IMG/VR virus record: IMGVR_UViG_3300008259_005066 | Location: 124,001 to 188,000 of that record | Reading direction: 5' to 3' (one strand) | Length of the DNA: 64,000 nucleotides | In this document: one piece after another, positions 1 to 64,000 of the stretch | Layout: each line of letters opens with the position of its first letter | Position numbering within the stretch: position 1 is the first letter of the stretch | Translations under genes and position numbers: made by a program | The notes under the pieces: generated by a model | The model's database searches: none | Seen by the model: the letters and a program-made list of their open reading frames with translations, nothing else | Told to the model about the DNA's origin: nothing

Positions 1-1265
1 ACAAGCACCAGATTGAAAATACGAGGAATATTGATACCAACAGCAGCCACGCCATAGGTAGCAACAATAATTTTATCGGTAGCTTCAGCCACTTCGTCAT
101 ATTCATCCTGTCTGTCCTTTGCTTTGGTGGCGCCTGAAACAAACACAGCACGGTCGCCCAGTCGTTTTACTAGTTCTTGTCCGGCTGTGATACGATCTAC
201 CAGCACGAGAGTGTTGCCTGTTTCGTTAACTTGCCGTATCAAACTGGCCATGGTATCCAACCGCCCTGATTCCTCTAAAAGATATTTCAGTTCGCTTTGA
301 TAGTTGTTGTATTCCACATGGTCTACTAGTTGCACGATGTTGACATGGCACTGCGCCAGCACTCCTCTATCCTGCAGTTCAGCGGCGGCCAGTCGAGATA
401 TCACTGGTCCTAGACTCACATGCAAGGCCTGGAATTCAAAATCTTCTTTGGGTATGGTTCCTGTCAATCCCCAACGGATTGGCACTTGCGCCATCACGCC
501 TGTGAGCAGAGTTTTCAGTGCATCGGCCTTGGCCATGTGCACCTCGTCCACTATCACGCACACTACGCCTTCGATAAATTCACCAATGGTGATTTCTGCT
601 GATTGATTTTTGGTGTTCTTTAACAGCACATTGAGACTCTGCCATGTGCAGATGGTGTGTGTGCGTCCAAACTCTTTGCGGTCTCCGAAGAACACACCCA
701 CGTCCAGACCCATGTTGATGTAGTCTTTTTCTGTCTGTGTCACAAGACTTTTGTTAGGAACTATCACTATGCTACGACCATAAGGTGTCACAGCATGGCT
801 CAGGGCGGCAGTCATGATTGTTTTGCCGGCGCCAGTGGCCACTTCTTGCAGGCATTGAGGGTTGGCAAGAAAGTTGTTGACTATGTCAACTTGGTAGTCT
901 CGCATCATGACAGGTTCGCCGGCATTGGGATGTCCTTTGGGCCAAGAGATGTTAGAGAAAGTGTCTTCTTGCACTTGCTCAAACTCAAAGGTGGTGCGAT
1001 ACTCTCTTTGATCGTCCAGTTCTATGTCGTAACCATATTCTTCCAGCACTGGTATGATTTCAGGCAAGAGGTTTACGTAGGTGCTACCACCCAGTTGGAA
1101 AAAGGAGACCTTGCCATCCCATCGCCCCAATCTTACCGCTGGTAGGTATCTGGCGTAAGGAACATCATATTTGAACTTGTTGACTAGAGTGCGACGTGCA
1201 TCCAGTTCTAGCCCTTCTATCTTGACGTTGACTTCATCTCGTATGCTTAGTCGTGCAGTTCTCAT
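1..1265 (-). CDS. uvsW: UvsW-like superfamily 2 DNA helicase (partial, runs off left edge)
   Basis: Not in ORF track (no stop in window). Manual translation from ATG at 1265 (MRTARLSIRDEV...) gives motif I EVATGAGKT, motif II IVDEVH, motif III GLTGT and VATYGVAAVGINIP. Confidence 0.85.
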   Translation of the reverse strand, partial: MRTARLSIRDEVNVKIEGLELDARRTLVNKFKYDVPYARYLPAVRLGRWDGKVSFFQLGGSTYVNLLPEIIPVLEEYGYDIELDDQREYRTTFEFEQVQEDTFSNISWPKGHPNAGEPVMMRDYQVDIVNNFLANPQCLQEVATGAGKTIMTAALSHAVTPYGRSIVIVPNKSLVTQTEKDYINMGLDVGVFFGDRKEFGRTHTICTWQSLNVLLKNTKNQSAEITIGEFIEGVVCVIVDEVHMAKADALKTLLTGVMAQVPIRWGLTGTIPKEDFEFQALHVSLGPVISRLAAAELQDRGVLAQCHVNIVQLVDHVEYNNYQSELKYLLEESGRLDTMASLIRQVNETGNTLVLVDRITAGQELVKRLGDRAVFVSGATKAKDRQDEYDEVAEATDKIIVATYGVAAVGINIPRIFNLVL

Positions 1266-1271
1266 TGTGAT

Positions 1272-1299
1272 ATTATACACTAATTTTGACGTGTGTCAA
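1272..1299 (-). promoter_or_regulatory. sigma70-type promoter for helicase
   Basis: TTGACA-N16-TATAAT; ATG follows 6 nt later with no SD. Confidence 0.8.
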
Positions 1300-1309
1300 A
1301 ATAATTTGA

Positions 1310-2482
1310 TTAATGTGCATCCATTGCCGTTAGGACCTCGTCAAACAGGCTACGGAAAATACCCAAATGTTTTTGGATTTGCGGTATATCAACTTTCCTA
1401 TGTTTCATAAGTTTGGAAAATCTATCCACAAACTGTTGCCGCCATTGCGGACTGAATTTAACCTTGTCTAACCCATCAATCAGATCTTGTATCCACTGCG
1501 TCTGCTTGGATATCAATCTAAATCTTTGATTGCAATCCTGTAGATACTGTTTCAGTTCGATTTTTTCAGAAACGGTAAGTATGTCCCAAGACCAGCATCC
1601 GGGCGATAGATTGTGCAAAGAAATTGGTGTGCGTTCTCGATTGGCCCAGTCCAAAGTGGCATGCAGATTTTGAATATTAAGCACCTGTGTGACCACATGA
1701 AAATTGAGTTTGATGTTTGATAGTTGTTTCAGTTTTTGGTAATTGCCGATCAAGGTATCCCAGGTGTAAGGGTAACGCATAAGAGCATAGGTTTCTTCTA
1801 TAGCATCTATGCTGATTTGCATTTCAATTGCTTTGATCTCTGTAAGCTTTTTCCAAAGTTCATCAGTCAATACGCTGGCATTGGTTACGATCCTGGCTTC
1901 GAGATTTTTTTCAATGATCTTGTTGCAAATTTTGACGTTGTTTTTGAATAAGAAAAATTCCCCGCCTATGAAACTGACCTGCTCGAGATCAGGTAGCAGA
2001 TCTATAGTTTCCAACACTGTGTCTGTGTTGTCTTTTACATCGATTCTTTGCTTTATGAATCCCAATTGGTAACTTTCTTCGGCATGTTTGCTGGACCATT
2101 CAGGATCACACATAAAACAGGCCATGTTACACACATTGCCAAAAAAAACATCTAACAATTTGATACCCATCTGGTCACTGGCATAGGGTTTTTTCAACAA
2201 CTGTTTTCTAGTGCTGTCTAGACCAATTTGTTCAGATTTCCAACATCTATGACAACCAGGATGTGGTTGCAATCCTTGCAACAAGTTATTTCTGTGCCAG
2301 GACATTTCCTGCCCTTGAAGATATTCGTCAAGACTGGATATAGGACCCTGTGGATCATACACACATCCCGGTTTGAAAATCACTCCATACTGATCATATT
2401 TGCCAGGTATTGAGGCACTATAAGATTCTATTCGTAAAGTAGTAAATGGTGCCGTGCAAAATATTTTGTTGTCTTTGCCCAT
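1310..2482 (-). CDS. Radical SAM protein with N-terminal Cys-rich (SPASM/twitch-like) segment
   Basis: CNMACFMC (CxxxCxxC), GGE motif, extra N-terminal C...C...CHRC. Start moved to ATG 2482 (MGKDNK), 5 nt after CTAAGTA. Confidence 0.85.
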   Translation of the reverse strand: MGKDNKIFCTAPFTTLRIESYSASIPGKYDQYGVIFKPGCVYDPQGPISSLDEYLQGQEMSWHRNNLLQGLQPHPGCHRCWKSEQIGLDSTRKQLLKKPYASDQMGIKLLDVFFGNVCNMACFMCDPEWSSKHAEESYQLGFIKQRIDVKDNTDTVLETIDLLPDLEQVSFIGGEFFLFKNNVKICNKIIEKNLEARIVTNASVLTDELWKKLTEIKAIEMQISIDAIEETYALMRYPYTWDTLIGNYQKLKQLSNIKLNFHVVTQVLNIQNLHATLDWANRERTPISLHNLSPGCWSWDILTVSEKIELKQYLQDCNQRFRLISKQTQWIQDLIDGLDKVKFSPQWRQQFVDRFSKLMKHRKVDIPQIQKHLGIFRSLFDEVLTAMDAH

Positions 2483-2487
2483 GTGAA

Positions 2488-2494
2488 TACTTAG
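2488..2494 (-). promoter_or_regulatory. late-type promoter motif CTAAGTA
   Basis: Variant of recurring NTAA(A/G)TA motif, 5 nt before ATG. Confidence 0.6.
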
Positions 2495-2501
2495 CGAGGT
2501 C

Positions 2502-2534
2502 AAAAAAAGAGGCACCTTTTTAAAGGGTGCCTCT
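2502..2534 (-). terminator. intrinsic terminator after AAA ATPase
   Basis: AGAGGCACCC-tttaaaaa-GGTGCCTCT stem followed by T-run on minus strand. Confidence 0.85.
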
Positions 2535-2585
2535 GTGAAACGGATCGCCTAGGAGCTAGACTATTTGATGGCGATCCGGGTAAAC

Positions 2586-3611
2586 TTATTCGTGTCGCAT
2601 GCAGGTATTCTCTGCTAGGGCTTTCCAGTTAGAACTGACTTTGGTCAAGTCTGCCAATTTCAGCGCCATGCGCAGACTGATCTCGCGCATGCGGGCATGG
2701 TTGTCCTGCATGAATTGGACAATCTCATCGCCCTGTTCGGGTGAGAAATCATAGTCCTGGAACAAGTCACCTTTGCGGAAGATCTGCTTGATGCGCAGGA
2801 TCTTGTCGCGGGTGGTGTTCAGCGTAAGGTCCAGGAAGTGACAGCGACTCTGCAAAGCCTCAAGATGATCTTGCAGTTTCTTGCTCTTGAGATGATCAAA
2901 CTTTAGATTGGTGATGAAAATCACCGAACCCTTGAAGTCGAACTGGTCAGGAACACCTTCACGGCGCAACATCGAAGAGTCTGAATTCCAATGGATACGA
3001 CGTTTTTTGCCCGAGTCCAGAGCGGCTTTCAAGATGTTCAGCGCGATGTCATCTAGCAGAATGGAGTCGCAGTCGTCAAACACCAAGACGTTTTTAGGGT
3101 CCGAATGTTTATACAAGGTGCAATACAATCCTATAGGAGTCATGGCACCTTTGATCACTTCATACTTGATCTTGCGACCGCTGATGTTATCAAACAAGCC
3201 GGCCTTTTCCAGTTGATACTCTACCCCGTAGGATTTGCCCACTCCAGGAGGGCCTGTGACAATCATGGCACGGATGTCGCCAGCGATGGCGGCCTTGGTC
3301 ATGTCGTCTAGGATCCCGAACCGTTGCTCAATACGATCCATGATTTCTTCGTCAGTTTCTTCAGGTTTTTCGGTCTTTTTAAATTCTACTACCTTGTTAG
3401 ATTGCGACACAATACCTCCGGTGATTTCGATGTCTTCGATAGAGTCTAGTTTAACACGGATCTCGTCAGGAAAGCCAGGAAAATTATCGCCGTTTTGCAC
3501 GGTTACGAAATTGCCTTTTGCCGAACTGGAGAAATCTTTCACTAGGGTGAAGTTGGTGTTCACGATGGGTTGATTGCGATACACACCGCGCTTGATGAGG
3601 ACTTGCGTCAT
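2586..3611 (-). CDS. AAA+ family ATPase
   Basis: Walker A GPPGVGKS, Walker B LVFDDCD, ALQSRC arginine-finger-like motif; SD AGGAG. Confidence 0.85.
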   Translation of the reverse strand: MTQVLIKRGVYRNQPIVNTNFTLVKDFSSSAKGNFVTVQNGDNFPGFPDEIRVKLDSIEDIEITGGIVSQSNKVVEFKKTEKPEETDEEIMDRIEQRFGILDDMTKAAIAGDIRAMIVTGPPGVGKSYGVEYQLEKAGLFDNISGRKIKYEVIKGAMTPIGLYCTLYKHSDPKNVLVFDDCDSILLDDIALNILKAALDSGKKRRIHWNSDSSMLRREGVPDQFDFKGSVIFITNLKFDHLKSKKLQDHLEALQSRCHFLDLTLNTTRDKILRIKQIFRKGDLFQDYDFSPEQGDEIVQFMQDNHARMREISLRMALKLADLTKVSSNWKALAENTCMRHE

Positions 3612-3643
3612 TGTCTAGGCTCCTTTTTTGTTACTATACCCAT

Positions 3644-3672
3644 ATTATAGCAAAATGGCTAATTCTGGTCAA
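3644..3672 (-). promoter_or_regulatory. sigma70-type early promoter (proximal)
   Basis: TTGACC-N17-TATAAT. Confidence 0.8.
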
Positions 3673-3749
3673 CCTGGGCAAAAATCCCCCATTTTATGGG
3701 TGTTGTTTTTTTGCCACAGATCTATTCTGCTAAAATTTACTATAATTGT

Positions 3750-3778
3750 ATTTTACGGAAAAAGGATTTTGTGGTCAA
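3750..3778 (-). promoter_or_regulatory. sigma70-type early promoter (distal)
   Basis: TTGACC-N17-TAAAAT. Confidence 0.75.
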
Positions 3779-3782
3779 CCAC

Positions 3783-3808
3783 AAAAAAACCCTGCCGAAG
3801 GCAGGGTT
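3783..3808 (-). terminator. intrinsic terminator
   Basis: AACCCTGC-C(TTCG)G-GCAGGGTT then T-run. Confidence 0.9.
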
Positions 3809-3829
3809 GTTTTACCATTTGAAACTATA

Positions 3830-4273
3830 TCAGGTGGGTGATACATTACCTGGATTTGTTACATCAATAGTGAACGTGATGGTCTCTCCTGCGCTGATTT
3901 CAAAAAACCAACCGCTCCAGATGGGGCTCTGGGGCGTGCCGCCTGGCATTGGATCCACTGGTGTGGCTGGCCATTCAGGTGCTTGTCCGTTGATTAGGAT
4001 GTCGTTGTTTCTCATATCAAAGCCACAGGTAGATGGATCAGTTGAACGGACTACTTGCCCCACAGTGATTACACCGGATGTGACAGATACTGACACAGGG
4101 GCAGTAACAACAGCGTTGCCTGTCACTGGAATATCTGTAGAAAACAATGTAATTTCTGTGTCTAGCGGTTGTCCAACTCCTACTTGTCCGCTAAAAACTT
4201 CATTGCCATCGATTAAAATTGTTGTTGCCGAGGGTGTTGCAAAAACACGTCCGCGGAATAATACGCTTGCCAT
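3830..4273 (-). CDS. hypothetical protein, beta-rich, possibly virion-associated
   Basis: 147-aa ORF with SD AAGGA, own terminator and upstream late motif. Confidence 0.7.
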   Translation of the reverse strand: MASVLFRGRVFATPSATTILIDGNEVFSGQVGVGQPLDTEITLFSTDIPVTGNAVVTAPVSVSVTSGVITVGQVVRSTDPSTCGFDMRNNDILINGQAPEWPATPVDPMPGGTPQSPIWSGWFFEISAGETITFTIDVTNPGNVSPT

Positions 4274-4292
4274 AATTTTTCCTTTTGAATAT

Positions 4293-4386
4293 CTAAATAC
4301 GACATTAGGCTGGCTATCGCTTGGCTTAGCGCACCCGGATCTTTATCGTGCGATACAGCCGTATCCGAACCGCACATAGTATTTAG
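4293..4386 (-). ncRNA. candidate structured 5' leader RNA (unnamed)
   Basis: Non-coding interval with several short helices and loop-loop complementarity, bounded by a CTAAATAC/GTATTTAG inverted repeat. Confidence 0.4.
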
Positions 4387-5141
4387 CACCAGTGCTGTTC
4401 AATCACAGCATCTTTCACTTCGTGTGGTTTGGGACTGCCATGGAAAATCAACACACTGGTAGAATCTGGTATGTGTGTTCCAGTGCCGGGGGCTAGATAT
4501 TTACGGGTGCGAAAATCAAATCCTCCATCTTTGAGTTGCCAGCGCCAACTTTGCACCCTGGTTTTTTCAAAGTAATTTTCTCGGCCAGGACCCAGTATCT
4601 CATGTAGATAGTCCTGATCACCGTGCCATGCCGTGCGTTTGTGTGCTATTTGCCCAGGATCAAAATGCTGATAAATGTGCGCGAACTTCGCAGGATCAAA
4701 CCACATCATGCTGGAGTTCATGGCTATTTTACTGGGCCGGAACAGATATTTGAAGTCTTGCACAGCCCAGAATCTATCCGTGGGCAATCGCCACACCCAA
4801 TCAAGATTGCCTACGATCACTGTGTCCAGATCCAAATACAGCATGGGTCCTCTATGATGCCGTGGGTTGAATAACTGTATCTTGTACCACCACGATCGTT
4901 TGGGGCCGCGCACACCAGGCCATTCTTCCAAGGCATGATGTATCATGTGACCAGGCACTACTCTGTTGCTTTCGGTATAAACATGCATTCTCACCGGCAG
5001 AGAAAGATTGCGACAAAGAGCATTGTAGAGTTTGTCCACATAGTCCCATGGATACAAGGTGTCGTGTATCAAGCAGGCGCAATCAATATGCTCCAATGTC
5101 GCTGTTTCTACGACAGCGCGGTTTTTATTCTTTTTAACCAT
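4383..5141 (-). CDS. GT-A fold glycosyltransferase (GT8-like)
   Basis: LYLDLDTV DxD motif, GDQDYL motif, C-terminal IFHGSPKPH. Confidence 0.75.
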   Translation of the reverse strand: MVKKNKNRAVVETATLEHIDCACLIHDTLYPWDYVDKLYNALCRNLSLPVRMHVYTESNRVVPGHMIHHALEEWPGVRGPKRSWWYKIQLFNPRHHRGPMLYLDLDTVIVGNLDWVWRLPTDRFWAVQDFKYLFRPSKIAMNSSMMWFDPAKFAHIYQHFDPGQIAHKRTAWHGDQDYLHEILGPGRENYFEKTRVQSWRWQLKDGGFDFRTRKYLAPGTGTHIPDSTSVLIFHGSPKPHEVKDAVIEQHWC

Positions 5142-5956
5142 GAACCTTGTCTTATTTCATCAACTGTGTATTCTGTGTGGCATATCTCAACTAACCATCG
5201 ATCTCTGTCGTGATCTACCAACGTGTCTAGATCCTCGTATTTGGTACGAATAGGAGCAGCCAAACTGCTGGGATCCACGATGACTTGGCAACCAGACAGG
5301 GCGGCCTGTATGCCCGAGCCACTGTTATAATTTATCAAGGCCCTGCAGTCATAATTGATATCAAAATCATCGTAGGTATTTTTTATAGGGCGAGGCATTT
5401 CTATGGTCACATCTCGAGGCAAAAGACCTGGATCCAATGCACTCCTGGGATGTGGTCTCACGACTATGGGCAAGTCTGTGTGTGAACGAGCCAAGGCGAT
5501 TTGTTGATTGATCCAGTGTTCCATGCTGGGCAATGATTCTACCTGGAAACTCTGTTTGTGTTGCGCGGCTATGATCAATCGTGGTTGGCCCAAGCGCACT
5601 GGATATAGTTTAACTCCCAATTTGGCAGGGCGATCCCAATCAAGATCCGTGGTGTGTCCATAGTATCCCTGTGCGGTGATGTTGTCCACAGCGATCTTCC
5701 ATGTGTGCCCACGTTTCAGTGCGCCCACATCTATCACTATCACCGGTCGGCCGAGATTTTTATAATGCTGATACACTGAACGATTGGGTTGCATGCGACC
5801 GTGCCACAACACCGACCAGATCACCGCTACATCCGCATCTAGAGAATTTTCTCTACGTTGCCATCCCTGTTGAGAACATCGATCCAAAAAGGCTCCCAAC
5901 ACTTCTTTGCTGTTGAGAGCGCACTGAGATGGAAAATAGGCGATGGTCTTGATCAC
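5108..5956 (-). CDS. capsule-synthesis (KpsC/KpsS-like) GT-B protein
   Basis: LIIAAQ...IVVRPHP...INYNSGSGIQAALSG pattern. Start set at GTG 5956 (VIKTIAYFP); the ORF-track extension to 6388 overlaps a real plus-strand gene. Confidence 0.6.
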   Translation of the reverse strand: MIKTIAYFPSQCALNSKEVLGAFLDRCSQQGWQRRENSLDADVAVIWSVLWHGRMQPNRSVYQHYKNLGRPVIVIDVGALKRGHTWKIAVDNITAQGYYGHTTDLDWDRPAKLGVKLYPVRLGQPRLIIAAQHKQSFQVESLPSMEHWINQQIALARSHTDLPIVVRPHPRSALDPGLLPRDVTIEMPRPIKNTYDDFDINYDCRALINYNSGSGIQAALSGCQVIVDPSSLAAPIRTKYEDLDTLVDHDRDRWLVEICHTEYTVDEIRQGSWLKRIKTALS

Positions 5957-5962
5957 TAAATA
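5956..5962 (+). promoter_or_regulatory. late-type promoter motif CTAAATA
   Basis: 7 nt before ATG 5970. Confidence 0.65.
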
Positions 5963-5969
5963 TCCTGCG

Positions 5970-6809
5970 ATGAAATACACAGTAATTACCACGTTCCATG
6001 CCCCGGGTCTCAAACAATATGGCCAGCGCATGATCGACGCTTTTGATCGCCATTGGCCCGGAGATGTGGAACTGATAGTATATGCAGAAAATTGCCAGCC
6101 CAGATCGCCCAGCGATCGTGTGAAGATCCTGGATCTGTTGGCACAGTCACCAGATTTGGTAAATTTCAAAAATCGCTGGGGCAACGATCCCATGGCCAAT
6201 GGGTTGGTGGCCAAAGACACCGGAGTACCGTTCAAAGACAATGCTTTCAAGTGGGATGCAGTGAGATTCAGCCACAAGGTCTTTGCTGTGATCCATGCTT
6301 GCCGCACTCTAGACAGCGACTGGGTGATATGGTTAGATGCAGACACAGTGACTTTCCAGGACGTTCCGGAAAATTTCTTGAGCACCATATGCGAAGATTC
6401 AGCAATGGCCTGTTATCTGGGACGCAGGGAAAAATATCACAGCGAATGCGGATGGGTGGCCTATAATCGGCGCCATCCCGATTTGCTCAGTTTCATGGAC
6501 CGTTGGCATGATCTTTATGTCACAGGAGATCTTTTCCGCCTGCGCGAATATCATGACAGTTTTGTATTTGACGTGATCCGCAAAGACTTCCAGACGCAAC
6601 GACAGACCTCTTTCCACAATCTCAGTCCCGAACTGCCGGGCAAAGGCCCAGGGCATCCTTTTATCGCCAGTCGCTTGGGCCTATACATGGATCACATGAA
6701 AGGCTCTAAACGCAAGGCCTTGGGACATAGCCTACCCGATGATTATGATCGCAATCAAGGATTGAACAGCAGTGTGGGGTATTGGCAAGGAATCTTTGGC
6801 AGGCGCTGA
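5970..6809 (+). CDS. GT-A fold glycosyltransferase
   Basis: KWDAVRFSHKVFA, VIWLDADT DxD motif, YHDSFVFD, DHMKG; start MKYTVITTF. Confidence 0.75.
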   Translation: MKYTVITTFHAPGLKQYGQRMIDAFDRHWPGDVELIVYAENCQPRSPSDRVKILDLLAQSPDLVNFKNRWGNDPMANGLVAKDTGVPFKDNAFKWDAVRFSHKVFAVIHACRTLDSDWVIWLDADTVTFQDVPENFLSTICEDSAMACYLGRREKYHSECGWVAYNRRHPDLLSFMDRWHDLYVTGDLFRLREYHDSFVFDVIRKDFQTQRQTSFHNLSPELPGKGPGHPFIASRLGLYMDHMKGSKRKALGHSLPDDYDRNQGLNSSVGYWQGIFGRR

Positions 6810-7708
6810 CGCATGAATCGCCAGGCTTCACCGCTGGAGATCTCTTCCGAGCTCCAATGGCATTGTGCTAGTTTAGTATAAAACTCTTGTCGATCACCAC
6901 GGCGTGGTGATTCGATCTCTGCTATGTTGTTGCTGGCCCAGGGCCAGGCTTGGCTTTTGGCAGGTCGAGGATCTGTGACAAATGCAGGAACTCCCCACAG
7001 TATGCTGGCCACACCTGGACTGGAATTGTAGGTCACTGTGGCCCAGGTTTGATTGAGATCTTCTCTGATGTCTTGTTGTGTGCTCCAGGCAACCTGGGCC
7101 ACAGATGGTAGTTGTATGGTAGGCACTATGGCTAGATTTCCTGGGTGAGGTCTGATCACAATGGGTCGATCAGTGTGCTGGCGTATCTGAGGCAACAAGG
7201 TATCCAACCACTGTTGCACCGGAACGTCGCCCATGCTCCAACCGCCATTGCGTTGCAGTGCGACCAAGATATTGCGACCGTTGTTGCTCCATCCGCGCTC
7301 GGCGAAACCATAATGGGCTTTGATTCGTTGCCAGCGTTGTAGATCCGGGTCGCGATCAAAATAATAACCAGTGTCAGGAAACACGTCGTCTAGGCTATAA
7401 CGCAGATAACGATTGAAATCTGCAGGTTCCAAGAAACCAAACAGATTGCTGTCCATGGCCAAAGTATGTCCATTGCTTCGCCGTTGTTGTTTGATCACCC
7501 GACGGCGCACTTCGAGGTGTGCGCCGGTTTTCATTCCTATCCAGCCTTGGAGCACTGCCACATCACATTCTACAGGTTCGTCTTGGGTCACTAGATATAC
7601 TTCATCTCCGGCCAACTTGGCACCATGGGCAAATCTAGTCAAGATATCGCGCTTGAATTCGTTTTTAGATTTCCTAGGAACACCAGAGAGGTATACAGCT
7701 ATTTTCAT
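6755..7708 (-). CDS. capsule-synthesis (KpsC/KpsS-like) GT-B protein
   Basis: ILVALQ...IVIRPHP...VTYNSSPGVASILWGVP pattern, paralogous to 5108..5956. Confidence 0.6.
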   Translation of the reverse strand: MKIAVYLSGVPRKSKNEFKRDILTRFAHGAKLAGDEVYLVTQDEPVECDVAVLQGWIGMKTGAHLEVRRRVIKQQRRSNGHTLAMDSNLFGFLEPADFNRYLRYSLDDVFPDTGYYFDRDPDLQRWQRIKAHYGFAERGWSNNGRNILVALQRNGGWSMGDVPVQQWLDTLLPQIRQHTDRPIVIRPHPGNLAIVPTIQLPSVAQVAWSTQQDIREDLNQTWATVTYNSSPGVASILWGVPAFVTDPRPAKSQAWPWASNNIAEIESPRRGDRQEFYTKLAQCHWSSEEISSGEAWRFMRQRLPKIPCQYPTLLFNP

Positions 7709-9369
7709 TCTTGTCCGTTTATCACGGCCCAGGCATAGCCTGAGCGCATCTCTTCCACTGTGAACTGATGGTAGGCTAGACAGCGCAAAAGGGCATAGAC
7801 CTGATCAGTGTCCGGCATGAACGGTGTTTCTATAGTGGATAGATCTTTGTTGGACAATGGCTGTGCGGCATTGGGCCCCATGGTAAACACTGGTTTGCCA
7901 TAGATCAAACTTTCCACCGCGGCGATAGAATTGAAAGTGACCACACAATGCACATCTCGGTTGAGTGCATCCTGCATGGTATCCACGCTGGCTCTCACAC
8001 TGCGAGGCTGTTTGAGACGCACTTCAATCTCTCGATCAGTGTATTCTTTGATCGTGGTTATGGTCTTTTCCATCCAGCAATCTAGATCCAGATTCCAATA
8101 TTTCATAGCTTTCTCGCTGGGCGGACAGATCAAGATCTTACTGCCTGGTGTGTGACGATAGGGTCGGACTCTGGTGCGGTCTAATCTATCACTAGGCCGA
8201 TCTTGGATGGGACCTAACCATTGCATGGCATTCTTGGTCACTCTGTGATAGTCTTTGAGTTTTCCGTTACCAAAATATCCTGTGTCGATATAGTAGTAGT
8301 CTCGGCCCTGTTGTTCGCATCGTTGCATTATTTTTTTCTTGGTGATACTGCGCAGAGCGATAGGGTTGTCGCTGTGCTCCACATCTACCCAGGGACTGAT
8401 GCGTCCCATGGCACCGGTGACAAAACTATGCACTATGCCATCATACTTGATACCTTTTTCTTTGGCCTTGCGGCTGACGTCTTCCATTTCACTTATTCCT
8501 ATTAATTGCTTTTGTTCTGGATCACAGGCATATCTCTGGATACGCTGGCACACATCATCATAACCGTGTTGGTTGTAACCGTAGAGATTTTTGCTGTCTT
8601 GGATAGACCAGACCACATCCTTGAGTAACTGCCGTAGTTCCTGGGGGTAATCAAGATTATCGATCTCTTTGGTGCTGTGATCCACTTGTTTGGCACGCAG
8701 ATCACATTGATATTCTTTCCATACATCGCTGTAAGCACAATGGCTGTAGTTGTCAAACCAGGGGCCGCCTTCGGTGTAATGCAGAGCTTTGGGTGTGCCA
8801 TCCCATGGCTGATGATACCATCCTACCAACCAGTTCCACTCGGGTCTGAGTTCGCCAATTTCTTCTTCTTTGAGCCAAGAGAATCTGTGTAGTTCCTGTC
8901 CGGTGGCATTGTTGATATGATAGGGCGTGAGCCATTCGTTTGATTTATGTCCGCAGTTGAACAATATCATGCTGGACCAATTCTTGCGAGGGTAATACTC
9001 TTGTCGCTGGCCATCCATCTTGACAGTGTTTTGTGGGCGATAGTCATGTTTGACCAACATCACGGCATATCGTGGGTCAGCCTGTGCTATGAGTTCTTGT
9101 ATGTCTCCCAACCAGAGGAAATCACAGTCACAAAATATAGCCCAGCCTTTATAGTCATTGAGACGCGGAACTAAAAATCTCGTGAAGGTGAATTCCGTGC
9201 TGGCCTGCACGTCTCTGGGTCTGGTGTAAAGCAGATTCTCTCTCAGATCATCTTGTTTGAGCATATGGATCGTCACAGGCTCGGATGCGTTTTGCTGTAT
9301 GCTGTATTCGCACACATCGGCGGCTATGGGTTCTCGGCTGTCCCAGCCTATGTAAACATTGGTAGTCAT
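7705..9369 (-). CDS. two-domain glycosyltransferase: N-terminal GT-A plus C-terminal KpsS-like domain
   Basis: VYIGWDSRE, STEFTFTRF, FCDCDFL, RKNWSS, ALHYTEGGPWF; C-terminal VVTFNSIAAVESLIYGKP. Confidence 0.75.
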   Translation of the reverse strand: MTTNVYIGWDSREPIAADVCEYSIQQNASEPVTIHMLKQDDLRENLLYTRPRDVQASTEFTFTRFLVPRLNDYKGWAIFCDCDFLWLGDIQELIAQADPRYAVMLVKHDYRPQNTVKMDGQRQEYYPRKNWSSMILFNCGHKSNEWLTPYHINNATGQELHRFSWLKEEEIGELRPEWNWLVGWYHQPWDGTPKALHYTEGGPWFDNYSHCAYSDVWKEYQCDLRAKQVDHSTKEIDNLDYPQELRQLLKDVVWSIQDSKNLYGYNQHGYDDVCQRIQRYACDPEQKQLIGISEMEDVSRKAKEKGIKYDGIVHSFVTGAMGRISPWVDVEHSDNPIALRSITKKKIMQRCEQQGRDYYYIDTGYFGNGKLKDYHRVTKNAMQWLGPIQDRPSDRLDRTRVRPYRHTPGSKILICPPSEKAMKYWNLDLDCWMEKTITTIKEYTDREIEVRLKQPRSVRASVDTMQDALNRDVHCVVTFNSIAAVESLIYGKPVFTMGPNAAQPLSNKDLSTIETPFMPDTDQVYALLRCLAYHQFTVEEMRSGYAWAVINGQE

Positions 9370-10133
9370 AACTGTCTTTCTATGTCCTCTTCTTCACAAC
9401 GATCACCATACTGTATCTCCACTATCTTGAGCGGGTTAGGATCTTCGTTGACCAACTGATGCCATTCATGTGTGCTGATATGTAGATACTGATGACGCTG
9501 ATAACGGCCCTGTAGTTCAGTGTCCGTGGTAGTTGAATCCACTGTGTAGACCGTGGCTTCGCCCGATGCTACCAACCAGAATTCTGCGCGATCTTGATGA
9601 CGTTGCATGCTGAGAGCGGCTCCTGGCTCTACTGTGAGTTCTTTGACTTTCACTCCCGGTGTTTCATGCAACACGCGATAATAACCCCATGGACGTCGTG
9701 TCTGAGGCGCTTTCCATTCTTCCAGTATCCAGGACGAAGAATTGGCTTTGTTGAATCCACCTATGCCAAACACAAACTTCACATTGTCATCGGCCACATC
9801 CATCTCAGGACAGTTGTAGTCAGTCCTATCACCGCCGTTGGCGAAAATAATCTCATCCTGCGGATAACTCTGCCGACACATCCTGATGGCATTTTTTGCA
9901 GTTCCGTCTGAATCATCAAAATCTATCACGTAGTCCACACCAGCGATAGCCCGTAATATGGCAGTGCGTTCGCGCAGAGGCATGAATGCACGCCCTTTCT
10001 TTTGTCGCAACCATGCATCGGAGTTGGCACCTATCACTAGGATGTCTCCCAGTGCCTTGGCTGCTTGGATGTAAGCAAGGTGCCCAGAATGTATGGGATC
10101 GAATCCCCCGGTTATCAAAACTATTTTCTTCAT
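9366..10133 (-). CDS. HxGH-type nucleotidyltransferase fused to mannose-6-phosphate-isomerase-type cupin
   Basis: ITGGFDPIHSGH, FANGGDR; C-terminal RPWG...SMQRHQDRAEFW cupin. Confidence 0.85.
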   Translation of the reverse strand: MKKIVLITGGFDPIHSGHLAYIQAAKALGDILVIGANSDAWLRQKKGRAFMPLRERTAILRAIAGVDYVIDFDDSDGTAKNAIRMCRQSYPQDEIIFANGGDRTDYNCPEMDVADDNVKFVFGIGGFNKANSSSWILEEWKAPQTRRPWGYYRVLHETPGVKVKELTVEPGAALSMQRHQDRAEFWLVASGEATVYTVDSTTTDTELQGRYQRHQYLHISTHEWHQLVNEDPNPLKIVEIQYGDRCEEEDIERQL

Positions 10134-10690
10134 CGTTTTTCCAATATCACATCATATTTGCTGCCAAACAGTATGGGATTTTTTTCTCGTCTATCGAAAG
10201 GTTCTACTCGTTCCCATACGATATTGACCTGCATGTTTTTAAGTATCTGCTCTCGCCACCAGTCCGGCTCTTTTACGATAAGATGGCAGTTACGCCCATC
10301 GGGTAATAGTTTTTTAGCAGGATGGCAGGCTATGCGGAAAAATCCACAGCGTTGCATCTTGTCGCTCATCACTGCCAGGCTCTGAGCCAAGTGCTCGGGT
10401 TCGATATGTTCGATGGCATCAGTGGATATGATAGTGTCGAAAGTCCGCGTGGGCATGACAGCGAAATCTGGATTGCCTGGATCGTATCCAAACACTTCTA
10501 TGGCAGGAAAATTCTCTTTGATGGTAGCGATCAGCGCACCTTTGCCGCAACCAAAATCAATGAGATCGCGGGGTTGATATTGTTCGATAAATGGTCTGAC
10601 CAATTTGAATTGCTTGGCACCGTTGTTGAACTTGCCTTTTTCATGCATGGCCTGTATCTGTTGTTGATAACTTTGATTGATTATAGTCAT
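10130..10690 (-). CDS. class I SAM-dependent methyltransferase
   Basis: LIDFGCGKG motif I, DAIEHI. Confidence 0.85.
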   Translation of the reverse strand: MTIINQSYQQQIQAMHEKGKFNNGAKQFKLVRPFIEQYQPRDLIDFGCGKGALIATIKENFPAIEVFGYDPGNPDFAVMPTRTFDTIISTDAIEHIEPEHLAQSLAVMSDKMQRCGFFRIACHPAKKLLPDGRNCHLIVKEPDWWREQILKNMQVNIVWERVEPFDRREKNPILFGSKYDVILEKR

Positions 10691-11421
10691 ACTCGGAATA
10701 ATTTCCTATCTTGATGTGCGTCTATGTTGATGTATCTGCGCAAACAGTTGGCACCTATACGCGGGGTCACGCCGTGGATGGTATCTGCTGTGTTGAGAAA
10801 CAGTATCATGGTATTGGCACGATACGGAACTGTTCCGGCTGCTGCCACATGATCCGGATTGACTTCTCTGATGCCAGTGTATTCTGGAGCGGGCACCAGT
10901 TTGCGGAACACCTGGATGTCGCCGCCCACGCTGGTGTCTTCGGGTTTGCGCATATACAACAGGCCAGCAAACAGTTCTCGGCTGTTGTCCAAATGCGTGG
11001 TCCTCACTGTGGTATCTTGCTGACCGTTAAGAACGAACTGCACTTCCATCTGCACTGTGCCAGCGCGACCATCATGCCGTTCTGATACTCCTGCATCACG
11101 TAGATCTTGGGCAAACTCTGGATAATACTTTTCCAGGGCTGGTTCAAAAAGATCCAACACACGATTTTTGAAAGACACACTGTTGTGATAGGCCACAAAT
11201 TCTTGCCACAATGGAGACACAGTTCCTGGAACGAATTCATGCTGACGATAACGGCGTGCCTGGAAATGTGTCTTGCCATCCTGCATCATGTGTGCTTCAG
11301 GATACTCTGCTATCAACTGATCATACAATGTCTGCGGTAGAGCATCATGGATGCAAAAATACGGGCAAGGATCCTGTAGGAGATCGTCTTTGGTTATGGT
11401 CTGTGTTACATCAAGATGCAT
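10687..11421 (-). CDS. 2OG-Fe(II) oxygenase
   Basis: THLD...IHGVTPR...RRY (HxD...H...R). Start moved to ATG 11421, coupled to upstream stop. Confidence 0.8.
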   Translation of the reverse strand: MHLDVTQTITKDDLLQDPCPYFCIHDALPQTLYDQLIAEYPEAHMMQDGKTHFQARRYRQHEFVPGTVSPLWQEFVAYHNSVSFKNRVLDLFEPALEKYYPEFAQDLRDAGVSERHDGRAGTVQMEVQFVLNGQQDTTVRTTHLDNSRELFAGLLYMRKPEDTSVGGDIQVFRKLVPAPEYTGIREVNPDHVAAAGTVPYRANTMILFLNTADTIHGVTPRIGANCLRRYINIDAHQDRKLFRV

Positions 11422-12220
11422 CGCTGTTTCCTTGTTGATAAAATGGCTTGATATCATCCGATGATAATTCATGACCATTGAGCCATAATTCTCTATAGGC
11501 CGAAAGAGGCCAGTGTTTTTTTCTCTTGGTTTTCATATGACGGAACCATTCTCCCAACCAATGACCATGTATGGGTGTGCTTTTTTTCCTATGGCATTGA
11601 GATCGAAGATTGACATGATCCACGGTCAATGCCGCATGCATGCATATCTCTCCGTCCCAAAACATCCATGCTGATTCAGGCATGCAAGGCTCAAGATAAT
11701 AGCGCGAATATTCATCTCGGAATTTGGAAAAATCAGCATGTGCAGTGTCGATCAACACGAAGCCACTTTCTGCGGTAACGACCAATCGATCATCCACGGG
11801 CCGACTCACATCAAACAGTGCCACACAGTGATCTTCCAACGCACGATCCAGATGTTGCGATTCAAAAGGACGCATGGTAAAACTATCTGCATCTAACCAG
11901 CATATCCGATCGTGACTGTGATTCATCATATGGACCCAGGCCAGTCCTTTTTTGGTATAGCGTTGAGTATGCTGACTGCCCCAATGAGGCATCAGTGTGG
12001 TTGAGTTCTGCGCGATATGATCAAAGTTTTGACCGCAACAGGTCTGCCAGTCTCTGATCTCAAGTCGAGGATCCGTGGGCAAATCGATATCGTCTTCAAG
12101 ATACACTACCATTTTTGCATCTTGGGGCCAGTGATGCAACCATGAAGCCAGCATCTCCTCGGCGATGATGTCGTATAGCCTGCGATTAAAACTGGTAAAG
12201 CATGTCCAAGTGGGATTCAT
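11411..12220 (-). CDS. GT-A fold glycosyltransferase-like protein
   Basis: CWLDADSF DxD, AESGFV; resembles 5970..6809. Confidence 0.6.
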   Translation of the reverse strand: MNPTWTCFTSFNRRLYDIIAEEMLASWLHHWPQDAKMVVYLEDDIDLPTDPRLEIRDWQTCCGQNFDHIAQNSTTLMPHWGSQHTQRYTKKGLAWVHMMNHSHDRICWLDADSFTMRPFESQHLDRALEDHCVALFDVSRPVDDRLVVTAESGFVLIDTAHADFSKFRDEYSRYYLEPCMPESAWMFWDGEICMHAALTVDHVNLRSQCHRKKSTPIHGHWLGEWFRHMKTKRKKHWPLSAYRELWLNGHELSSDDIKPFYQQGNSDAS

Positions 12221-12876
12221 GATTTCTGCACCACTACAAATTTTTGTTTGGTGAATTCTTGGTCGGGACCAAAATATTCATCCACGGCTTTTTTAGCGCC
12301 ATCCCAACTGTGATAGTCATCAATCACGAGATACCCACCACTGACCAGTCGAGGATATAACACTTCTAACTCAATCTTTGTGCTGAGATAAAAATCTGTG
12401 TCCAATCTCAAAAATGCTATCTGATCCGGTAGATCCAATGATGTCAAAGTTTGGCTTACATCTCCCTTGATGAAATGTGTCCTATGCGGGGGCAATACCG
12501 ACCATACATTGTTCTGCACATCATCTAGATCGGCTCTGCACCAGTTGCGGCCTTCGTGTCCACCTTTGCGCCATTTTAAACTTTCAGTGGCATGTTTGCC
12601 TTCTCTATAATCATATTCAGACACTCCTTGCATACCTTCAAATGTATCATAGAGCCAATAATCTCTTTCATGATCGTCTACCATGGCAGCGGCCATGATC
12701 TGACCTCCGCGCCAGACGCCACATTCAACCACCGCTCCGGGTATGTCTCGTTGATTGAGATCTTGTATCAGGCGCTGGGTAAAAATCACGAATTTTCCGC
12801 TGGTCATCGTGAACTCGCGCACACGTTCGGCCACTGCAAGTTCCTGTTCGGAATAAGGTCTGTCAGCAGTGATCAT
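12217..12876 (-). CDS. TylF/MycF-family O-methyltransferase
   Basis: VECGVWRGG, YDTFEG, LRLDTDFYLST, VIDDY. Confidence 0.9.
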   Translation of the reverse strand: MITADRPYSEQELAVAERVREFTMTSGKFVIFTQRLIQDLNQRDIPGAVVECGVWRGGQIMAAAMVDDHERDYWLYDTFEGMQGVSEYDYREGKHATESLKWRKGGHEGRNWCRADLDDVQNNVWSVLPPHRTHFIKGDVSQTLTSLDLPDQIAFLRLDTDFYLSTKIELEVLYPRLVSGGYLVIDDYHSWDGAKKAVDEYFGPDQEFTKQKFVVVQKS

Positions 12877-13601
12877 CGGTAATTTCCAGCGATGCCATCG
12901 TCGCTGATGTTGTCACCACCATACATGTGCTGTATGGGTATTTCAAATGGTGCATCCTTGACTTTGCGGAACACAGCAGCCACCATGGGATCGCTTTCCC
13001 AGGTATCAAGTTCTAGTTTGCCTCTGTAGCCTTTGTTGCGACCCAGATTGTTGACGTCTAGTTTGTGTAGATATTGGGCATCACTGGATGCGATCCATAA
13101 CTCTCTCAACTCATAATCGTTTTGATTGGCCAAGCACGGAAACAGATTGGGGTTGTAGTTGAAGAATCCATGATCCACCCAGCGATAGAATGGCAGCACA
13201 TGGATCATGAATCCGCCCACACGGCAAAGGTCATGTGCATTCTTGAACACCATGTATTGGTTGAACACATGTTCCCCGGTGCCGTTGTTTGTGACCAGAT
13301 CAAACTGCTCATGGAATCCGTAGGTCTTGGGTATGTCTACGTTGAGATCCATGGCCACTGCATCTCGTTCAGTATTGACGTCAATGGCCAAGTATCGATC
13401 AAACCCTAGACTGAGATACCAATCTTTGGTTCCACCTAATTCTGCGGGCGGAGATATGCCTAGCTTTTGATAGATTTCACCGCGTGCCTTGGTGTTCTTG
13501 AGAGTTTGATTGCCCAGTTCAATGACTGTGGGCCGACGATTAGTTACAAGTTCGGGCGCTACTGAACCCACTGCTTTTGTGATTAGATTGCTGAATCCCA
13601 T
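12873..13601 (-). CDS. SAM-dependent methyltransferase-like protein
   Basis: IELGNQ, FDLVTNNGTGEHVFNQ; SD GGAGG. Confidence 0.7.
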   Translation of the reverse strand: MGFSNLITKAVGSVAPELVTNRRPTVIELGNQTLKNTKARGEIYQKLGISPPAELGGTKDWYLSLGFDRYLAIDVNTERDAVAMDLNVDIPKTYGFHEQFDLVTNNGTGEHVFNQYMVFKNAHDLCRVGGFMIHVLPFYRWVDHGFFNYNPNLFPCLANQNDYELRELWIASSDAQYLHKLDVNNLGRNKGYRGKLELDTWESDPMVAAVFRKVKDAPFEIPIQHMYGGDNISDDGIAGNYR

Positions 13602-13616
13602 GTGACCTCCATGGGG

Positions 13617-13623
13617 TATTTAT
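13617..13623 (-). promoter_or_regulatory. late-type promoter motif ATAAATA
   Basis: Upstream of GGAGG SD and ATG 13601. Confidence 0.6.
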
Positions 13624-13641
13624 CTACGCAGTTTATTGCGA

Positions 13642-14406
13642 TCAATGATCGCCAAAATAGGCCAGGCTTTTGTCCAACCAAGGCAATAACAGATCTCTCT
13701 GGCGCACATAGCCATATCGATCCAAACTTACCACTGCGCTGGAAGGTAACATGCCTCGTTCGGCTAGATGATACCACGACGTGGTCTTGGGATCGCTGGG
13801 CTGATGACCACTGCGATACACTATGATGTTGATCCAGGGATCTGCGGGATTTTTTTGGAAGAATCCCGATGAGCAGTCCCAACCGGTAGTGGCCAACATA
13901 TACATCAAGCTGACCACGGTGTGATTGTAATAACAATGACTGGGCAGGTCAAAGGCCTGGCGCTGGAATTCGATGTTGGTGGTTTGCGGCACCATGAGCA
14001 CCAGCATGGCACCAGGATTGGCGATGTTCCACCAATTGGACAGGCAACCCAGGGGATTGATCATGTATTGGAACGTGTCATGACACCACAGTAGGTCATA
14101 TCGGTGTTTGGTTTGATTGAGAGTCTCTAGATCTTGTTTTATGTAGTGGACGCCGGCACGTCTAGCTGGGGGTGCCAGTGAATCGACCACGGTATCCACA
14201 CCTGTGCAAGTGATATTGAGAGGTCTAGGGTTGTCATCTCTGGTGGTTCGGGTGGCCCACCAGGTGAGATCCAGAGCATCTGCTCCGCATCCTAGGTCTA
14301 TCACGCGGCCCACGCTTTCCATGAAATCGTCGTGTTCATACAGCGATTCCAGCACTTGAAGACTGTGCTCGTGGCTGGCTTGTGGGCTTGAGAATCCTTT
14401 ATGCAT
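13642..14406 (-). CDS. class I SAM-dependent methyltransferase
   Basis: VIDLGCG, YDLLWCHDTFQY. Confidence 0.8.
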   Translation of the reverse strand: MHKGFSSPQASHEHSLQVLESLYEHDDFMESVGRVIDLGCGADALDLTWWATRTTRDDNPRPLNITCTGVDTVVDSLAPPARRAGVHYIKQDLETLNQTKHRYDLLWCHDTFQYMINPLGCLSNWWNIANPGAMLVLMVPQTTNIEFQRQAFDLPSHCYYNHTVVSLMYMLATTGWDCSSGFFQKNPADPWINIIVYRSGHQPSDPKTTSWYHLAERGMLPSSAVVSLDRYGYVRQRDLLLPWLDKSLAYFGDH

Positions 14407-15427
14407 GAGAAAATTCTTCCAATATCTGTGTATGCCTAACTATGGCTGTGGCATGTATATAGTCGATCAGTTGAGCATTGGCTTGCAATCGATCCCAATG
14501 TTGTTGTCTCAATTCTACCATGTCTTGCTGGCTGACACGATGCACCAATTGCACTACCTGAGTCATGCGCACCCAGGGATCTGGTATATCATCATATGAG
14601 TGATTGTCAAACACATCATCAAACACATCAAACCCCATGCGCCTCACTTGGGCCACCAAGCCGGGCACTGCATACCAAACAGGAAACTGATGCCATGCCA
14701 TGGCTTTGAAAGTTTTTTCTGTGATAAAAATACTGCGCCAGGTGTTGGGGTCGATCTGGCTGGAACTTTCTACTACTAGATTCACAGGTGCTCGATAGAA
14801 AAAATCATGATCTATGCGATGCTGAAAAACTTGATCAGCCATAGGGCGGTCAACAATCATGGGATATGGTCGCGGCCATATCAACTGCTTGATGTCATCG
14901 CTGGGCTCCACACCATTGGTGCCAAACGTCATTATCAGTTCATCAGATCTGAATTTTGATAGCAGCCGTTTTGCGAGATTCGCTCTGCCGATGCTGGGCC
15001 TTCGCATGAGACAGGTCAGTCGGTGCGTCATTGGCAAGCCTGCCCAGTTGATGCGGTAATGCCGAAGATGATCATACCAATTACCATTGTAGATCAATCT
15101 GTCGGGCAGTGATGTAGCTCGATAAGGCAATCGATCAATCTGTTCTACACAACTGAATATTACCCGGAAATTTTCAACAGGAACCTGTCTTCTTTGACAT
15201 AACAAATCAAACATTCCTTGCATGTCTCCAGCATCAATGCCTTCGGGCTTGAGATCAAAAACCCAAATATAATCGCGGGCATCGTTCAATGAAAGTCTGT
15301 GTTGTTCAAGATCCTGTTCCAGTAATGGAACAAACCCATCGGATCTCAGTTCTTGTGAAGTGATATTGCGCCAAGCATCATAATATAAAACTCGGCCATT
15401 GTCATGCAGTCGTAAACGACTGATCAT
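14399..15427 (-). CDS. putative GT-B/GT10-like protein (TEK motif family)
   Basis: VNLVVESS...FITEKTFK...GFDVFDD motif shared with 62881..63951. Start ATG 15427 overlaps uvsY stop (ATGA). Confidence 0.5.
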   Translation of the reverse strand: MISRLRLHDNGRVLYYDAWRNITSQELRSDGFVPLLEQDLEQHRLSLNDARDYIWVFDLKPEGIDAGDMQGMFDLLCQRRQVPVENFRVIFSCVEQIDRLPYRATSLPDRLIYNGNWYDHLRHYRINWAGLPMTHRLTCLMRRPSIGRANLAKRLLSKFRSDELIMTFGTNGVEPSDDIKQLIWPRPYPMIVDRPMADQVFQHRIDHDFFYRAPVNLVVESSSQIDPNTWRSIFITEKTFKAMAWHQFPVWYAVPGLVAQVRRMGFDVFDDVFDNHSYDDIPDPWVRMTQVVQLVHRVSQQDMVELRQQHWDRLQANAQLIDYIHATAIVRHTQILEEFSHA

Positions 15428-15876
15428 ACCTGGATGTCTTCCATCCCCGCTGTGCGCAAGCGGACGATATGTCCCATTTGCCATTGTTTAGTATCAAGCC
15501 CTTTCATGATACCCAACCAACGATTACGTAAGAGAGCCACTTCGTTGATGATGGTCTCAAAATCAATGACCTCGTCCTCGCCATCTACATATTTTTCCGC
15601 GTCTCGGCTGGTCAGCGCCCGGGCGTAACCCTCGAGATACTTCTGGAAATGGCGACGGCGGATCTTGCGCAATTGGATATTGAGATAGTTTAAGATGGCT
15701 TCTATCTCTTGCAATTGGTTAAAACGATGTTCAGTGATACCGGGCAATTCCTTGATATTGGTTTCAACAAAGCCACCGATCCTGCACTCGCGTTTGGCTT
15801 CCTCTAGCTCGCGCTCGTAGTGTGCTATAAAATCTGGAATAGCACTCAGGTTAGCAACTACTCGGCTATACCACAT
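15424..15876 (-). CDS. uvsY: UvsY recombination mediator
   Basis: Helical 150-aa protein with YLEGYARALTSRDAEKYVDGE and KQWQMGHIVRLRTAGMED; near uvsX and gp32. Confidence 0.8.
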   Translation of the reverse strand: MWYSRVVANLSAIPDFIAHYERELEEAKRECRIGGFVETNIKELPGITEHRFNQLQEIEAILNYLNIQLRKIRRRHFQKYLEGYARALTSRDAEKYVDGEDEVIDFETIINEVALLRNRWLGIMKGLDTKQWQMGHIVRLRTAGMEDIQV

Positions 15877-17119
15877 TATCTATTTCCTTGACCAGCCACG
15901 GAAATGTTTTGCGCCAACTATTACCCCTACGACGATCTTTTTCATCAAGGAATAATTTGAGATCAGATTTACATTGTAGATCTGGTTGAGAATTTTCGAT
16001 TCGATCTCGTATTCCTTGCATATATTTGAGGGATGTCTGATCCTGTTCGGTATCTGTTGGCATGAGATCTAGTATGCGATCAAAATCTTCTTGGAAAATT
16101 CCTTTTCCAACTATATGAGGCATGAGATATCCAGGTTGTGGACTGATGGCAGAAAAATAATGTCCTACAGGATGCTGATTCCTCCACGATGATAGTTTTT
16201 CCAACAGTTGAGGCATGGTCTTGATAGTTAGCACTGATATAGTCTGATTGATATTAATGGTCAACCACTTGTGTGTCAATAGAGTTAGGAAATTTTTTTC
16301 CCATGATGCCAAATCAACTCCATATCGGACATATTCTTGTTCAGGTCCCCAGCAGTCGATGCTACAGGTTATGTCAATGCGCTTGAGATGTTTCTTTACC
16401 AGCAAAGAACGGAATATTTTCACAAATTTATCTAGTTTGTCTTGAGAAACCATTAGATTGGTCACTATACCTAATTCAAGATCGGAGTGTGGATTATTTT
16501 CAAAAAACTCTAACAATTTCTCAAACTCAGCCTGATAGAATGGTTCCCCTCCTAGCACATTGAACCTACGCAAGGATCCAGAATTTTTATCCATCCAGGA
16601 CCAAAATTTTTCCAACAGTGCTGGATAGTTTTGTGGGCGAGGTGCTGGCGTCAGTTTGATATGTCCAGCTATGAAGTCACCAAATTTGACATTTTCCTGA
16701 TGTAGTTTACTGCTCAATTCTGGCAAACAATAAAGGCAGGCCAGATTGCAAGTGTTGTTAAAAAAAACTTCCAATATTGTCGGAGATACTGTAATGGCTG
16801 TTGGATCATGGCCTAACTCCGGCGGAACCAGGTCAGGAATATTGAGATGCAACATCCTATCACTGAACCCGCCCGACTGTTCTATTTCTCTACAGTATCC
16901 ACAACTTTCTTTGGGCCATTGGCCGTCCAACATTGCGATACGCTCTTGTTTTTTTTTCTCGGTGTTATGGAAATCGTCAAAATTTTCTACAGTCAAAGGA
17001 CTCCAACCTGTGCGATGACAACTGGCTGTAGTTTCATCGTGTAGATACAGGGTAGACCAATTCCATTTTAATTGACAAGCAGTGGCAGTTTTGATTGGGA
17101 AATATTTCGCAGACATCAA
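15866..17119 (-). CDS. Radical SAM protein with N-terminal Cys-rich segment
   Basis: CNLACLYC, LGGEPF, N-terminal C...C...CGYC. Confidence 0.85.
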   Translation of the reverse strand: MMSAKYFPIKTATACQLKWNWSTLYLHDETTASCHRTGWSPLTVENFDDFHNTEKKKQERIAMLDGQWPKESCGYCREIEQSGGFSDRMLHLNIPDLVPPELGHDPTAITVSPTILEVFFNNTCNLACLYCLPELSSKLHQENVKFGDFIAGHIKLTPAPRPQNYPALLEKFWSWMDKNSGSLRRFNVLGGEPFYQAEFEKLLEFFENNPHSDLELGIVTNLMVSQDKLDKFVKIFRSLLVKKHLKRIDITCSIDCWGPEQEYVRYGVDLASWEKNFLTLLTHKWLTININQTISVLTIKTMPQLLEKLSSWRNQHPVGHYFSAISPQPGYLMPHIVGKGIFQEDFDRILDLMPTDTEQDQTSLKYMQGIRDRIENSQPDLQCKSDLKLFLDEKDRRRGNSWRKTFPWLVKEIDNVV

Positions 17120-17355
17120 TACTCGTCATCGTAATCGTCTTCTTCATCTTCCCCAAGATCTTCTTCTTCCTTGAGATATTCTGCCAAGGCACGTTTTACG
17201 TCGCCATCGCCCTTGAATGAATTTTTGATTTCTTCGGCGCTGACGTCGTTGTCAATCAATACCGTGACCAAGGTTTCTGCGGCTTCAGATCTGTCTACAG
17301 AGTTGACATAGCGTTTGACTTCGGTCCAAATTTCTGCGGCTAATTCTACTGACAT
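17116..17355 (-). CDS. small acidic hypothetical protein
   Basis: 79-aa ORF with D/E-rich tail, tightly packed after uvsX. Confidence 0.7.
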   Translation of the reverse strand: MSVELAAEIWTEVKRYVNSVDRSEAAETLVTVLIDNDVSAEEIKNSFKGDGDVKRALAEYLKEEEDLGEDEEDDYDDEY

Positions 17356-17358
17356 CAG

Positions 17359-18417
17359 TTATTCCTCCTGTTCTGATTCAGCAATACTTACCTCAGTCTT
17401 CTGATTTTGGAAATCTCGCATGACTTTGTCAAGGCAACCGTCTTCGTTGGATTCCCAGCCTTTGCGGAAGTATTTAATGATCTCTCCTTCGCTGGTCACA
17501 AACATGAGTTTGTTGCCATCTTTCTTTAACATACCTTTTTTCTCTGCCAAGTCGGTGAGTCCGGAATAAGGATTCATACCTGTTTCATAGGGGATCTTGA
17601 CCTGCACACCTTCGAATGGTTTGGCATAGCGTGTTTTCATCACTTTACAAGCAGATCGGATACCCATGACATCTGAAATTTTGTTGCCATCTTCATCTTC
17701 TTTGAGTTTGAGTTTGCGCATGGCAACCACAATACTAGAAGCATAGATAAAGCCTTGACCGCCGGAGATTTTATCATCAGGATCGAACATGTCTTGGCTG
17801 GCATAGGTATGATTGGTACACACCATGCCCACGTTGTAGTTACCAAACATGTTTACGCAGTTACGCACCAAAGCAGTAAGGCTCTTGGCTTTGCGACCTA
17901 GGTCACCTTTCATGTCACCGGCTTCAAACTGGTTCACGTCAGTGGGTGTGAGCAACATACCCACAGAGTCGATCACAAACATGACCTTGGGGCGTTCATC
18001 TGCAGGCAAGCCTTTGTAGTCAGCCATGAATGTTGAAATAGTTTTGGCCACATCATCGATCATGGCCATGCTCAGTTTTAACAGTTTCCGTTCATCTGTA
18101 TCCACCCCCAGGGCGTGCAACCATGCTTCGTCCAAGGCGTTCTCTGTGTCAATCAATACCACAAAAATACCTTGTTCCTGCGCATGCTTGACGATGTTGC
18201 CACTACAGATATAACTTTTGCCTGCACCAGACTCACCGGCGAACACAGTGACCTTGCCCAAGGGCACACCTTTGTTAAAGTCTCCAGAGATAAGATAATT
18301 CAAGGCGAAATTACCTGTAGAGATCCAGTCTGTTGGATCATTGAAACCGATACTCAATCCATCGATTGATTTTGTTATTTCCTTGCGGAATTTTGAAACG
18401 TCAAAGGGTTTACCCAT
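17359..18417 (-). CDS. uvsX: UvsX RecA-like recombinase
   Basis: Walker A GESGAGKS, IDTENA, VIDS, SGGQGFIYASS. Confidence 0.95.
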   Translation of the reverse strand: MGKPFDVSKFRKEITKSIDGLSIGFNDPTDWISTGNFALNYLISGDFNKGVPLGKVTVFAGESGAGKSYICSGNIVKHAQEQGIFVVLIDTENALDEAWLHALGVDTDERKLLKLSMAMIDDVAKTISTFMADYKGLPADERPKVMFVIDSVGMLLTPTDVNQFEAGDMKGDLGRKAKSLTALVRNCVNMFGNYNVGMVCTNHTYASQDMFDPDDKISGGQGFIYASSIVVAMRKLKLKEDEDGNKISDVMGIRSACKVMKTRYAKPFEGVQVKIPYETGMNPYSGLTDLAEKKGMLKKDGNKLMFVTSEGEIIKYFRKGWESNEDGCLDKVMRDFQNQKTEVSIAESEQEE

Positions 18418-18436
18418 ATTTCACCTGTCTAGAAGA

Positions 18437-18458
18437 ACACAGGGGCGAACCCCTGTGT
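18437..18458 (-). terminator. hairpin/terminator between gp32 and uvsX
   Basis: ACACAGGGG-TTCG-CCCCTGTGT 9-bp stem followed by TCTTC. Confidence 0.7.
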
Positions 18459-18473
18459 GATTGCTCGTATATA

Positions 18474-19463
18474 TTACTGTTTGTTTTGACGTGCGCGGAT
18501 CATGGCCAAGATGTCTTGGGCATTTTGTGCACCTGGTTTGGCCTGCACCGGCGCTGTGGGCGTGGGTGCGTCATCGCCTTCGTCGAACGAGATGGCAGTA
18601 GAAACAGGTGCCGACTTCTCCACTGGTGCGGCTGATTCTACAACAGTTTCAGAGCCTGTGGAAGAACCTTGCGGAGCCGCTACACCAGCCGGACGGAAGT
18701 ATGCACCCCAACGGTCGGGATCGTAAGGTTTGCCGTCGACAGAAGCCTCAAACATTTCTTTCATAACTTTGAGTTCTGCTTCGCCGGGTTTCTTAGGAAG
18801 GAAGTCGGACAAATTGAACAAGCCATGAGCCTCGATCGCGGCCTGTTCTGCTTCTGTCAACGCACTCTCCTTACGAGCCCATTTGGAGGTTGAGTAGTCT
18901 GCGTAACCACCTTTGGATGTCTTGGTGATACGGAAATCCAGACCACGCATCAAGTCTGTTGGCAACTCTTCCAGTTCTGGATCCATGAGTGCGGACTTGA
19001 TTGTTTGGAAAATCTGAGGACCGATGATGAATCGGCGTATGGGATTTTCCGGTGTCTTGTCATCTGCCAGGGGATTTTCGCGGACGAATCCTTGCATGAT
19101 GTATGAACGCTTCTTCCAATACTTACGGCCCATGTCTTCAAGGGCTTTGTCTTTGAACCAGGTGCGCACTTCTGCCAAGATCGGGCAAGCATCGCCCCAC
19201 ATCTCTACGCAGGGAACCTGCACTTGGACCTGTTTGGAATCCATTTCCCCTTTGACGCCATTGAATGGCAGTTTGATCATCGCCCGTTCGACCCAGAAGA
19301 AAGTGTTCTTTGAGTCGCCGTCAGGAAGGAAACGAAGCGTTGCGCTCTGTCCTTCATCGATGTTCCAGTGGGGGTAAATTGCGTTGTCGCCGCCTTGTGA
19401 TTGTCCGCCTTTGTTCGACTCTGCGGCTTGTAGTCGAGCGCGGATTTCTGCTAATGATGCCAT
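18474..19463 (-). CDS. gp32: single-stranded DNA-binding protein (T4 gp32-like)
   Basis: ATLRFLPDG, PCVEMWGDACP, KYWKKRSY, TSKGGYADYSTSKW. Confidence 0.9.
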   Translation of the reverse strand: MASLAEIRARLQAAESNKGGQSQGGDNAIYPHWNIDEGQSATLRFLPDGDSKNTFFWVERAMIKLPFNGVKGEMDSKQVQVQVPCVEMWGDACPILAEVRTWFKDKALEDMGRKYWKKRSYIMQGFVRENPLADDKTPENPIRRFIIGPQIFQTIKSALMDPELEELPTDLMRGLDFRITKTSKGGYADYSTSKWARKESALTEAEQAAIEAHGLFNLSDFLPKKPGEAELKVMKEMFEASVDGKPYDPDRWGAYFRPAGVAAPQGSSTGSETVVESAAPVEKSAPVSTAISFDEGDDAPTPTAPVQAKPGAQNAQDILAMIRARQNKQ

Positions 19464-19526
19464 AATAGAAATTGTCCTTTCAAGAAATTTTAAATTGCCT
19501 ATATATGCCTTGCATACACCCTACTG

Positions 19527-19560
19527 AGTGTAGCATAGATATTTAGCATGTCAATGTCAA
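19527..19560 (-). promoter_or_regulatory. stacked promoters for gp32 (two sigma70-type plus one late motif)
   Basis: TTGACA-N17-TATGCT, TTGACA-N16-TACACT, and CTAAATA at 19540-19546. Confidence 0.7.
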
Positions 19561-19595
19561 AAGGCGATTTTTCTTTTGAACATTGATTTTGGCAT

Positions 19596-19602
19596 GTAAA
19601 TA
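19596..19602 (+). promoter_or_regulatory. late-type promoter motif GTAAATA
   Basis: 7 nt before ATG 19610. Confidence 0.6.
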
Positions 19603-19609
19603 TCGGCAT

Positions 19610-20170
19610 ATGACACAGTATAACACATCTACACAACAAGTCAAGATATATGATCAAGTCTGTCAATTGCAATCAGTGGCACCGAACTGTTGGCTTGTGG
19701 ATGAGTGTTTTTGCTCCGAAACATTGTCATGGATGCAGGACATTGTGATAAACGAACAAAATCAATTCGCAGTTTCACGACCCCATCGCAGACTGATGTT
19801 GCAACCGGGCCCGGATCATGCCCGATTACAACAGATAGGGTTGGATATCATACCTTCATTGAATCAGATCTCTGGATTGGATCTCAATCTCATGATAGTG
19901 AAATTTTGGCTAGACTTGCCGGGCTTTGCCTGCCAGACACATTCAGATTCACCAGACATCATAGTTACCTATCAAGTCTATGTTGACATTTGGTCTTCAA
20001 AACAGGATCCCTGTCACGGTATCGAATTCTTGCATGTGGATCCGCCATACAAGTTAGAGTTGGCCAATAACAAAGGTTATATCAATGTCAATACCGATCT
20101 CAAACCTCATAGGGTATTGCCTGGAATCGGCACACGTGCCAGCGTGACATTTCAATACAATTTGGTATAA
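19610..20170 (+). CDS. 2OG-Fe(II) oxygenase-like protein
   Basis: THSD...KPH...R (HxD...H); start MTQYNT. Confidence 0.65.
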   Translation: MTQYNTSTQQVKIYDQVCQLQSVAPNCWLVDECFCSETLSWMQDIVINEQNQFAVSRPHRRLMLQPGPDHARLQQIGLDIIPSLNQISGLDLNLMIVKFWLDLPGFACQTHSDSPDIIVTYQVYVDIWSSKQDPCHGIEFLHVDPPYKLELANNKGYINVNTDLKPHRVLPGIGTRASVTFQYNLV

Positions 20171-20715
20171 CTCAATACCAGCACTTCTCTCACTGTGTTG
20201 CCCGGCACGCAGGACAGCATGCCACAGAATCCACGAGGTTCATTGACATAGATGCTGGCTAGATTGGGTTCATAATTGACCACATCAACATCGTGTCTAG
20301 TGAGCCGGCGCATAGGCTGATAGTCTAGTTCGCTTTCCGCATTGACCTGGCTGTCATGACAGAAACAGAATGCCATACGGCAGTCGGATTCTTCGCCCAT
20401 GCCAATCTGCACCTGCACCAAGATGTCAGGATGTAGCCTGTGCATCATTATGGAACTGCCGGCTAGATCGATGCTGACATAGGCCACTTGCGGTGCCAGA
20501 GGCCGGCCGACCAGTTGGCTCACACGTTCAGTGTTGGCTTCTACTATCTGTTGTAATTCGGGAGTGTCTGACCATGGTGTGAGCAAACGGTCGTCATACT
20601 GCATGGAAAATGGCACGCGAGATCGTCTATATGCCAGTTTGATCGATCGCCATTGATCGGGTTCAAAGAAATCTTTGGCCGTCCACAGTTGCTGATTGAT
20701 CCGGACAGCGTTCAT
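20152..20715 (-). CDS. divergent paralog of the adjacent 2OG-Fe(II) oxygenase-like protein
   Basis: IDLAGSSIMMHRLHPDILVQVQ aligns ungapped with LDLPGFACQTHSDSPDIIVTYQ of 19610..20170. Confidence 0.55.
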   Translation of the reverse strand: MNAVRINQQLWTAKDFFEPDQWRSIKLAYRRSRVPFSMQYDDRLLTPWSDTPELQQIVEANTERVSQLVGRPLAPQVAYVSIDLAGSSIMMHRLHPDILVQVQIGMGEESDCRMAFCFCHDSQVNAESELDYQPMRRLTRHDVDVVNYEPNLASIYVNEPRGFCGMLSCVPGNTVREVLVLSYTKLY

Positions 20716-22223
20716 GACCGAGCTAGATTCAATAATCTATCTAGCCCTTGGCTTTCTTTGATGCCTATATATTCGGTTCGTTGACCAGCGGGTCTGATGC
20801 CCACTTCCATGCTGGGGTATTTGTTCTTGAGATTCTGTGCGTGTTTCCGGGCCTGCTCACGATTGCCATATTGATGTAGGCCGGATTCGATACCATCACG
20901 CCTGCGTATCACATCATAGGGTCCTTGAGCATCTGGTTCTGCAGAGATGTCGCCCATGGCCAATCTTTTTACCTGTCCTTCTTTGACTGCATCAAGGTCT
21001 ATGGCATCCATACCTGGTATGCCCAACTGTTCCAATCTTTTTTGCACACGAGGATCGTCCCACACATTGGCGTCAGGGTTGGTCATGGCCATGTCTTCCA
21101 AGATGTCAAACAGTTCGTCGTCGCCAATGATGTCATACAGTTGTTCTGTGGCATTGGAAGCATCAGGTCCCACGATGAGATCTTTGCTCATCAAGATCTG
21201 TAATTTTTTTACCTGCTCAGGAGTCTCTGGTATGGCCCAGGTGCCTTCCATCACACGGTCAGTCCATGATTCAAATTCGTCGGCTTCGGGGAGATCCTGT
21301 TCTTGCAGTCGTGCCAGCACAGGCAAGGCCTGTTCTACTCTAGGATCCAAAGTCTGTTTCACGAACAATTCGCGTATGGTCTCCACTGCTTCGTCTATCT
21401 CTGTGATCTCAGCAGGATCAAAACTGTCACGTTCTTCGTGATAGCCTCTGCGACCTATCATCTTCTTGGCCTTGGCTTTGAGATCAGCGTAGTGGCGTAT
21501 GGCAGCTTCTACCATGTGCGCGGCTTCACCGGTATAGTCACGATGCCGTGCCGCACGCACGAAGTTGCTGAGCGTTTTCATCTCATCCACGATCTCTGTG
21601 ATGTGGATGCCAAAGGCATCGTAGGGTGTGCCACCTTCGGCCACGTGTCGTGCCAGCATGCGACCATGTGTGAGGCTGCGGCTGGGCACACGGAAACGTT
21701 CACCTTCGGCATTCTCTACATAGAGGCTTTCGATATGGCGGAAACGTGCATCACCTTCACCCAAGGTTTTGTTGTGTTTGATCACAAGCCGTGCGCGATT
21801 GGGTTGATCTGAGTAGGAAATCTTGCGGTTGCCATAGTAGCCTTCAAACAGGCTTTCTTTGACGGCAGCCATGGTCTTCATGTTGTATTTGAGTCTGCTG
21901 AGATTTTTTACGTTAAACGTGAGCAGATTGCGTTTGGCGAACATGCGAACCAGATACAGGAAATCATACCAGTCGCCACGATCATTGCCTTCCATGGCTC
22001 GTGCCATGTTGTCTCCAAAATACATGTCCAGGTTGTTTTCACCGTCCAGGGCCACTACCACAGTGCCATAGTCCTTTTCAGGAGTGGCATAGTCAAAACT
22101 GATGATGTCTGCATCAGCAGGATCAGCGGCGGGTTTGCCTTGGCTGTCCAGGGCTTCGGGTTCAAAATCCTGCGCTACGAGCAGGTCATATAGTTGGCGT
22201 GCGGGTGTGTTTTTATCGCTCAT
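20712..22223 (-). CDS. hypothetical head-associated protein
   Basis: 503-aa ORF after terminase with late motif; several (L/V/I)xE sites. Confidence 0.6.
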   Translation of the reverse strand: MSDKNTPARQLYDLLVAQDFEPEALDSQGKPAADPADADIISFDYATPEKDYGTVVVALDGENNLDMYFGDNMARAMEGNDRGDWYDFLYLVRMFAKRNLLTFNVKNLSRLKYNMKTMAAVKESLFEGYYGNRKISYSDQPNRARLVIKHNKTLGEGDARFRHIESLYVENAEGERFRVPSRSLTHGRMLARHVAEGGTPYDAFGIHITEIVDEMKTLSNFVRAARHRDYTGEAAHMVEAAIRHYADLKAKAKKMIGRRGYHEERDSFDPAEITEIDEAVETIRELFVKQTLDPRVEQALPVLARLQEQDLPEADEFESWTDRVMEGTWAIPETPEQVKKLQILMSKDLIVGPDASNATEQLYDIIGDDELFDILEDMAMTNPDANVWDDPRVQKRLEQLGIPGMDAIDLDAVKEGQVKRLAMGDISAEPDAQGPYDVIRRRDGIESGLHQYGNREQARKHAQNLKNKYPSMEVGIRPAGQRTEYIGIKESQGLDRLLNLARS

Positions 22224-22230
22224 GGTATTA

Positions 22231-22237
22231 TATTTAT
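22231..22237 (-). promoter_or_regulatory. late-type promoter motif ATAAATA
   Basis: 7 nt before ATG 22223. Confidence 0.65.
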
Positions 22238-23802
22238 TAGAACACGGCTATGAAGGGCATGGGTTCTATGATGGTATCCGAATGATCACGCAGTTGTGTG
22301 TCCAGTTCTTGATGATAACTCTGGAGCAGTTGCATCATGCGCACAGCCAACAGCGTGGCCATGACAAGATCATCGGTTTCGCCTACTTTGGCCGCGTAAC
22401 TGGCACCGTGCGCTATGAAGTTCTTGAGTTCAGTGATGAGGCTGGCAGAATTAATGCGCATCCTACCAGTTTCAATGAGATTTTTCAGTTTGGCGCAGGC
22501 CGCCAGTTTGGGCTTGTTGGTGGTGTTGAATCCTTTGCGATATCTGCGTCCGCCGCCACTGCTGGGATCGCTGAGGAAATAGCCCTGGATGTTTTCTTCG
22601 CCATATTCTGCTATGGATATCAAGGCAGCTTCGCCAATGGTATTGTTCTCCACTGTAAAATAGATGCTTTTGGAATCACGCAGTGTTTCATTAATGTGTT
22701 TGCACACATCGGCCAAGATGCGAACCTGGCTGGGAATGTCGGTCCGGTTGTGCCGCCATTCGGCTACCTGTTCTGTGGTGTTGGCATCAAACACCTGGAT
22801 GGCCGACGGGTCTCCCCCGGTGCCCAGGCTAGGGTCCAGGGCTACTACATAGATATGCTCTTTGTTTATGGGTTTGAACCAGCGCACCTGTCCAGTCTTG
22901 TAGATGGGTTCAGTGGCCACAAGATCGATCAGTTTAGTAGGAGCGATCAAGGTCTCGTCGTCGATGATGAATTCGCAGTCCATCTCTCGGCGGAAACGTT
23001 CTTCGCCCAGTATGGCTTTTTGCTGTGAAGCCCAGGCATCGTCACGGTCAGGATGTTCGCGCCAATATGCACGGAAAGCCCGGAAACCATTCTGCCCTAT
23101 TTCTGTGGGATTGCCGTAGTCATCTTCCAGTTTGTTGGCCAGTTTCCAGATCAGCGCAAACTGATCTTCGTCTGAATTGGGCGTGGACGTAACAATGGCT
23201 TTACCACCAGTTGACAGCGTGGGTGTGATGGAAGTCCAAAACTCTTTGGCTATGCCCGGGCGCACGAACGCAAACTCGTCGCAGTAGAGCAAGGTTATTG
23301 ACATACCACGACCGGTGTTTTCTGTTGTGGTCTGGCTGACGATACGTGATCCATTGTCAAATTCTATAGATCCTTTGTTGTAACTCACAACCCCTGCCCT
23401 GATATGATCTGGACAGGCTTCATAGGCATAACGAACACGTTGCATGATCTCCTGTGCGCCCAGATACTTGTGGGCGGCCACCAAGATGGTCGAATCCGGA
23501 ACGAACATGGCATACCACAGCAGATAGCCTGCTGCCGAAGTAGATTTGCCCGTTTGCCTAGGCATCATGGATATAGAGAATCTATAATTGTGATAGGTCT
23601 CGATCAAGCGTTCTTGGAATTCATAGGGCTGATACAGCATCTTACCATACAAGGGATGTTGTATGTAGAAAAAATGACTCATGAAGTAAGTAGGACCCGA
23701 TTCAGGATCCGCACATTTCACGAACTCATCGACCTGCTGTTCAGTGTAAGGCATCCTGCGATGCGGTTGCTTGATAAGGACGCCTTCGAGACTCTTGGAC
23801 AT
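22237..23802 (-). CDS. gp17: terminase large subunit (T4 gp17-like)
   Basis: PRQTGKS Walker A, LLYCDEFAF Walker B, nuclease VALDPSLG and DDLVMA. Start ATG 23802 (MSKSLEG). Confidence 0.95.
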   Translation of the reverse strand: MSKSLEGVLIKQPHRRMPYTEQQVDEFVKCADPESGPTYFMSHFFYIQHPLYGKMLYQPYEFQERLIETYHNYRFSISMMPRQTGKSTSAAGYLLWYAMFVPDSTILVAAHKYLGAQEIMQRVRYAYEACPDHIRAGVVSYNKGSIEFDNGSRIVSQTTTENTGRGMSITLLYCDEFAFVRPGIAKEFWTSITPTLSTGGKAIVTSTPNSDEDQFALIWKLANKLEDDYGNPTEIGQNGFRAFRAYWREHPDRDDAWASQQKAILGEERFRREMDCEFIIDDETLIAPTKLIDLVATEPIYKTGQVRWFKPINKEHIYVVALDPSLGTGGDPSAIQVFDANTTEQVAEWRHNRTDIPSQVRILADVCKHINETLRDSKSIYFTVENNTIGEAALISIAEYGEENIQGYFLSDPSSGGGRRYRKGFNTTNKPKLAACAKLKNLIETGRMRINSASLITELKNFIAHGASYAAKVGETDDLVMATLLAVRMMQLLQSYHQELDTQLRDHSDTIIEPMPFIAVF

Positions 23803-23807
23803 ACTGT

Positions 23808-23835
23808 TACTTACCAAAATATACGCCGATAAATA
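23808..23835. promoter_or_regulatory. divergent late-type motifs for terminase (GTAAGTA, minus) and HNH (ATAAATA, plus)
   Basis: Each lies 5 nt before its ATG. Confidence 0.65.
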
Positions 23836-23840
23836 TCATT

Positions 23841-24377
23841 ATGAGCGACACGTTAGTATTAGCACCAGACTATCAACCAGTAAACTACTTGCCGCTGTCA
23901 ACCATAGATTGGCAGACTGCTATCAAACTGTTCTTCTTGGACAAGATCCAAGTGCTAGAATGGTATGACGATTGGACTGTGCGCAGTGCCAAATTGGAAA
24001 TGCGTGTGCCTGCTGTGGCTGTCACAAAGAAAGGATTTGGTAAGAATGGTGGTATGCGTTTCAGCCGCCAGAATCTCTATCTGCGTGATCTGTTTACTTG
24101 CCAATATTGCAATGACACCTTGGGCGCAAGACATCTAACCATAGACCATGTGTTGCCCAGAGCACAAGGTGGCATCACTTCTTGGGAAAACTGCGTGACC
24201 TGTTGCAAGACCTGCAACTCCAACAAAGGCAACAAGGTGTGGAGGCCAAACAAAACTCCTTACAAGCCTAACTACTGGAAGTTGGTAGATTCAGTGAAGA
24301 GCACTTATCGAGGGGTGCGGCATCCTTCGTGGCATCTGTATCTGGGCCTCAAAGAAGAACAGATACGAACCTACTGA
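23841..24377 (+). CDS. HNH endonuclease (McrA-like)
   Basis: CQYC...TIDHVLP...ENCVTCCKTCNSNK. Confidence 0.9.
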   Translation: MSDTLVLAPDYQPVNYLPLSTIDWQTAIKLFFLDKIQVLEWYDDWTVRSAKLEMRVPAVAVTKKGFGKNGGMRFSRQNLYLRDLFTCQYCNDTLGARHLTIDHVLPRAQGGITSWENCVTCCKTCNSNKGNKVWRPNKTPYKPNYWKLVDSVKSTYRGVRHPSWHLYLGLKEEQIRTY

Positions 24378-24811
24378 CACCACGACTGCTTGGCGTCACC
24401 GTAGTATTCTCTGGCGAATCCATTTTTAATCAATTCAGCACGTAGGCTCACACCATTCAGTATGATATCTCCCAGAACACGACCACCGAACTTGTCCCAG
24501 GCATAGAGTGTGACTTGGTGCTTTTGTGTTGATGCAACTGCTTGTTTGGTAAAGGCACTGGCAGCTTCACCACGTTGTGCTTCGCTGGGGCACTGAGATC
24601 GGTGTCCTTTTTCTGGAGTGTCAACACCATAGATGCGGACAGCAAGTTCTGGCTTGAGCGGTCGAGGAAGAAACGGCGCACTGATAACAATAGTGTCGCC
24701 GTCGCTGACCCTTAGTATTTGTGCGTCATAGGTAACGCCTTGTGGTGCTTTTTGTGCCAAGGCTGGAACTGCTATGGCTATGAGCAGTGCTAAAAAAACG
24801 TAGAGTTTCAT
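24371..24811 (-). CDS. thermonuclease (SNase family) with signal peptide
   Basis: DGDT, RIYGVDTPE, DKFGGRVL; N-terminus MKLYVFLALLIAIAVPALAQ. Confidence 0.9.
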   Translation of the reverse strand: MKLYVFLALLIAIAVPALAQKAPQGVTYDAQILRVSDGDTIVISAPFLPRPLKPELAVRIYGVDTPEKGHRSQCPSEAQRGEAASAFTKQAVASTQKHQVTLYAWDKFGGRVLGDIILNGVSLRAELIKNGFAREYYGDAKQSWCQ

Positions 24812-24822
24812 CTTGATATCCT

Positions 24823-26445
24823 TTATGTTATTTCTTGCCATTCCACACTGGCATAGACGTCTTGATTGGTGCCGGTGGTGGCCATGGTAATCACATACTC
24901 GTATGGTGTGCCAGTAAAAGGCTCTCGCTCCAGCTGATATTCAAAAGTAAATGTTTCTTGCGTGGGAGAACCTGTGCTCTGGTTGGTTGAGTTTATGAAT
25001 GACTGTTCAGCGATGTCGCCTGACACCAAGGCTGTGGGAGCGAGGTTGTATTGCACTGAACTGTCTACAGCTGAATCCGTCCATGAGCCACCTGATGTGA
25101 TGGCTTTTTTATAGATTCGGAACTGGAATATGCTGGCAGCCACAGGTACCAGGCTGTAGTTTATGGGTATAACCACGGCATTGAGATTGGTGCTCTTGAG
25201 TCGGATAGCGATAACGGGTTTAAAAGTCTGATCATTGGGCAAGCGAACCGGAGTGCCTATGGCATGACTGGCGGCTCTGGGATTGCCTGATCCACTCAGT
25301 TGGAATCCACCTTCAGAGATCACTGTGCTACAGATCTGTGTCATCATGCTGGTGCCGGCGACAGCGCCAGTGTTGGTTATTTCATAGCGTATGGGCAAGG
25401 TGGCCGTGGTCATGTAGACCTTGGTGTTGCCCGGTTGATTGGCATGAGGAAATGAATGACAGATAATATACGCACCGTTGATGACAAAGCCCACACGCAC
25501 TGAGCCCACGCCCAGCCACTCCACATCAGCAAAAAAGATCTGTGTTCGATCAGGATACAGCGTGATACCAGACGGATTGGTCACAGGTCCTGTGCCATTG
25601 AGTTGATCGACATTCCAGGCATCTTGTCTGATACGCTCTTCCACTCCAGTGGATCCTGAACGTATGACCATGTAGTTGTAGGATCCATCGTTTTCAAAAT
25701 ACACACCGTCGTTGGCATCAAACAAGCCCACACGCTGGCGGAGATTTGTCTTTGGTGTGTTAAAACAAAATGTGTTCAGTGTGAGTTGGCTCTTGCCAGG
25801 CTGGTAAGGAAATGGCTTCAGCGTTTCTCTCAGCACTGAATCGCCCGACGCTGTGCCCACGTTGAGCTGATAGGAACTCTGAGCGGCTACATATACCACG
25901 TTGCCAGTGCCAGATATGGAGTTAGCAAACTGGCCATGATCGTAGTAGCGAGCCTGAGTTTCAAACAGGCTAACAGGTTCAGACACACGCAGACGCCCAA
26001 ACGCATCGGCAGTGGCTCCGCCAAACCCAGATATCACTACATTGGCGTCATCAGCCAGCACCACATTGGCCGTGCCAGTGATGCCCACATTGCCATCTAT
26101 GGTTATGCTTCCACCACCATCAACCACAGTGACGTTGGCAGTGATACCCGCGATGTTTCCGGTTATGCCCACATTGCCCGACGTTATAGCGACATTGGTG
26201 TTGCCTGAGATCACCCAAGGTGTGGTGCCCTGGAAAACAGTGACATTGCCCGATATGGGCATGGTGTTGCCTGTGAGATCGATATTACCCAGTGCGCCAA
26301 TGCTTATATTGCCCACTGACACATTGCCAACTAGCACAGCGTTGGTGCGGACAAATACGTTGCCGGTGGCCTCGTCCAGCTCCAGGGCCTGCGTTATGTT
26401 ACGTAGATACCACGGTGCTACGTTAGCTGGATTTGGATAGGCCAT
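24823..26445 (-). CDS. hypothetical virion structural protein
   Basis: 540 aa; GNV/GNI repeats followed by beta-rich domain; CTAAATA 7 nt upstream (26453-26459). Confidence 0.6.
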   Translation of the reverse strand: MAYPNPANVAPWYLRNITQALELDEATGNVFVRTNAVLVGNVSVGNISIGALGNIDLTGNTMPISGNVTVFQGTTPWVISGNTNVAITSGNVGITGNIAGITANVTVVDGGGSITIDGNVGITGTANVVLADDANVVISGFGGATADAFGRLRVSEPVSLFETQARYYDHGQFANSISGTGNVVYVAAQSSYQLNVGTASGDSVLRETLKPFPYQPGKSQLTLNTFCFNTPKTNLRQRVGLFDANDGVYFENDGSYNYMVIRSGSTGVEERIRQDAWNVDQLNGTGPVTNPSGITLYPDRTQIFFADVEWLGVGSVRVGFVINGAYIICHSFPHANQPGNTKVYMTTATLPIRYEITNTGAVAGTSMMTQICSTVISEGGFQLSGSGNPRAASHAIGTPVRLPNDQTFKPVIAIRLKSTNLNAVVIPINYSLVPVAASIFQFRIYKKAITSGGSWTDSAVDSSVQYNLAPTALVSGDIAEQSFINSTNQSTGSPTQETFTFEYQLEREPFTGTPYEYVITMATTGTNQDVYASVEWQEIT

Positions 26446-26485
26446 AATATACTATTTAGCTAGGGCTGGTAGCGCAACAAAGTGG

Positions 26486-27121
26486 CTAAACTTGTACCAC
26501 AGTCACTATGACGCTGGGTACCACAGGGCCTGGACCTTCACTGGCCAGTGCCACAATATCAATGCCAGCAAAACTACTCCACCAGGCCAACTTTACATGG
26601 TCACCGGCTGCCAAGGACTCCACATAGTTCCAACCAACGACCACTTTGTTATTGTTGCCTGTAAAGGTGGTGACGCCACCAGAGTCTGGCACAGTGTTGC
26701 CATTTTTTTCCAGCCATATTTCCATGTTGTGTGTGCCGCCACCAGTTTGCAGGAATTGTGCGCTGAATTGGATGTCATAAACACCGGCAAAATCCACAGT
26801 GATTTCATCGCCACTGACTATGCTCACATGATTGTTGCTGGAGGTGGTGTTGAACTGCATGTAGTTGACATTGCCAGTGTCGTTGTTCTGATTGGTGGTA
26901 TCGTAGAACGATCCGTAGAACTTGGTGGCATTGGCATTGGCCAACAACACCAGATTGCCGTTGTTGTCACCAGCATACAAGTTCAGGGCGTTTTGTTCTA
27001 CTACCAGTTCTGCTGGCCTTGCATTGCCATTGTATTGGCCCACAGTGACCTGGGCATTGTCCTTCATGGCCGCCCGGCTGATGCCGGTTATGTCGCTGTA
27101 GGGTGGTGGCGGGCTGGCCAT
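26486..27121 (-). CDS. hypothetical protein with C1q/BclA-like C-terminal domain
   Basis: FYGSFYD...AGVYDIQFSAQF...WNYVESL pattern. Confidence 0.45.
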   Translation of the reverse strand: MASPPPPYSDITGISRAAMKDNAQVTVGQYNGNARPAELVVEQNALNLYAGDNNGNLVLLANANATKFYGSFYDTTNQNNDTGNVNYMQFNTTSSNNHVSIVSGDEITVDFAGVYDIQFSAQFLQTGGGTHNMEIWLEKNGNTVPDSGGVTTFTGNNNKVVVGWNYVESLAAGDHVKLAWWSSFAGIDIVALASEGPGPVVPSVIVTVVQV

Positions 27122-27525
27122 TATCTAGGATATCCTCTGAAACTTTTTATAGGGCTGGTAGCATTGGTAGTGCTGGGCTCCTGGCTCTTCTCTGAAGTCA
27201 CTAATTTTTTGCCACCTGGCGTGTTGGTCATTTTCAACGCACGGTCAATCACGGGCTTTATGCCTGCGTTCATGCCTGCGATCACTCCGTGTTCGCCAAA
27301 TGCTGTTTCTGAACTCCATTCAGGTTTGAACGGATCGATGCCATTGTTCTGTGGATTCAGTGCAGAAGCGTAGTCAGCACGAGCACGGGCGATGGCCACC
27401 ATGAATCTGTAGTTGTTGTAAGGATCTGATGCTGACAATCCAGGGATCACGTAGGTGTGTTGCATGGGAGACTCTTGTTCTGGCGCCAATGTTTTTTGCT
27501 CAGCGACAAACTCTCGGGCTCTCAT
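27121..27525 (-). CDS. small putative capsid-internal protein (MRAREF family)
   Basis: MRAREFVAE...SPIKSFRGYPR; paralog of next gene. Confidence 0.6.
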   Translation of the reverse strand: MRAREFVAEQKTLAPEQESPMQHTYVIPGLSASDPYNNYRFMVAIARARADYASALNPQNNGIDPFKPEWSSETAFGEHGVIAGMNAGIKPVIDRALKMTNTPGGKKLVTSEKSQEPSTTNATSPIKSFRGYPR

Positions 27526-27893
27526 CGAGGATATCCTCGGAAACCTTTGATGGGACTCTTTGGGTTACCACCGGGTGCTTCTTGGCTGCGCATGTCGCCG
27601 TTGTTTAGATCATGGTGTATGCTGCCTACTGCATCGTAGGCCTGCCGAAGCATGGCCGCTTCTTCTTCAGTATAAGGAAAAGCGATGTCGTAATTGTGTG
27701 CCCACGATGCACTGGGGATATCTATAGGATTTACACCATCTGCTGAGGCCACGGCCATCATCACTCGATTCAGTTCGTAGTAGCGATCGCGACCATCGGC
27801 ATCTTTGAAACGATGAACACCACGAGTGCTCCATCTCTGTCGCTTGGTCATCTTACCTTCTGGACTTTCAACGATAAATTCGCGTGCTCGCAC
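27522..27893 (-). CDS. small putative capsid-internal protein (MRAREF family)
   Basis: GTG start with AAGGAG SD; MRAREFIVE...SPIKGFRGYPR. Confidence 0.6.
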   Translation of the reverse strand: MRAREFIVESPEGKMTKRQRWSTRGVHRFKDADGRDRYYELNRVMMAVASADGVNPIDIPSASWAHNYDIAFPYTEEEAAMLRQAYDAVGSIHHDLNNGDMRSQEAPGGNPKSPIKGFRGYPR

Positions 27894-27902
27894 GATTGCT
27901 CC

Positions 27903-28181
27903 TTAGAACACGCTTTCTTGTGCTGAGCTCGCTGTGCCTAGTTCCAAAGCAGTAAAAGGTGTTCCGGTAACGGTCACCTTGTTACCAGCACCAGCATAGA
28001 CTTCAAACACAGTATTAGCCGGTATGCTGATAGGTGCTGAATAGATATTGCCTACCGCAGCCGCACTGCCGAGTGCTGTAGCATAGGCTTGATATGTCAC
28101 GGTGTTAGCCCCGGTGGCGATCTGCAGTTTATCTGAGTAGACTGTAGCGTTTGCTAGACTGGTGTAGACGTTTGCGGCCAT
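27903..28181 (-). CDS. hypothetical protein
   Basis: 92-aa ORF with SD AAGGA, in operon. Confidence 0.65.
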   Translation of the reverse strand: MAANVYTSLANATVYSDKLQIATGANTVTYQAYATALGSAAAVGNIYSAPISIPANTVFEVYAGAGNKVTVTGTPFTALELGTASSAQESVF

Positions 28182-28196
28182 TGTTGTTTTTCCTTA

Positions 28197-28835
28197 TTAC
28201 CACGCACGGCAAGACCAATATCTTGCCTTTGTTCTTGGTCCCGGATTGTCGCAGTTGTGTCGGGCACGGAATGATCGGCGACGTGCAGGATTGGACTTCT
28301 TGATCTTCATGGTCTTTTGACCCAACCGTTTGGCTGATGTTCCACCATGACCAAAGTTTACTTTCTTGATATTGCCCGAACTGGGATCACGGACATATAC
28401 TTTGAATTTCTTGACGTCGCCACGCATGGGTTTGCCCAGGGGAACTTTGCGACCTTGATATTCAGCTTCACCAATGGGGTCATCGGCGGCTGTGCCGTCG
28501 GGTGCACCAGGTTGGCTGTCCGAAGCAGGTTCTTCTTGTGTGGGATCTTCGCTGACCAAAGTATCATCTACGCTCATGGACTCTTCCATGTCTTTGCAAG
28601 AGCATGCTTCCTGCATGCATTCAGAGCAGGTATCTTCTACAGTGTATCCATAACTTTCCAGTATGCTGATCAGTTTGGCGTCGGCTTCGATGCACAGTCT
28701 ATCTTCTTCCACGCCAATGATATGGCTTTCGATCAAGCAATCTTCTTGGATGTTGATAGCAAAATCATCACCAACGGCCGGATTGTCCATCCATTGTTCA
28801 GATTCGGCGAGATAATCTTTGAAAGTTTTCATCAT
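28197..28835 (-). CDS. putative head protein with basic C-terminal domain
   Basis: MKTFKDYLAE N-terminus; acidic middle; basic C-terminus RRSFRARHNC...YWSCRAW. Confidence 0.65.
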   Translation of the reverse strand: MMKTFKDYLAESEQWMDNPAVGDDFAINIQEDCLIESHIIGVEEDRLCIEADAKLISILESYGYTVEDTCSECMQEACSCKDMEESMSVDDTLVSEDPTQEEPASDSQPGAPDGTAADDPIGEAEYQGRKVPLGKPMRGDVKKFKVYVRDPSSGNIKKVNFGHGGTSAKRLGQKTMKIKKSNPARRRSFRARHNCDNPGPRTKARYWSCRAW

Positions 28836-30472
28836 GCTTTGTATTGTTGATACAGTTTGCTCAAATGTGATTCAAGTTCTTCGGCTTCTTGCACACGCAC
28901 TGCTGTGACAGGCACAGTGGTCTGACCGTTGCCTGCTATGTCACGTTTTTGCTTGTTGAGACCGCCTGCGATGGTCTTGGTCATGTAGTCTGCAGTTTGT
29001 GTTTCTGCTTCGGGTGCGTTGGCCACATCTTCTTGGCCTTCGGCCATTTGCTCGCAACCACAAGGTGTGGAACCGCATGCAGGGCATGTTTCTTCGTAGC
29101 CACCAGCCGACCCCATGCCAGCCAGTTTCAGTATCTGTGCCAGTTTTACAGCATCGTCATCTGACGCTGTCACAGACAGATTCTTTTCGCCGTTTTCACC
29201 CACTGACATGTTGATGCTCATGCCTTCCGTGAGCACTTCGCTGAGTCTGCGATTGTAGCTTTCTGTGATCTGGCTTTCATACACGCCTTTACCAAATATC
29301 ATACCTTTTTTCCCTTTTCCTGTGGCAGGAGCCGTGGCCACTGATCCGGCCACTGTGGACTCTTCAGTTTCCTCTTTGCCTTTTTTCTTGGCCATCTTGG
29401 TGGCAGTAGCATACATCACTTCTTCACCACGCTCGCCATAACGCTTTTCAAAGTCGCCTTTGGATTTCTTCATTGACTTCACAAACTTTTCGCGCTTGTC
29501 CATTTCAGGCTTTGACAGTTTGCGCTCGGGCATGACTTCTTCTGCGTCTTCAGCATCACTGGCCTTGACATAGTCACGTGCTGTGTCAAGATAGTCCAGG
29601 GCCTTGGTGATCTTTGACTGCACCCACTCTGGTAAATTCTCATCTGCATCAAGTATGCTGTGTAATTCTTTGGCTGCATCCATCACCGTGTGTAACTGTT
29701 CACGGGCCATGTCGCCTTCGCGATCGTATTCACCTTTATCTACGAGACTAATACTATCAATATCGCCTTCTTTGATAGCACCTTTTTTCAGCAATTTGCT
29801 CTTGCCTGTGGGGCCTTTAGCACCGATGGCATGCTTGGTGCCCTTGGGTCGGCCACGTCCACGCTTTTCAGCACTGGGATCTTTGCGGCCTGGTTTGAGG
29901 TTGCCGTGCTCATCGTAGTCATCGTCACTGCCTGTATTGTCGTCATCATGACGACGTGTGTGTTGCACACCGCGATCGGTTTTCTTCAGCGTGCCTTTGG
30001 TTGTTTTCACTGTGTCGCCTGATCGGGCTCTGCGATCAAAGTCATCGCGATCATCAAATTCATATTCGCGCACTGGTTCCATGTCTCCGTCACCGTCTAG
30101 GTCGGCCATCTTCTTGCCAGCGGCACGAGCTTTTGCAAGATTACCTGTGAACCGGTTGCCTTCTTCCATGTCATCTTCATTGGTTTTGCGCAGTTTGGCC
30201 AACACAGCGCCAGCCACTTTCTCGCCACGCTCTTTGCTACCATATCGCTCACCGGCTGACTTTGCGATCTGCGCAAAGGCCTTGCCAGGTTTACCGATGT
30301 CTTTGCCGGCACGTGCGGCCTTGGCCGAATAGGATGCTTCGTCTACTTCTTTGGCCGCCGACTTCATTGGTTCTGTTTTGTTGCCATCTTTGTCCAGATC
30401 CAGAAAGTCTGGTTTGGAACCACGACCTTCCAGCAAGTTCATTTTACCTAGTATGTCATACATGTTGTTCAT
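28832..30472 (-). CDS. putative prohead core/internal protein with AT-hook and DxDxDG motifs
   Basis: Highly charged; KRGRGRPKG, DLDKDG, DLDGDG. Start ATG 30472 with TAAGGA SD. Confidence 0.6.
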   Translation of the reverse strand: MNNMYDILGKMNLLEGRGSKPDFLDLDKDGNKTEPMKSAAKEVDEASYSAKAARAGKDIGKPGKAFAQIAKSAGERYGSKERGEKVAGAVLAKLRKTNEDDMEEGNRFTGNLAKARAAGKKMADLDGDGDMEPVREYEFDDRDDFDRRARSGDTVKTTKGTLKKTDRGVQHTRRHDDDNTGSDDDYDEHGNLKPGRKDPSAEKRGRGRPKGTKHAIGAKGPTGKSKLLKKGAIKEGDIDSISLVDKGEYDREGDMAREQLHTVMDAAKELHSILDADENLPEWVQSKITKALDYLDTARDYVKASDAEDAEEVMPERKLSKPEMDKREKFVKSMKKSKGDFEKRYGERGEEVMYATATKMAKKKGKEETEESTVAGSVATAPATGKGKKGMIFGKGVYESQITESYNRRLSEVLTEGMSINMSVGENGEKNLSVTASDDDAVKLAQILKLAGMGSAGGYEETCPACGSTPCGCEQMAEGQEDVANAPEAETQTADYMTKTIAGGLNKQKRDIAGNGQTTVPVTAVRVQEAEELESHLSKLYQQYKA

Positions 30473-30482
30473 TTTGTTTTCC

Positions 30483-31088
30483 TTATCTGGCAGAGCTGTG
30501 GACAGCCGGTATCTTGTTTTGTTTCGTCCCCACGGGGCTGACGTCTCCCATGGGGAAATCATTGGAAGTCACAGCAGGCGGTGTCTTGCCACCAGCCACA
30601 GTGAAATCGCTCTTGTATGCGTTCTTGACCACTACCTGATGTTCTTTGGGAGCGGCTGAGTAATCTTTCTTGAGATCTCGTTGCTGTTTGTCAGGCGCAG
30701 GAAAATCTGTATCGGTCAAGACGTTTTTGTTTTCTACATCTTGCTTGGCACGCTCTTCATCCATGCTGTCTGCATATTTCTTGTCTTGCATTAGAATGTT
30801 GTTGGGATTGAGTTTCAGCAATTCAGCTATCTGGGTGATTTGGGGAGGTGTTGCAGGATAGTTGAAAGTAACATCAAAGAAAGTCATTGATTCATTGTTG
30901 CACTGTGGGAAATCTTTGAGCTGTTTCTGCACAGGTGTTTTTTTCACGTCGCTCATTGACACTACATCAAACTGCTTGAGCTTGTCTTTGAATGCGGGCA
31001 TAAAGCCCTCAGGCATGTCTCCTGCTATCTTGATGCGATAATCATACGTGTGTTTTGATTCTGTTAGGTATTCTGCAAAAGTTTTCAT
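30483..31088 (-). CDS. putative head-associated protein
   Basis: MKTFAEYLTE N-terminus; CTAAATA at 31106-31112. Confidence 0.65.
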   Translation of the reverse strand: MKTFAEYLTESKHTYDYRIKIAGDMPEGFMPAFKDKLKQFDVVSMSDVKKTPVQKQLKDFPQCNNESMTFFDVTFNYPATPPQITQIAELLKLNPNNILMQDKKYADSMDEERAKQDVENKNVLTDTDFPAPDKQQRDLKKDYSAAPKEHQVVVKNAYKSDFTVAGGKTPPAVTSNDFPMGDVSPVGTKQNKIPAVHSSAR

Positions 31089-31113
31089 ATCAATCCCCTA
31101 TATCATATTTAGC

Positions 31114-31596
31114 CTATTCTGGCTTCTTTGGTTGTTCGCGGCGCACAAGGCGTTCCAGCATTTCGTTGCGATCCAGCACATGCCCTGTGCCTGTGACGGG
31201 TATGTCTCCGTCGTTGGACTCGCGATCCAGTTTGGCTTTCTGCATCTGTAACTGTATCATCTTGAGTTTTTTGTTCATCTTGGCTGTTTTGGCCGTGATA
31301 GCGTGACCCAGCATGGTGCTGGCCACGGAAAATATCTCTGATGCATAGCGGCTGTCTACCTGCATGCCCAGATCCATGAGATCGTCAAAACTTTCTCGTG
31401 CCTTGCCGGCCAATTCGTCCATTTCTTCGTCTGATGCTTCCAGGCCTCGCACAGCGGGCAATGCTTGCTCGATCTTGTCAAGAGTGGCCAGAGTTTCGGG
31501 CAATACAGGCAGGGCAGGTTCAGAGGGAGTTTGATCGTCTATGGATTCATCCTCTTTGCGAGGCAGATCAAACAGTTCTTCTAATTTTCTCGTCAT
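31114..31596 (-). CDS. hypothetical helical protein (terminase-small-subunit-like position, uncertain)
   Basis: 160-aa coiled-coil-like ORF; GTAAATA 4 nt upstream. Confidence 0.5.
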   Translation of the reverse strand: MTRKLEELFDLPRKEDESIDDQTPSEPALPVLPETLATLDKIEQALPAVRGLEASDEEMDELAGKARESFDDLMDLGMQVDSRYASEIFSVASTMLGHAITAKTAKMNKKLKMIQLQMQKAKLDRESNDGDIPVTGTGHVLDRNEMLERLVRREQPKKPE

Positions 31597-31610
31597 GCGG
31601 TATTTACCGC

Positions 31611-32045
31611 TTATTTTTTACCGTTGCGGAAGATGTCGTCTTCGGTTATCACCCGGAACTGGATGCCTTGGCGGCGGCACCACTTCGAAGCGGCATCCCA
31701 TTTGGCGTAGTTCACTGCCACTATGGCACGGTCACGGGCACTGGCCTTGCTTTCCAGGATGCTTTGCTTTTTGGGCTTGATTTCGATCAGTTCAGTGATC
31801 ACTCTGCTGTCTCGGGTGCGATATTGCACCAAGAAATCAGGAATATAGTTGGTCATTTTGCCTGTGAGCGGATTGCGATATGGGATAGCAATGCTCTCGC
31901 TGGCCCATCCCACTATGGAATCGTTGTTGTCACAGAAACGCATGAAAGCATGTTCCCAACCCGAACGATATTTGGGTCGGCCTTTGCCTAGATATTTGTT
32001 GGGATTGCGGACTTCAAAAAATCCCTGTGCATAGTTGCGGCTCAT
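31611..32045 (-). CDS. gp4: head completion nuclease (T4 gp4-like, TnsA-N/PD-(D/E)xK)
   Basis: NPNKYLG...YRSGWE...WASE...YIPDF...EIKP. Confidence 0.9.
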   Translation of the reverse strand: MSRNYAQGFFEVRNPNKYLGKGRPKYRSGWEHAFMRFCDNNDSIVGWASESIAIPYRNPLTGKMTNYIPDFLVQYRTRDSRVITELIEIKPKKQSILESKASARDRAIVAVNYAKWDAASKWCRRQGIQFRVITEDDIFRNGKK

Positions 32046-32401
32046 GGTAACACATTGCGGGCCGCATAGAAGTTAGGTTGCACCACGGCATTCACACCCA
32101 ACAGCGTGGCGTTGCTTCTTTGGTTGTTGAGATAGTAACACAAGGTAGATGTCAATTGTAACTGGTCTTGTCCTTGTATTTCTTGGAGCAATTCCAGCAC
32201 AGGACGTCTACTGTAATCTGCTACCTGGAACAGACTCACTGTAAAATTTTTGGCTGCGGTCTTGTCTTTGAAAATCCTAGCAAAATAACTGTAGACCGCA
32301 TCGTATTGATCCACAGGAACTTCTACGGCAAATTCGTAAAAATTATCAAACACCCTGACAGTCATGTCAAGTCTTGGATCGGTATAGTTTACTGTGCTCA
32401 T
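32042..32401 (-). CDS. hypothetical protein
   Basis: 119-aa ORF with ATGA overlaps on both sides. Confidence 0.65.
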   Translation of the reverse strand: MSTVNYTDPRLDMTVRVFDNFYEFAVEVPVDQYDAVYSYFARIFKDKTAAKNFTVSLFQVADYSRRPVLELLQEIQGQDQLQLTSTLCYYLNNQRSNATLLGVNAVVQPNFYAARNVLP

Positions 32402-33666
32402 CGTATGTTGTTATTTACTTGTTGATTTACAGGCTGTATGGTCCTACCAGTGCGTGTGAATTCTGTAGGCACTGCCTGGGTAGTAGGTCCTGACAGAGTA
32501 GGTTCGGCTGTTCTCGGCGAAGCCGGATCAGTGGTAGTGGAATTCTGTTGCACCGGAACTTTGGGGAAGAAAAATCCGTCGGCGGCGTTGGCTGTTTGTC
32601 TCACAGCGCCTGGTAACTGCCCTCGGATCACATCCTGCACCACGGCATTGGCTTCATTGCGCACTATGCTCTGGAGATTTTTGCCTTTGAAAGTCTGATA
32701 GGCAGTGCCGGCTTTTTGCACGGCACCAATGATGCCCAATACAGAACCCGACTGTAGATCGTTCACTATGCCTCCCACTGTGTCTACTAAACCACCCTGT
32801 CCCAATATGGTCGCGTTGTTGCCCAACCGATCCAGAGGACTGCGCACTGTGTCGTAGCGTGATGGATCGGCAAATCCTTTGATGTTGGCACTGGGCCGAG
32901 AAGTATCGATCTTGCCTTGATAGTATTTCACTGTCTCGTAACGCAAGGTCATCTGATGTTCCATGGTGCCGGTGTTTTGGCTGTAATCATAGGTGTCATG
33001 CCGGAAATCGGTGATCATGGGGTTGATCAAAACATAGGCGCAGAAATCATGCTGGCTCATGCCATATATGGTGATGTCGCGGAAGAATGGTGGTTTGCCA
33101 TTGGGTGCCGACACACCATCACTGTAGGACTCACCAACATAACCCCAGTCGTTCACAGTGCGTTGATCGTTGTAGATGTCTCGACCGTTGTAACTGAGTT
33201 TGGGATCACCGCCGTTGCCGCTCTGGCCGGCGCTGCCTTGTGTGACGGGCACACCCCAATATTGTTGGGTAGGATCTTTGTAGTAGTATGCGAAATAGTT
33301 ATACCACAGGCTCCGCACCAGATCGCTGCCATCATCGTGGAACACGATTTGGCAAGGGTTGTAGTCTATGCGCTTCTGGACCAATCGCTTGCGATTGTAT
33401 TGATTCATTGTGTCAACTTCGATGTTGTAGTTGGGAAGTTGTGCTGTTTTTACCAATAGTCCAATGTTGTCTCGTTCCTGGCGATTGAACACTTCGGCCA
33501 ACTTGGGGATTTCAATGGTGTTGAGATTAAAGTAGACATGGAAGAGATATTTAAAACGAGGCGCCAGCTCATATCCGTTGGCACGGAAAGTCTTGCTGGC
33601 GTGTGTGTAGTCCTTTAGATAGTCGCTTCCAAAGAACCCCTTGAGGAAGTCCGCTCCAAAGGCCAT
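32398..33666 (-). CDS. tail-tube-fold baseplate/tube initiator protein (gp48/gp54-like)
   Basis: VKTAQLP...QYNRKR...IVFHDD...TLRYE pattern; adjacent to tail tube. Confidence 0.6.
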   Translation of the reverse strand: MAFGADFLKGFFGSDYLKDYTHASKTFRANGYELAPRFKYLFHVYFNLNTIEIPKLAEVFNRQERDNIGLLVKTAQLPNYNIEVDTMNQYNRKRLVQKRIDYNPCQIVFHDDGSDLVRSLWYNYFAYYYKDPTQQYWGVPVTQGSAGQSGNGGDPKLSYNGRDIYNDQRTVNDWGYVGESYSDGVSAPNGKPPFFRDITIYGMSQHDFCAYVLINPMITDFRHDTYDYSQNTGTMEHQMTLRYETVKYYQGKIDTSRPSANIKGFADPSRYDTVRSPLDRLGNNATILGQGGLVDTVGGIVNDLQSGSVLGIIGAVQKAGTAYQTFKGKNLQSIVRNEANAVVQDVIRGQLPGAVRQTANAADGFFFPKVPVQQNSTTTDPASPRTAEPTLSGPTTQAVPTEFTRTGRTIQPVNQQVNNNIR

Positions 33667-33672
33667 GATTGA

Positions 33673-34290
33673 TTAGCCGGTTACTACGTCGCCCAGTGTT
33701 CTACCTACTGTGGCACCAACACCAGAACCAATCGGTGTCTGGATGGCATTGTCATAACGCAAGGTCATGGAAACTGTGACTGCGGCACTCTCACCGTAGT
33801 TCAAATCGTTGTAGTTCACTGTGCTCAAGTAGCAACCATACAGTTCCCAAGTTTCAAGCACGTTGGGCGCAAACGCACCATTACCACCGTCCAGTATTTC
33901 ACAGCGTGTGGTGAATTTGTAGTCGATACCTGAAGCGGCTGAAGCCTGCTCTACGAAATCCAACTGCTTCTGCAGTTGTTCGCCAACCAGTTTAGAAACG
34001 TTGCCACCGGCATCGTCACGCAATTCACATGTGACAGCTTCCCAATTGTATTTGCCTGCGAGATAGATGGTGCTGTTATATACCGGCACTTCAATCTCTG
34101 GAAAGTTGATTGTAGGGCGTGTGAAACTGATCACCTGTTTGGTGAGTTCAGTTCTTGGTGTGCTTACGCCAAGATTCTCAAACACCACTCTGAAGCGATA
34201 CTTGAGTTTGGGCATCAGCAAACCCTGGGTTGGGCTTGACTGATCACTTGCCAACGGCACTGTCATTCTGTTCAATGATGCGATAGACAT
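33673..34290 (-). CDS. gp19: tail tube protein (T4 gp19-like)
   Basis: YRFRV, RPTINF, YLAGKYNW, LRDD, WELYGC, TLRYD; follows sheath. Confidence 0.85.
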   Translation of the reverse strand: MSIASLNRMTVPLASDQSSPTQGLLMPKLKYRFRVVFENLGVSTPRTELTKQVISFTRPTINFPEIEVPVYNSTIYLAGKYNWEAVTCELRDDAGGNVSKLVGEQLQKQLDFVEQASAASGIDYKFTTRCEILDGGNGAFAPNVLETWELYGCYLSTVNYNDLNYGESAAVTVSMTLRYDNAIQTPIGSGVGATVGRTLGDVVTG

Positions 34291-34337
34291 ACTGGTCTCC
34301 TGAATCCTTATTGCAATTATTTATCTGAGATGAGATC

Positions 34338-34366
34338 AAAAAAAATGGGGCCAAAGCCCCATTTTT
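34338..34366 (-). terminator. terminator after tail sheath, followed by late motif ATAAATA (34318-34324)
   Basis: AAAAATGGGGC-caaa-GCCCCATTTTT stem with A/T runs on both sides. Confidence 0.85.
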
Positions 34367-34383
34367 CTGCACTAGCGATACCG

Positions 34384-37242
34384 TTAGACGGTGCTTGCGG
34401 TAGCAACATCGCCTGCGGCAATCTCACCTGTGTTCTTGATACGAACCGGTATGTAGATGAATTCAACTGCTTTCACAGGCTCGATTGCGATGTCAACATA
34501 GAGTTCGTTGCGATCGATACGAGCCGGTGTGTTGTTTGATTCATCACACACAACCAGGTAGTCGTAAACACCACGCTTGGCCACAAGATCGTTCAACAAG
34601 TTAGAGATAGCATTGGATATCTCATCACGAGTGATCTGATCATTGGGTTCAAACACAAAGCTCTTGCCAATGGTTTCAAGGCGTCCACGCAAGAATGCAA
34701 TCAAACGTGCCACATTGATACGATCCAGTGCCGACGGTGTTGCAGCTTCGGTCTTGTTACCGTAGTTGGTTATGCCCGTGCCAGGTATGAACGTGATCGG
34801 GTTGATCTTGTTTTCATACAAGGTATCACGTATGCTTTGACGGATCGCTGTTGAGATAAACTGTCCGGTCTGGGCATTGACATATCCCAACGAAAACGCA
34901 TTGTCAACCACACCGCGGCGTGTGCCGGCAGGTGCCAACCATGGGAACGAAACTTCGTCGCTACGCAGGATAGTGCGCAACATCATATGGCTGGGCGGTT
35001 GCACCACTGTGCCACCAGTCAAATCTGTGGTTTGGCATGATGGATAGAACGTGCCAAGATACGCATCAGCTGTGACCAGTCCATCTTCTCCGTCTAAACC
35101 AGCACCACCAGCATTGGTCGCCCATGCAGTGATAGCGTCGGCTGTGTCAGGCAAGCGCATTGGTGTGTCACCAACTACAAACGCTGTGTTGTTGCGCTCA
35201 TTGTTGAGTGCTATCATATTCACTATCAATTCTGGATAGTTGGGTGTGGCGATCAAATTGAACTGGCGTTGTTCTTCGCGCAGATCTTGATTGCCATCTA
35301 TCGATGATTTCATGGCCTGCACCACCATGTTCCGCACTGCTTTGCGACCCATGTAAGGTGATCCATCGTTTTTCAATCCGCTGGCAGTGACCCATGCATC
35401 AGTGACTGTGCCTGTGAAATCAGGATAGTCAGTGGCATTGAAGTAATCTACCTGGAAGCTCTTGACGTTGAATCCTGAACGACGCAGGTTGAATGCCAAC
35501 ATGCCTGCAGGATACAATGTATACTCAGGTGCATCTGGATCCAGATACGAGCTGGCCAGCAAACTGGTTATGGTTGGAATTGGAGCAGTGATAGGATCTG
35601 TGTCACCGTTGGTAGCCCAACGGAAGTCAGCGAACAGCACACCATTTTCGGTGGTCTGGTCGGTGTTGTCGATCAATACCCATTGATCTGCACCGTCTAC
35701 TGATTGCCAACGCTTGATCACTGGATACAGTTCAAGATCGCTGGTGTCGATCCAGAGATCACCATAGACCAGTGGAGTATCGTCACTTTGCACAGTGGGT
35801 GCTGTGACAGAAATGATTGGTCCAGCGGGATCTGTCTGTGTCAAATTGTAACCGCGCACATCATTGCTGAGTGTGCGATATCCAACCCAGGCATTGCCAC
35901 TATTGATCATGATGTCAACTTGATCTGTGGCAGAATAATACCACAAGCGTCCATCAGCAGGATCTTGGCTAGGTGCCACGTCGCTGGCAGTGTATGTGAA
36001 TGTGGGTGCACCTACCCAGTTAGATAGGATCAACTGATTGCTCACACCTGCTCGCACTCCAGTGACTGATGTATTGATACCTGCATCTGCCACGGGTGTG
36101 CCGGATGTGTCTTCAAGCACGATGCTACCACCTTGGGTGTGCTGTATCTGGATGGCGCCATCTGATGTCACGCCTGCTGTGACTGGAGCACCGGATGGTA
36201 TAGCGGCCAAAAATGCTGTGACAAAATCTGCCGCTGTGGTTCCGCCCAGCGTGGCTGTGACCGCGGTGGTCAGTGTATCACTGTTTTTCACGCTCCAGGA
36301 GATAGTGAACTGTTCGCCGTTGACAAATGTTGGTGATGTGTCGTCACCAATGATGATTGTGTTACCGCTGGCCAGACGCTCAAGGATCTTGATAGTGAAT
36401 GTGAAGTCTTCGTCCACATCATATTGAGCATAGGTCGAACCTGCTGTGATGTTGCGACCACCACCAGCCGGATCTAGAGCCTTGTTTGCGCTCTGATCGT
36501 TGGCATAAAGTGGACAACTCTGTTGCACAAACAGTCCCAATGTGGAATCATATTTCTTCACTGCGAGATCCGCACCTTGGTTTACTGTATTGGTCTTGTT
36601 CCATACCGAACCAGTTGGATGTGGCTCTGTGTCAGTGGTCCTCCAGCGTGGAACTGTGTAGTTTGGACTCTGTTGTAGCACAGGTGCATAGTAGATGCGT
36701 GGTGTGATTCCTAGATCGGTCAACAGAGTTCCTGTGCCGTTGGCTATGTCAAGGATACCGTTGCCATCATCAGTGGATCCATCATTGGATCCGTTGGAAT
36801 CGATGTAGATTTCCAACTTGCCACTGACATTCTTGGCACTGATGCCAGGAACGTTGGCTGCATTGATTGCCGAGGCCATGGCAGTGACCGTGGTTCCAGC
36901 GATAGTAACCAACTGATCATTGAGGTAAATGCTTTGTGCATTGGTCAATGTGGGATTGGTTTGGGTTCCTATCACTGAGGGCCATGAGTTTTTCCAATCA
37001 TCTGACCCCACTAACACCCAGGTATTGGCAGCAACCACTGGATCACTGACAGTGTTACCTGGAGATTTGAAATAGGTATAGTTGTTGGCATTCACGGCTA
37101 CCACAGCATAGTCACCGATGTTACCGATGCTGTCCAAAGGAGCAGTGGTAGTGTCCAATGGATCTATCAAGTCATCTGCTGATGTGATCACTATGGGTGT
37201 CTTGTTGGTAAATGTGTTGCAGTGGCCGATGTATCTAACCAA
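34384..37242 (-). CDS. gp18: tail sheath protein (gp18-like), C-terminal part after frameshift
   Basis: FPWLAPAGTRRG, LYENKINPI, ALDRINVARL, FVFEPND, IDRNEL, IEPVKAVEFIYI. The ORF-track TTG start is probably artefactual. Confidence 0.9.
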   Translation of the reverse strand: MVRYIGHCNTFTNKTPIVITSADDLIDPLDTTTAPLDSIGNIGDYAVVAVNANNYTYFKSPGNTVSDPVVAANTWVLVGSDDWKNSWPSVIGTQTNPTLTNAQSIYLNDQLVTIAGTTVTAMASAINAANVPGISAKNVSGKLEIYIDSNGSNDGSTDDGNGILDIANGTGTLLTDLGITPRIYYAPVLQQSPNYTVPRWRTTDTEPHPTGSVWNKTNTVNQGADLAVKKYDSTLGLFVQQSCPLYANDQSANKALDPAGGGRNITAGSTYAQYDVDEDFTFTIKILERLASGNTIIIGDDTSPTFVNGEQFTISWSVKNSDTLTTAVTATLGGTTAADFVTAFLAAIPSGAPVTAGVTSDGAIQIQHTQGGSIVLEDTSGTPVADAGINTSVTGVRAGVSNQLILSNWVGAPTFTYTASDVAPSQDPADGRLWYYSATDQVDIMINSGNAWVGYRTLSNDVRGYNLTQTDPAGPIISVTAPTVQSDDTPLVYGDLWIDTSDLELYPVIKRWQSVDGADQWVLIDNTDQTTENGVLFADFRWATNGDTDPITAPIPTITSLLASSYLDPDAPEYTLYPAGMLAFNLRRSGFNVKSFQVDYFNATDYPDFTGTVTDAWVTASGLKNDGSPYMGRKAVRNMVVQAMKSSIDGNQDLREEQRQFNLIATPNYPELIVNMIALNNERNNTAFVVGDTPMRLPDTADAITAWATNAGGAGLDGEDGLVTADAYLGTFYPSCQTTDLTGGTVVQPPSHMMLRTILRSDEVSFPWLAPAGTRRGVVDNAFSLGYVNAQTGQFISTAIRQSIRDTLYENKINPITFIPGTGITNYGNKTEAATPSALDRINVARLIAFLRGRLETIGKSFVFEPNDQITRDEISNAISNLLNDLVAKRGVYDYLVVCDESNNTPARIDRNELYVDIAIEPVKAVEFIYIPVRIKNTGEIAAGDVATASTV

Positions 37243-37646
37243 TAGTCACCGTTGTTGGGTGCACCTGTGGGGCGTGTCAAACTGGCTGTGAGTTCGCTCA
37301 AGTCAATGTTGGCACGCTGGACGTATGCACGATTGGAAATGCCTAGAACAGAATAGGCTGCGAGCAGACCGTATTCGTTAAGTTCATAACCATTGATTGG
37401 TGTGCCTGCTGTGGTTTTGTAGAAGAATGGGTTACCAAATGTGTTGACCAAATCTCTTTGGCTAGAGATTAAATAAACTCGATTTGCGTTGACCTCTGTG
37501 GTGCCGGCAGCCACGCCAACACCGCTACCACTGATCTTGTTTTGCGCTGTGGCTATCAAGATAAATGGTACTGAATTTGTAGGAGCTGGTAGATAGTTGG
37601 ATTCATCTATGATCGTAACTTCTACGCCTGGGCTAAGTAGTGCCAT
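37191..37646 (-). CDS. gp18: tail sheath protein (gp18-like), N-terminal part before frameshift
   Basis: MALLSPGVEVTIIDES sheath N-terminus; SD AAGGA; CTAAATA at 37675-37681. Confidence 0.85.
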   Translation of the reverse strand: MALLSPGVEVTIIDESNYLPAPTNSVPFILIATAQNKISGSGVGVAAGTTEVNANRVYLISSQRDLVNTFGNPFFYKTTAGTPINGYELNEYGLLAAYSVLGISNRAYVQRANIDLSELTASLTRPTGAPNNGDYWLDTSATATHLPTRHP

Positions 37647-37743
37647 GTGTCTGTTCCTTTAAAAGTGCTATTGATATTTAGCGGCACACACCAAAACCAC
37701 CATCTAACCTTGCCCTTACCTAAGGTTTTGCTTAAATATCTGC

Positions 37744-38091
37744 ATGTCAAGACCCCTGTGCAAAGCCTGCAACAAACGACCATCTGCCGTGAATTGCTAT
37801 CGTGGCGATAAGATCTACTATCGCAGTCGTTGCGACAACTGCATCAGGAAAGATCGTCGGCAAAAACCAACAGAACCCAGATGGAAACAGGCAGGATACA
37901 AGAAAAAAATGATCTGTGACCGCTGTGGATTCCGCGCCAAAGTCCAGTCTCAGACTCTAGTATATCATGTAGATGGTAATCTCAACAACTCTGAACTGCG
38001 TAATCTCCGTAGCGTGTGCCTTAATTGCACAGCCGAGATCATGAGAGAGGACTTGCCTTGGCGACGCGGAGATCTCGAAGAAGATCGGTGA
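37744..38091 (+). CDS. HNH/zinc-finger protein
   Basis: CKAC, CDNC, CDRC, YHVDGNLNN...VCLNC; TTAAATA 5 nt upstream. Confidence 0.75.
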   Translation: MSRPLCKACNKRPSAVNCYRGDKIYYRSRCDNCIRKDRRQKPTEPRWKQAGYKKKMICDRCGFRAKVQSQTLVYHVDGNLNNSELRNLRSVCLNCTAEIMREDLPWRRGDLEEDR

Positions 38092-38683
38092 TCTGCTGGA
38101 ACAGTTGGTCCATGGTGCCGTTGTTGTCTATCACTGCATCGAATTCCGTGCCCACCCAGGCAGTTTCACTGGCATGTATTCCTATGCTACCTAGCATCTG
38201 AGATGCTCCATTTGTGCCGAGATTGGCCTGTTGGGCCACTGCATACCATTCGGGCTCTGGCCCGCGGACCACACGGATAACTATGCCGCCCTGGGCCCGG
38301 ATAGCACTAATCTCATTAGGGAAACGACAGTCAGAAATCACCACATCATCCTGTGATGTGCGCAGTTTGTTTTCAAGGCTGGCAATCCAGATATCGTCAT
38401 GGAAAGCCCGACGGCACACTTCGGTGCCCCAATACTGTAGCACCCAACGTGGTGTGATCACTTGTCCAAGACGCTTTGACCACCACTCATCCACTTGTTC
38501 ACGCCACTCTCGGGCCTGTTTGGTGCGCCCTTCCAGCATGGTGCGATCCCAGCCAAACACAGCCGCACAGGCATCTTTCAGCGTGTTGGCGAAACTTTCT
38601 CTACGGAATTGATGTATGTTCACAAGATAATCAGCGATGGTATCTTTGCCTGAACCTATGAATCCGCATACTCCTATGATCAT
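38039..38683 (-). CDS. gp1: deoxynucleoside monophosphate kinase (T4 gp1-like)
   Basis: IIGVCGFIGSGKDT, PRWVLQYWGTEVCR, ISDCRFPNE, HASE. Start ATG 38683. Confidence 0.9.
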   Translation of the reverse strand: MIIGVCGFIGSGKDTIADYLVNIHQFRRESFANTLKDACAAVFGWDRTMLEGRTKQAREWREQVDEWWSKRLGQVITPRWVLQYWGTEVCRRAFHDDIWIASLENKLRTSQDDVVISDCRFPNEISAIRAQGGIVIRVVRGPEPEWYAVAQQANLGTNGASQMLGSIGIHASETAWVGTEFDAVIDNNGTMDQLFQQITDLLRDLRVAKASPLS

Positions 38684-39201
38684 ACCAGTTCCTTTACTTT
38701 GAGATATTCCAAACAGTCCCACAATAACCGTATCTGCCTCCGGCAATCTTCCAGGGCATGATGGCTGGCAGGGTATTTTTGTAGATTGGGGACCAAACTA
38801 AACAGAGTGCGGCTGTCTCGCACAGAGAAAAACTTCCAGGGCAGGGCCATGTTTTCACTCTTGTAAGCATGCTCTAGGATGTTCATGTCATAGGTCGGTC
38901 CTTGGGCCCAAACATGCCTAGCGTGCCAGGCCAAGCGATGCAGGCCTTCCAGGGCTTCACGCAAAGGTATGCGATTGTCCTCGCCAAATGCTTCTTCGCG
39001 GATGTCTGCGGGTTGGGTGGCCCACCATTGCAGTGTGCTTTCATCTATGGCGCGGCCTTCTTGGCTTTCCAGCGTGACCCGGGCATAGAATTCTCTACCA
39101 AAAAAGCCACGCTCCAAGGGATTGAACTCCTGGGCCGCTATGGTCAGTATGGTGGTGTCGGGTGTGGTCGCAAGACCCTCTATGTCAATCATTAAATCCA
39201 T
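38680..39201 (-). CDS. DEDDh 3'-5' exonuclease (ExoVIII/RNase T-like)
   Basis: MIDIE, WAQG..YD, RDSRT, HHALED. Confidence 0.85.
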   Translation of the reverse strand: MDLMIDIEGLATTPDTTILTIAAQEFNPLERGFFGREFYARVTLESQEGRAIDESTLQWWATQPADIREEAFGEDNRIPLREALEGLHRLAWHARHVWAQGPTYDMNILEHAYKSENMALPWKFFSVRDSRTLFSLVPNLQKYPASHHALEDCRRQIRLLWDCLEYLKVKELV

Positions 39202-39207
39202 TCAATG

Positions 39208-39216
39208 ATTATAACA
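39208..39216 (-). promoter_or_regulatory. extended -10 promoter
   Basis: TGTTATAAT then 6 nt to ATG 39201. Confidence 0.6.
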
Positions 39217-39244
39217 GAGATTTTGGTTAGATGCTAGAGAGTTG

Positions 39245-40015
39245 TTAGCCAATGACAAAAGTCAGCGGTTGGCTGGCATCCACATAGCGTTTGAGTTCAT
39301 CTATGAGTATGTCCATGGCTTCTTTGGCTTCGGTTTTCATGGCCGCACCATTGAGGCTGGTCCCGCCCTGTGGTCCGGCGATCTGGGCAAACTTTTCACG
39401 TGCTTCGCCGATGATCATTTTGCATGCGGCTACCATATAATCGCGGATCCACTGTTGGATCTGGATATTGGCCAGCAAAGCAATTTCGGGTTTGAGTTGA
39501 TATACCCACAGCAAAAGCACTTCACCTTCACCTTTGGGATCACGCATGAACTGTATCTGCTTGGTGACAGGGTTGTAGGTGTAGTTCATGAAACCACCAA
39601 ACATCCTGGCTGCCAACTCTACATATTGGGTATAGAAATCATAAGTGGCCAACCCACCAGCAGAACTGTAGTTCAACAAATAGGTGTTCAGCGTGGCACT
39701 GGAGAACGGATCAAAACTGGAACTGTATGGGCCTTGTATGTTGCCAATGGTGCGGCGGAACACTTGGCGCACAACTTGAACTTCTTGCGGTAGCGTGTAG
39801 ATGTTGACGTTTTCTATCAACGGCAGGAAGATATAGCATTCTTCGTAGGCATTTTCTGCTCGTTGGCGATAGGTGCCGATGGTTCGTTGATAGGCCGCTT
39901 CATAGTGTGCAGGATCTAACTCAAGATCGATGATCTGATCGCCCAACTGGAGTTGCACATATTCGATGAGGTTTTGCTTTAATGTTTCTAGCGTTGATGC
40001 AGTCTGATCTACCAT
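39245..40015 (-). CDS. gp13: neck protein (T4 gp13-like)
   Basis: QLGDQIIDLELD, IGEAREKF, GGTSLNG; SD GGAG; CTAAATA at 40034-40040. Confidence 0.75.
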   Translation of the reverse strand: MVDQTASTLETLKQNLIEYVQLQLGDQIIDLELDPAHYEAAYQRTIGTYRQRAENAYEECYIFLPLIENVNIYTLPQEVQVVRQVFRRTIGNIQGPYSSSFDPFSSATLNTYLLNYSSAGGLATYDFYTQYVELAARMFGGFMNYTYNPVTKQIQFMRDPKGEGEVLLLWVYQLKPEIALLANIQIQQWIRDYMVAACKMIIGEAREKFAQIAGPQGGTSLNGAAMKTEAKEAMDILIDELKRYVDASQPLTFVIG

Positions 40016-40036
40016 TACAGGCTCCTATACAACTAT

Positions 40037-41209
40037 TTAGCGGAAGAAGTCCTGACAATGGCCCTCACGTGAAATGTCATTGGTCACACAATGAATACCA
40101 CAGTCCCAAAAATATTTGTGTCGGAACGGGACAACATGCACTTCTATACCGTGTCGCGCACAGGCTTTTTCGACTCGATCGTTGTGGGTAGAAACCACGA
40201 TATTTTTGGGATCTACGATCAGGATATTGACATCAAACACAGTTTCTGACACCTGTCCAACCCATTCATCAAAGTAATGATCTACCATGTTTATGAGATT
40301 GTTATCTTGCTCAAATCCCGGCATAAACCACCGTCCTTTGTTGCGTTTCATACTGAACTCAAACTCTCTCATGTGGGCATAATTGCTGGGTGGTAGATAC
40401 ACCACTTCCCATCCTGGAAAAGTATCCGCATAGGTGGGCACATCATTGAGACTGACTATCAAACCTGGTGTAACAGGGCAATACACAGCATCTCCGTGAC
40501 CGCCCGAATTGACCACATGATTTCTCGTGGTCGGAAATAATGCATTAACTTGATCTAATATGGCTTTTTTATCATCATAGTAAGTCTGCGTGGCAAAGTA
40601 TAGATCTTGGCCAATGCGACTCACAAAGCACCCATTGATGAAATCGAGATCAGTGTAAACTATATCTGTGCCACTGCTCTTTATCTCGTTTAAAATATGC
40701 GGATAAAAATCCAATTTGGCGTCAAGATGTTGTTGATCTATTCCACAGAATATTTCAAACTTCTTACGAACATCGTCGGCATACTCAGGCCAAGCATCAT
40801 AGAAATCTTTTGGACGCACATAATCGGGCCACCAATTCATTTTGTTCTGGCGATAAAATACCGACCAGGCATGACTGGCATTTGGCTCTCGCGGTATCCA
40901 GAAACGATCCTGGATCATGATAAAATAATCACGAGGAGCGGTGGGTGGTTGCACCCATTTGCCATCGATATAAAGACTATCGAGATTTTCTGGAAACTGG
41001 GGCCTCACCACCCGGACCCCAAATCGATCTTGCAAGAGTGTAATCAGTCCTTGATAATCTTCTTCAGTTTCTTGTGCAAGATTTTCAAATTTTTCGCGGG
41101 TCTTCGAATCTTTGATCCACTTGTAAAATTCGGGCGGATATGTTCGTCCCACCATGCATACTTTGAGTGGATCCCAGTGTTGGTATACGGAATACATTAG
41201 ATCTTTCAA
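40037..41209 (-). CDS. amidinotransferase (glycine/inosamine-phosphate amidinotransferase family)
   Basis: WDPLK, PRDYF, GGHGD, C-terminal GIHCVT. TTG start (alternative ATG 41197). Confidence 0.8.
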   Translation of the reverse strand: MKDLMYSVYQHWDPLKVCMVGRTYPPEFYKWIKDSKTREKFENLAQETEEDYQGLITLLQDRFGVRVVRPQFPENLDSLYIDGKWVQPPTAPRDYFIMIQDRFWIPREPNASHAWSVFYRQNKMNWWPDYVRPKDFYDAWPEYADDVRKKFEIFCGIDQQHLDAKLDFYPHILNEIKSSGTDIVYTDLDFINGCFVSRIGQDLYFATQTYYDDKKAILDQVNALFPTTRNHVVNSGGHGDAVYCPVTPGLIVSLNDVPTYADTFPGWEVVYLPPSNYAHMREFEFSMKRNKGRWFMPGFEQDNNLINMVDHYFDEWVGQVSETVFDVNILIVDPKNIVVSTHNDRVEKACARHGIEVHVVPFRHKYFWDCGIHCVTNDISREGHCQDFFR

Positions 41210-42357
41210 TAGGTTTTCAAGATAACAAGATTTTCATTTCCGCGACCATTGAACTTGATCTCCGTGGCTTTGATATCTTTGAAGTATTTACGAGCCGCGG
41301 GTTTACCACTTGACAAAAGTGCTTTGAGTTGTTCTGCAGGTTTTCTCAAGGTTTTCTGTTGCGTCAGTGTAGGGTCAAAACCCACGATACTGGACCCTTT
41401 GACGCTCACAGTGCCTGCATGAGTATCTGCTACCACATGCACCAGTTTGCGTTTTTTGGTATCATACAACCATGCTTCTGAAGCACCAACCAATTTGGCC
41501 GGTGATTCGGATGTGAGTTTGAGTTCAGCAAAGTCTTTCAAAAACTTGAACTTGGCACTTTGTTTTTCTGGACTCACGGCTTTTTTGGCACGCGGCTTGC
41601 GCTCGACTTTCTTGATCTGCACATAACTGCCACAGTCGGCAATAACCTGCTCGGCAAACTTTACGAAGTTTTTGATCTGGATTTTGCTCCAGGGGCTGTA
41701 ACCTTCTACCAATTGCGCATCTCGGCCTGCGAGCACTTCCTCAAATTCGCTTAGGCGATTTTTCCAATGATCGGCGATGGTATTCACCATCTGCGGTGCC
41801 ACATTCATACCACGCAGGATGGTGATAGGCTTGAAGTCTGCTGACATTTTGGCGCCGGATACGATGAAGTCGTCAAACATGCCCTCAAGTTCGCCCGCAC
41901 ACTCTGAGACTTTTTCACGCAGGCGATCCTGGATGGTAGGACCTCGGACCAACTCTTTTTCCGCTGTTTTGATTACTTCTTTTATAGCACGAATGCTTTT
42001 TAGATGCGCAACAATGGCATTGTCTACTGTGAGTTCTTCGTGTTCATTAAACTGATACCCCATGAGGTTCATGCGGCACAACCAGCCTACTTGGTTGCCG
42101 ATGGTGCTTTCTGGCACGCGACCAAAGTCTTTGGCATCCCGCTGGCGATCGTTGCGGATCAACCAATCGATCACAAACTCTTTCACGGTTTTTTTGTCAT
42201 AGTGATAGCCATACCAAGTAAAGGCCGCGATCAACTTGCTGTTGCGATTTTCCGTGTCGGGTTGGGTGCGCCATTCGGGTTCGGAACCTGTGTATTTGAG
42301 ATCCGGAGATTTCGGGTGCAGGGCCTTGAGTGGTTTGAGTGCTGTTTGAGTTTTCAT
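41206..42357 (-). CDS. hypothetical protein
   Basis: 383-aa ORF in early operon, basic C-terminal domain. Confidence 0.7.
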   Translation of the reverse strand: MKTQTALKPLKALHPKSPDLKYTGSEPEWRTQPDTENRNSKLIAAFTWYGYHYDKKTVKEFVIDWLIRNDRQRDAKDFGRVPESTIGNQVGWLCRMNLMGYQFNEHEELTVDNAIVAHLKSIRAIKEVIKTAEKELVRGPTIQDRLREKVSECAGELEGMFDDFIVSGAKMSADFKPITILRGMNVAPQMVNTIADHWKNRLSEFEEVLAGRDAQLVEGYSPWSKIQIKNFVKFAEQVIADCGSYVQIKKVERKPRAKKAVSPEKQSAKFKFLKDFAELKLTSESPAKLVGASEAWLYDTKKRKLVHVVADTHAGTVSVKGSSIVGFDPTLTQQKTLRKPAEQLKALLSSGKPAARKYFKDIKATEIKFNGRGNENLVILKTY

Positions 42358-42626
42358 CTTTGCTCCTTGTGCATGAGTTTAGCCATCAATATATGTGCTT
42401 CAAAATTTTTCAATACTTCCTCTGCCCTGACCAGTAGATCATCAAACAAGGAAGATCCACGTCCACGACGACGACAGTTGACCCATTCCGAATCGGCTTG
42501 TGCCAGCAATTCATACACAGCACGGTGCCAGGTATAAAATTCTCTGGTGCCCATACTGGCGCCTATGCTGTTGCGATGTGCTTGATCCAAACGATCATGC
42601 AATTTTTGCCAATCTTCCAGGTCCAT
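42354..42626 (-). CDS. hypothetical protein
   Basis: Start ATG 42626 (MDLEDW), 5 nt after TAAAAT. Confidence 0.65.
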   Translation of the reverse strand: MDLEDWQKLHDRLDQAHRNSIGASMGTREFYTWHRAVYELLAQADSEWVNCRRRGRGSSLFDDLLVRAEEVLKNFEAHILMAKLMHKEQR

Positions 42627-42631
42627 TGTGT

Positions 42632-42660
42632 ATTTTAGCACTTTCGGAAAATCTGGTCAA
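42632..42660 (-). promoter_or_regulatory. sigma70-type early promoter
   Basis: TTGACC-N17-TAAAAT, same layout as 3750-3778. Confidence 0.8.
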
Positions 42661-42667
42661 CCTACCC

Positions 42668-42674
42668 ATAAATA
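42668..42674 (+). promoter_or_regulatory. late-type promoter motif ATAAATA
   Basis: 7 nt before ATG 42682. Confidence 0.7.
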
Positions 42675-42681
42675 CAGCACT

Positions 42682-44010
42682 ATGCCCAGATTAAGCCTTT
42701 ATCGCCCCAACAGGCAAAACGATTACAAGTTTTTGGACCAAACCATAGCCGAAATGTATCAGGTTGGCGGCTTGGACATCTTTGTCCACAAGTATCTGGG
42801 CCCGCAACCACATGGCGACGATAGCAGTAGCCAAACTGGTGGCACACAAGATGCCACACAACCAGCCTACAGCTATACCAATCCCTTGTTCGTGGAAGAT
42901 CTGTTGCTGATAGAAAATCGCGACAGAAAATACGATCAAGACATCTATATCATGCGCGGTGTTTACAATCAGCAGGATATCGACTTTGATCTCAGCCAGT
43001 TTGGCCTGTTCTTGAACAATGACACCCTGTTCATCACTTTCCATTATAACGTGATGATCGATACCATGGGTCGCAAACTGATGTCGGGTGACGTGCTAGA
43101 ATTTCCCAATCTCCGCGATTACAACCCACTGAACACAGCACTACCAAAAGCCCTGCCTCGCTACTATGTGATCCAGGATGCGGCATTTGCTTCAGAAGGT
43201 TTCAGCCAAACCTGGTTGCCGCACCTGTGGCGAGTGAAAGCCACGCCCTTGGTTGGTGCGCAAGAATACAACGACATACTGAACAAACCTTTTGCTCAAG
43301 ACAATATCTGGGATCCGGGCAACTACTATCCGTCAGGAAGCATAGTGCTCTACGGCGACACCTATTACCGTGCCATACAGAACACTCCGACCAGCACTGA
43401 AATAACCAACACTACCTACTGGCAAGTCTACACTCCCGAAACCATCCAGGAGTCGATCGGCACACGCAAGAAAGATTACGAACTCAACGACGCCATACTC
43501 ACACAGGCCGAATACGAAGTTCCGTTGTCAGGCTACGACACAGTTAAGTTTTACATCGTGCCCACCAACCCAGATGGCACGCCTGCTGATCCTGCTTCCA
43601 TCCCCACTGCCGATTACACAGTGGTCACTGTGGATACCACGCTGACCAATGTCAGCGATGGCAATGTGAGTCCTACTGGTGACGGCTACACATCAGGTTA
43701 TTTGACCGGTGATGGTATCGCACCCAATGGCCTGCCTGTGACACCGGGTATAGCGTTCCCATTGAATCCCAGCCAAGGCGATTATGCCTTGCGCCTGGAC
43801 TACTTTCCCAATCGCTTGTTCCGATTCAACGGTGCTCGTTGGGTCAAGATCGAAGACAATGTGCGCACCAATCTCACTCCGGGTCCAGACAACAAGACCA
43901 TGCGGTCGGGCTTCGTCAACAACACCAACACAACACAGACTGCCGATCGTGGACCCATACCACAGCGTCAAGGACTGTCCAATATTCTCAAACCCGAGGC
44001 GGATAACTGA
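42682..44010 (+). CDS. gp14: neck protein (T4 gp14-like) with insertion
   Basis: MPRLSLY, EDLLLIENRDRKY, DVLEFP, PHLWRVK; directly upstream of gp15-like gene. Confidence 0.6.
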   Translation: MPRLSLYRPNRQNDYKFLDQTIAEMYQVGGLDIFVHKYLGPQPHGDDSSSQTGGTQDATQPAYSYTNPLFVEDLLLIENRDRKYDQDIYIMRGVYNQQDIDFDLSQFGLFLNNDTLFITFHYNVMIDTMGRKLMSGDVLEFPNLRDYNPLNTALPKALPRYYVIQDAAFASEGFSQTWLPHLWRVKATPLVGAQEYNDILNKPFAQDNIWDPGNYYPSGSIVLYGDTYYRAIQNTPTSTEITNTTYWQVYTPETIQESIGTRKKDYELNDAILTQAEYEVPLSGYDTVKFYIVPTNPDGTPADPASIPTADYTVVTVDTTLTNVSDGNVSPTGDGYTSGYLTGDGIAPNGLPVTPGIAFPLNPSQGDYALRLDYFPNRLFRFNGARWVKIEDNVRTNLTPGPDNKTMRSGFVNNTNTTQTADRGPIPQRQGLSNILKPEADN

Positions 44011-45398
44011 TGCAACAATTCTTCTACGACGAACAGATACGCAGATTCCTGCTACAGTTTACCAGGATGTTTTCCAACTTCCAGTGCGAATATGGGCGTA
44101 ACGACGAAGGTGTAAAAGGCCTTATCCGTGTGCCCATCCGTTACGGTGACGCCAGCCGCCAGGCACAGACTGTGCTACAAAACAATTCGGCGTCAACACT
44201 GCCATCTACACCGCTGATGACATTTTATGTCACTGATCTCGAATATGCACGTGATCGTGTGCAAGAGCCTTACTATGTGGAAAAGACCAATGTGCGCCAA
44301 CGTTATTGGGACACCGATACACAAAGTTATGAGACCACACAAGGCAATGCGTTTACCATAGAACGCTTGATGCCTGTGCCTTTTAATTTGAAACTGCGAT
44401 TGGATCTTTGGACTTCCAATACCAACCAGAAACTACAGATCTTGGAGCAGATATTGACACTGTTCAATCCTGCGTTGGAAATACAAAGCACAGACAACTT
44501 CTTGGATTGGACCAGCCTTTCGGTATGCGAACTAGAATCGGTGACATGGAGTTCAAGATCCATACCACAAGGCACCGAAGATCCCATAGATATCGCCACG
44601 CTACAATTCACACTGCCTATCTGGATATCACCGCCGGCCAAGGTCAAGAAACTGGGCGTGGTGCAGAAAATCGTAGCGTCAATATTTGACTCCAATGGCG
44701 ACGCCATAGAAGCCATAACCAACAATGATCTGCTGTTGGGAACAAGGCAGAAATTCACGCCCTACAACTATCAGGTGCTATTGATAGGCAATCAACTGCA
44801 GGTATTACAACCATCAGCAGTGGTGCCGGGCAAAGGCACTATCAATCCTGACAGTTCGCCACCATCCAATGTGTTTTGGCATGCTGTGGTCAATGAGTTT
44901 GGTGACTTGCAGAATGGCATCAGTCAAGTAAGGCTTGACAATCCGTTTGATGGCACTATAATAGTGGGAACAGTGGCCTATCACCCATCGGACGATAGAT
45001 TCCTTTTGTTTACCATAGATGAAGATACCATACCTACAAATACATTGGACCCTGTGAACGCCATCATCGATCCCCAACGCAAAGGCCCTGAGGCAGGATT
45101 GCCTGCTGCCGCTGCCGGACAGCGATATCTCTTGGTCAATGATACCGGAGCCGCCGACTATGGCAGTGGTGCACCCGCATGGACTGGCGTCAATGGAGAG
45201 ATATTGCATGCCGACGCCAACGACATCATAGAATATGACGGTGAAAAATGGAACATAGCATTCAAGAGCGATCAACTCACAGATGTGCAATATGTCACAA
45301 ACATAACCACCAATATACAGTATCGCTGGGCAGCCGGAGAGTGGTTAAAGAGTTATGAAGGACTGTATCCGTCAGGCGAATGGAGTCTAGTGCTTTGA
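44010..45398 (+). CDS. gp15: tail sheath stabilizer/terminator (T4 gp15-like) with C-terminal extension
   Basis: FFYDEQIRR, VPIRYG, MPVPFNL, QILEQILTLFNP. Confidence 0.75.
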   Translation: MQQFFYDEQIRRFLLQFTRMFSNFQCEYGRNDEGVKGLIRVPIRYGDASRQAQTVLQNNSASTLPSTPLMTFYVTDLEYARDRVQEPYYVEKTNVRQRYWDTDTQSYETTQGNAFTIERLMPVPFNLKLRLDLWTSNTNQKLQILEQILTLFNPALEIQSTDNFLDWTSLSVCELESVTWSSRSIPQGTEDPIDIATLQFTLPIWISPPAKVKKLGVVQKIVASIFDSNGDAIEAITNNDLLLGTRQKFTPYNYQVLLIGNQLQVLQPSAVVPGKGTINPDSSPPSNVFWHAVVNEFGDLQNGISQVRLDNPFDGTIIVGTVAYHPSDDRFLLFTIDEDTIPTNTLDPVNAIIDPQRKGPEAGLPAAAAGQRYLLVNDTGAADYGSGAPAWTGVNGEILHADANDIIEYDGEKWNIAFKSDQLTDVQYVTNITTNIQYRWAAGEWLKSYEGLYPSGEWSLVL

Positions 45399-45820
45399 AT
45401 GCAGTGGGTGTTTGGTTCTATTCCGTATCAACCGATCGTTATCTCTATCTCTTAAGGAATGACGATCGTAACCCCGGAACTTGGGGATTGCCTGGTGGCA
45501 AAGCCCTGGCCAACGAAACCTTGATAGAAACCATACGCAGAGAATGCATTGAAGAACTGGGTTCGTGGCCCCAGGAGATCCGATTGGTGCCTATAGAAAA
45601 ATTCACTAGCCCTGATGGCAAGTTCCATTATCATACGTTTTTCTGTAGCGTTGCAAAAGAATTTGTGCCTGAACTAAACGAAGAACATCAAGGTTATGCC
45701 TGGATTGATTCGCATACTTGGCCTAGGCCGTTGCATCCGGGCCTATGGTCGACAGTGAACTTTGATGAAGTCAAACAAAAAATGACACAGGTGCAACGCC
45801 TGCATCACACATCACAGTAA
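45380..45820 (+). CDS. NUDIX hydrolase
   Basis: Nudix box GGKALANETLIETIRRECIEELG. True start may be TTG 45395. Confidence 0.9.
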   Translation: MESSALNAVGVWFYSVSTDRYLYLLRNDDRNPGTWGLPGGKALANETLIETIRRECIEELGSWPQEIRLVPIEKFTSPDGKFHYHTFFCSVAKEFVPELNEEHQGYAWIDSHTWPRPLHPGLWSTVNFDEVKQKMTQVQRLHHTSQ

Positions 45821-46476
45821 GTGATGAATCTGCGATAGTCCCACACGTCAACGTTGGCAAAATTGCGCCATGAATTGGGCGGCGGAGCGCCGTCGGTAAC
45901 AAGATAAAATTTCACACCCGGATATGCACGGAACACATGAGGCATGTCAGCTGTGCTTTGTGTGTCAATCACACAGTGAGGATTGATGCCATCCACACCA
46001 ATTATGAATACTTCTTGGTGACCATCAAAGGCAGCGATGTAGGCAGCTCGGGCACCTGGACTCAGTCTCACGGCATAAGGCACAGGATACAGTTGTTCAG
46101 GAAAACGCAAACAGTTGCGAGTGCTGGAATACACCACTGTGTTGGTAGTGTAATTTTTGGCTACCATGTCAGATAATTCTTTGACATTGGTCTCTATATA
46201 AAAGTCGCAACGTATCTTGCGCCACACTCCATCACAACCATAGGTCTGCAATTTCTTCTGCCCTAACAGACCACCTTTGTGATTTTCTAACACACGGACC
46301 ACGTCTTCTCTGGCCGTTTCATCTTGTCCAATCACAGCGGCCCTGCCAGATATGTGTTGATTGGAAATAGAGTTAGGAACGAATTCTCTATTTTGTATTT
46401 TCATTCCACCTTTGTAAGTGGTATCTGTGATGATGAATTCACCATCATAATGTTCGCGAAAACGTGCTGTTATCAT
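45805..46476 (-). CDS. MptE/GT42-like Rossmann-fold protein (degenerate)
   Basis: AAVIG...TYGCD...SPGARAAYIA...VFIIGVD, similar to 61384..61971. Confidence 0.4.
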   Translation of the reverse strand: MITARFREHYDGEFIITDTTYKGGMKIQNREFVPNSISNQHISGRAAVIGQDETAREDVVRVLENHKGGLLGQKKLQTYGCDGVWRKIRCDFYIETNVKELSDMVAKNYTTNTVVYSSTRNCLRFPEQLYPVPYAVRLSPGARAAYIAAFDGHQEVFIIGVDGINPHCVIDTQSTADMPHVFRAYPGVKFYLVTDGAPPPNSWRNFANVDVWDYRRFITYCDV

Positions 46477-47141
46477 AATCTTCCCACCATTATTTCAATG
46501 GTGCCCTCTTCAGTTGACTGATGATTGTCCAGTGCTTTGCCTAATACTACGCCCGGAGTATATTGGGTCACTGGCAAGGCCATGGCCACACCCGGAGTGT
46601 CGCTGGAACACAACAAATCACCTTTGGAAATCTGTCCTTTGACCCGACAAGGGACCCGCCCAATCAGGGCCACTGGTGCTACAAATTCACCTTCCAATCC
46701 GCGATTCATCAGCACGCCAGGATTTTCAGACACAGTGCCGGCGATAGACGACTGGCATGCTTGTGTGCTTTGTGTGACTTCTTGATCTCCGCCTATGACC
46801 AAAACTGTGCCCACAGGATATTCTGCGTCAGCTAGATATCTTTCAGCCACGTCAGCGTATTGTGCTGATGTGGCTTTAACAAATGCAGTATTAAAATATG
46901 CTGTAGCGTTTCCTATGTTACCCACACCGTTACTGCTGGCATTTTCAAAGCCATTGATAAAACTCTTGTTTGACATTGACTGCACAGCGTTAGCACCTAT
47001 CAATTGATAACCACCTGGGTGTGAACCATCATGCACACGGATCACTTCTAAATCAGTGTCAATGCTTAACTCGCCGGCAGAACCAGTGAATGAGTTATTT
47101 TGTGCTGTGGTTCCCCTGCGGAACTGTAAAACGGTTGGCAT
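46473..47141 (-). CDS. small tail/fibre protein: Mtd-N-like head plus Peptidase G2-like chaperone domain
   Basis: QFRRGT...GELSIDTD...HDG; C-terminal AQYADVAE...GRVPC...GKAL. Confidence 0.65.
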   Translation of the reverse strand: MPTVLQFRRGTTAQNNSFTGSAGELSIDTDLEVIRVHDGSHPGGYQLIGANAVQSMSNKSFINGFENASSNGVGNIGNATAYFNTAFVKATSAQYADVAERYLADAEYPVGTVLVIGGDQEVTQSTQACQSSIAGTVSENPGVLMNRGLEGEFVAPVALIGRVPCRVKGQISKGDLLCSSDTPGVAMALPVTQYTPGVVLGKALDNHQSTEEGTIEIMVGRL

Positions 47142-47166
47142 TGAATTCTCCTGTTTCTTTATTTAT

Positions 47167-50100
47167 TTAGGTTAACACACCAAGATCCACACCCTCTAGC
47201 ACTTCGCCCACTGGGTCCATCATGCTGTAAACTTCGCCCAAGTTCACACCAAACGGATCCGTGGCTGATGATTCAAACGGTGCTTCCTGCACAGTCTGGA
47301 CGAAATTGTAGCTGAGGTCAAAATTACCCGTGGAGCCAGGCACCGGTTGCACCGTGGAGTTAGGATACTGGGTAGCACCACCACCTCCACCACCGCCACT
47401 CTGATCTTCCCATGTAAGTCCACCAGCACCATTGGTAGTGAGAACTTGGGCGGCATTGCCATACCCACTAGGAAATATATAGGTAAAATTTCCGGTCAGT
47501 GTAGCCGGTGATCGGAGTCCTATATAGTTGCTGTTGTCACTGTCGTTGAGGAACAGTATACCGCGATTTTGTATTTCAACGTTGGACGACGCTTTGATCA
47601 GAGCGCCAGTGACGTTGCCTGTGGCCACTAATTGTCCTGTGGTAACAAGATTACCACCAGTGATGTTACCCGTGGCGTCAACGCGACCTGCTGTAGTGAT
47701 ATTTCCACCTGACACATTGCCAGTGGCAATTACTTGACTTCCTGTTGTTAAATTACCGCCTGTGACATTGCCTGTCACATCTAAACTTGTAAGTGTGCCT
47801 AGAGATGTGATATTGGGCTGTGCGGCCGTGTTCAACGTTCCTGTGAGCGTGGTTGCAACTATGGTAGAAGCACCTAGATTACCAACGTTGGCGTTACCGG
47901 TGACAGACAACACTCCGGATGTTATGAGGTTGCCGCCTGTGATGTTGCCCGTGGCCACTACCTGTGCACCGGTAGTAAGATTGCCACCAGTGACATTTCC
48001 AGACGCTGTCAAACTGGTCAATGTTCCTAGAGAACTTATATTAGGTTGTGCTGCCGTGGTCAGTGTGCCGGTTATCAGCGTTCCACTTAGGTTGCCGCTG
48101 GTAATGTTTCCAGTGACCCCTAATGATGTTAACGTGCCAACCGAAGTAATGTTGGGTTGTGCCGCTGTTGTTACTGTGCCTGCTGTGGTGGCTGCGCCTG
48201 TCAAGTCACCCACGAATGTGGTCGAGGTCACACTGGTCAGGCCAGCCACGGTGGTCACTGTGGCGCCCAGTGTGAGTGCTGTTGATCCCAGTGTGACAGC
48301 GGCATTGGCCAATCTTGCCTGTGCCAAGGTGCCACTTGAAATATTGTCAGCACTGATACTGGAGACGTTGGCGCCTGATCCATTGAGTGTGCCCACGAAG
48401 TTGCCACTGGTGACATTGCCTGTGACGGCCAAATTTGTGAGTGTGCCAACTGAGGTAATGTTGGTTTGTGCGGCTGTGCTTATGGTTCCTGTCAGTGTAG
48501 TTGCTGTGACTGTGGTAGCTCCAAGATTGCCCACGTTGGCATTGCCAGTGGCAGATATTGTTGCGGATTCAAGCCCACCAACTATGAGATTACCATAGTT
48601 GTTTACTGTGACAACATCATTTGATACTGATACATTGGTGGCTGCTATGAGTTTACCTGCTGAGTTATCATAGCCCATGAAAGCGGCCTGTTCTGTGGTA
48701 GTGTAATACCAAAGTTCCTGGCCTCGATCTTTGCCGTCGTTGCTGGTCAGCGGTGTGTTGTTAGCGCCACGACCTAACCCAATGATTGGATCAACTACGT
48801 TAAGATTGGTGACGTTGACGGAAATAATATTGCCACTCACAGTAAGATTTCCTGCTATTGTGACGTTGTCGCTGGCAGTAAGTGTTCCTGTTGACACTGT
48901 GCCTGTAGTGACCAAATTGCCACCCGAGACATTACCGGTGGCAGTTAAACTTGTCAGTGTACCAACGGATGTAACATTGGGTTGTGCGGCTGTTTCTAGA
49001 GTACCAGTAACAGTAGTGAATGCACCCCGTGTTCCGGAAATATTACCAGAACCCACGTTTCCAGTCACGCTCAACGAATCAAGTGTTCCCACTGATGTGA
49101 TATTTGTTTGTGCGGCAGTGGTCAGCGTGCCAATGATATTGGTACCAATGAGATTACCACCAGTGACGTTGCCTGTTGCTGTGACTTGCCCTGCGGTAAC
49201 GATATTGCCGCCGGTGACGTTGCCAGTGGCTGTGATTGTTGTTCCTGCTGATACCAGCCCTGCAGTAACAAGATTGCCACCTGTGATGTTGCCGGTGGCG
49301 TCAACACGACCTGCTGTGACGAGATTGCCACCTGTGACATTGCCAGTAGCTACTACCAATCCTGCTGTGCCAAGATTGCCCACGTTGGCATTGCCGGTAG
49401 CATTGAGTGTACCGGTGATGTTAGCACCTGTTGTGGTGGCTACAAGCACTATGGAAGAATTTGGAGCCAACGCGATATTGGCAGCAGATGTGGTATTGAT
49501 TTGTAGTGAAGTTCCAGAATCAAAGATGTTACCACTGAGTAAAAGATTGGCACCCGACACATTGCCGGTGATATTGGCATTGCCAGACACGCTTAAAGAA
49601 TTAGCTATAGAAACAATGGCATTGGCCAAAAATGACACAGTGCCGTTACCTGCTACTGGACCAACACTAATGTTAGTTGTAGATCCTGCCGCCCCGAGTG
49701 TTCCAATACTAATGGTCTTGGTTGACCCAGATGCAGTGACTCCGTTGCCAATGGCAATAGTTTGAGTTGCAGTGCTACGGCCAATGGCAATTGCACCAGT
49801 GGCTGAGGTGCCACCAATGGTCAAAGGACCACTGGTCTGGCCGGTCATTATATTGAGTGTGCCACTGGTTATGGTAGTGAATAAACTGGTGGTGCCGGTG
49901 GTAGTTGTAGTTGCCACATTAGGCGTAGACATTGATGTAGCATGGCTGGCTAACGCAACAGTCAAAATATTAGTGCTGGGATTGAAAGTTAGGCCTGTAT
50001 CATCAGCGAATAGTGATCTATAACCACCAGCTGAGCCACTTGGACTTACATAAGGTAAATTGTAGGTTACGTTGTCATCTGGAGATTCTGTAACAAATAT

Positions 50101-51252
50101 AAAGTTTGCGACATTGGCCGTGCCTGCAAGATTTCCAATAAAGTTAGGAGCTGTGATATTGCCAGTGGCATTGATGGTGCCAGTGACATTGGCGCCTGTG
50201 GTTGTTGCGACTACTACGTTTGTTCCATTTGGAGCAAGTGTAACATTACCACTTGATCCAGTGATCAAGAACAATGCACCTGTATCAACAATATTACCAG
50301 ATAGATTTATATTGCCACCGGTTATGTTGCCAGTGGCTGTGATCTGCCCTGCTGTGCCAAGATTGCCCACGTTGGCATTGCCAGAAACGGTAATAGCAGT
50401 TAAGTTAGCATTGGTAGCACCCAGGTTACCAACGTTGGCATTGCCCGTCGCTGACAGCACGCCACTGGTTATAAGGTTACCGCCGGTGATATTGCCCGTG
50501 GCCACAACAGTATTGGCATTGACTTCTGGAGAAGCTCCTGATAATACAGTCGTGCCGCCAGCAGGATTGGTAATGATAACTGCTGTGGCATTGGCAGAGA
50601 TTTGTGCGTTGCCAAGATAGATAGTGGAGTTGGCTAGATAGATATCTTTCCATCGGCTAGTAGTTGTACCTAGATCGTAAGTGACATTGGCCCCAGGTAA
50701 TACGCTACCATAAAAAGTTGGACTGTCATTGACTGCAAATGTTATAGTATCTGTTGTAGCATTGCCTGTGATTACAATGTTATTGCCAGTTGAGAATGTA
50801 ACTGTGTCGCCCACAATGTCTGCCAGTACCGCAGTGCCATTGGCATAGATGTTGCCAAACGCGAATGCAGAGTTCTGTTCAAAGGTCAGTGCAGTGACGC
50901 CAATGGTGATGGGATCGTTTGTGGTCAGTTTCCACTGGGTGTCTTTATAGGTCACACCTTCGGTGACCATGACGATGGTTCCAGCATTGAGTTCGCCGGA
51001 CTCGTTGGTATCTACTGATCTAATCCAAGTGCCATTTGATCCTGTGCCCAACACTGATACCTGATAAACACCGTTTTGGCTACCAGTGGATTGGCCGGCT
51101 ACTAGGATTCTGCTACCTATGCTCAAACTCACACCATCCACTGTGCTGGGCGCACCGCCTGCCAGTGTGACGTCGGTCAGCGTGATCACGCGGACCGCTT
51201 GTTTGTAGTCTATGTCAAATATCTGATAGGCGCGAGGTTTAGTTAATCCCAT
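47167..51252 (-). CDS. giant virion fibre/structural protein with GN(I/V)TGGN repeats (1361 aa)
   Basis: N-terminal KQAVRV...QNGVY...WIRSVD tail-fibre motif; Gly/Asn/Thr repeats; ATAAATA at 51272-51278. Confidence 0.7.
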   Translation of the reverse strand: MGLTKPRAYQIFDIDYKQAVRVITLTDVTLAGGAPSTVDGVSLSIGSRILVAGQSTGSQNGVYQVSVLGTGSNGTWIRSVDTNESGELNAGTIVMVTEGVTYKDTQWKLTTNDPITIGVTALTFEQNSAFAFGNIYANGTAVLADIVGDTVTFSTGNNIVITGNATTDTITFAVNDSPTFYGSVLPGANVTYDLGTTTSRWKDIYLANSTIYLGNAQISANATAVIITNPAGGTTVLSGASPEVNANTVVATGNITGGNLITSGVLSATGNANVGNLGATNANLTAITVSGNANVGNLGTAGQITATGNITGGNINLSGNIVDTGALFLITGSSGNVTLAPNGTNVVVATTTGANVTGTINATGNITAPNFIGNLAGTANVANFIFVTESPDDNVTYNLPYVSPSGSAGGYRSLFADDTGLTFNPSTNILTVALASHATSMSTPNVATTTTTGTTSLFTTITSGTLNIMTGQTSGPLTIGGTSATGAIAIGRSTATQTIAIGNGVTASGSTKTISIGTLGAAGSTTNISVGPVAGNGTVSFLANAIVSIANSLSVSGNANITGNVSGANLLLSGNIFDSGTSLQINTTSAANIALAPNSSIVLVATTTGANITGTLNATGNANVGNLGTAGLVVATGNVTGGNLVTAGRVDATGNITGGNLVTAGLVSAGTTITATGNVTGGNIVTAGQVTATGNVTGGNLIGTNIIGTLTTAAQTNITSVGTLDSLSVTGNVGSGNISGTRGAFTTVTGTLETAAQPNVTSVGTLTSLTATGNVSGGNLVTTGTVSTGTLTASDNVTIAGNLTVSGNIISVNVTNLNVVDPIIGLGRGANNTPLTSNDGKDRGQELWYYTTTEQAAFMGYDNSAGKLIAATNVSVSNDVVTVNNYGNLIVGGLESATISATGNANVGNLGATTVTATTLTGTISTAAQTNITSVGTLTNLAVTGNVTSGNFVGTLNGSGANVSSISADNISSGTLAQARLANAAVTLGSTALTLGATVTTVAGLTSVTSTTFVGDLTGAATTAGTVTTAAQPNITSVGTLTSLGVTGNITSGNLSGTLITGTLTTAAQPNISSLGTLTSLTASGNVTGGNLTTGAQVVATGNITGGNLITSGVLSVTGNANVGNLGASTIVATTLTGTLNTAAQPNITSLGTLTSLDVTGNVTGGNLTTGSQVIATGNVSGGNITTAGRVDATGNITGGNLVTTGQLVATGNVTGALIKASSNVEIQNRGILFLNDSDNSNYIGLRSPATLTGNFTYIFPSGYGNAAQVLTTNGAGGLTWEDQSGGGGGGGATQYPNSTVQPVPGSTGNFDLSYNFVQTVQEAPFESSATDPFGVNLGEVYSMMDPVGEVLEGVDLGVLT

Positions 51253-51280
51253 GTTTTACCCAGGTTTGATATATTTATGG

Positions 51281-51313
51281 AAAAAAATAGGGCCAACCAG
51301 TGGCCCTATTTTT
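51281..51313 (-). terminator. intrinsic terminator
   Basis: 13-bp stem AAAAATAGGGCCA/TGGCCCTATTTTT plus T-run. Confidence 0.85.
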
Positions 51314-51329
51314 GGTAAGTTTGCGCAGA

Positions 51330-54300
51330 TTACAGGCGCCCTACTACGACTTCTATCACACCTTCCGTGCCATCAAAGTCTTCCAGTGCTTTGCCTATCA
51401 CAGTGCCCACACGTGGATCTGGTTCGGCTCTAGCACGACCATCTGCTGTGGATACCATCATGTCGCCTTTGCGCACAGGACCTGTGACCCGGGTTGGTAC
51501 ACGACCTGTGAGTGCTACAGCAACAATGTGATCACCTTCCAGTGCAGAATTCATGATGTAACTTGGATTGGTAGAAATCACACCAGCCACACGCTTGCAT
51601 GCTTCTTCGGTGCAACCTGTGACTTCGGCTGATCCGCCAAAACATACCACTGTGCCGGGTTCTAGATTGGTATCTGCCGCATACATCTCGGCCAAGTCAG
51701 CGTATTGTGCTGAGGTGGCTTTGGCAAATATGGTATTGAAATAACTGCTGGATGTTCCAATGTTGCCTACACCGTTGGCCTGCAGATTGTTGATACCAGC
51801 CGAAGTAAATGACACAATACCAGAACCGCCTACATTGATATTGACATTACCGTTGCTGGTAGCGCAACTCACATTGGACGTTCCATTGGCGATGGTAGTG
51901 GTATCAACGTTATTGGAACTCAGTGTGCCAGGTGTTGTTCCATCCGGTCCAAAGAATGCCAAGGTGTTGCCCGAGGTGTTCTTGAGGACGATGTTGCCCA
52001 GCGTGATCGAGTTACCACTGAAGTAGCCATCTCTCCATCTCAGCGCAGAACTGCCCAAATCATAAGTGACGTTGGCTGTGGGTATCAAATCACCGGTGAT
52101 ACGCACATCGTTGTCGGTGTCAACCACTTCCACGGCAGCATTGCCGTTGACGTTAGAAATACCTTTGACCGTGACCGTGGTAGTGATCTCTCGCACCTCG
52201 ATAGTATCAGACACCAGAGGTGCTTCTGTAAATGTCAGCACATTGCCTGTCACGGAATAGGCCAACACAGGAATCTGTAGCACACCGTTGATCGAAACGA
52301 TACAGGAGTCTGTGGTCTGGCTAGTGCCCAATGTGTATGCTACAGTAGATCCATCTCCGTTGAACACTTCTGAATCGATTACTGTGAACACAGTGCCCGC
52401 AGATACCCACGAGTCTGCATCATAGAATTCCAAACTGTCCAGCGTGGTGTTGAAACGGATCATACCAGTGACGCCAGTGGCCGGACGCTGTGCGGAGTTA
52501 CCGCGTGGTATCAGGATTGAGTTACTGGATTGGAATGAAACTACGGCATTGGCTACCTGTGTGGAGTTACCAAATGACGCTGTAGACGTGCCTGCATCAA
52601 CATAGAATATGTTGGCAGTGGTGTCACTGTTGACCGCAAAGTCTGTGTCAGAGCTGTCACTGTTTACTGTGACGCGACCTGTGCGGCTGGTTATACTGGC
52701 AACATATAAATTGCCGTTGGTGATATCAATGCCTTGTGTAGATGCTACTGCACGCACATTGGCTTCTGCTGTGTTGCCAACAAATATTTTTACGTTGCCG
52801 TTGGTAGAACCCAGCATTAAATTACCACGTGACGTGCTTCCACCTGTTTGTGCGTTGGCCACTACGTATAAGTAACCGTCATTGAGTGAAGAAGTGTCGC
52901 CAAAGAAAGCAGGATCATCATGAGTGCTGGAACCAATACCCATGTCAATGAAAAATGTGGAGTCGGTTCCGTTGTCAGCAGTGGCCACATAGTCTGTAGA
53001 TGCAATGGGGCCAGCGTTGATGTTTTCAAAGTTAATCTGGCTGTATGAATTGGTGTTGCCCGAAAACTGTGCTACTATGTTGGAACCCAGAGGGGTAAAT
53101 CCTGCAACACCTGCTTGTATGGCCAAGTTACCTGTGGGCGCTTGACCAAAGAAAATACCAGAAACATTGGCTACGATATTGCTTGTGGAAGTAAAGGTAC
53201 CAATTACTGTGCCATTGCCGGTTATGTAGAGTTGTTGTGCATTGATATTGCCACTCAACGCATTGAGATTGGCCGAAGTGTTGATATTGCCTGTGGCATC
53301 GATGCGGCCGCCTGTGGATATATTACCGCCTGTGATGTTACCAAGAACGGTCAATGCATCAGTAGTGGCATCATATGTGATTCCTGCATCACCGGCAATT
53401 AAACCGTTGTTGTTGAACAAAATCTGTGTGTTAGAACCTGGCGCTACAAATGGACCAGAAATGTTGCCTACTGATACTACGCTTTCAGCATAGATATTGC
53501 CTGCTTGGAACGTGCCATACTGCACCACATTGACGATGTTGTTTCCGCTGAAGTTTACATTGGCAGCAGCTACAACGTTGCCGGTAGAGTTATCCCAGAA
53601 TACCGAAGCATTACCTTTGCCTGTGGCTGCTTTGTAGTATTCCATGTAGATACCACGATCCATACCATCATCTGAGGTCAACGGTGCTCCATTGGCACCT
53701 GTGCCCATGATGATTATGGGATCTTCTACCCGCAAGTCATCGATGTTGATGTAGGTCAGATTGCCTTGGACCACTAAGTTGCCACCAATAGTAGCGTTGC
53801 CTGTGGTCTCCAGATGAACAGCATACAGAGTGCTGTTAGCAGTGATATTGCCACCAAAAATATTGCCAGTGGCAGAAATGTTTGCTCCGCTGGAAATCAA
53901 ACCGGTTGCCACAACAGCGGCGTTTGATATAAGATTACCACCGGTAATATTGCCAGTTGCGGATACAGTGGTGGCAGCAGATACGGAAGCATTACTTACC
54001 ACATTGCCACCTGTGACATTGCCAGTGGCACTCACAGTGGTTGCCGCTGACACTGCGGCGTTGCTTACTAGGTTACCACCAGTGATGTTACCGGTAGTGT
54101 TTATTTGTCCAGATACACTGAGGTTGCCAAGAGCCAGATTACCAGTAATGGTAACGTTACCAATCACAGCGCCACTGGAAATCAAATTACCAGCAGTGAC
54201 ATTACCTGTGGCATCGATGTTGCCAGTGGTAGAAATGTTACCACCGGATATGTTACCAGTGGTTGTTGAAATATTGCCTGCGGCTATGACAGCCGCATTG

Positions 54301-54875
54301 GAAACCAAGTTACCACCGGTGATGTTACCGGTAGCGGAAATTTGACCCACTGTGGAAAGATTGCCGGCACGCACATTGCCAGTGATGGCTGCATCCGTGA
54401 TAATATTGCCGACCAAACTTGTGGTGCCGTTGATGACGATGTTGCCACCAATGTTGGCGTCATTGGTGTGGAAACTGGCGTAACTAGCGATAGTGACCGT
54501 GGTATTGGTAGTGGTGTCATTGGTGAATACCGTGACAAACTCACCTTGAGATTCATCCCAAACAAAAGCGATGTTTTGGCTGCTGCCACGTTCGCCAATG
54601 AAACCAATGTCCAAACTAGGAGCACCTGATTGATTGGCGGCCAGCAACAGTATGGGATCTTCAATAACAACACTGACTGTGTCAATGGTTGTGGTAGTTC
54701 CGTTGACTGTCAAGTTGCCAGATACTGTAAGATCTGATCCGTAGACCAGACTGTTGGCTATTTTGCCTGCTGTGATTGAGTAATCTTGCAGTTTGACGCC
54801 TGCGTTGATACCAAGGTATACGTTACCGGTTGATGAATCGGTAATCTGATTGTTTTTTATCCGTGTAATGGCCAT
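51330..54875 (-). CDS. giant virion protein with GNITGGN repeats and C-terminal Peptidase G2-like domain (1181 aa)
   Basis: Repeats plus AQYADLAE...GRVP...GKALE; CTAAATA at 54906-54912. Confidence 0.7.
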   Translation of the reverse strand: MAITRIKNNQITDSSTGNVYLGINAGVKLQDYSITAGKIANSLVYGSDLTVSGNLTVNGTTTTIDTVSVVIEDPILLLAANQSGAPSLDIGFIGERGSSQNIAFVWDESQGEFVTVFTNDTTTNTTVTIASYASFHTNDANIGGNIVINGTTSLVGNIITDAAITGNVRAGNLSTVGQISATGNITGGNLVSNAAVIAAGNISTTTGNISGGNISTTGNIDATGNVTAGNLISSGAVIGNVTITGNLALGNLSVSGQINTTGNITGGNLVSNAAVSAATTVSATGNVTGGNVVSNASVSAATTVSATGNITGGNLISNAAVVATGLISSGANISATGNIFGGNITANSTLYAVHLETTGNATIGGNLVVQGNLTYINIDDLRVEDPIIIMGTGANGAPLTSDDGMDRGIYMEYYKAATGKGNASVFWDNSTGNVVAAANVNFSGNNIVNVVQYGTFQAGNIYAESVVSVGNISGPFVAPGSNTQILFNNNGLIAGDAGITYDATTDALTVLGNITGGNISTGGRIDATGNINTSANLNALSGNINAQQLYITGNGTVIGTFTSTSNIVANVSGIFFGQAPTGNLAIQAGVAGFTPLGSNIVAQFSGNTNSYSQINFENINAGPIASTDYVATADNGTDSTFFIDMGIGSSTHDDPAFFGDTSSLNDGYLYVVANAQTGGSTSRGNLMLGSTNGNVKIFVGNTAEANVRAVASTQGIDITNGNLYVASITSRTGRVTVNSDSSDTDFAVNSDTTANIFYVDAGTSTASFGNSTQVANAVVSFQSSNSILIPRGNSAQRPATGVTGMIRFNTTLDSLEFYDADSWVSAGTVFTVIDSEVFNGDGSTVAYTLGTSQTTDSCIVSINGVLQIPVLAYSVTGNVLTFTEAPLVSDTIEVREITTTVTVKGISNVNGNAAVEVVDTDNDVRITGDLIPTANVTYDLGSSALRWRDGYFSGNSITLGNIVLKNTSGNTLAFFGPDGTTPGTLSSNNVDTTTIANGTSNVSCATSNGNVNINVGGSGIVSFTSAGINNLQANGVGNIGTSSSYFNTIFAKATSAQYADLAEMYAADTNLEPGTVVCFGGSAEVTGCTEEACKRVAGVISTNPSYIMNSALEGDHIVAVALTGRVPTRVTGPVRKGDMMVSTADGRARAEPDPRVGTVIGKALEDFDGTEGVIEVVVGRL

Positions 54876-54933
54876 AATATGTCACTTCGCTCCGCTCTAT
54901 GGTATTATTTAGCGGTCCGGCCAAAAAGATCTG

Positions 54934-56262
54934 TTACCAGGCGCCAATCACTATCATAATTTTGTGCGGGCCTGCACCGCACGTTTCCAGTGCTTTGCCC
55001 ACGATCACACCCGGGCGCCAGTCATTATCTGCTAGTTTTTCTGCATGTCCAGCACGGCCTGACGTGGTCAGCACATCGCCTTTGGCCACAGGACCTACCA
55101 CCCAGCAAGGTACACGTCCTGCCATGGCTATGGGCACACCTGCTTGACCTGCGTTCATGATATAGGCAGGATCAGTGGAAATCACACCGGCCAATCGTTG
55201 ATCAGCATACTGGTAACTTTCTGTGACTTCGCTGTCGCCCGCAAAAATCATTACCCACCCGGGCTGATAAGCGCCATCGGCAGCAAAATATTCCGCCAAG
55301 TCCGCATACTGAGCAGATGTTGCTTTGGCAAATATAGTATTGAAATATGTGCCGCTGGAACCAATGTTGCCAACGCCGTTGGCATTGTTGTTGAATATGT
55401 TGCCTACACTTAAATTGCCAGTGCCAACATCTAGCCCGCCGCCGCTGGATATCGTGGCAGGAGTGGTCCCATCTGCGGCAAAGAAACCAATGGCATTGCC
55501 AGTTTGGTTGGTCAGTATCACGTTGCCAAGATAGATCGAATTGCCTGCTAGATATAGATCATTCCATCTCAGAGTGGTGTTGCCCAAATCATAAGTGACG
55601 TTGGCTGTCGGTAACAGATTGCCTGTGATATTGACTTGTGCGGTAGCGTCACTGACATTTACAATAGCATTGCCAGCGGAGTTGCTGATTTCTGTGACCA
55701 CTTGTAACTGGCTTATGAAACGTATTTCAATTTGATCCGCCACCGATGGAGCTTCTGTGAATGTTATGACGTTGCCTGTGACAGAGTAAGCAAAAACAGG
55801 AACTTGGCTCACACCGTTGATGCTGACCAAAATAGAATCAGATGTAGCAGTTTCATTCAAGGCAAATACCGAAGTTGCGCCATCGCCATTGATAATTTGG
55901 CTGGTGATATCTACTAAATCTTGACCTACCACATCCCACTCAGTGCCGTCATAGACTTCGACCAACAATGTATTGGTATTGAATCGCAACGCACCTTGAT
56001 CAGGTGATCCGGGACGCTGTGCAGTATTACCCGTGGGTATGGTCAGCGCAGTGGTACTAGTAATCTGTGTCACACCAGCAGAGGCAGGTATCAGCACTAG
56101 ATTACCTGTTGTGGCTGTTAAAGTAACGTTGGTGTTGGATGTGATTGCTGTGCCGTCAATGGTAAAGTTATCAACTATCAACTGGCCTTGGATATTGGCT
56201 GTGGTTCCATTGAAGGTAAAGTTAGCACTGTCCACTAGATAACTAGTTTCCGCCGGTGACAT
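54934..56262 (-). CDS. C-terminal part of frameshifted giant virion protein (Peptidase G2-like end)
   Basis: Paralogous to the C-terminal ~430 aa of 51330..54875; no SD or promoter at its start. Confidence 0.7.
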   Translation of the reverse strand: MSPAETSYLVDSANFTFNGTTANIQGQLIVDNFTIDGTAITSNTNVTLTATTGNLVLIPASAGVTQITSTTALTIPTGNTAQRPGSPDQGALRFNTNTLLVEVYDGTEWDVVGQDLVDITSQIINGDGATSVFALNETATSDSILVSINGVSQVPVFAYSVTGNVITFTEAPSVADQIEIRFISQLQVVTEISNSAGNAIVNVSDATAQVNITGNLLPTANVTYDLGNTTLRWNDLYLAGNSIYLGNVILTNQTGNAIGFFAADGTTPATISSGGGLDVGTGNLSVGNIFNNNANGVGNIGSSGTYFNTIFAKATSAQYADLAEYFAADGAYQPGWVMIFAGDSEVTESYQYADQRLAGVISTDPAYIMNAGQAGVPIAMAGRVPCWVVGPVAKGDVLTTSGRAGHAEKLADNDWRPGVIVGKALETCGAGPHKIMIVIGAW

Positions 56263-59200
56263 TGCCTGTGGCCGATATGGTAGTTGCTGCCGATACGGCA
56301 GAATTGGAAATTAAATTACCAACACTGACGTTGCCATTGACGTTTGCCTGTCCTGTGGCTGAGATATTGGCCACATACAAATCGGTTATGCTAACATTGC
56401 CAACCACTGCTGAATTGGCAATGAGATAGTTGCCCTGCACGTTGGCTGGCGTGGTTATGTTGCCTGTGCTGGTCAGTGTTCCTAGATTGATGATGTTACC
56501 ACTGGTCACATTGGCCAAGATAGTGATATTACCACCATTGATGTTGCCGGATCCTACAGATAAATTACCTGCTGTGACGTTGGCGACAATGACTGCGCTG
56601 TTGGCTATGTTTAGATCTTGTCCCGATATCAATGCGTTGGATATGACATTGCCACCAGTGATGTTACCAGTGGCAGTGATTGTTGTAGACGCACTGATCG
56701 CGGCATTGGAAACTAAATTACCACCGGTAATGTTACCGGTAGCTGATACAGTAGTAGCAGCCGATACAGCGGCGTTTGATGTCAAGTTACCACCGGTAAC
56801 ATTACCGGTAACATTGACGTATCCGGTGGCTGAGATATTTCCTACATCTAGATCTGTGATCGTGACATTGCCAATCACGGCTGAATTAGCAATGAGATAG
56901 TTGCCTTGCACATTGGCAGGAGTGGTGATGTTACCGGTACTGTCTATTGTTCCAAGATTAACGATGTTACCACTGTTTACATTGACTGTTACAGTGATAT
57001 TTCCAGTTGAAATATTTCCAGAACCAGTAGAAACATTACCTGCTGTGACGTTGGCAGTAATGACAGCACTGTTAGCGATAGAAAGATCTTGACCAGTGAT
57101 CAATGCGTTGGCTATGACATTGCCACCAGTGATGTTTCCTGTGGCAGAAATTTGGCCTGCTGTGGCTAGATTACCGCTGACTGTGTTGCCAACAATCAGC
57201 GCAGATTCTCCGTAGAGATTACCAATTTGCCAAGTTCCAAATTGATTGACAGTCACTATCTCGTTGGCGATGGTCACATCTTTGGCTGCCAGGAGATTTC
57301 CTGCGGAATTATCGTAACCTATGAAAGCAGATTTCTCAGAAGTTGAATAATACCACAGTTGCTCGCCGCGATCCTTGCCATCATTGGTAGTCAATGGAGT
57401 GTTGTTGGCTCCACGACCCATGGAAATGATTGGGTCCTCAATGTTGAGGCTGGTCACATTGTTGTAGACTAAATCGCCATTGACAGTGAGATTGCCATCT
57501 ATGATAGCATCGCCGTTGACTTGTAGATTGCCTTGGGCAGTGATGTCATCGCCAGTGATTGACCCAGTCACAGTGAGCGTGTCTGTTTGGATGTTACCAC
57601 CGGTGCCATATCCTACCTGGAAGATATTGGTTGCTTGGTCATAGGTTAAATTAGCGGATGCGCCAAAATCACTGTTGAGGTTGTATTGTATCTGGGTATT
57701 GGACCCAGCGGGCTGTTGGAAATCAACAGGAGCACCATTGGCATAATAGTATCCATCAGTGAGTATGTTGCCCACTGCGGCATTGCCGGTGATCGTGAGT
57801 GTGATTCCACTGATAGAACCGTTGGATATGATATTGCCACCCGTGATGTTACCAGTGGCAGTGACAGTGGTAGCGGCCGATATGGCAGCATTGGATATGA
57901 CATTGCCACCCGTGATATTACCAGTGGCCGATATAGTGGTTGTGGCTGATATGGCAGCATTTGAAGTCACATTGCCACCGGTGATATTGCCAGTGGCAGA
58001 AATTGTAGTCACAGCAGATATGGCAGCGTTTGACACTAAATTACCACCTGTGATATTGCCAGTGGCACTCACAGTGGTAGCGGCACTGATAGCGGCATTT
58101 GATGTCAAGTTACCACCGGTGATGTTACCAGTGGCCGATATAGTGGTTGTGGCTGATATGGCAGCATTGGATATCACATTGCCACCCCATACATTACCCG
58201 TGGCTGCCACAAATCCTTGAGTGCTGAGATTACCGACTATCGCTGTTTCGGTGGCTGTGAGAGTCGCGGTATAGACACCAAGATTGGCATTTAGATTGGC
58301 GGCCGTGATATTGCCATTGACTGTGAGGCTGTTGCCTACAGCATTACCAATGTTGGGTGTGACCAAATTGGCCCCGGGCTTGACTGATATATTGCCCGAT
58401 CCGTCAAAGGCCGTGGTGTCGTTGTCCACCTTGGCAGCGAACACAGTGCCATTGAGCACCAAACCTGCGGCTGTGTTGGCCGAGTAGACTTGGCTGGCAC
58501 TAAACTGTGTGAATTCAATGTTAGCATAGCCAATGATAAATGGACCTGGAGGTGCTGTTTTTACATAACTTTCTCCGGCTCCGGTGTTACCTGCCTGAAC
58601 ATAGAAATAGGAACCTTGGTCCAGACCAGTGGAAGTATCTGGTTCGTATGTATCCGTATCGCTAGAACGTGTGAGTATCCATGGCGCAGACACATTACCA
58701 GTCTGGCTGACCACATACACACCATTTTCATAGGCCAAGGCTTGCTGATAAACCAACACACGCTGACCCACTGTGGGATTGACACCATCCACGGTGAGTT
58801 GAGCATTGACATTGGCAGTGAGCGTGGCTCCTATACCAGAATTCACTGTCACACCTTGTGTGAGACCAGCCGCCGATGTGATGTTGGCCACTGGTACACC
58901 ATTGTAAATGGTAGTGAGCACGGCCGCTGATGCATTGGGAGTAGATACTACAAAATAAGCAGTGTTGCCTGCGATGCCAGAAAAAGAATTTGCAAACCAC
59001 AGTTGATCATTGATCTGCAGATTGGCCGCTGAAGAAAACACTACCACGTTACCTGCTATGGTATCTGTCACTGTGAAAGTGTTGCCGCCTTGGGTATAAG
59101 TTGCGGCGGGCAATGCTACCGGAGTCTCAACATAGACTGGAGTGTGGATATGGATTCCCGATGACACCGCATCGTCAACATATTGTTTGGTAGCGGCATC

Positions 59201-59980
59201 ATAGGACTGTTGTGGATTGGACAGCCCATTGATCCACTGTGAGTTCATCACTATGTTGCCAGTGCCGTCCCATTGTAGCACACCGCTGGCAGAATTCAGC
59301 GTGAGATCACCAGAACTGGTTGTGACAGTGTTGGTTACAATGTTGGGTGCTGTCACATTGCCAATGGCCACTATGTTGCCAGAAGAATACAAGTTGCCAC
59401 CATTGATATTGCCAGTGGCCGTGATTGTTGTGGCCGCTGAAATAGCGGCGTTGGATATGACATTGCCACCCGTGATATTACCAGTGGCAGTGACAGTGGT
59501 AGCGGCCGATATGGCAGCATTGGACACGATGTTGCCACCTGTGACATTGCCACCCACTGTGACTGTGTTTGAAATGTTTACGATATTGCCAGTGAAATAC
59601 TCCTGCACCACCAGATTGGCCACTACCAGGTTGCCAGATATGCTGACATTACCTATCACAGCGCCGGTGGATATCAAGTTACCAGCAGTTAAATTCGCAG
59701 TGACGGCTACATTGGTGCCATCATAGGTAAATCCAGAATTAGTTAGAGCTAACTGTGTAGACCCAGCATAAAATACGCCATTGGCCGTGGCCGAAGTGAT
59801 GCGAACATTTGACGCATTGGCCACACCCAAAACTGTGAAATCATCCGCAGGTGTGCTGGTTAGCACGCCAACACGATTGTTGTCTACATCAAAGTAGATC
59901 AGGTTGCCCTGGATGCTGAGATTGGCACCACGTTGCAGGTTGTCCTGCAATATATTGCCGGAAATGCGAGATATTGCCAT
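56243..59980 (-). CDS. N-terminal part of frameshifted giant virion protein (1245 aa)
   Basis: MAISRISG start, AATKQYVD motif, repeats; ends abruptly at a repeat (GNVTGGN-TAG). Confidence 0.75.
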   Translation of the reverse strand: MAISRISGNILQDNLQRGANLSIQGNLIYFDVDNNRVGVLTSTPADDFTVLGVANASNVRITSATANGVFYAGSTQLALTNSGFTYDGTNVAVTANLTAGNLISTGAVIGNVSISGNLVVANLVVQEYFTGNIVNISNTVTVGGNVTGGNIVSNAAISAATTVTATGNITGGNVISNAAISAATTITATGNINGGNLYSSGNIVAIGNVTAPNIVTNTVTTSSGDLTLNSASGVLQWDGTGNIVMNSQWINGLSNPQQSYDAATKQYVDDAVSSGIHIHTPVYVETPVALPAATYTQGGNTFTVTDTIAGNVVVFSSAANLQINDQLWFANSFSGIAGNTAYFVVSTPNASAAVLTTIYNGVPVANITSAAGLTQGVTVNSGIGATLTANVNAQLTVDGVNPTVGQRVLVYQQALAYENGVYVVSQTGNVSAPWILTRSSDTDTYEPDTSTGLDQGSYFYVQAGNTGAGESYVKTAPPGPFIIGYANIEFTQFSASQVYSANTAAGLVLNGTVFAAKVDNDTTAFDGSGNISVKPGANLVTPNIGNAVGNSLTVNGNITAANLNANLGVYTATLTATETAIVGNLSTQGFVAATGNVWGGNVISNAAISATTTISATGNITGGNLTSNAAISAATTVSATGNITGGNLVSNAAISAVTTISATGNITGGNVTSNAAISATTTISATGNITGGNVISNAAISAATTVTATGNITGGNIISNGSISGITLTITGNAAVGNILTDGYYYANGAPVDFQQPAGSNTQIQYNLNSDFGASANLTYDQATNIFQVGYGTGGNIQTDTLTVTGSITGDDITAQGNLQVNGDAIIDGNLTVNGDLVYNNVTSLNIEDPIISMGRGANNTPLTTNDGKDRGEQLWYYSTSEKSAFIGYDNSAGNLLAAKDVTIANEIVTVNQFGTWQIGNLYGESALIVGNTVSGNLATAGQISATGNITGGNVIANALITGQDLSIANSAVITANVTAGNVSTGSGNISTGNITVTVNVNSGNIVNLGTIDSTGNITTPANVQGNYLIANSAVIGNVTITDLDVGNISATGYVNVTGNVTGGNLTSNAAVSAATTVSATGNITGGNLVSNAAISASTTITATGNITGGNVISNALISGQDLNIANSAVIVANVTAGNLSVGSGNINGGNITILANVTSGNIINLGTLTSTGNITTPANVQGNYLIANSAVVGNVSITDLYVANISATGQANVNGNVSVGNLISNSAVSAATTISATGNVTGGN
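57827..58171 (-). repeat. coding tandem repeat, 5 x 69 bp (23 aa)
   Basis: Unit SNAAISA(T/A/V)TT(I/V)(S/T)ATGNITGGN(L/V/I)x; near-identical copies also around 59400-59530. Confidence 0.9.
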
Positions 59981-60007
59981 CGATAGCCCTTTTTACTATT
60001 TATGGGC

Positions 60008-60430
60008 TTATGGTTGTGTGGGCGCGACCACGCTCCTGATGACGTTTATGGGCTCGCCATCGGGCGGAGCCGAAGTAAAAGTTATGTCGTAACCACCGCC
60101 CGTGATTGAGTATGTGGTACCAGGTTGCTGATACACAGAACCTATGAACACAATGACTTGATCATCTGCAGAAATTGCTGTGGTATTGGTGAGGCTAAAA
60201 GTCAAGGTAGAGCCATCGCCGGTGTCGCTGTAGACATCTACATTGAGTTCTCCGCCTATGCCCACAGGGCGAAATACAGAACCGTTGAAAAATTCCAGCG
60301 TGCCTATGTCTGTGTTATAACGGAAACTGCCAAAAACCGGTGCTGTGGGACGTGTGCTGGAATCGCCAGCAGGAACCACTATGCTGGAACTACCGCTTTG
60401 CAGTTGACGATTTTTGACAAAGTAACCCAT
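60008..60430 (-). CDS. hypothetical virion protein
   Basis: RYNTDIGTLEFFNG and GDGSTLTF...VFIGSVYQ modules shared with the giant proteins. Confidence 0.65.
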   Translation of the reverse strand: MGYFVKNRQLQSGSSSIVVPAGDSSTRPTAPVFGSFRYNTDIGTLEFFNGSVFRPVGIGGELNVDVYSDTGDGSTLTFSLTNTTAISADDQVIVFIGSVYQQPGTTYSITGGGYDITFTSAPPDGEPINVIRSVVAPTQP

Positions 60431-60744
60431 TAGATAGTGGTGAAACTTGCGACTGTGGTGATAGCATTGTTGGCATTGGCATCGGCCCGCACTGTATCGC
60501 CTGGTCCCAACAGCAGTTTTTCACTGCCCGCATACAATTGATAGGTATCGTTGGCAGTGATCAACAGTTGGCTCAATATGGTGTTGCTGTTGCCGGCTGA
60601 GCTACCGCTGGGCACCACATACACATTGGCAACCACGTTGCCAGCTGAGTAGTTTGTGAAACTCAAAAATGTGATAGCCGTGTTGCCCGAACTGGTGTAG
60701 ATATTACCGGCTGCTGTTGTTACGTTTCCTACTGCTATAGTCAT
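60430..60744 (-). CDS. hypothetical virion protein
   Basis: 104-aa beta-rich ORF with SD AAGGA. Confidence 0.65.
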   Translation of the reverse strand: MTIAVGNVTTAAGNIYTSSGNTAITFLSFTNYSAGNVVANVYVVPSGSSAGNSNTILSQLLITANDTYQLYAGSEKLLLGPGDTVRADANANNAITTVASFTTI

Positions 60745-60754
60745 GATCTGTTCC

Positions 60755-61387
60755 TTAGAATATTATGCTGAAAACAATGGCTTTGGATTTGCTTATCAAC
60801 TCATCCTGATTGGCATCGTTGTTGAAGTATATGCCAGTGCCTCCGCTACCAGGCACATCGGATGTTATTGTGGCCGCATTGCCAATGGCAGTGGGAGTGG
60901 CGCCGTTGTATTCCAGCACCAAAGTTCCATCTAGTGTGAGTTCGCTGGTGGCATAATCAAATGTCAGACCGGCATTGCCACCAAATGTGCCATCTCCGTT
61001 GTTGAACTGCACCGCTGTGTTTGAACCACCCGGAACTACTGTGTTACCTGTGGCGATAGGAGTCCATGATCCTGTCAAGCCCGTGGTGTCTGTGGACGAG
61101 GTCAGTTCCCATTGTGCTGTGTTGTTGTTGTATCGCAGGCCTGCAAAGTTTGAAGCAGTGCGATGCGTGAGCAAACCAGAATTTGATGCGTAGCTTCCTG
61201 TGTTGGACGAGTTGACCAGGATGAACGGATCTTTGACATTGAGTTCGTCCACATTGATATAGGTCAAATTACCTTGCACCGTCAAGTTTCCACTCACAGT
61301 GGTATCCGTGTCGATATAGACCTTCTGCGTGGGAGGATCAATGGTCTGGATGTAGTAATCGCCGTCGATGCGTTTGTAACTGGTCAT
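60755..61387 (-). CDS. hypothetical virion protein
   Basis: GNLTVQGNLTYINVDELNVKDP module shared with the giant proteins; CTAAATA at 61404-61410. Confidence 0.65.
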   Translation of the reverse strand: MTSYKRIDGDYYIQTIDPPTQKVYIDTDTTVSGNLTVQGNLTYINVDELNVKDPFILVNSSNTGSYASNSGLLTHRTASNFAGLRYNNNTAQWELTSSTDTTGLTGSWTPIATGNTVVPGGSNTAVQFNNGDGTFGGNAGLTFDYATSELTLDGTLVLEYNGATPTAIGNAATITSDVPGSGGTGIYFNNDANQDELISKSKAIVFSIIF

Positions 61388-61971
61388 ATCTGCCCTTTTG
61401 CTGTATTTAGCAGGGTTTGGAATTCCAAAATTGGCATGCTACGCAGATTTTTCACTGTGTCAAAACCGGCCACTCGAGCGGATTGCAGGCCTTCTACCCG
61501 TATGAATTCTCTGGCAGGAAAATCCCCACAGATCTGTATGATCTGTTTGACCCAATTGCCGCTGAATGTGGGCGGATCCTGGCTTTTTTTGTAGAACTGC
61601 GTGTCAGCATAGAGATTGTTGAACTGCCCATTGGTGGTTCCAAGATCAAATCCCAGCAGGTAAATGCAGTGATATCCATCAAGACAAGCCAAGGCCACTG
61701 CATTGGGACCGGAACTGAATCCTTGATATTTGCTGTCCAATCTGTGCGCACCGCTTTCAGGCAAGGGTTTGCGGGTGTAGAAACGATGCTTCTTGGCATA
61801 GCCCGAATCTTGTATGGCCGTGGCGATGGGACGGTCAGTGGCTATCAGCACATCAGGTGTGAACGTGCGATACAAGGCATTGCATCCATACACTGGCCCT
61901 TGTGTTTTCAATTGTGCAAGATCGATGGGTTCGCGGCTGCGGCCGTTGCCCAAAACAAATGCTGTGGTCAT
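61384..61971 (-). CDS. MptE/GT42(CstII)-like Rossmann-fold protein
   Basis: AFVLGNGRSR, VYGCNALY, SSGPNAVALA, IYLLGFD. Confidence 0.5.
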   Translation of the reverse strand: MTTAFVLGNGRSREPIDLAQLKTQGPVYGCNALYRTFTPDVLIATDRPIATAIQDSGYAKKHRFYTRKPLPESGAHRLDSKYQGFSSGPNAVALACLDGYHCIYLLGFDLGTTNGQFNNLYADTQFYKKSQDPPTFSGNWVKQIIQICGDFPAREFIRVEGLQSARVAGFDTVKNLRSMPILEFQTLLNTAKGQI

Positions 61972-62006
61972 AAAAAATCCTCCCTGTATGTATCTGGGGA
62001 GGATTT
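61972..62006 (-). terminator. terminator hairpin that also occludes the downstream GGAGG SD
   Basis: AAATCCTCCC-N12-GGGAGGATTT, then TTT and ATG. Confidence 0.75.
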
Positions 62007-62022
62007 CCGAGCCTTAGGTATT

Positions 62023-62784
62023 TTAGCTGTTGTAGTTTTCTACGATGCCAAGATCCAAAAGATTCTGCTGTGTGCCTGTGTTACCAGATCCGGTTGTGCC
62101 CGATTTGATAACTGTGCCTTCGTCTGTAAAGAAGTTGGCAGCATAACGCACATCATTGACCACGCTGGTGGCAGCATAGGTAGATCCACCTGTGAAGTCC
62201 AAGATGAACTTGTTGGTCAACTTGCTGATACGGCGTGCTGTAGAGTCATTCAATGTGAACGTGATGTTCATATTGCCCGAAGTCAATGTTGTATCGGCTT
62301 CGTCGGCTAAGATGCAAACACCAACTGCGTTTACTCGACCTGTGCCGGTGCTACCAAGTGCGGCTGTAGCAGTAAAGATTTGACCCACTGTGGGTGTGCC
62401 AGTTACTCCGTAAGCAGTCCAATTGGTGTCGCCAACAACAGTGATGCGATACGCTGTGCCTGATACCAATGCTGTGCGAGCGGTCGTGCCACCAACCAAG
62501 AACTTGTGTGCGCCTTTTTGTGTGATGATGTAACCATCTTCTTCAGCAAAACCTGTGATACGCACACGGCATTTCACAGTGGGATAGTTTGCTGAATCCA
62601 CTGTGTTGGATCCACCAACCACACCTTCATATTCAGTGGCCGAACCAGGTGTGAAACCTGTGGGTACCACGGGTGCTGTCAGTGCTGAAAAAGGATTGAA
62701 GCCGATGTCAACTCCGGGATTAGCGCCGGTTGAAGAGTTATAACTCGTTTCCGAGATGTTTTTGATTTTGAGAGGACGTCCCAT
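62023..62784 (-). CDS. hypothetical virion structural protein (MGRPLKI N-terminus)
   Basis: 253 aa, strong TAAGGAG SD, late motif, own terminator. Confidence 0.65.
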   Translation of the reverse strand: MGRPLKIKNISETSYNSSTGANPGVDIGFNPFSALTAPVVPTGFTPGSATEYEGVVGGSNTVDSANYPTVKCRVRITGFAEEDGYIITQKGAHKFLVGGTTARTALVSGTAYRITVVGDTNWTAYGVTGTPTVGQIFTATAALGSTGTGRVNAVGVCILADEADTTLTSGNMNITFTLNDSTARRISKLTNKFILDFTGGSTYAATSVVNDVRYAANFFTDEGTVIKSGTTGSGNTGTQQNLLDLGIVENYNS

Positions 62785-62789
62785 TTTGT

Positions 62790-62877
62790 TTTCTCCTTAA
62801 AGAAGCCCAATGCGGGTTCTAGCCGCTACGCAGGGGGTTGATGCCTGCATAAAACGCTGAATTGCGTTGTGTAAGAG
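62790..62877 (-). ncRNA. candidate structured 5' leader RNA (unnamed)
   Basis: Three consecutive hairpins between late motif (62878-62884) and SD. Confidence 0.4.
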
Positions 62878-62880
62878 TAT

Positions 62881-63951
62881 TTATGATCTTTCGCCATTAA
62901 GCAGGGCTACCACCGGTGCCAGGATCTGTTGTTCCACATTGCCTGAATGGAACCAATGGAAATTGTGTTCAATATGGAAACGATTGGCATGCCACCAATC
63001 TCGTGTGTCTGCGTGATGCTGATTGACCACTTCGGCCACGAGATGCAACCTACTGCTGAAATTCTGTTTGAGATCATAGTCATCACAGAAAGTATGGAAT
63101 CCCAGTCGTTTCAACCATGCAGTGGTTCCAGGCGCACCCACCACAAGGAATAGTTGTCCGGCAGCGATGGGTTTCCAGATCTTTTCGCTAGTAAAACTGA
63201 TCAAGGCCGATGTCTCTGTGACCACATTGCACCATGCATCTTGATAGGCTGGATGCGCCAAAGAATGGTCGTTTTGTCCTAAGGTTTCGCCTTGCCATGC
63301 CATGGGAAAATCTCGTATGTTTGTGATGCATCGTTGTGCCAGTTCATCGCCTATGAGATTGGCCAATCCACGATATTGGTATGCAGTGATTGGATGCCCC
63401 TGATAGGGACAGCGATCATAGAAACTGTAGATAAACTTGTCCAGCAGTCCAAGATCTTTGACCATGGTATAGAACACCAAACGATGGAACGTGGGATTGC
63501 GATTGAGACAGGAGAACGCATGTGTTCTATCATGACTGGGGAACTCGCGACACAGCGATTGTTTTTTAAAAACAAACAACCAACTGGGATATGTAATCTC
63601 TCGGAGATGTTGATGCTGTGTGAGATCAAACTGGCTCAAACCAAAAAAACAAGGTATACGGAATTCACCAGCGATGTTATCCAGTATGATAGACTTGTCT
63701 CGATAGTCTGTGACAGGATCTTGCGTGCCGTCAAATATGATCTGTTCAAATCTGATGTTATCGGCGCTGGCCCGATCAACCACGGTCTTTACGTAATGTT
63801 CTATGTCTTGACCTTTGACTAAATTGCAGTCAATGACCAGGGTTGGACGATGGACCTGTTTCAACAACGGTTCATAGTGCTGGTGAGGATTGTTTTCAAC
63901 AAAATCAAACTGATCAGTGTTGAAGTTGTAGCGCCAATGCAGATCTTGCAT
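62881..63951 (-). CDS. putative GT-B/GT10-like protein (TEK motif family)
   Basis: CNVVTETS...FTSEKIWKPIAAGQ...GFHTF; ATAAGTA 5 nt upstream (63957-63963). Confidence 0.5.
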   Translation of the reverse strand: MQDLHWRYNFNTDQFDFVENNPHQHYEPLLKQVHRPTLVIDCNLVKGQDIEHYVKTVVDRASADNIRFEQIIFDGTQDPVTDYRDKSIILDNIAGEFRIPCFFGLSQFDLTQHQHLREITYPSWLFVFKKQSLCREFPSHDRTHAFSCLNRNPTFHRLVFYTMVKDLGLLDKFIYSFYDRCPYQGHPITAYQYRGLANLIGDELAQRCITNIRDFPMAWQGETLGQNDHSLAHPAYQDAWCNVVTETSALISFTSEKIWKPIAAGQLFLVVGAPGTTAWLKRLGFHTFCDDYDLKQNFSSRLHLVAEVVNQHHADTRDWWHANRFHIEHNFHWFHSGNVEQQILAPVVALLNGERS

Positions 63952-64000
63952 CGCAATACTTATGGTGTTTTTACTATCAGACTATGATTGGCTGGTGGGG

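What the first reader, a model, noticed from the sequence alone, without database searches (positions are those of the whole stretch)
47167..59980. Giant virion proteins packed with N-x-T/S sequons, flanked by GT42/MptE-like genes: possible glycosylation substrate
Seen: three proteins of ~1180-1680 aa built from GN(I/V)TGGN, GNIS and ANVT repeats. Each 23-aa unit at 57827-58171 carries an N-I-T; the overall density is high but was not counted. The module is bracketed by two paralogous Rossmann ORFs (45805..46476, 61384..61971), and the latter has the GNG-x-S/CN/SG/GxD layout of CstII-type sialyltransferases. Known: cytoplasmic N-glycosyltransferases (HMW1C/ApNGT) glycosylate N-x-S/T in adhesins. 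Inference: these fibres may be the acceptor for the glycan cluster, giving a glycosylated phage coat.
Basis: inference. Interest (0 to 1): 0.65.

Follow-up and report, generated by a model that had tools for sequence, protein, structure and literature searches.

The report
Jumbo-phage tail fibres beside sialyltransferase-like genes
These are the giant tail-fibre genes of an uncultured freshwater jumbo phage; their many N-x-S/T motifs are a by-product of a repeated structural unit, not evidence of N-glycosylation. A sialyltransferase/Maf-like gene and a degenerate copy of it do sit conserved on either side of the fibres, so O-linked glycosylation stays possible but untested.

Summary
Window 45805-61971 (minus strand) is the fibre module of a PA5oct-related jumbo myovirus. 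It has four fibre genes: 1245+442 aa, 1181 aa, 1361 aa and 222 aa. The first pair is one 1709-aa gene, broken in this contig alone by an 83-nt deletion. The fibres carry 162 N-x-S/T in 4229 aa (3.83 per 100 aa, against 0.81 in 20 other window proteins).

The excess over shuffles is only 1.54-fold, and the mirror motif [ST]-x-N is enriched equally (1.48-fold). G-N (3.3-fold) and N-[ILV] (2.3-fold) are far stronger. In 32 orthologues the +2 Ser/Thr is less conserved than other Ser/Thr (0.54 vs 0.71). So the conserved unit is the repeat T-G-N-[IV]-T-G-G-N, not the sequon.

The 209-kb contig has no GT41 (HMW1C/NGT) gene.

The flanking gene 61384-61971 does have a GT42/Maf/MptE fold (Maf Z 12.9, CstII Z 10.3) and keeps the GNGxS, CN, SSG and GxD motifs. 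Gene 45805-46476 is a true paralogue (hhalign 99.2%) that has lost all four. Both keep their positions in diverged relatives.

Known enzymes of this fold O-glycosylate Ser/Thr or extend glycans; none is known to modify Asn. N-glycosylation is therefore unsupported, and O-glycosylation of the fibres is a speculative lead.

The parts
61384..61971 (-). P0006, 195 aa: enzyme with a GT42/Maf/MptE fold. GNGxS, CN, SSG and GxD motifs are invariant across homologues.
   Evidence: AF2 pLDDT 89.7. Foldseek top hit Maf 5mu5 at E 6.7e-5, then CstII/Cst-I. VIA Z: Maf 12.9, CstII 10.3, Cst-I 10.2, MptE HPPK 9.8. Family profile against PDB finds GT42 enzymes at E 0.007-0.04. phrog_30607 1e-33 and phrog_4603 'alpha-2,3-sialyltransferase' 1.3e-5. 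PF01973 only 13.1 bits.
60755..61387 (-). 210-aa ORF of unknown function; position conserved in relatives (208-209 aa).
   Evidence: No Pfam or PHROG hit. Synteny in L002 and L005.
60430..60744 (-). 104-aa ORF of unknown function; position conserved.
   Evidence: No PHROG hit. Synteny.
60008..60430 (-). 140-aa ORF with weak similarity to segments of fibre and baseplate-wedge proteins; position conserved.
   Evidence: phrog_2885 3.3e-7 and phrog_18673 1.7e-5. Synteny.
56243..59980 (-). Fibre 1, N-terminal 1245 aa as it reads in this contig. Repeat-rich, with 16 GN..GGN-type motifs.
   Evidence: FapA beta-solenoid match at 21.9 bits. Single ORF in relatives.
57822..58187 (-). Tandem array: 69 nt (23 aa) x5.3. 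Five of the units carry G-N-I-T-G-G-N.
56245..56246 (.). Site of an 83-nt deletion, specific to this contig, that breaks fibre 1.
   Evidence: L039, a 99.7-100% identical contig, has 83 extra nt here and an intact 1709-aa ORF. Contigs of four public freshwater/lake runs all carry 83 letters at this site.
54934..56262 (-). Fibre 1, C-terminal 442 aa, including the shared C-terminal domain.
   Evidence: 63% identical to residues 1200-1662 of the 1662-aa orthologue. Aligned in A4.
51330..54875 (-). Fibre 2, 1181 aa: N-terminal adaptor-like part, beta-solenoid-like repeats, shared C-terminal domain.
   Evidence: PF03961 at 28.5 bits. More than 4000 homologues, many with a precomputed PF03906 T7-tail-fibre hit. 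C-terminus 47% identical to MS-verified PA5oct gp359. Weak PF11962 IMC match, E 0.0014.
47167..51252 (-). Fibre 3, 1361 aa, with 17-aa and roughly 40-aa repeat units. Highest sequon density (61).
   Evidence: phrog_30390 on the N-terminus. Orthologue of 1226 aa in L005.
46473..47141 (-). Short fibre, 222 aa: Mtd_N domain plus the shared C-terminal domain.
   Evidence: PF18454 1.9e-10. Aligned in A4.
45805..46476 (-). P0005, 223 aa: degenerate paralogue of P0006 that lacks GNGxS, CN, SSG and GxD. Its start overlaps the stop of the short fibre gene.
   Evidence: hhalign 99.2%. Alignment A3. In 16 of 25 homologous loci the ORF directly upstream carries the exact SAQYAD string of the shared C-terminal fibre domain. 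Atlas lead to MptE-like, score 0.89.

Best explanation
The region is the adsorption-fibre module of an uncultured freshwater jumbo myovirus whose closest cultured relative is Pseudomonas phage PA5oct. It encodes three giant fibres and one short fibre. The giant fibres are long runs of short beta-strands joined by Gly-Asn corners, with the repeat unit (A/S)-T-G-N-[IV]-T-G-G-N at periods of 17 and 23 aa. The Asn residues are conserved as part of the G-N corner of this beta-solenoid-type repeat. The Thr two residues later belongs to the same repeat, so the high N-x-S/T count is a by-product of fold and composition, not a set of selected glycosylation sites. Three of the fibres end in a shared domain of about 150 aa, possibly an intramolecular-chaperone-type folding domain.

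The module is bracketed by a small enzyme with the CstII/Maf/MptE fold and intact nucleotide-sugar motifs, and by a paralogue that has lost those motifs and is translationally coupled to the last fibre gene. Their acceptor is not established.

Shown: gene models, repeats, sequon counts and controls, folds, paralogy, synteny. Inferred: the structural role of Asn, the trimeric beta-helical nature of the fibres, and any enzymatic activity.
For: Phage identity: TerL, sheath, UvsX and gp32 are in the window. TerL is 52% identical to PA5oct. The contig is an IMG/VR record of 209.5 kb, about 60% complete.

Fibre identity: the C-terminal domain is shared with PA5oct gp359, an MS-verified virion protein next to the long-tail-fibre gene. 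Orthologues carry precomputed T7-tail-fibre N-terminal hits. There is a sub-threshold FapA beta-solenoid match. The weak Foldseek hits are all to phage fibre or tailspike N-terminal domains.

Sequons as a by-product:
- N-x-[ST] 1.54-fold over shuffles against [ST]-x-N 1.48-fold; G-N 3.28-fold (z 19.8); N-[ILV] 2.33-fold (z 16.5). With the 40 core motifs masked, 116 observed against 88.6 expected.
- In the core motif the +2 residue is T in 30, S in 3, and N, G, R, F, W or V in 7.
- In 32 orthologues Ser/Thr at +2 is conserved 0.54 against 0.71 for other Ser/Thr (p 0.004). Sequon Asn is conserved 0.71 against 0.76 for other Asn. Several invariant Asn (172, 208, 213, 343, 422) have a variable +2 residue.
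- Invariant G-N pairs run through alignment A2.
- In the low-confidence model the Asn of T-G-N sits in the turn just before a strand in 15 of 28 G-N sites.

No N-glycosyltransferase: PF13844 gives no match.

Flanking genes. Synteny.
Against: The full-length model of fibre 2 is poor (mean pLDDT 50.2). Side-chain orientation of the Asn was not measured, and the tools return no coordinates. The FapA, T7-tail and Peptidase_G2 matches are all below Pfam cut-offs. Alignment of repeats between orthologues is ambiguous, which could lower the apparent conservation of +2 residues. The contig is only about 60% complete and the host is unknown, so an N-glycosyltransferase encoded elsewhere in the phage or by the host is not excluded. 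A residual 1.3-fold sequon excess remains after the core motif is masked.
Confidence: 0.75

Rival explanations
1. O-glycosylation of the fibres. P0006 acts like a minimal Maf-type glycosyltransferase and transfers a CMP-activated ulosonic acid (host CMP-Kdo or a nonulosonic acid) onto Ser/Thr hydroxyls of the Ser/Thr-rich fibres, or of another virion protein, in the cytoplasm before assembly. The motif-less paralogue P0005 may help recognise the acceptor. The sequons are irrelevant; the 18-26% Ser+Thr content is what matters.
For: The best structural match of P0006 is the flagellin O-glycosyltransferase Maf (Z 12.9, 172 residues aligned; Foldseek E 6.7e-5). The nucleotide-sugar motifs are invariant in 37 homologues. 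A giant fibre-like ORF starts within 2.5 kb downstream of the P0006 homologue in 43 of 49 loci, and within about 50 nt in 15 of them. P0005 homologues follow a fibre gene carrying the exact SAQYAD string of the shared C-terminal domain in 16 of 25 loci. Fibres are 18-26% Ser+Thr. Maf enzymes O-glycosylate surface Ser/Thr and can use CMP-Neu5Ac or CMP-Kdo (PMC11339370; bioRxiv 10.1101/2020.06.03.131540). Virion glycosylation is known in mycobacteriophages (Freeman 2023, cited in PMC12619734).
Against: All linkage comes from one clade (52-100% identity), so inherited gene order explains it equally well. Pelagiphage homologues of P0006 lie among 2OG-Fe(II) oxygenases and replication genes, not beside fibres. 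P0006 is 195 aa and lacks the substrate-binding N- and C-terminal domains of Maf (632 residues in 5mu5). PF01973 scores only 13.1 bits. No NeuB or CMP-ulosonic-acid synthetase is present in the contig. The family has no invariant His matching the CstII catalytic base. There are no experimental data.
Confidence: 0.2
2. One reading: cytoplasmic N-glycosylation of the N-x-S/T sequons by an HMW1C/ApNGT-type enzyme, with the flanking GT-like genes and the upstream sugar cluster extending the glycan.
For: High sequon density (3.83 per 100 aa) and a 1.54-fold excess over shuffles. Source annotations call homologues 'filamentous hemagglutinin', the class of adhesin that HMW1C modifies. A phage sugar cluster exists at 1310-17119 with a GT, a nucleotidyltransferase and a TylF-type O-methyltransferase.
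Against: No GT41 match in the contig. The mirror motif is equally enriched. The +2 Ser/Thr is less conserved than background Ser/Thr. Fibre genes next to P0006 homologues in relatives range from 1.3 to 5.1 sequons per 100 aa and from 0 to 34 core motifs, so the gene linkage does not track sequon content. The GT42/Maf fold is not known to modify Asn.
Confidence: 0.04
3. P0006 and P0005 do not act on virion proteins. P0006 either modifies a glycan, as CstII does on lipooligosaccharide (for example altering the host surface late in infection to prevent superinfection or trapping of progeny), or is an MptE-like pyrophosphokinase acting on a small molecule. Its position beside the fibres is inherited gene order.
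For: CstII/Cst-I (Z about 10) and MptE HPPK (Z 9.8) score close behind Maf. Sequence-level profile hits are to lipooligosaccharide sialyltransferases. Pelagiphage homologues sit in auxiliary-gene neighbourhoods. The size (195 aa) is nearer to MptE (chain 215 residues) than to Maf.
Against: Placement inside the late structural module is conserved and tight, and the paralogue is translationally coupled to a fibre gene. HPPK aligns over only 132 residues and lacks the C-terminal part.
Confidence: 0.3

Closest known systems
Tail-fibre module of Pseudomonas jumbo phage PA5oct (Arenbergviridae), including gp359 and the long-tail-fibre protein gp358
   Same: TerL is 52% identical. The C-terminal ~112 aa of fibre 2 are 47% identical to the C-terminus of gp359, an MS-verified virion protein next to the long-tail-fibre gene and a giant virion protein of about 3850 aa.
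   Different: No match outside the C-terminal domain. tblastn found no P0006 homologue in PA5oct; only pelagiphages matched. The repeat architecture is not shared at detectable level.
Maf flagellin O-glycosyltransferase (Magnetospirillum magneticum, PDB 5mu5)
   Same: Best structural match of P0006: Z 12.9, rmsd 4.2, 172 residues, covering the MptE-like catalytic core at chain residues 272-518.
   Different: Maf has 632 residues with flanking domains, whereas P0006 is the 195-aa core only. 16% identity. PF01973 is far below cut-off. The acceptor would be a phage fibre rather than flagellin, and this is untested.
GT42 sialyltransferases CstII / Cst-I (Campylobacter jejuni) and PmST (Pasteurella multocida)
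   Same: Same fold (Z 10.3 and 10.2; Foldseek E 3e-4). The two motif blocks GNGxS...CN and SSG...GxD align.
   Different: 14-18% identity. No invariant His in the family to match the CstII catalytic base. No Pfam CST-I hit. Shorter by about 60-100 residues. Donor and acceptor unknown.
HMW1 adhesin with HMW1C/ApNGT (GT41) cytoplasmic N-glycosylation
   Same: A long beta-helical adhesin-like protein rich in N-x-S/T. Assembly is cytoplasmic, so only a cytoplasmic transferase could act on it.
   Different: No GT41 gene found. Sequons are not conserved as units. The neighbouring GT-like genes belong to an unrelated fold.
Mycobacteriophage virion glycosylation (Freeman et al. 2023, as cited in PMC12619734)
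   Same: Phage-encoded glycosyltransferase genes placed in the structural module next to the virion genes they modify.
   Different: There the acceptors are the C-termini of capsid and tail-tube subunits and the enzymes belong to other GT families. Glycosylation there was shown by MS; here nothing has been shown.

Membership tests
GT42 (CstII-type sialyltransferase) | Fold similar to CstII/Cst-I | tested here: met
   P0006 model (pLDDT 89.7) against 1ro7_A: Z 10.3, 168 residues; against 2p2v: Z 10.2. Foldseek E 3.4e-4.
GT42 (CstII-type sialyltransferase) | Nucleotide-sugar binding motifs GNGxS, CN, SSG and GxD | tested here: met
   G8 N9 G10 S12, C30 N31, S86 S87 G88 and G107 D109 are invariant in 37 homologues. 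They align to the same blocks of CstII, Cst-I and PmST. Not met by the paralogue P0005.
GT42 (CstII-type sialyltransferase) | Catalytic His (His188 in CstII; recalled from the literature) | tested here: not met
   Alignment A1 has no invariant or nearly invariant His column. Residue-level structural equivalence was not available.
GT42 (CstII-type sialyltransferase) | Significant match to a curated family model | tested here: not met
   No Pfam family at E <= 0.01. Only phrog_4603 at 1.3e-5 over 43 residues.
GT42 (CstII-type sialyltransferase) | Use of a CMP-activated sialic or ulosonic acid donor | not testable with these tools
   Needs biochemistry. The contig has no NeuB or CTP_transf_3 match.
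Maf / MptE-like (PF01973) | MptE-like catalytic core fold | tested here: met
   5mu5: Z 12.9, 172 residues. MptE HPPK 8sd5: Z 9.8.
Maf / MptE-like (PF01973) | Pfam PF01973 above the gathering score | tested here: not met
   13.1 bits against a cut-off of 34.6, E 0.009.
Maf / MptE-like (PF01973) | N- and C-terminal domains flanking the core, as in Maf | tested here: not met
   P0006 is 195 aa and the whole model aligns to the core at chain residues 272-518 of a 632-residue protein.
HMW1C/ApNGT N-glycosylation system (GT41) | A GT41 enzyme encoded with the substrate | tested here: not met
   PF13844 gives no candidate in the 209.5-kb contig; the control genomes did match. The contig is about 60% complete and the host is unknown.
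HMW1C/ApNGT N-glycosylation system (GT41) | Sequons maintained as units (Asn together with +2 Ser/Thr) | tested here: not met
   Ser/Thr at +2 conserved 0.54 against 0.71 for other Ser/Thr. 11 of 40 sequons are kept in at least 75% of orthologues. The mirror motif is equally enriched.
PglB-type oligosaccharyltransferase substrates | Extended sequon D/E-x-N-x-S/T and periplasmic exposure | tested here: not met
   3 of 162 sequons have the extended form. Phage fibres assemble in the cytoplasm (established knowledge).
Beta-solenoid repeat (FapA-type, PF03961) | Pfam match above cut-off, or a confident solenoid model | tested here: inconclusive
   28.5 bits against 31 (fibre 2) and 21.9 bits (fibre 1). 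In the model the repeat region is short strands at pLDDT about 45-74.
Phage fibre with C-terminal intramolecular chaperone (Peptidase_G2 IMC, PF11962) | Pfam match above cut-off | tested here: inconclusive
   18.5 bits against 25, E 0.0014, on the last 156 aa of fibre 2. A profile of 12 C-terminal domains finds no PDB relative.
Phage tail fibre (virion component) | Homology to a protein shown to be in virions | tested here: met
   47% identity over about 112 aa to PA5oct gp359, annotated 'virion structural protein, ESI-MS/MS'.

The most novel reading that the evidence does not exclude
A minimal Maf/CstII-fold enzyme (P0006), helped by a catalytically degenerate paralogue (P0005) coupled to the fibre genes, decorates Ser/Thr of the beta-solenoid tail fibres of a widespread clade of freshwater jumbo phages (about 340 kb) with a sialic-acid-like or Kdo sugar. 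This would be the first glycosylated tail fibre of this kind and a stripped-down protein O-sialyltransferase.
Probability: 0.15. Interest if true: 0.7.

Novelty: new member of a known kind. Interest (0 to 1): 0.32.

Why it matters
The practical lesson is that a high N-x-S/T count in Asn/Thr/Gly-rich beta-helical fibres should not be read as a glycosylation signal. Mirror-motif and orthologue-conservation controls remove it here. What remains of interest is a virus-only family of 195-aa GT42/Maf-fold proteins (2740 homologues found) and its motif-less paralogue, fixed on either side of the fibre genes in an abundant uncultured freshwater jumbo-phage clade. If they glycosylate fibres, that would extend virion glycosylation beyond mycobacteriophages and bear on host recognition and particle stability. 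If they do not, they are an uncharacterised late-gene enzyme pair worth a simple biochemical test.

Tried and rejected
- Near-identity DNA search of 45000-62000 against GenBank phages found no match.
- Sequence searches of PDB with fibres 2 and 3, P0005, P0006, the 23-aa repeat segment and a profile of the C-terminal domain gave nothing meaningful.
- The full-length AF2 model of fibre 2, built with 33 orthologues, was poor (pLDDT 50.2, pTM 0.30). Its Foldseek search gave no hit at E <= 0.001.
- Complex prediction of the short fibre with P0005 returned 'no answer' (score 0.00). This is neither for nor against binding.
- The search for NeuB, CTP_transf_3 and GT41 in the contig found none. The contig is incomplete. 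The complete 343-kb relative could not be searched because its record is not held.
- Literature search found no paper on MptE-like or GT42-like phage proteins, or on glycosylated tail fibres. The 'moraphage' jumbo lineage (PMC12619734) is described there as distinct from T4-like phages, so it is probably not this clade; this was not checked by sequence.
- The Atlas fold search for P0006 returned only its own virus-only clusters.
- I considered whether the 1245 + 442 aa split is a programmed frameshift or two genes. I rejected this because four public assemblies and a near-identical contig all have 83 extra nucleotides and one ORF.

Full report
**Context.** The window is bases 124001-188000 of a single 209,518-bp IMG/VR viral contig. 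The contig is linear, and CheckV estimates it at about 60% complete. The window carries a large terminase, tail sheath, tube, UvsX-like RecA and a gp32-like protein, so this is a T4-superfamily myovirus. Its TerL is closest, at 52% identity, to Pseudomonas jumbo phage PA5oct, followed by Sinorhizobium phage Phosso. Relatives sit on metagenomic contigs of 335-345 kb. Public runs that hold the sequence are freshwater and lake-water metagenomes.

**Gene models.** All genes of the module are on the minus strand. In transcription order they are:
- 61384-61971 (P0006, 195 aa)
- 60755-61387 (210 aa)
- 60430-60744 (104 aa)
- 60008-60430 (140 aa)
- 56243-59980 (1245 aa)
- 54934-56262 (442 aa)
- 51330-54875 (1181 aa)
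- 47167-51252 (1361 aa)
- 46473-47141 (222 aa, Mtd_N domain)
- 45805-46476 (P0005, 223 aa)

These are followed by a convergent NUDIX gene and a gp15-like gene. The same order is found in a 343.6-kb relative and in a 35.8-kb contig: gp23, three small ORFs, the P0006 orthologue, three small ORFs, then fibres of 1534/1662, 1187/1177, 1226 and 405 aa, then the P0005 orthologue.

**The split first fibre.** The 1245-aa and 442-aa ORFs overlap by 20 nt in different frames. The 442-aa product is 63% identical to the C-terminal 460 residues of the 1662-aa orthologue, and the match begins right at the junction. A 99.7-100% identical contig from another sample (L039) has 83 additional nucleotides between window positions 56245 and 56246, and an intact 1709-aa ORF. 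Contigs from four public runs belonging to four studies all show '83 letters between' at that site. The frameshift is therefore specific to this contig, either an assembly artefact or a rare deletion between short ATAGT repeats.

**Repeats and sequons.** TRF finds a 69-nt (23-aa) array x5.3 at 57822-58187, a second of x2.3 at 59394-59552, and a 51-nt (17-aa) array at 49259-49401. The motif G-N-x-x-[GSA]-G-N occurs 40 times. Position 3 is I or V in 39 of them. The +2 position is T in 30, S in 3, and N, N, G, R, F, W or V in 7. Five consecutive 23-aa units inside 57827-58171 each carry N-I-T.

The fibres hold 162 N-x-S/T (x not P) in 4229 aa, or 3.83 per 100 aa. Twenty other window proteins have 0.81 per 100 aa. 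The fibres are 8-13% Asn and 18-26% Ser+Thr, so composition alone predicts 105 +/- 8. The observed excess is 1.54-fold (z 6.8).

Three controls show that this excess is not specific to the sequon:
- The mirror pattern [ST]-x-N occurs 159 times (1.48-fold, z 6.2). G-N is 3.28-fold (z 19.8) and N-[ILV] is 2.33-fold (z 16.5).
- Masking the 40 core motifs leaves 116 sequons against 88.6 expected.
- In an alignment of fibre 2 with 32 orthologues (53-69% identity), Ser/Thr at +2 of the 40 sequons is conserved 0.54 on average, against 0.71 for the other 219 Ser/Thr (Mann-Whitney p 0.004). Sequon Asn is conserved 0.71 against 0.76 for other Asn (not significant). 11 sequons are retained in at least 75% of orthologues. 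Several invariant Asn have a freely varying +2 residue.

The invariant columns of that alignment are dominated by G-N pairs. The conserved element is therefore the G-N-[IV] corner of a repeat, not the Asn-x-Ser/Thr unit. Repeat alignments are ambiguous, so the third control is supportive rather than decisive.

**Fold of the repeats.** Pfam gives only sub-threshold matches to the FapA beta-solenoid domain: 28.5 bits against a cut-off of 31 for fibre 2, and 21.9 and 19.1 bits for fibre 1. An AF2 monomer model of fibre 2 built with 33 sequences is poor (pLDDT 50.2). Its repeat region is a series of 3-8-residue strands at pLDDT 45-74, in which the Asn of T-G-N falls in the turn just before a strand at 15 of 28 G-N sites. 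Gly and Asn at beta-arc corners, and Asn ladders, are typical of beta-solenoids (established knowledge). That the Asn is structural here is an inference, not a measurement.

**Evidence that these are virion fibres.**
- The last ~150 aa of fibre 1, fibre 2 and the short fibre form one conserved domain (alignment A4, 65% mean column identity).
- This domain is 47% identical to the C-terminus of PA5oct gp359. That protein is annotated as a virion structural protein detected by ESI-MS/MS, next to the long-tail-fibre distal subunit.
- The domain gives a weak match to the Peptidase_G2 intramolecular-chaperone domain (18.5 bits against 25) and has no PDB relative by sequence.
- Many orthologues carry precomputed T7-tail-fibre N-terminal hits.
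- The weak Foldseek hits of the poor model are all to N-terminal domains of phage fibres and tailspikes.

**The flanking genes.**
- P0006 belongs to a family of 2740 detected homologues, virus-only in the Atlas. Its AF2 model is confident (pLDDT 89.7).
- Foldseek ranks the Maf flagellin glycosyltransferase first (5mu5, E 6.7e-5), followed by PmST, CstII and Cst-I.
- VIA-align gives Maf Z 12.9 (172 residues), CstII 10.3, Cst-I 10.2 and the archaeal MptE kinase 9.8.
- A profile of the family finds only GT42 sialyltransferases in PDB (E 0.007-0.04), with the GNGxS...CN and SSG...GxD blocks aligned. These residues are invariant in 37 homologues.
- Two things are missing. PF01973 scores 13.1 bits against a cut-off of 34.6. 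No His is conserved to match the CstII catalytic base.
- The loop 111-136 is highly conserved yet has low pLDDT (67-81 per 10-residue block). This resembles a substrate lid, which is an inference.
- P0005 is a genuine paralogue (hhalign probability 99.2%, E 1.9e-19 over 160 columns). Its family has replaced all four motifs and has its own invariant block, AAFDGHQEVF. It is probably not an active transferase of the same kind.

**Linkage.** In 43 of 49 viral contigs with enough downstream sequence, a giant ORF (or one running off the contig) starts within 2.5 kb downstream of the P0006 homologue, and in 15 of them within about 50 nt. Those ORFs range from 1.3 to 5.1 sequons per 100 aa and from 0 to 34 core motifs, so the linkage does not depend on sequon content. 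In 16 of 25 loci with a P0005 homologue (34-49% identity), the ORF directly upstream contains the exact SAQYAD string of the shared C-terminal fibre domain, usually with a 4-nt overlap. All of these loci belong to one clade, so inherited gene order is an adequate explanation. In the only cultured phages with P0006 homologues (pelagiphages HTVC008M and Mosig), the gene lies among 2OG-Fe(II) oxygenases and replication genes, not next to fibres.

**Glycosylation hypotheses.**
- N-linked: the contig has no GT41 match. Only 3 of 162 sequons have the D/E-x-N-x-S/T form. Phage fibres assemble in the cytoplasm, out of reach of periplasmic oligosaccharyltransferases. The neighbouring enzymes have a fold not known to act on Asn.
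- O-linked: Maf enzymes glycosylate surface Ser/Thr of flagellin with nonulosonic acids, and at least one accepts CMP-Neu5Ac and CMP-Kdo (PMC11339370; bioRxiv 10.1101/2020.06.03.131540). A Maf-like action on Ser/Thr-rich fibres is therefore mechanistically coherent.
- Against the O-linked idea: P0006 lacks Maf's flanking domains; no NeuB or CMP-ulosonic-acid synthetase is present in the contig; and nothing experimental exists.
- A phage sugar-modification cluster does exist 30-45 kb away in the window. It has two radical-SAM enzymes, a glycosyltransferase (phrog_1962), a nucleotidyltransferase-cupin fusion, a TylF-type O-methyltransferase, further methyltransferases and a 2OG-Fe(II) oxygenase. 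Its acceptor is unknown and nothing ties it to the fibres.
- A complex prediction of the short fibre with P0005 gave no verdict.

**Verdict.** The sequon enrichment is explained by the repeat unit and by composition. N-glycosylation of the fibres is not supported. The GT42/Maf-like identity of one flanking gene, the paralogy of the other and their conserved placement are confirmed. Fibre O-glycosylation remains a low-probability but testable idea. The fibres themselves are ordinary members of the giant-fibre class of jumbo phages. Operator limits on the reads tool were respected, and no genetic code other than table 11 was used.

Noticed in passing
window 56245-56246 (fibre 1): An 83-nt deletion relative to a 99.7-100% identical contig (L039) and to contigs of four public freshwater or lake runs splits a 1709-aa fibre gene into 1245-aa and 442-aa ORFs. 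The missing segment is bounded by short ATAGT repeats. It is either an assembly artefact or a rare truncated-fibre variant.
   Followed up: yes
window 34384-37646, minus strand: The tail sheath gene also appears split. A 151-aa ORF (37191-37646) matches positions 2-144 of the sheath profile phrog_10581, and a 952-aa ORF (34384-37242) matches positions 238-913, with a 52-nt overlap. This may be a second frameshift in the contig.
   Followed up: partly
window 1310-17119, minus strand: A sugar or small-molecule modification cluster next to UvsX and gp32. It has two radical-SAM enzymes, a glycosyltransferase (4383-5141, phrog_1962), a cytidylyl/adenylyl-transferase fused to a mannose-6-P-isomerase-type cupin (9366-10133), a TylF-type O-methyltransferase (12217-12876), other methyltransferases and a 2OG-Fe(II) oxygenase. 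The acceptor is unknown.
   Followed up: partly
window 46473-47141 and 45805-46476: The short fibre combines an Mtd_N (major tropism determinant N-terminal) domain with the shared C-terminal fibre domain. Its stop overlaps the start of the motif-less GT paralogue. This coupling recurs in diverged relatives.
   Followed up: partly
P0006, residues 111-136 (window about 61564-61641): This loop contains many invariant residues (F117, N118, N119, T124, F126, Y127, P134, T135; Y121 nearly invariant) but has the lowest pLDDT of the model. It is reminiscent of the flexible lid of CstII. Inference only.
   Followed up: no
L003 (Pelagibacter phage HTVC008M, 4180-4983) and L004 (phage Mosig, 9001-9846): The only cultured-phage homologues of P0006 are longer (267-281 aa). 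They sit among 2OG-Fe(II) oxygenases, a carbamoyltransferase and the gp32/gp59 genes, not beside fibres.
   Followed up: partly
window 45380-45820, plus strand: A NUDIX hydrolase gene converges on the end of the fibre module. Its position is conserved in the 343-kb relative.
   Followed up: no
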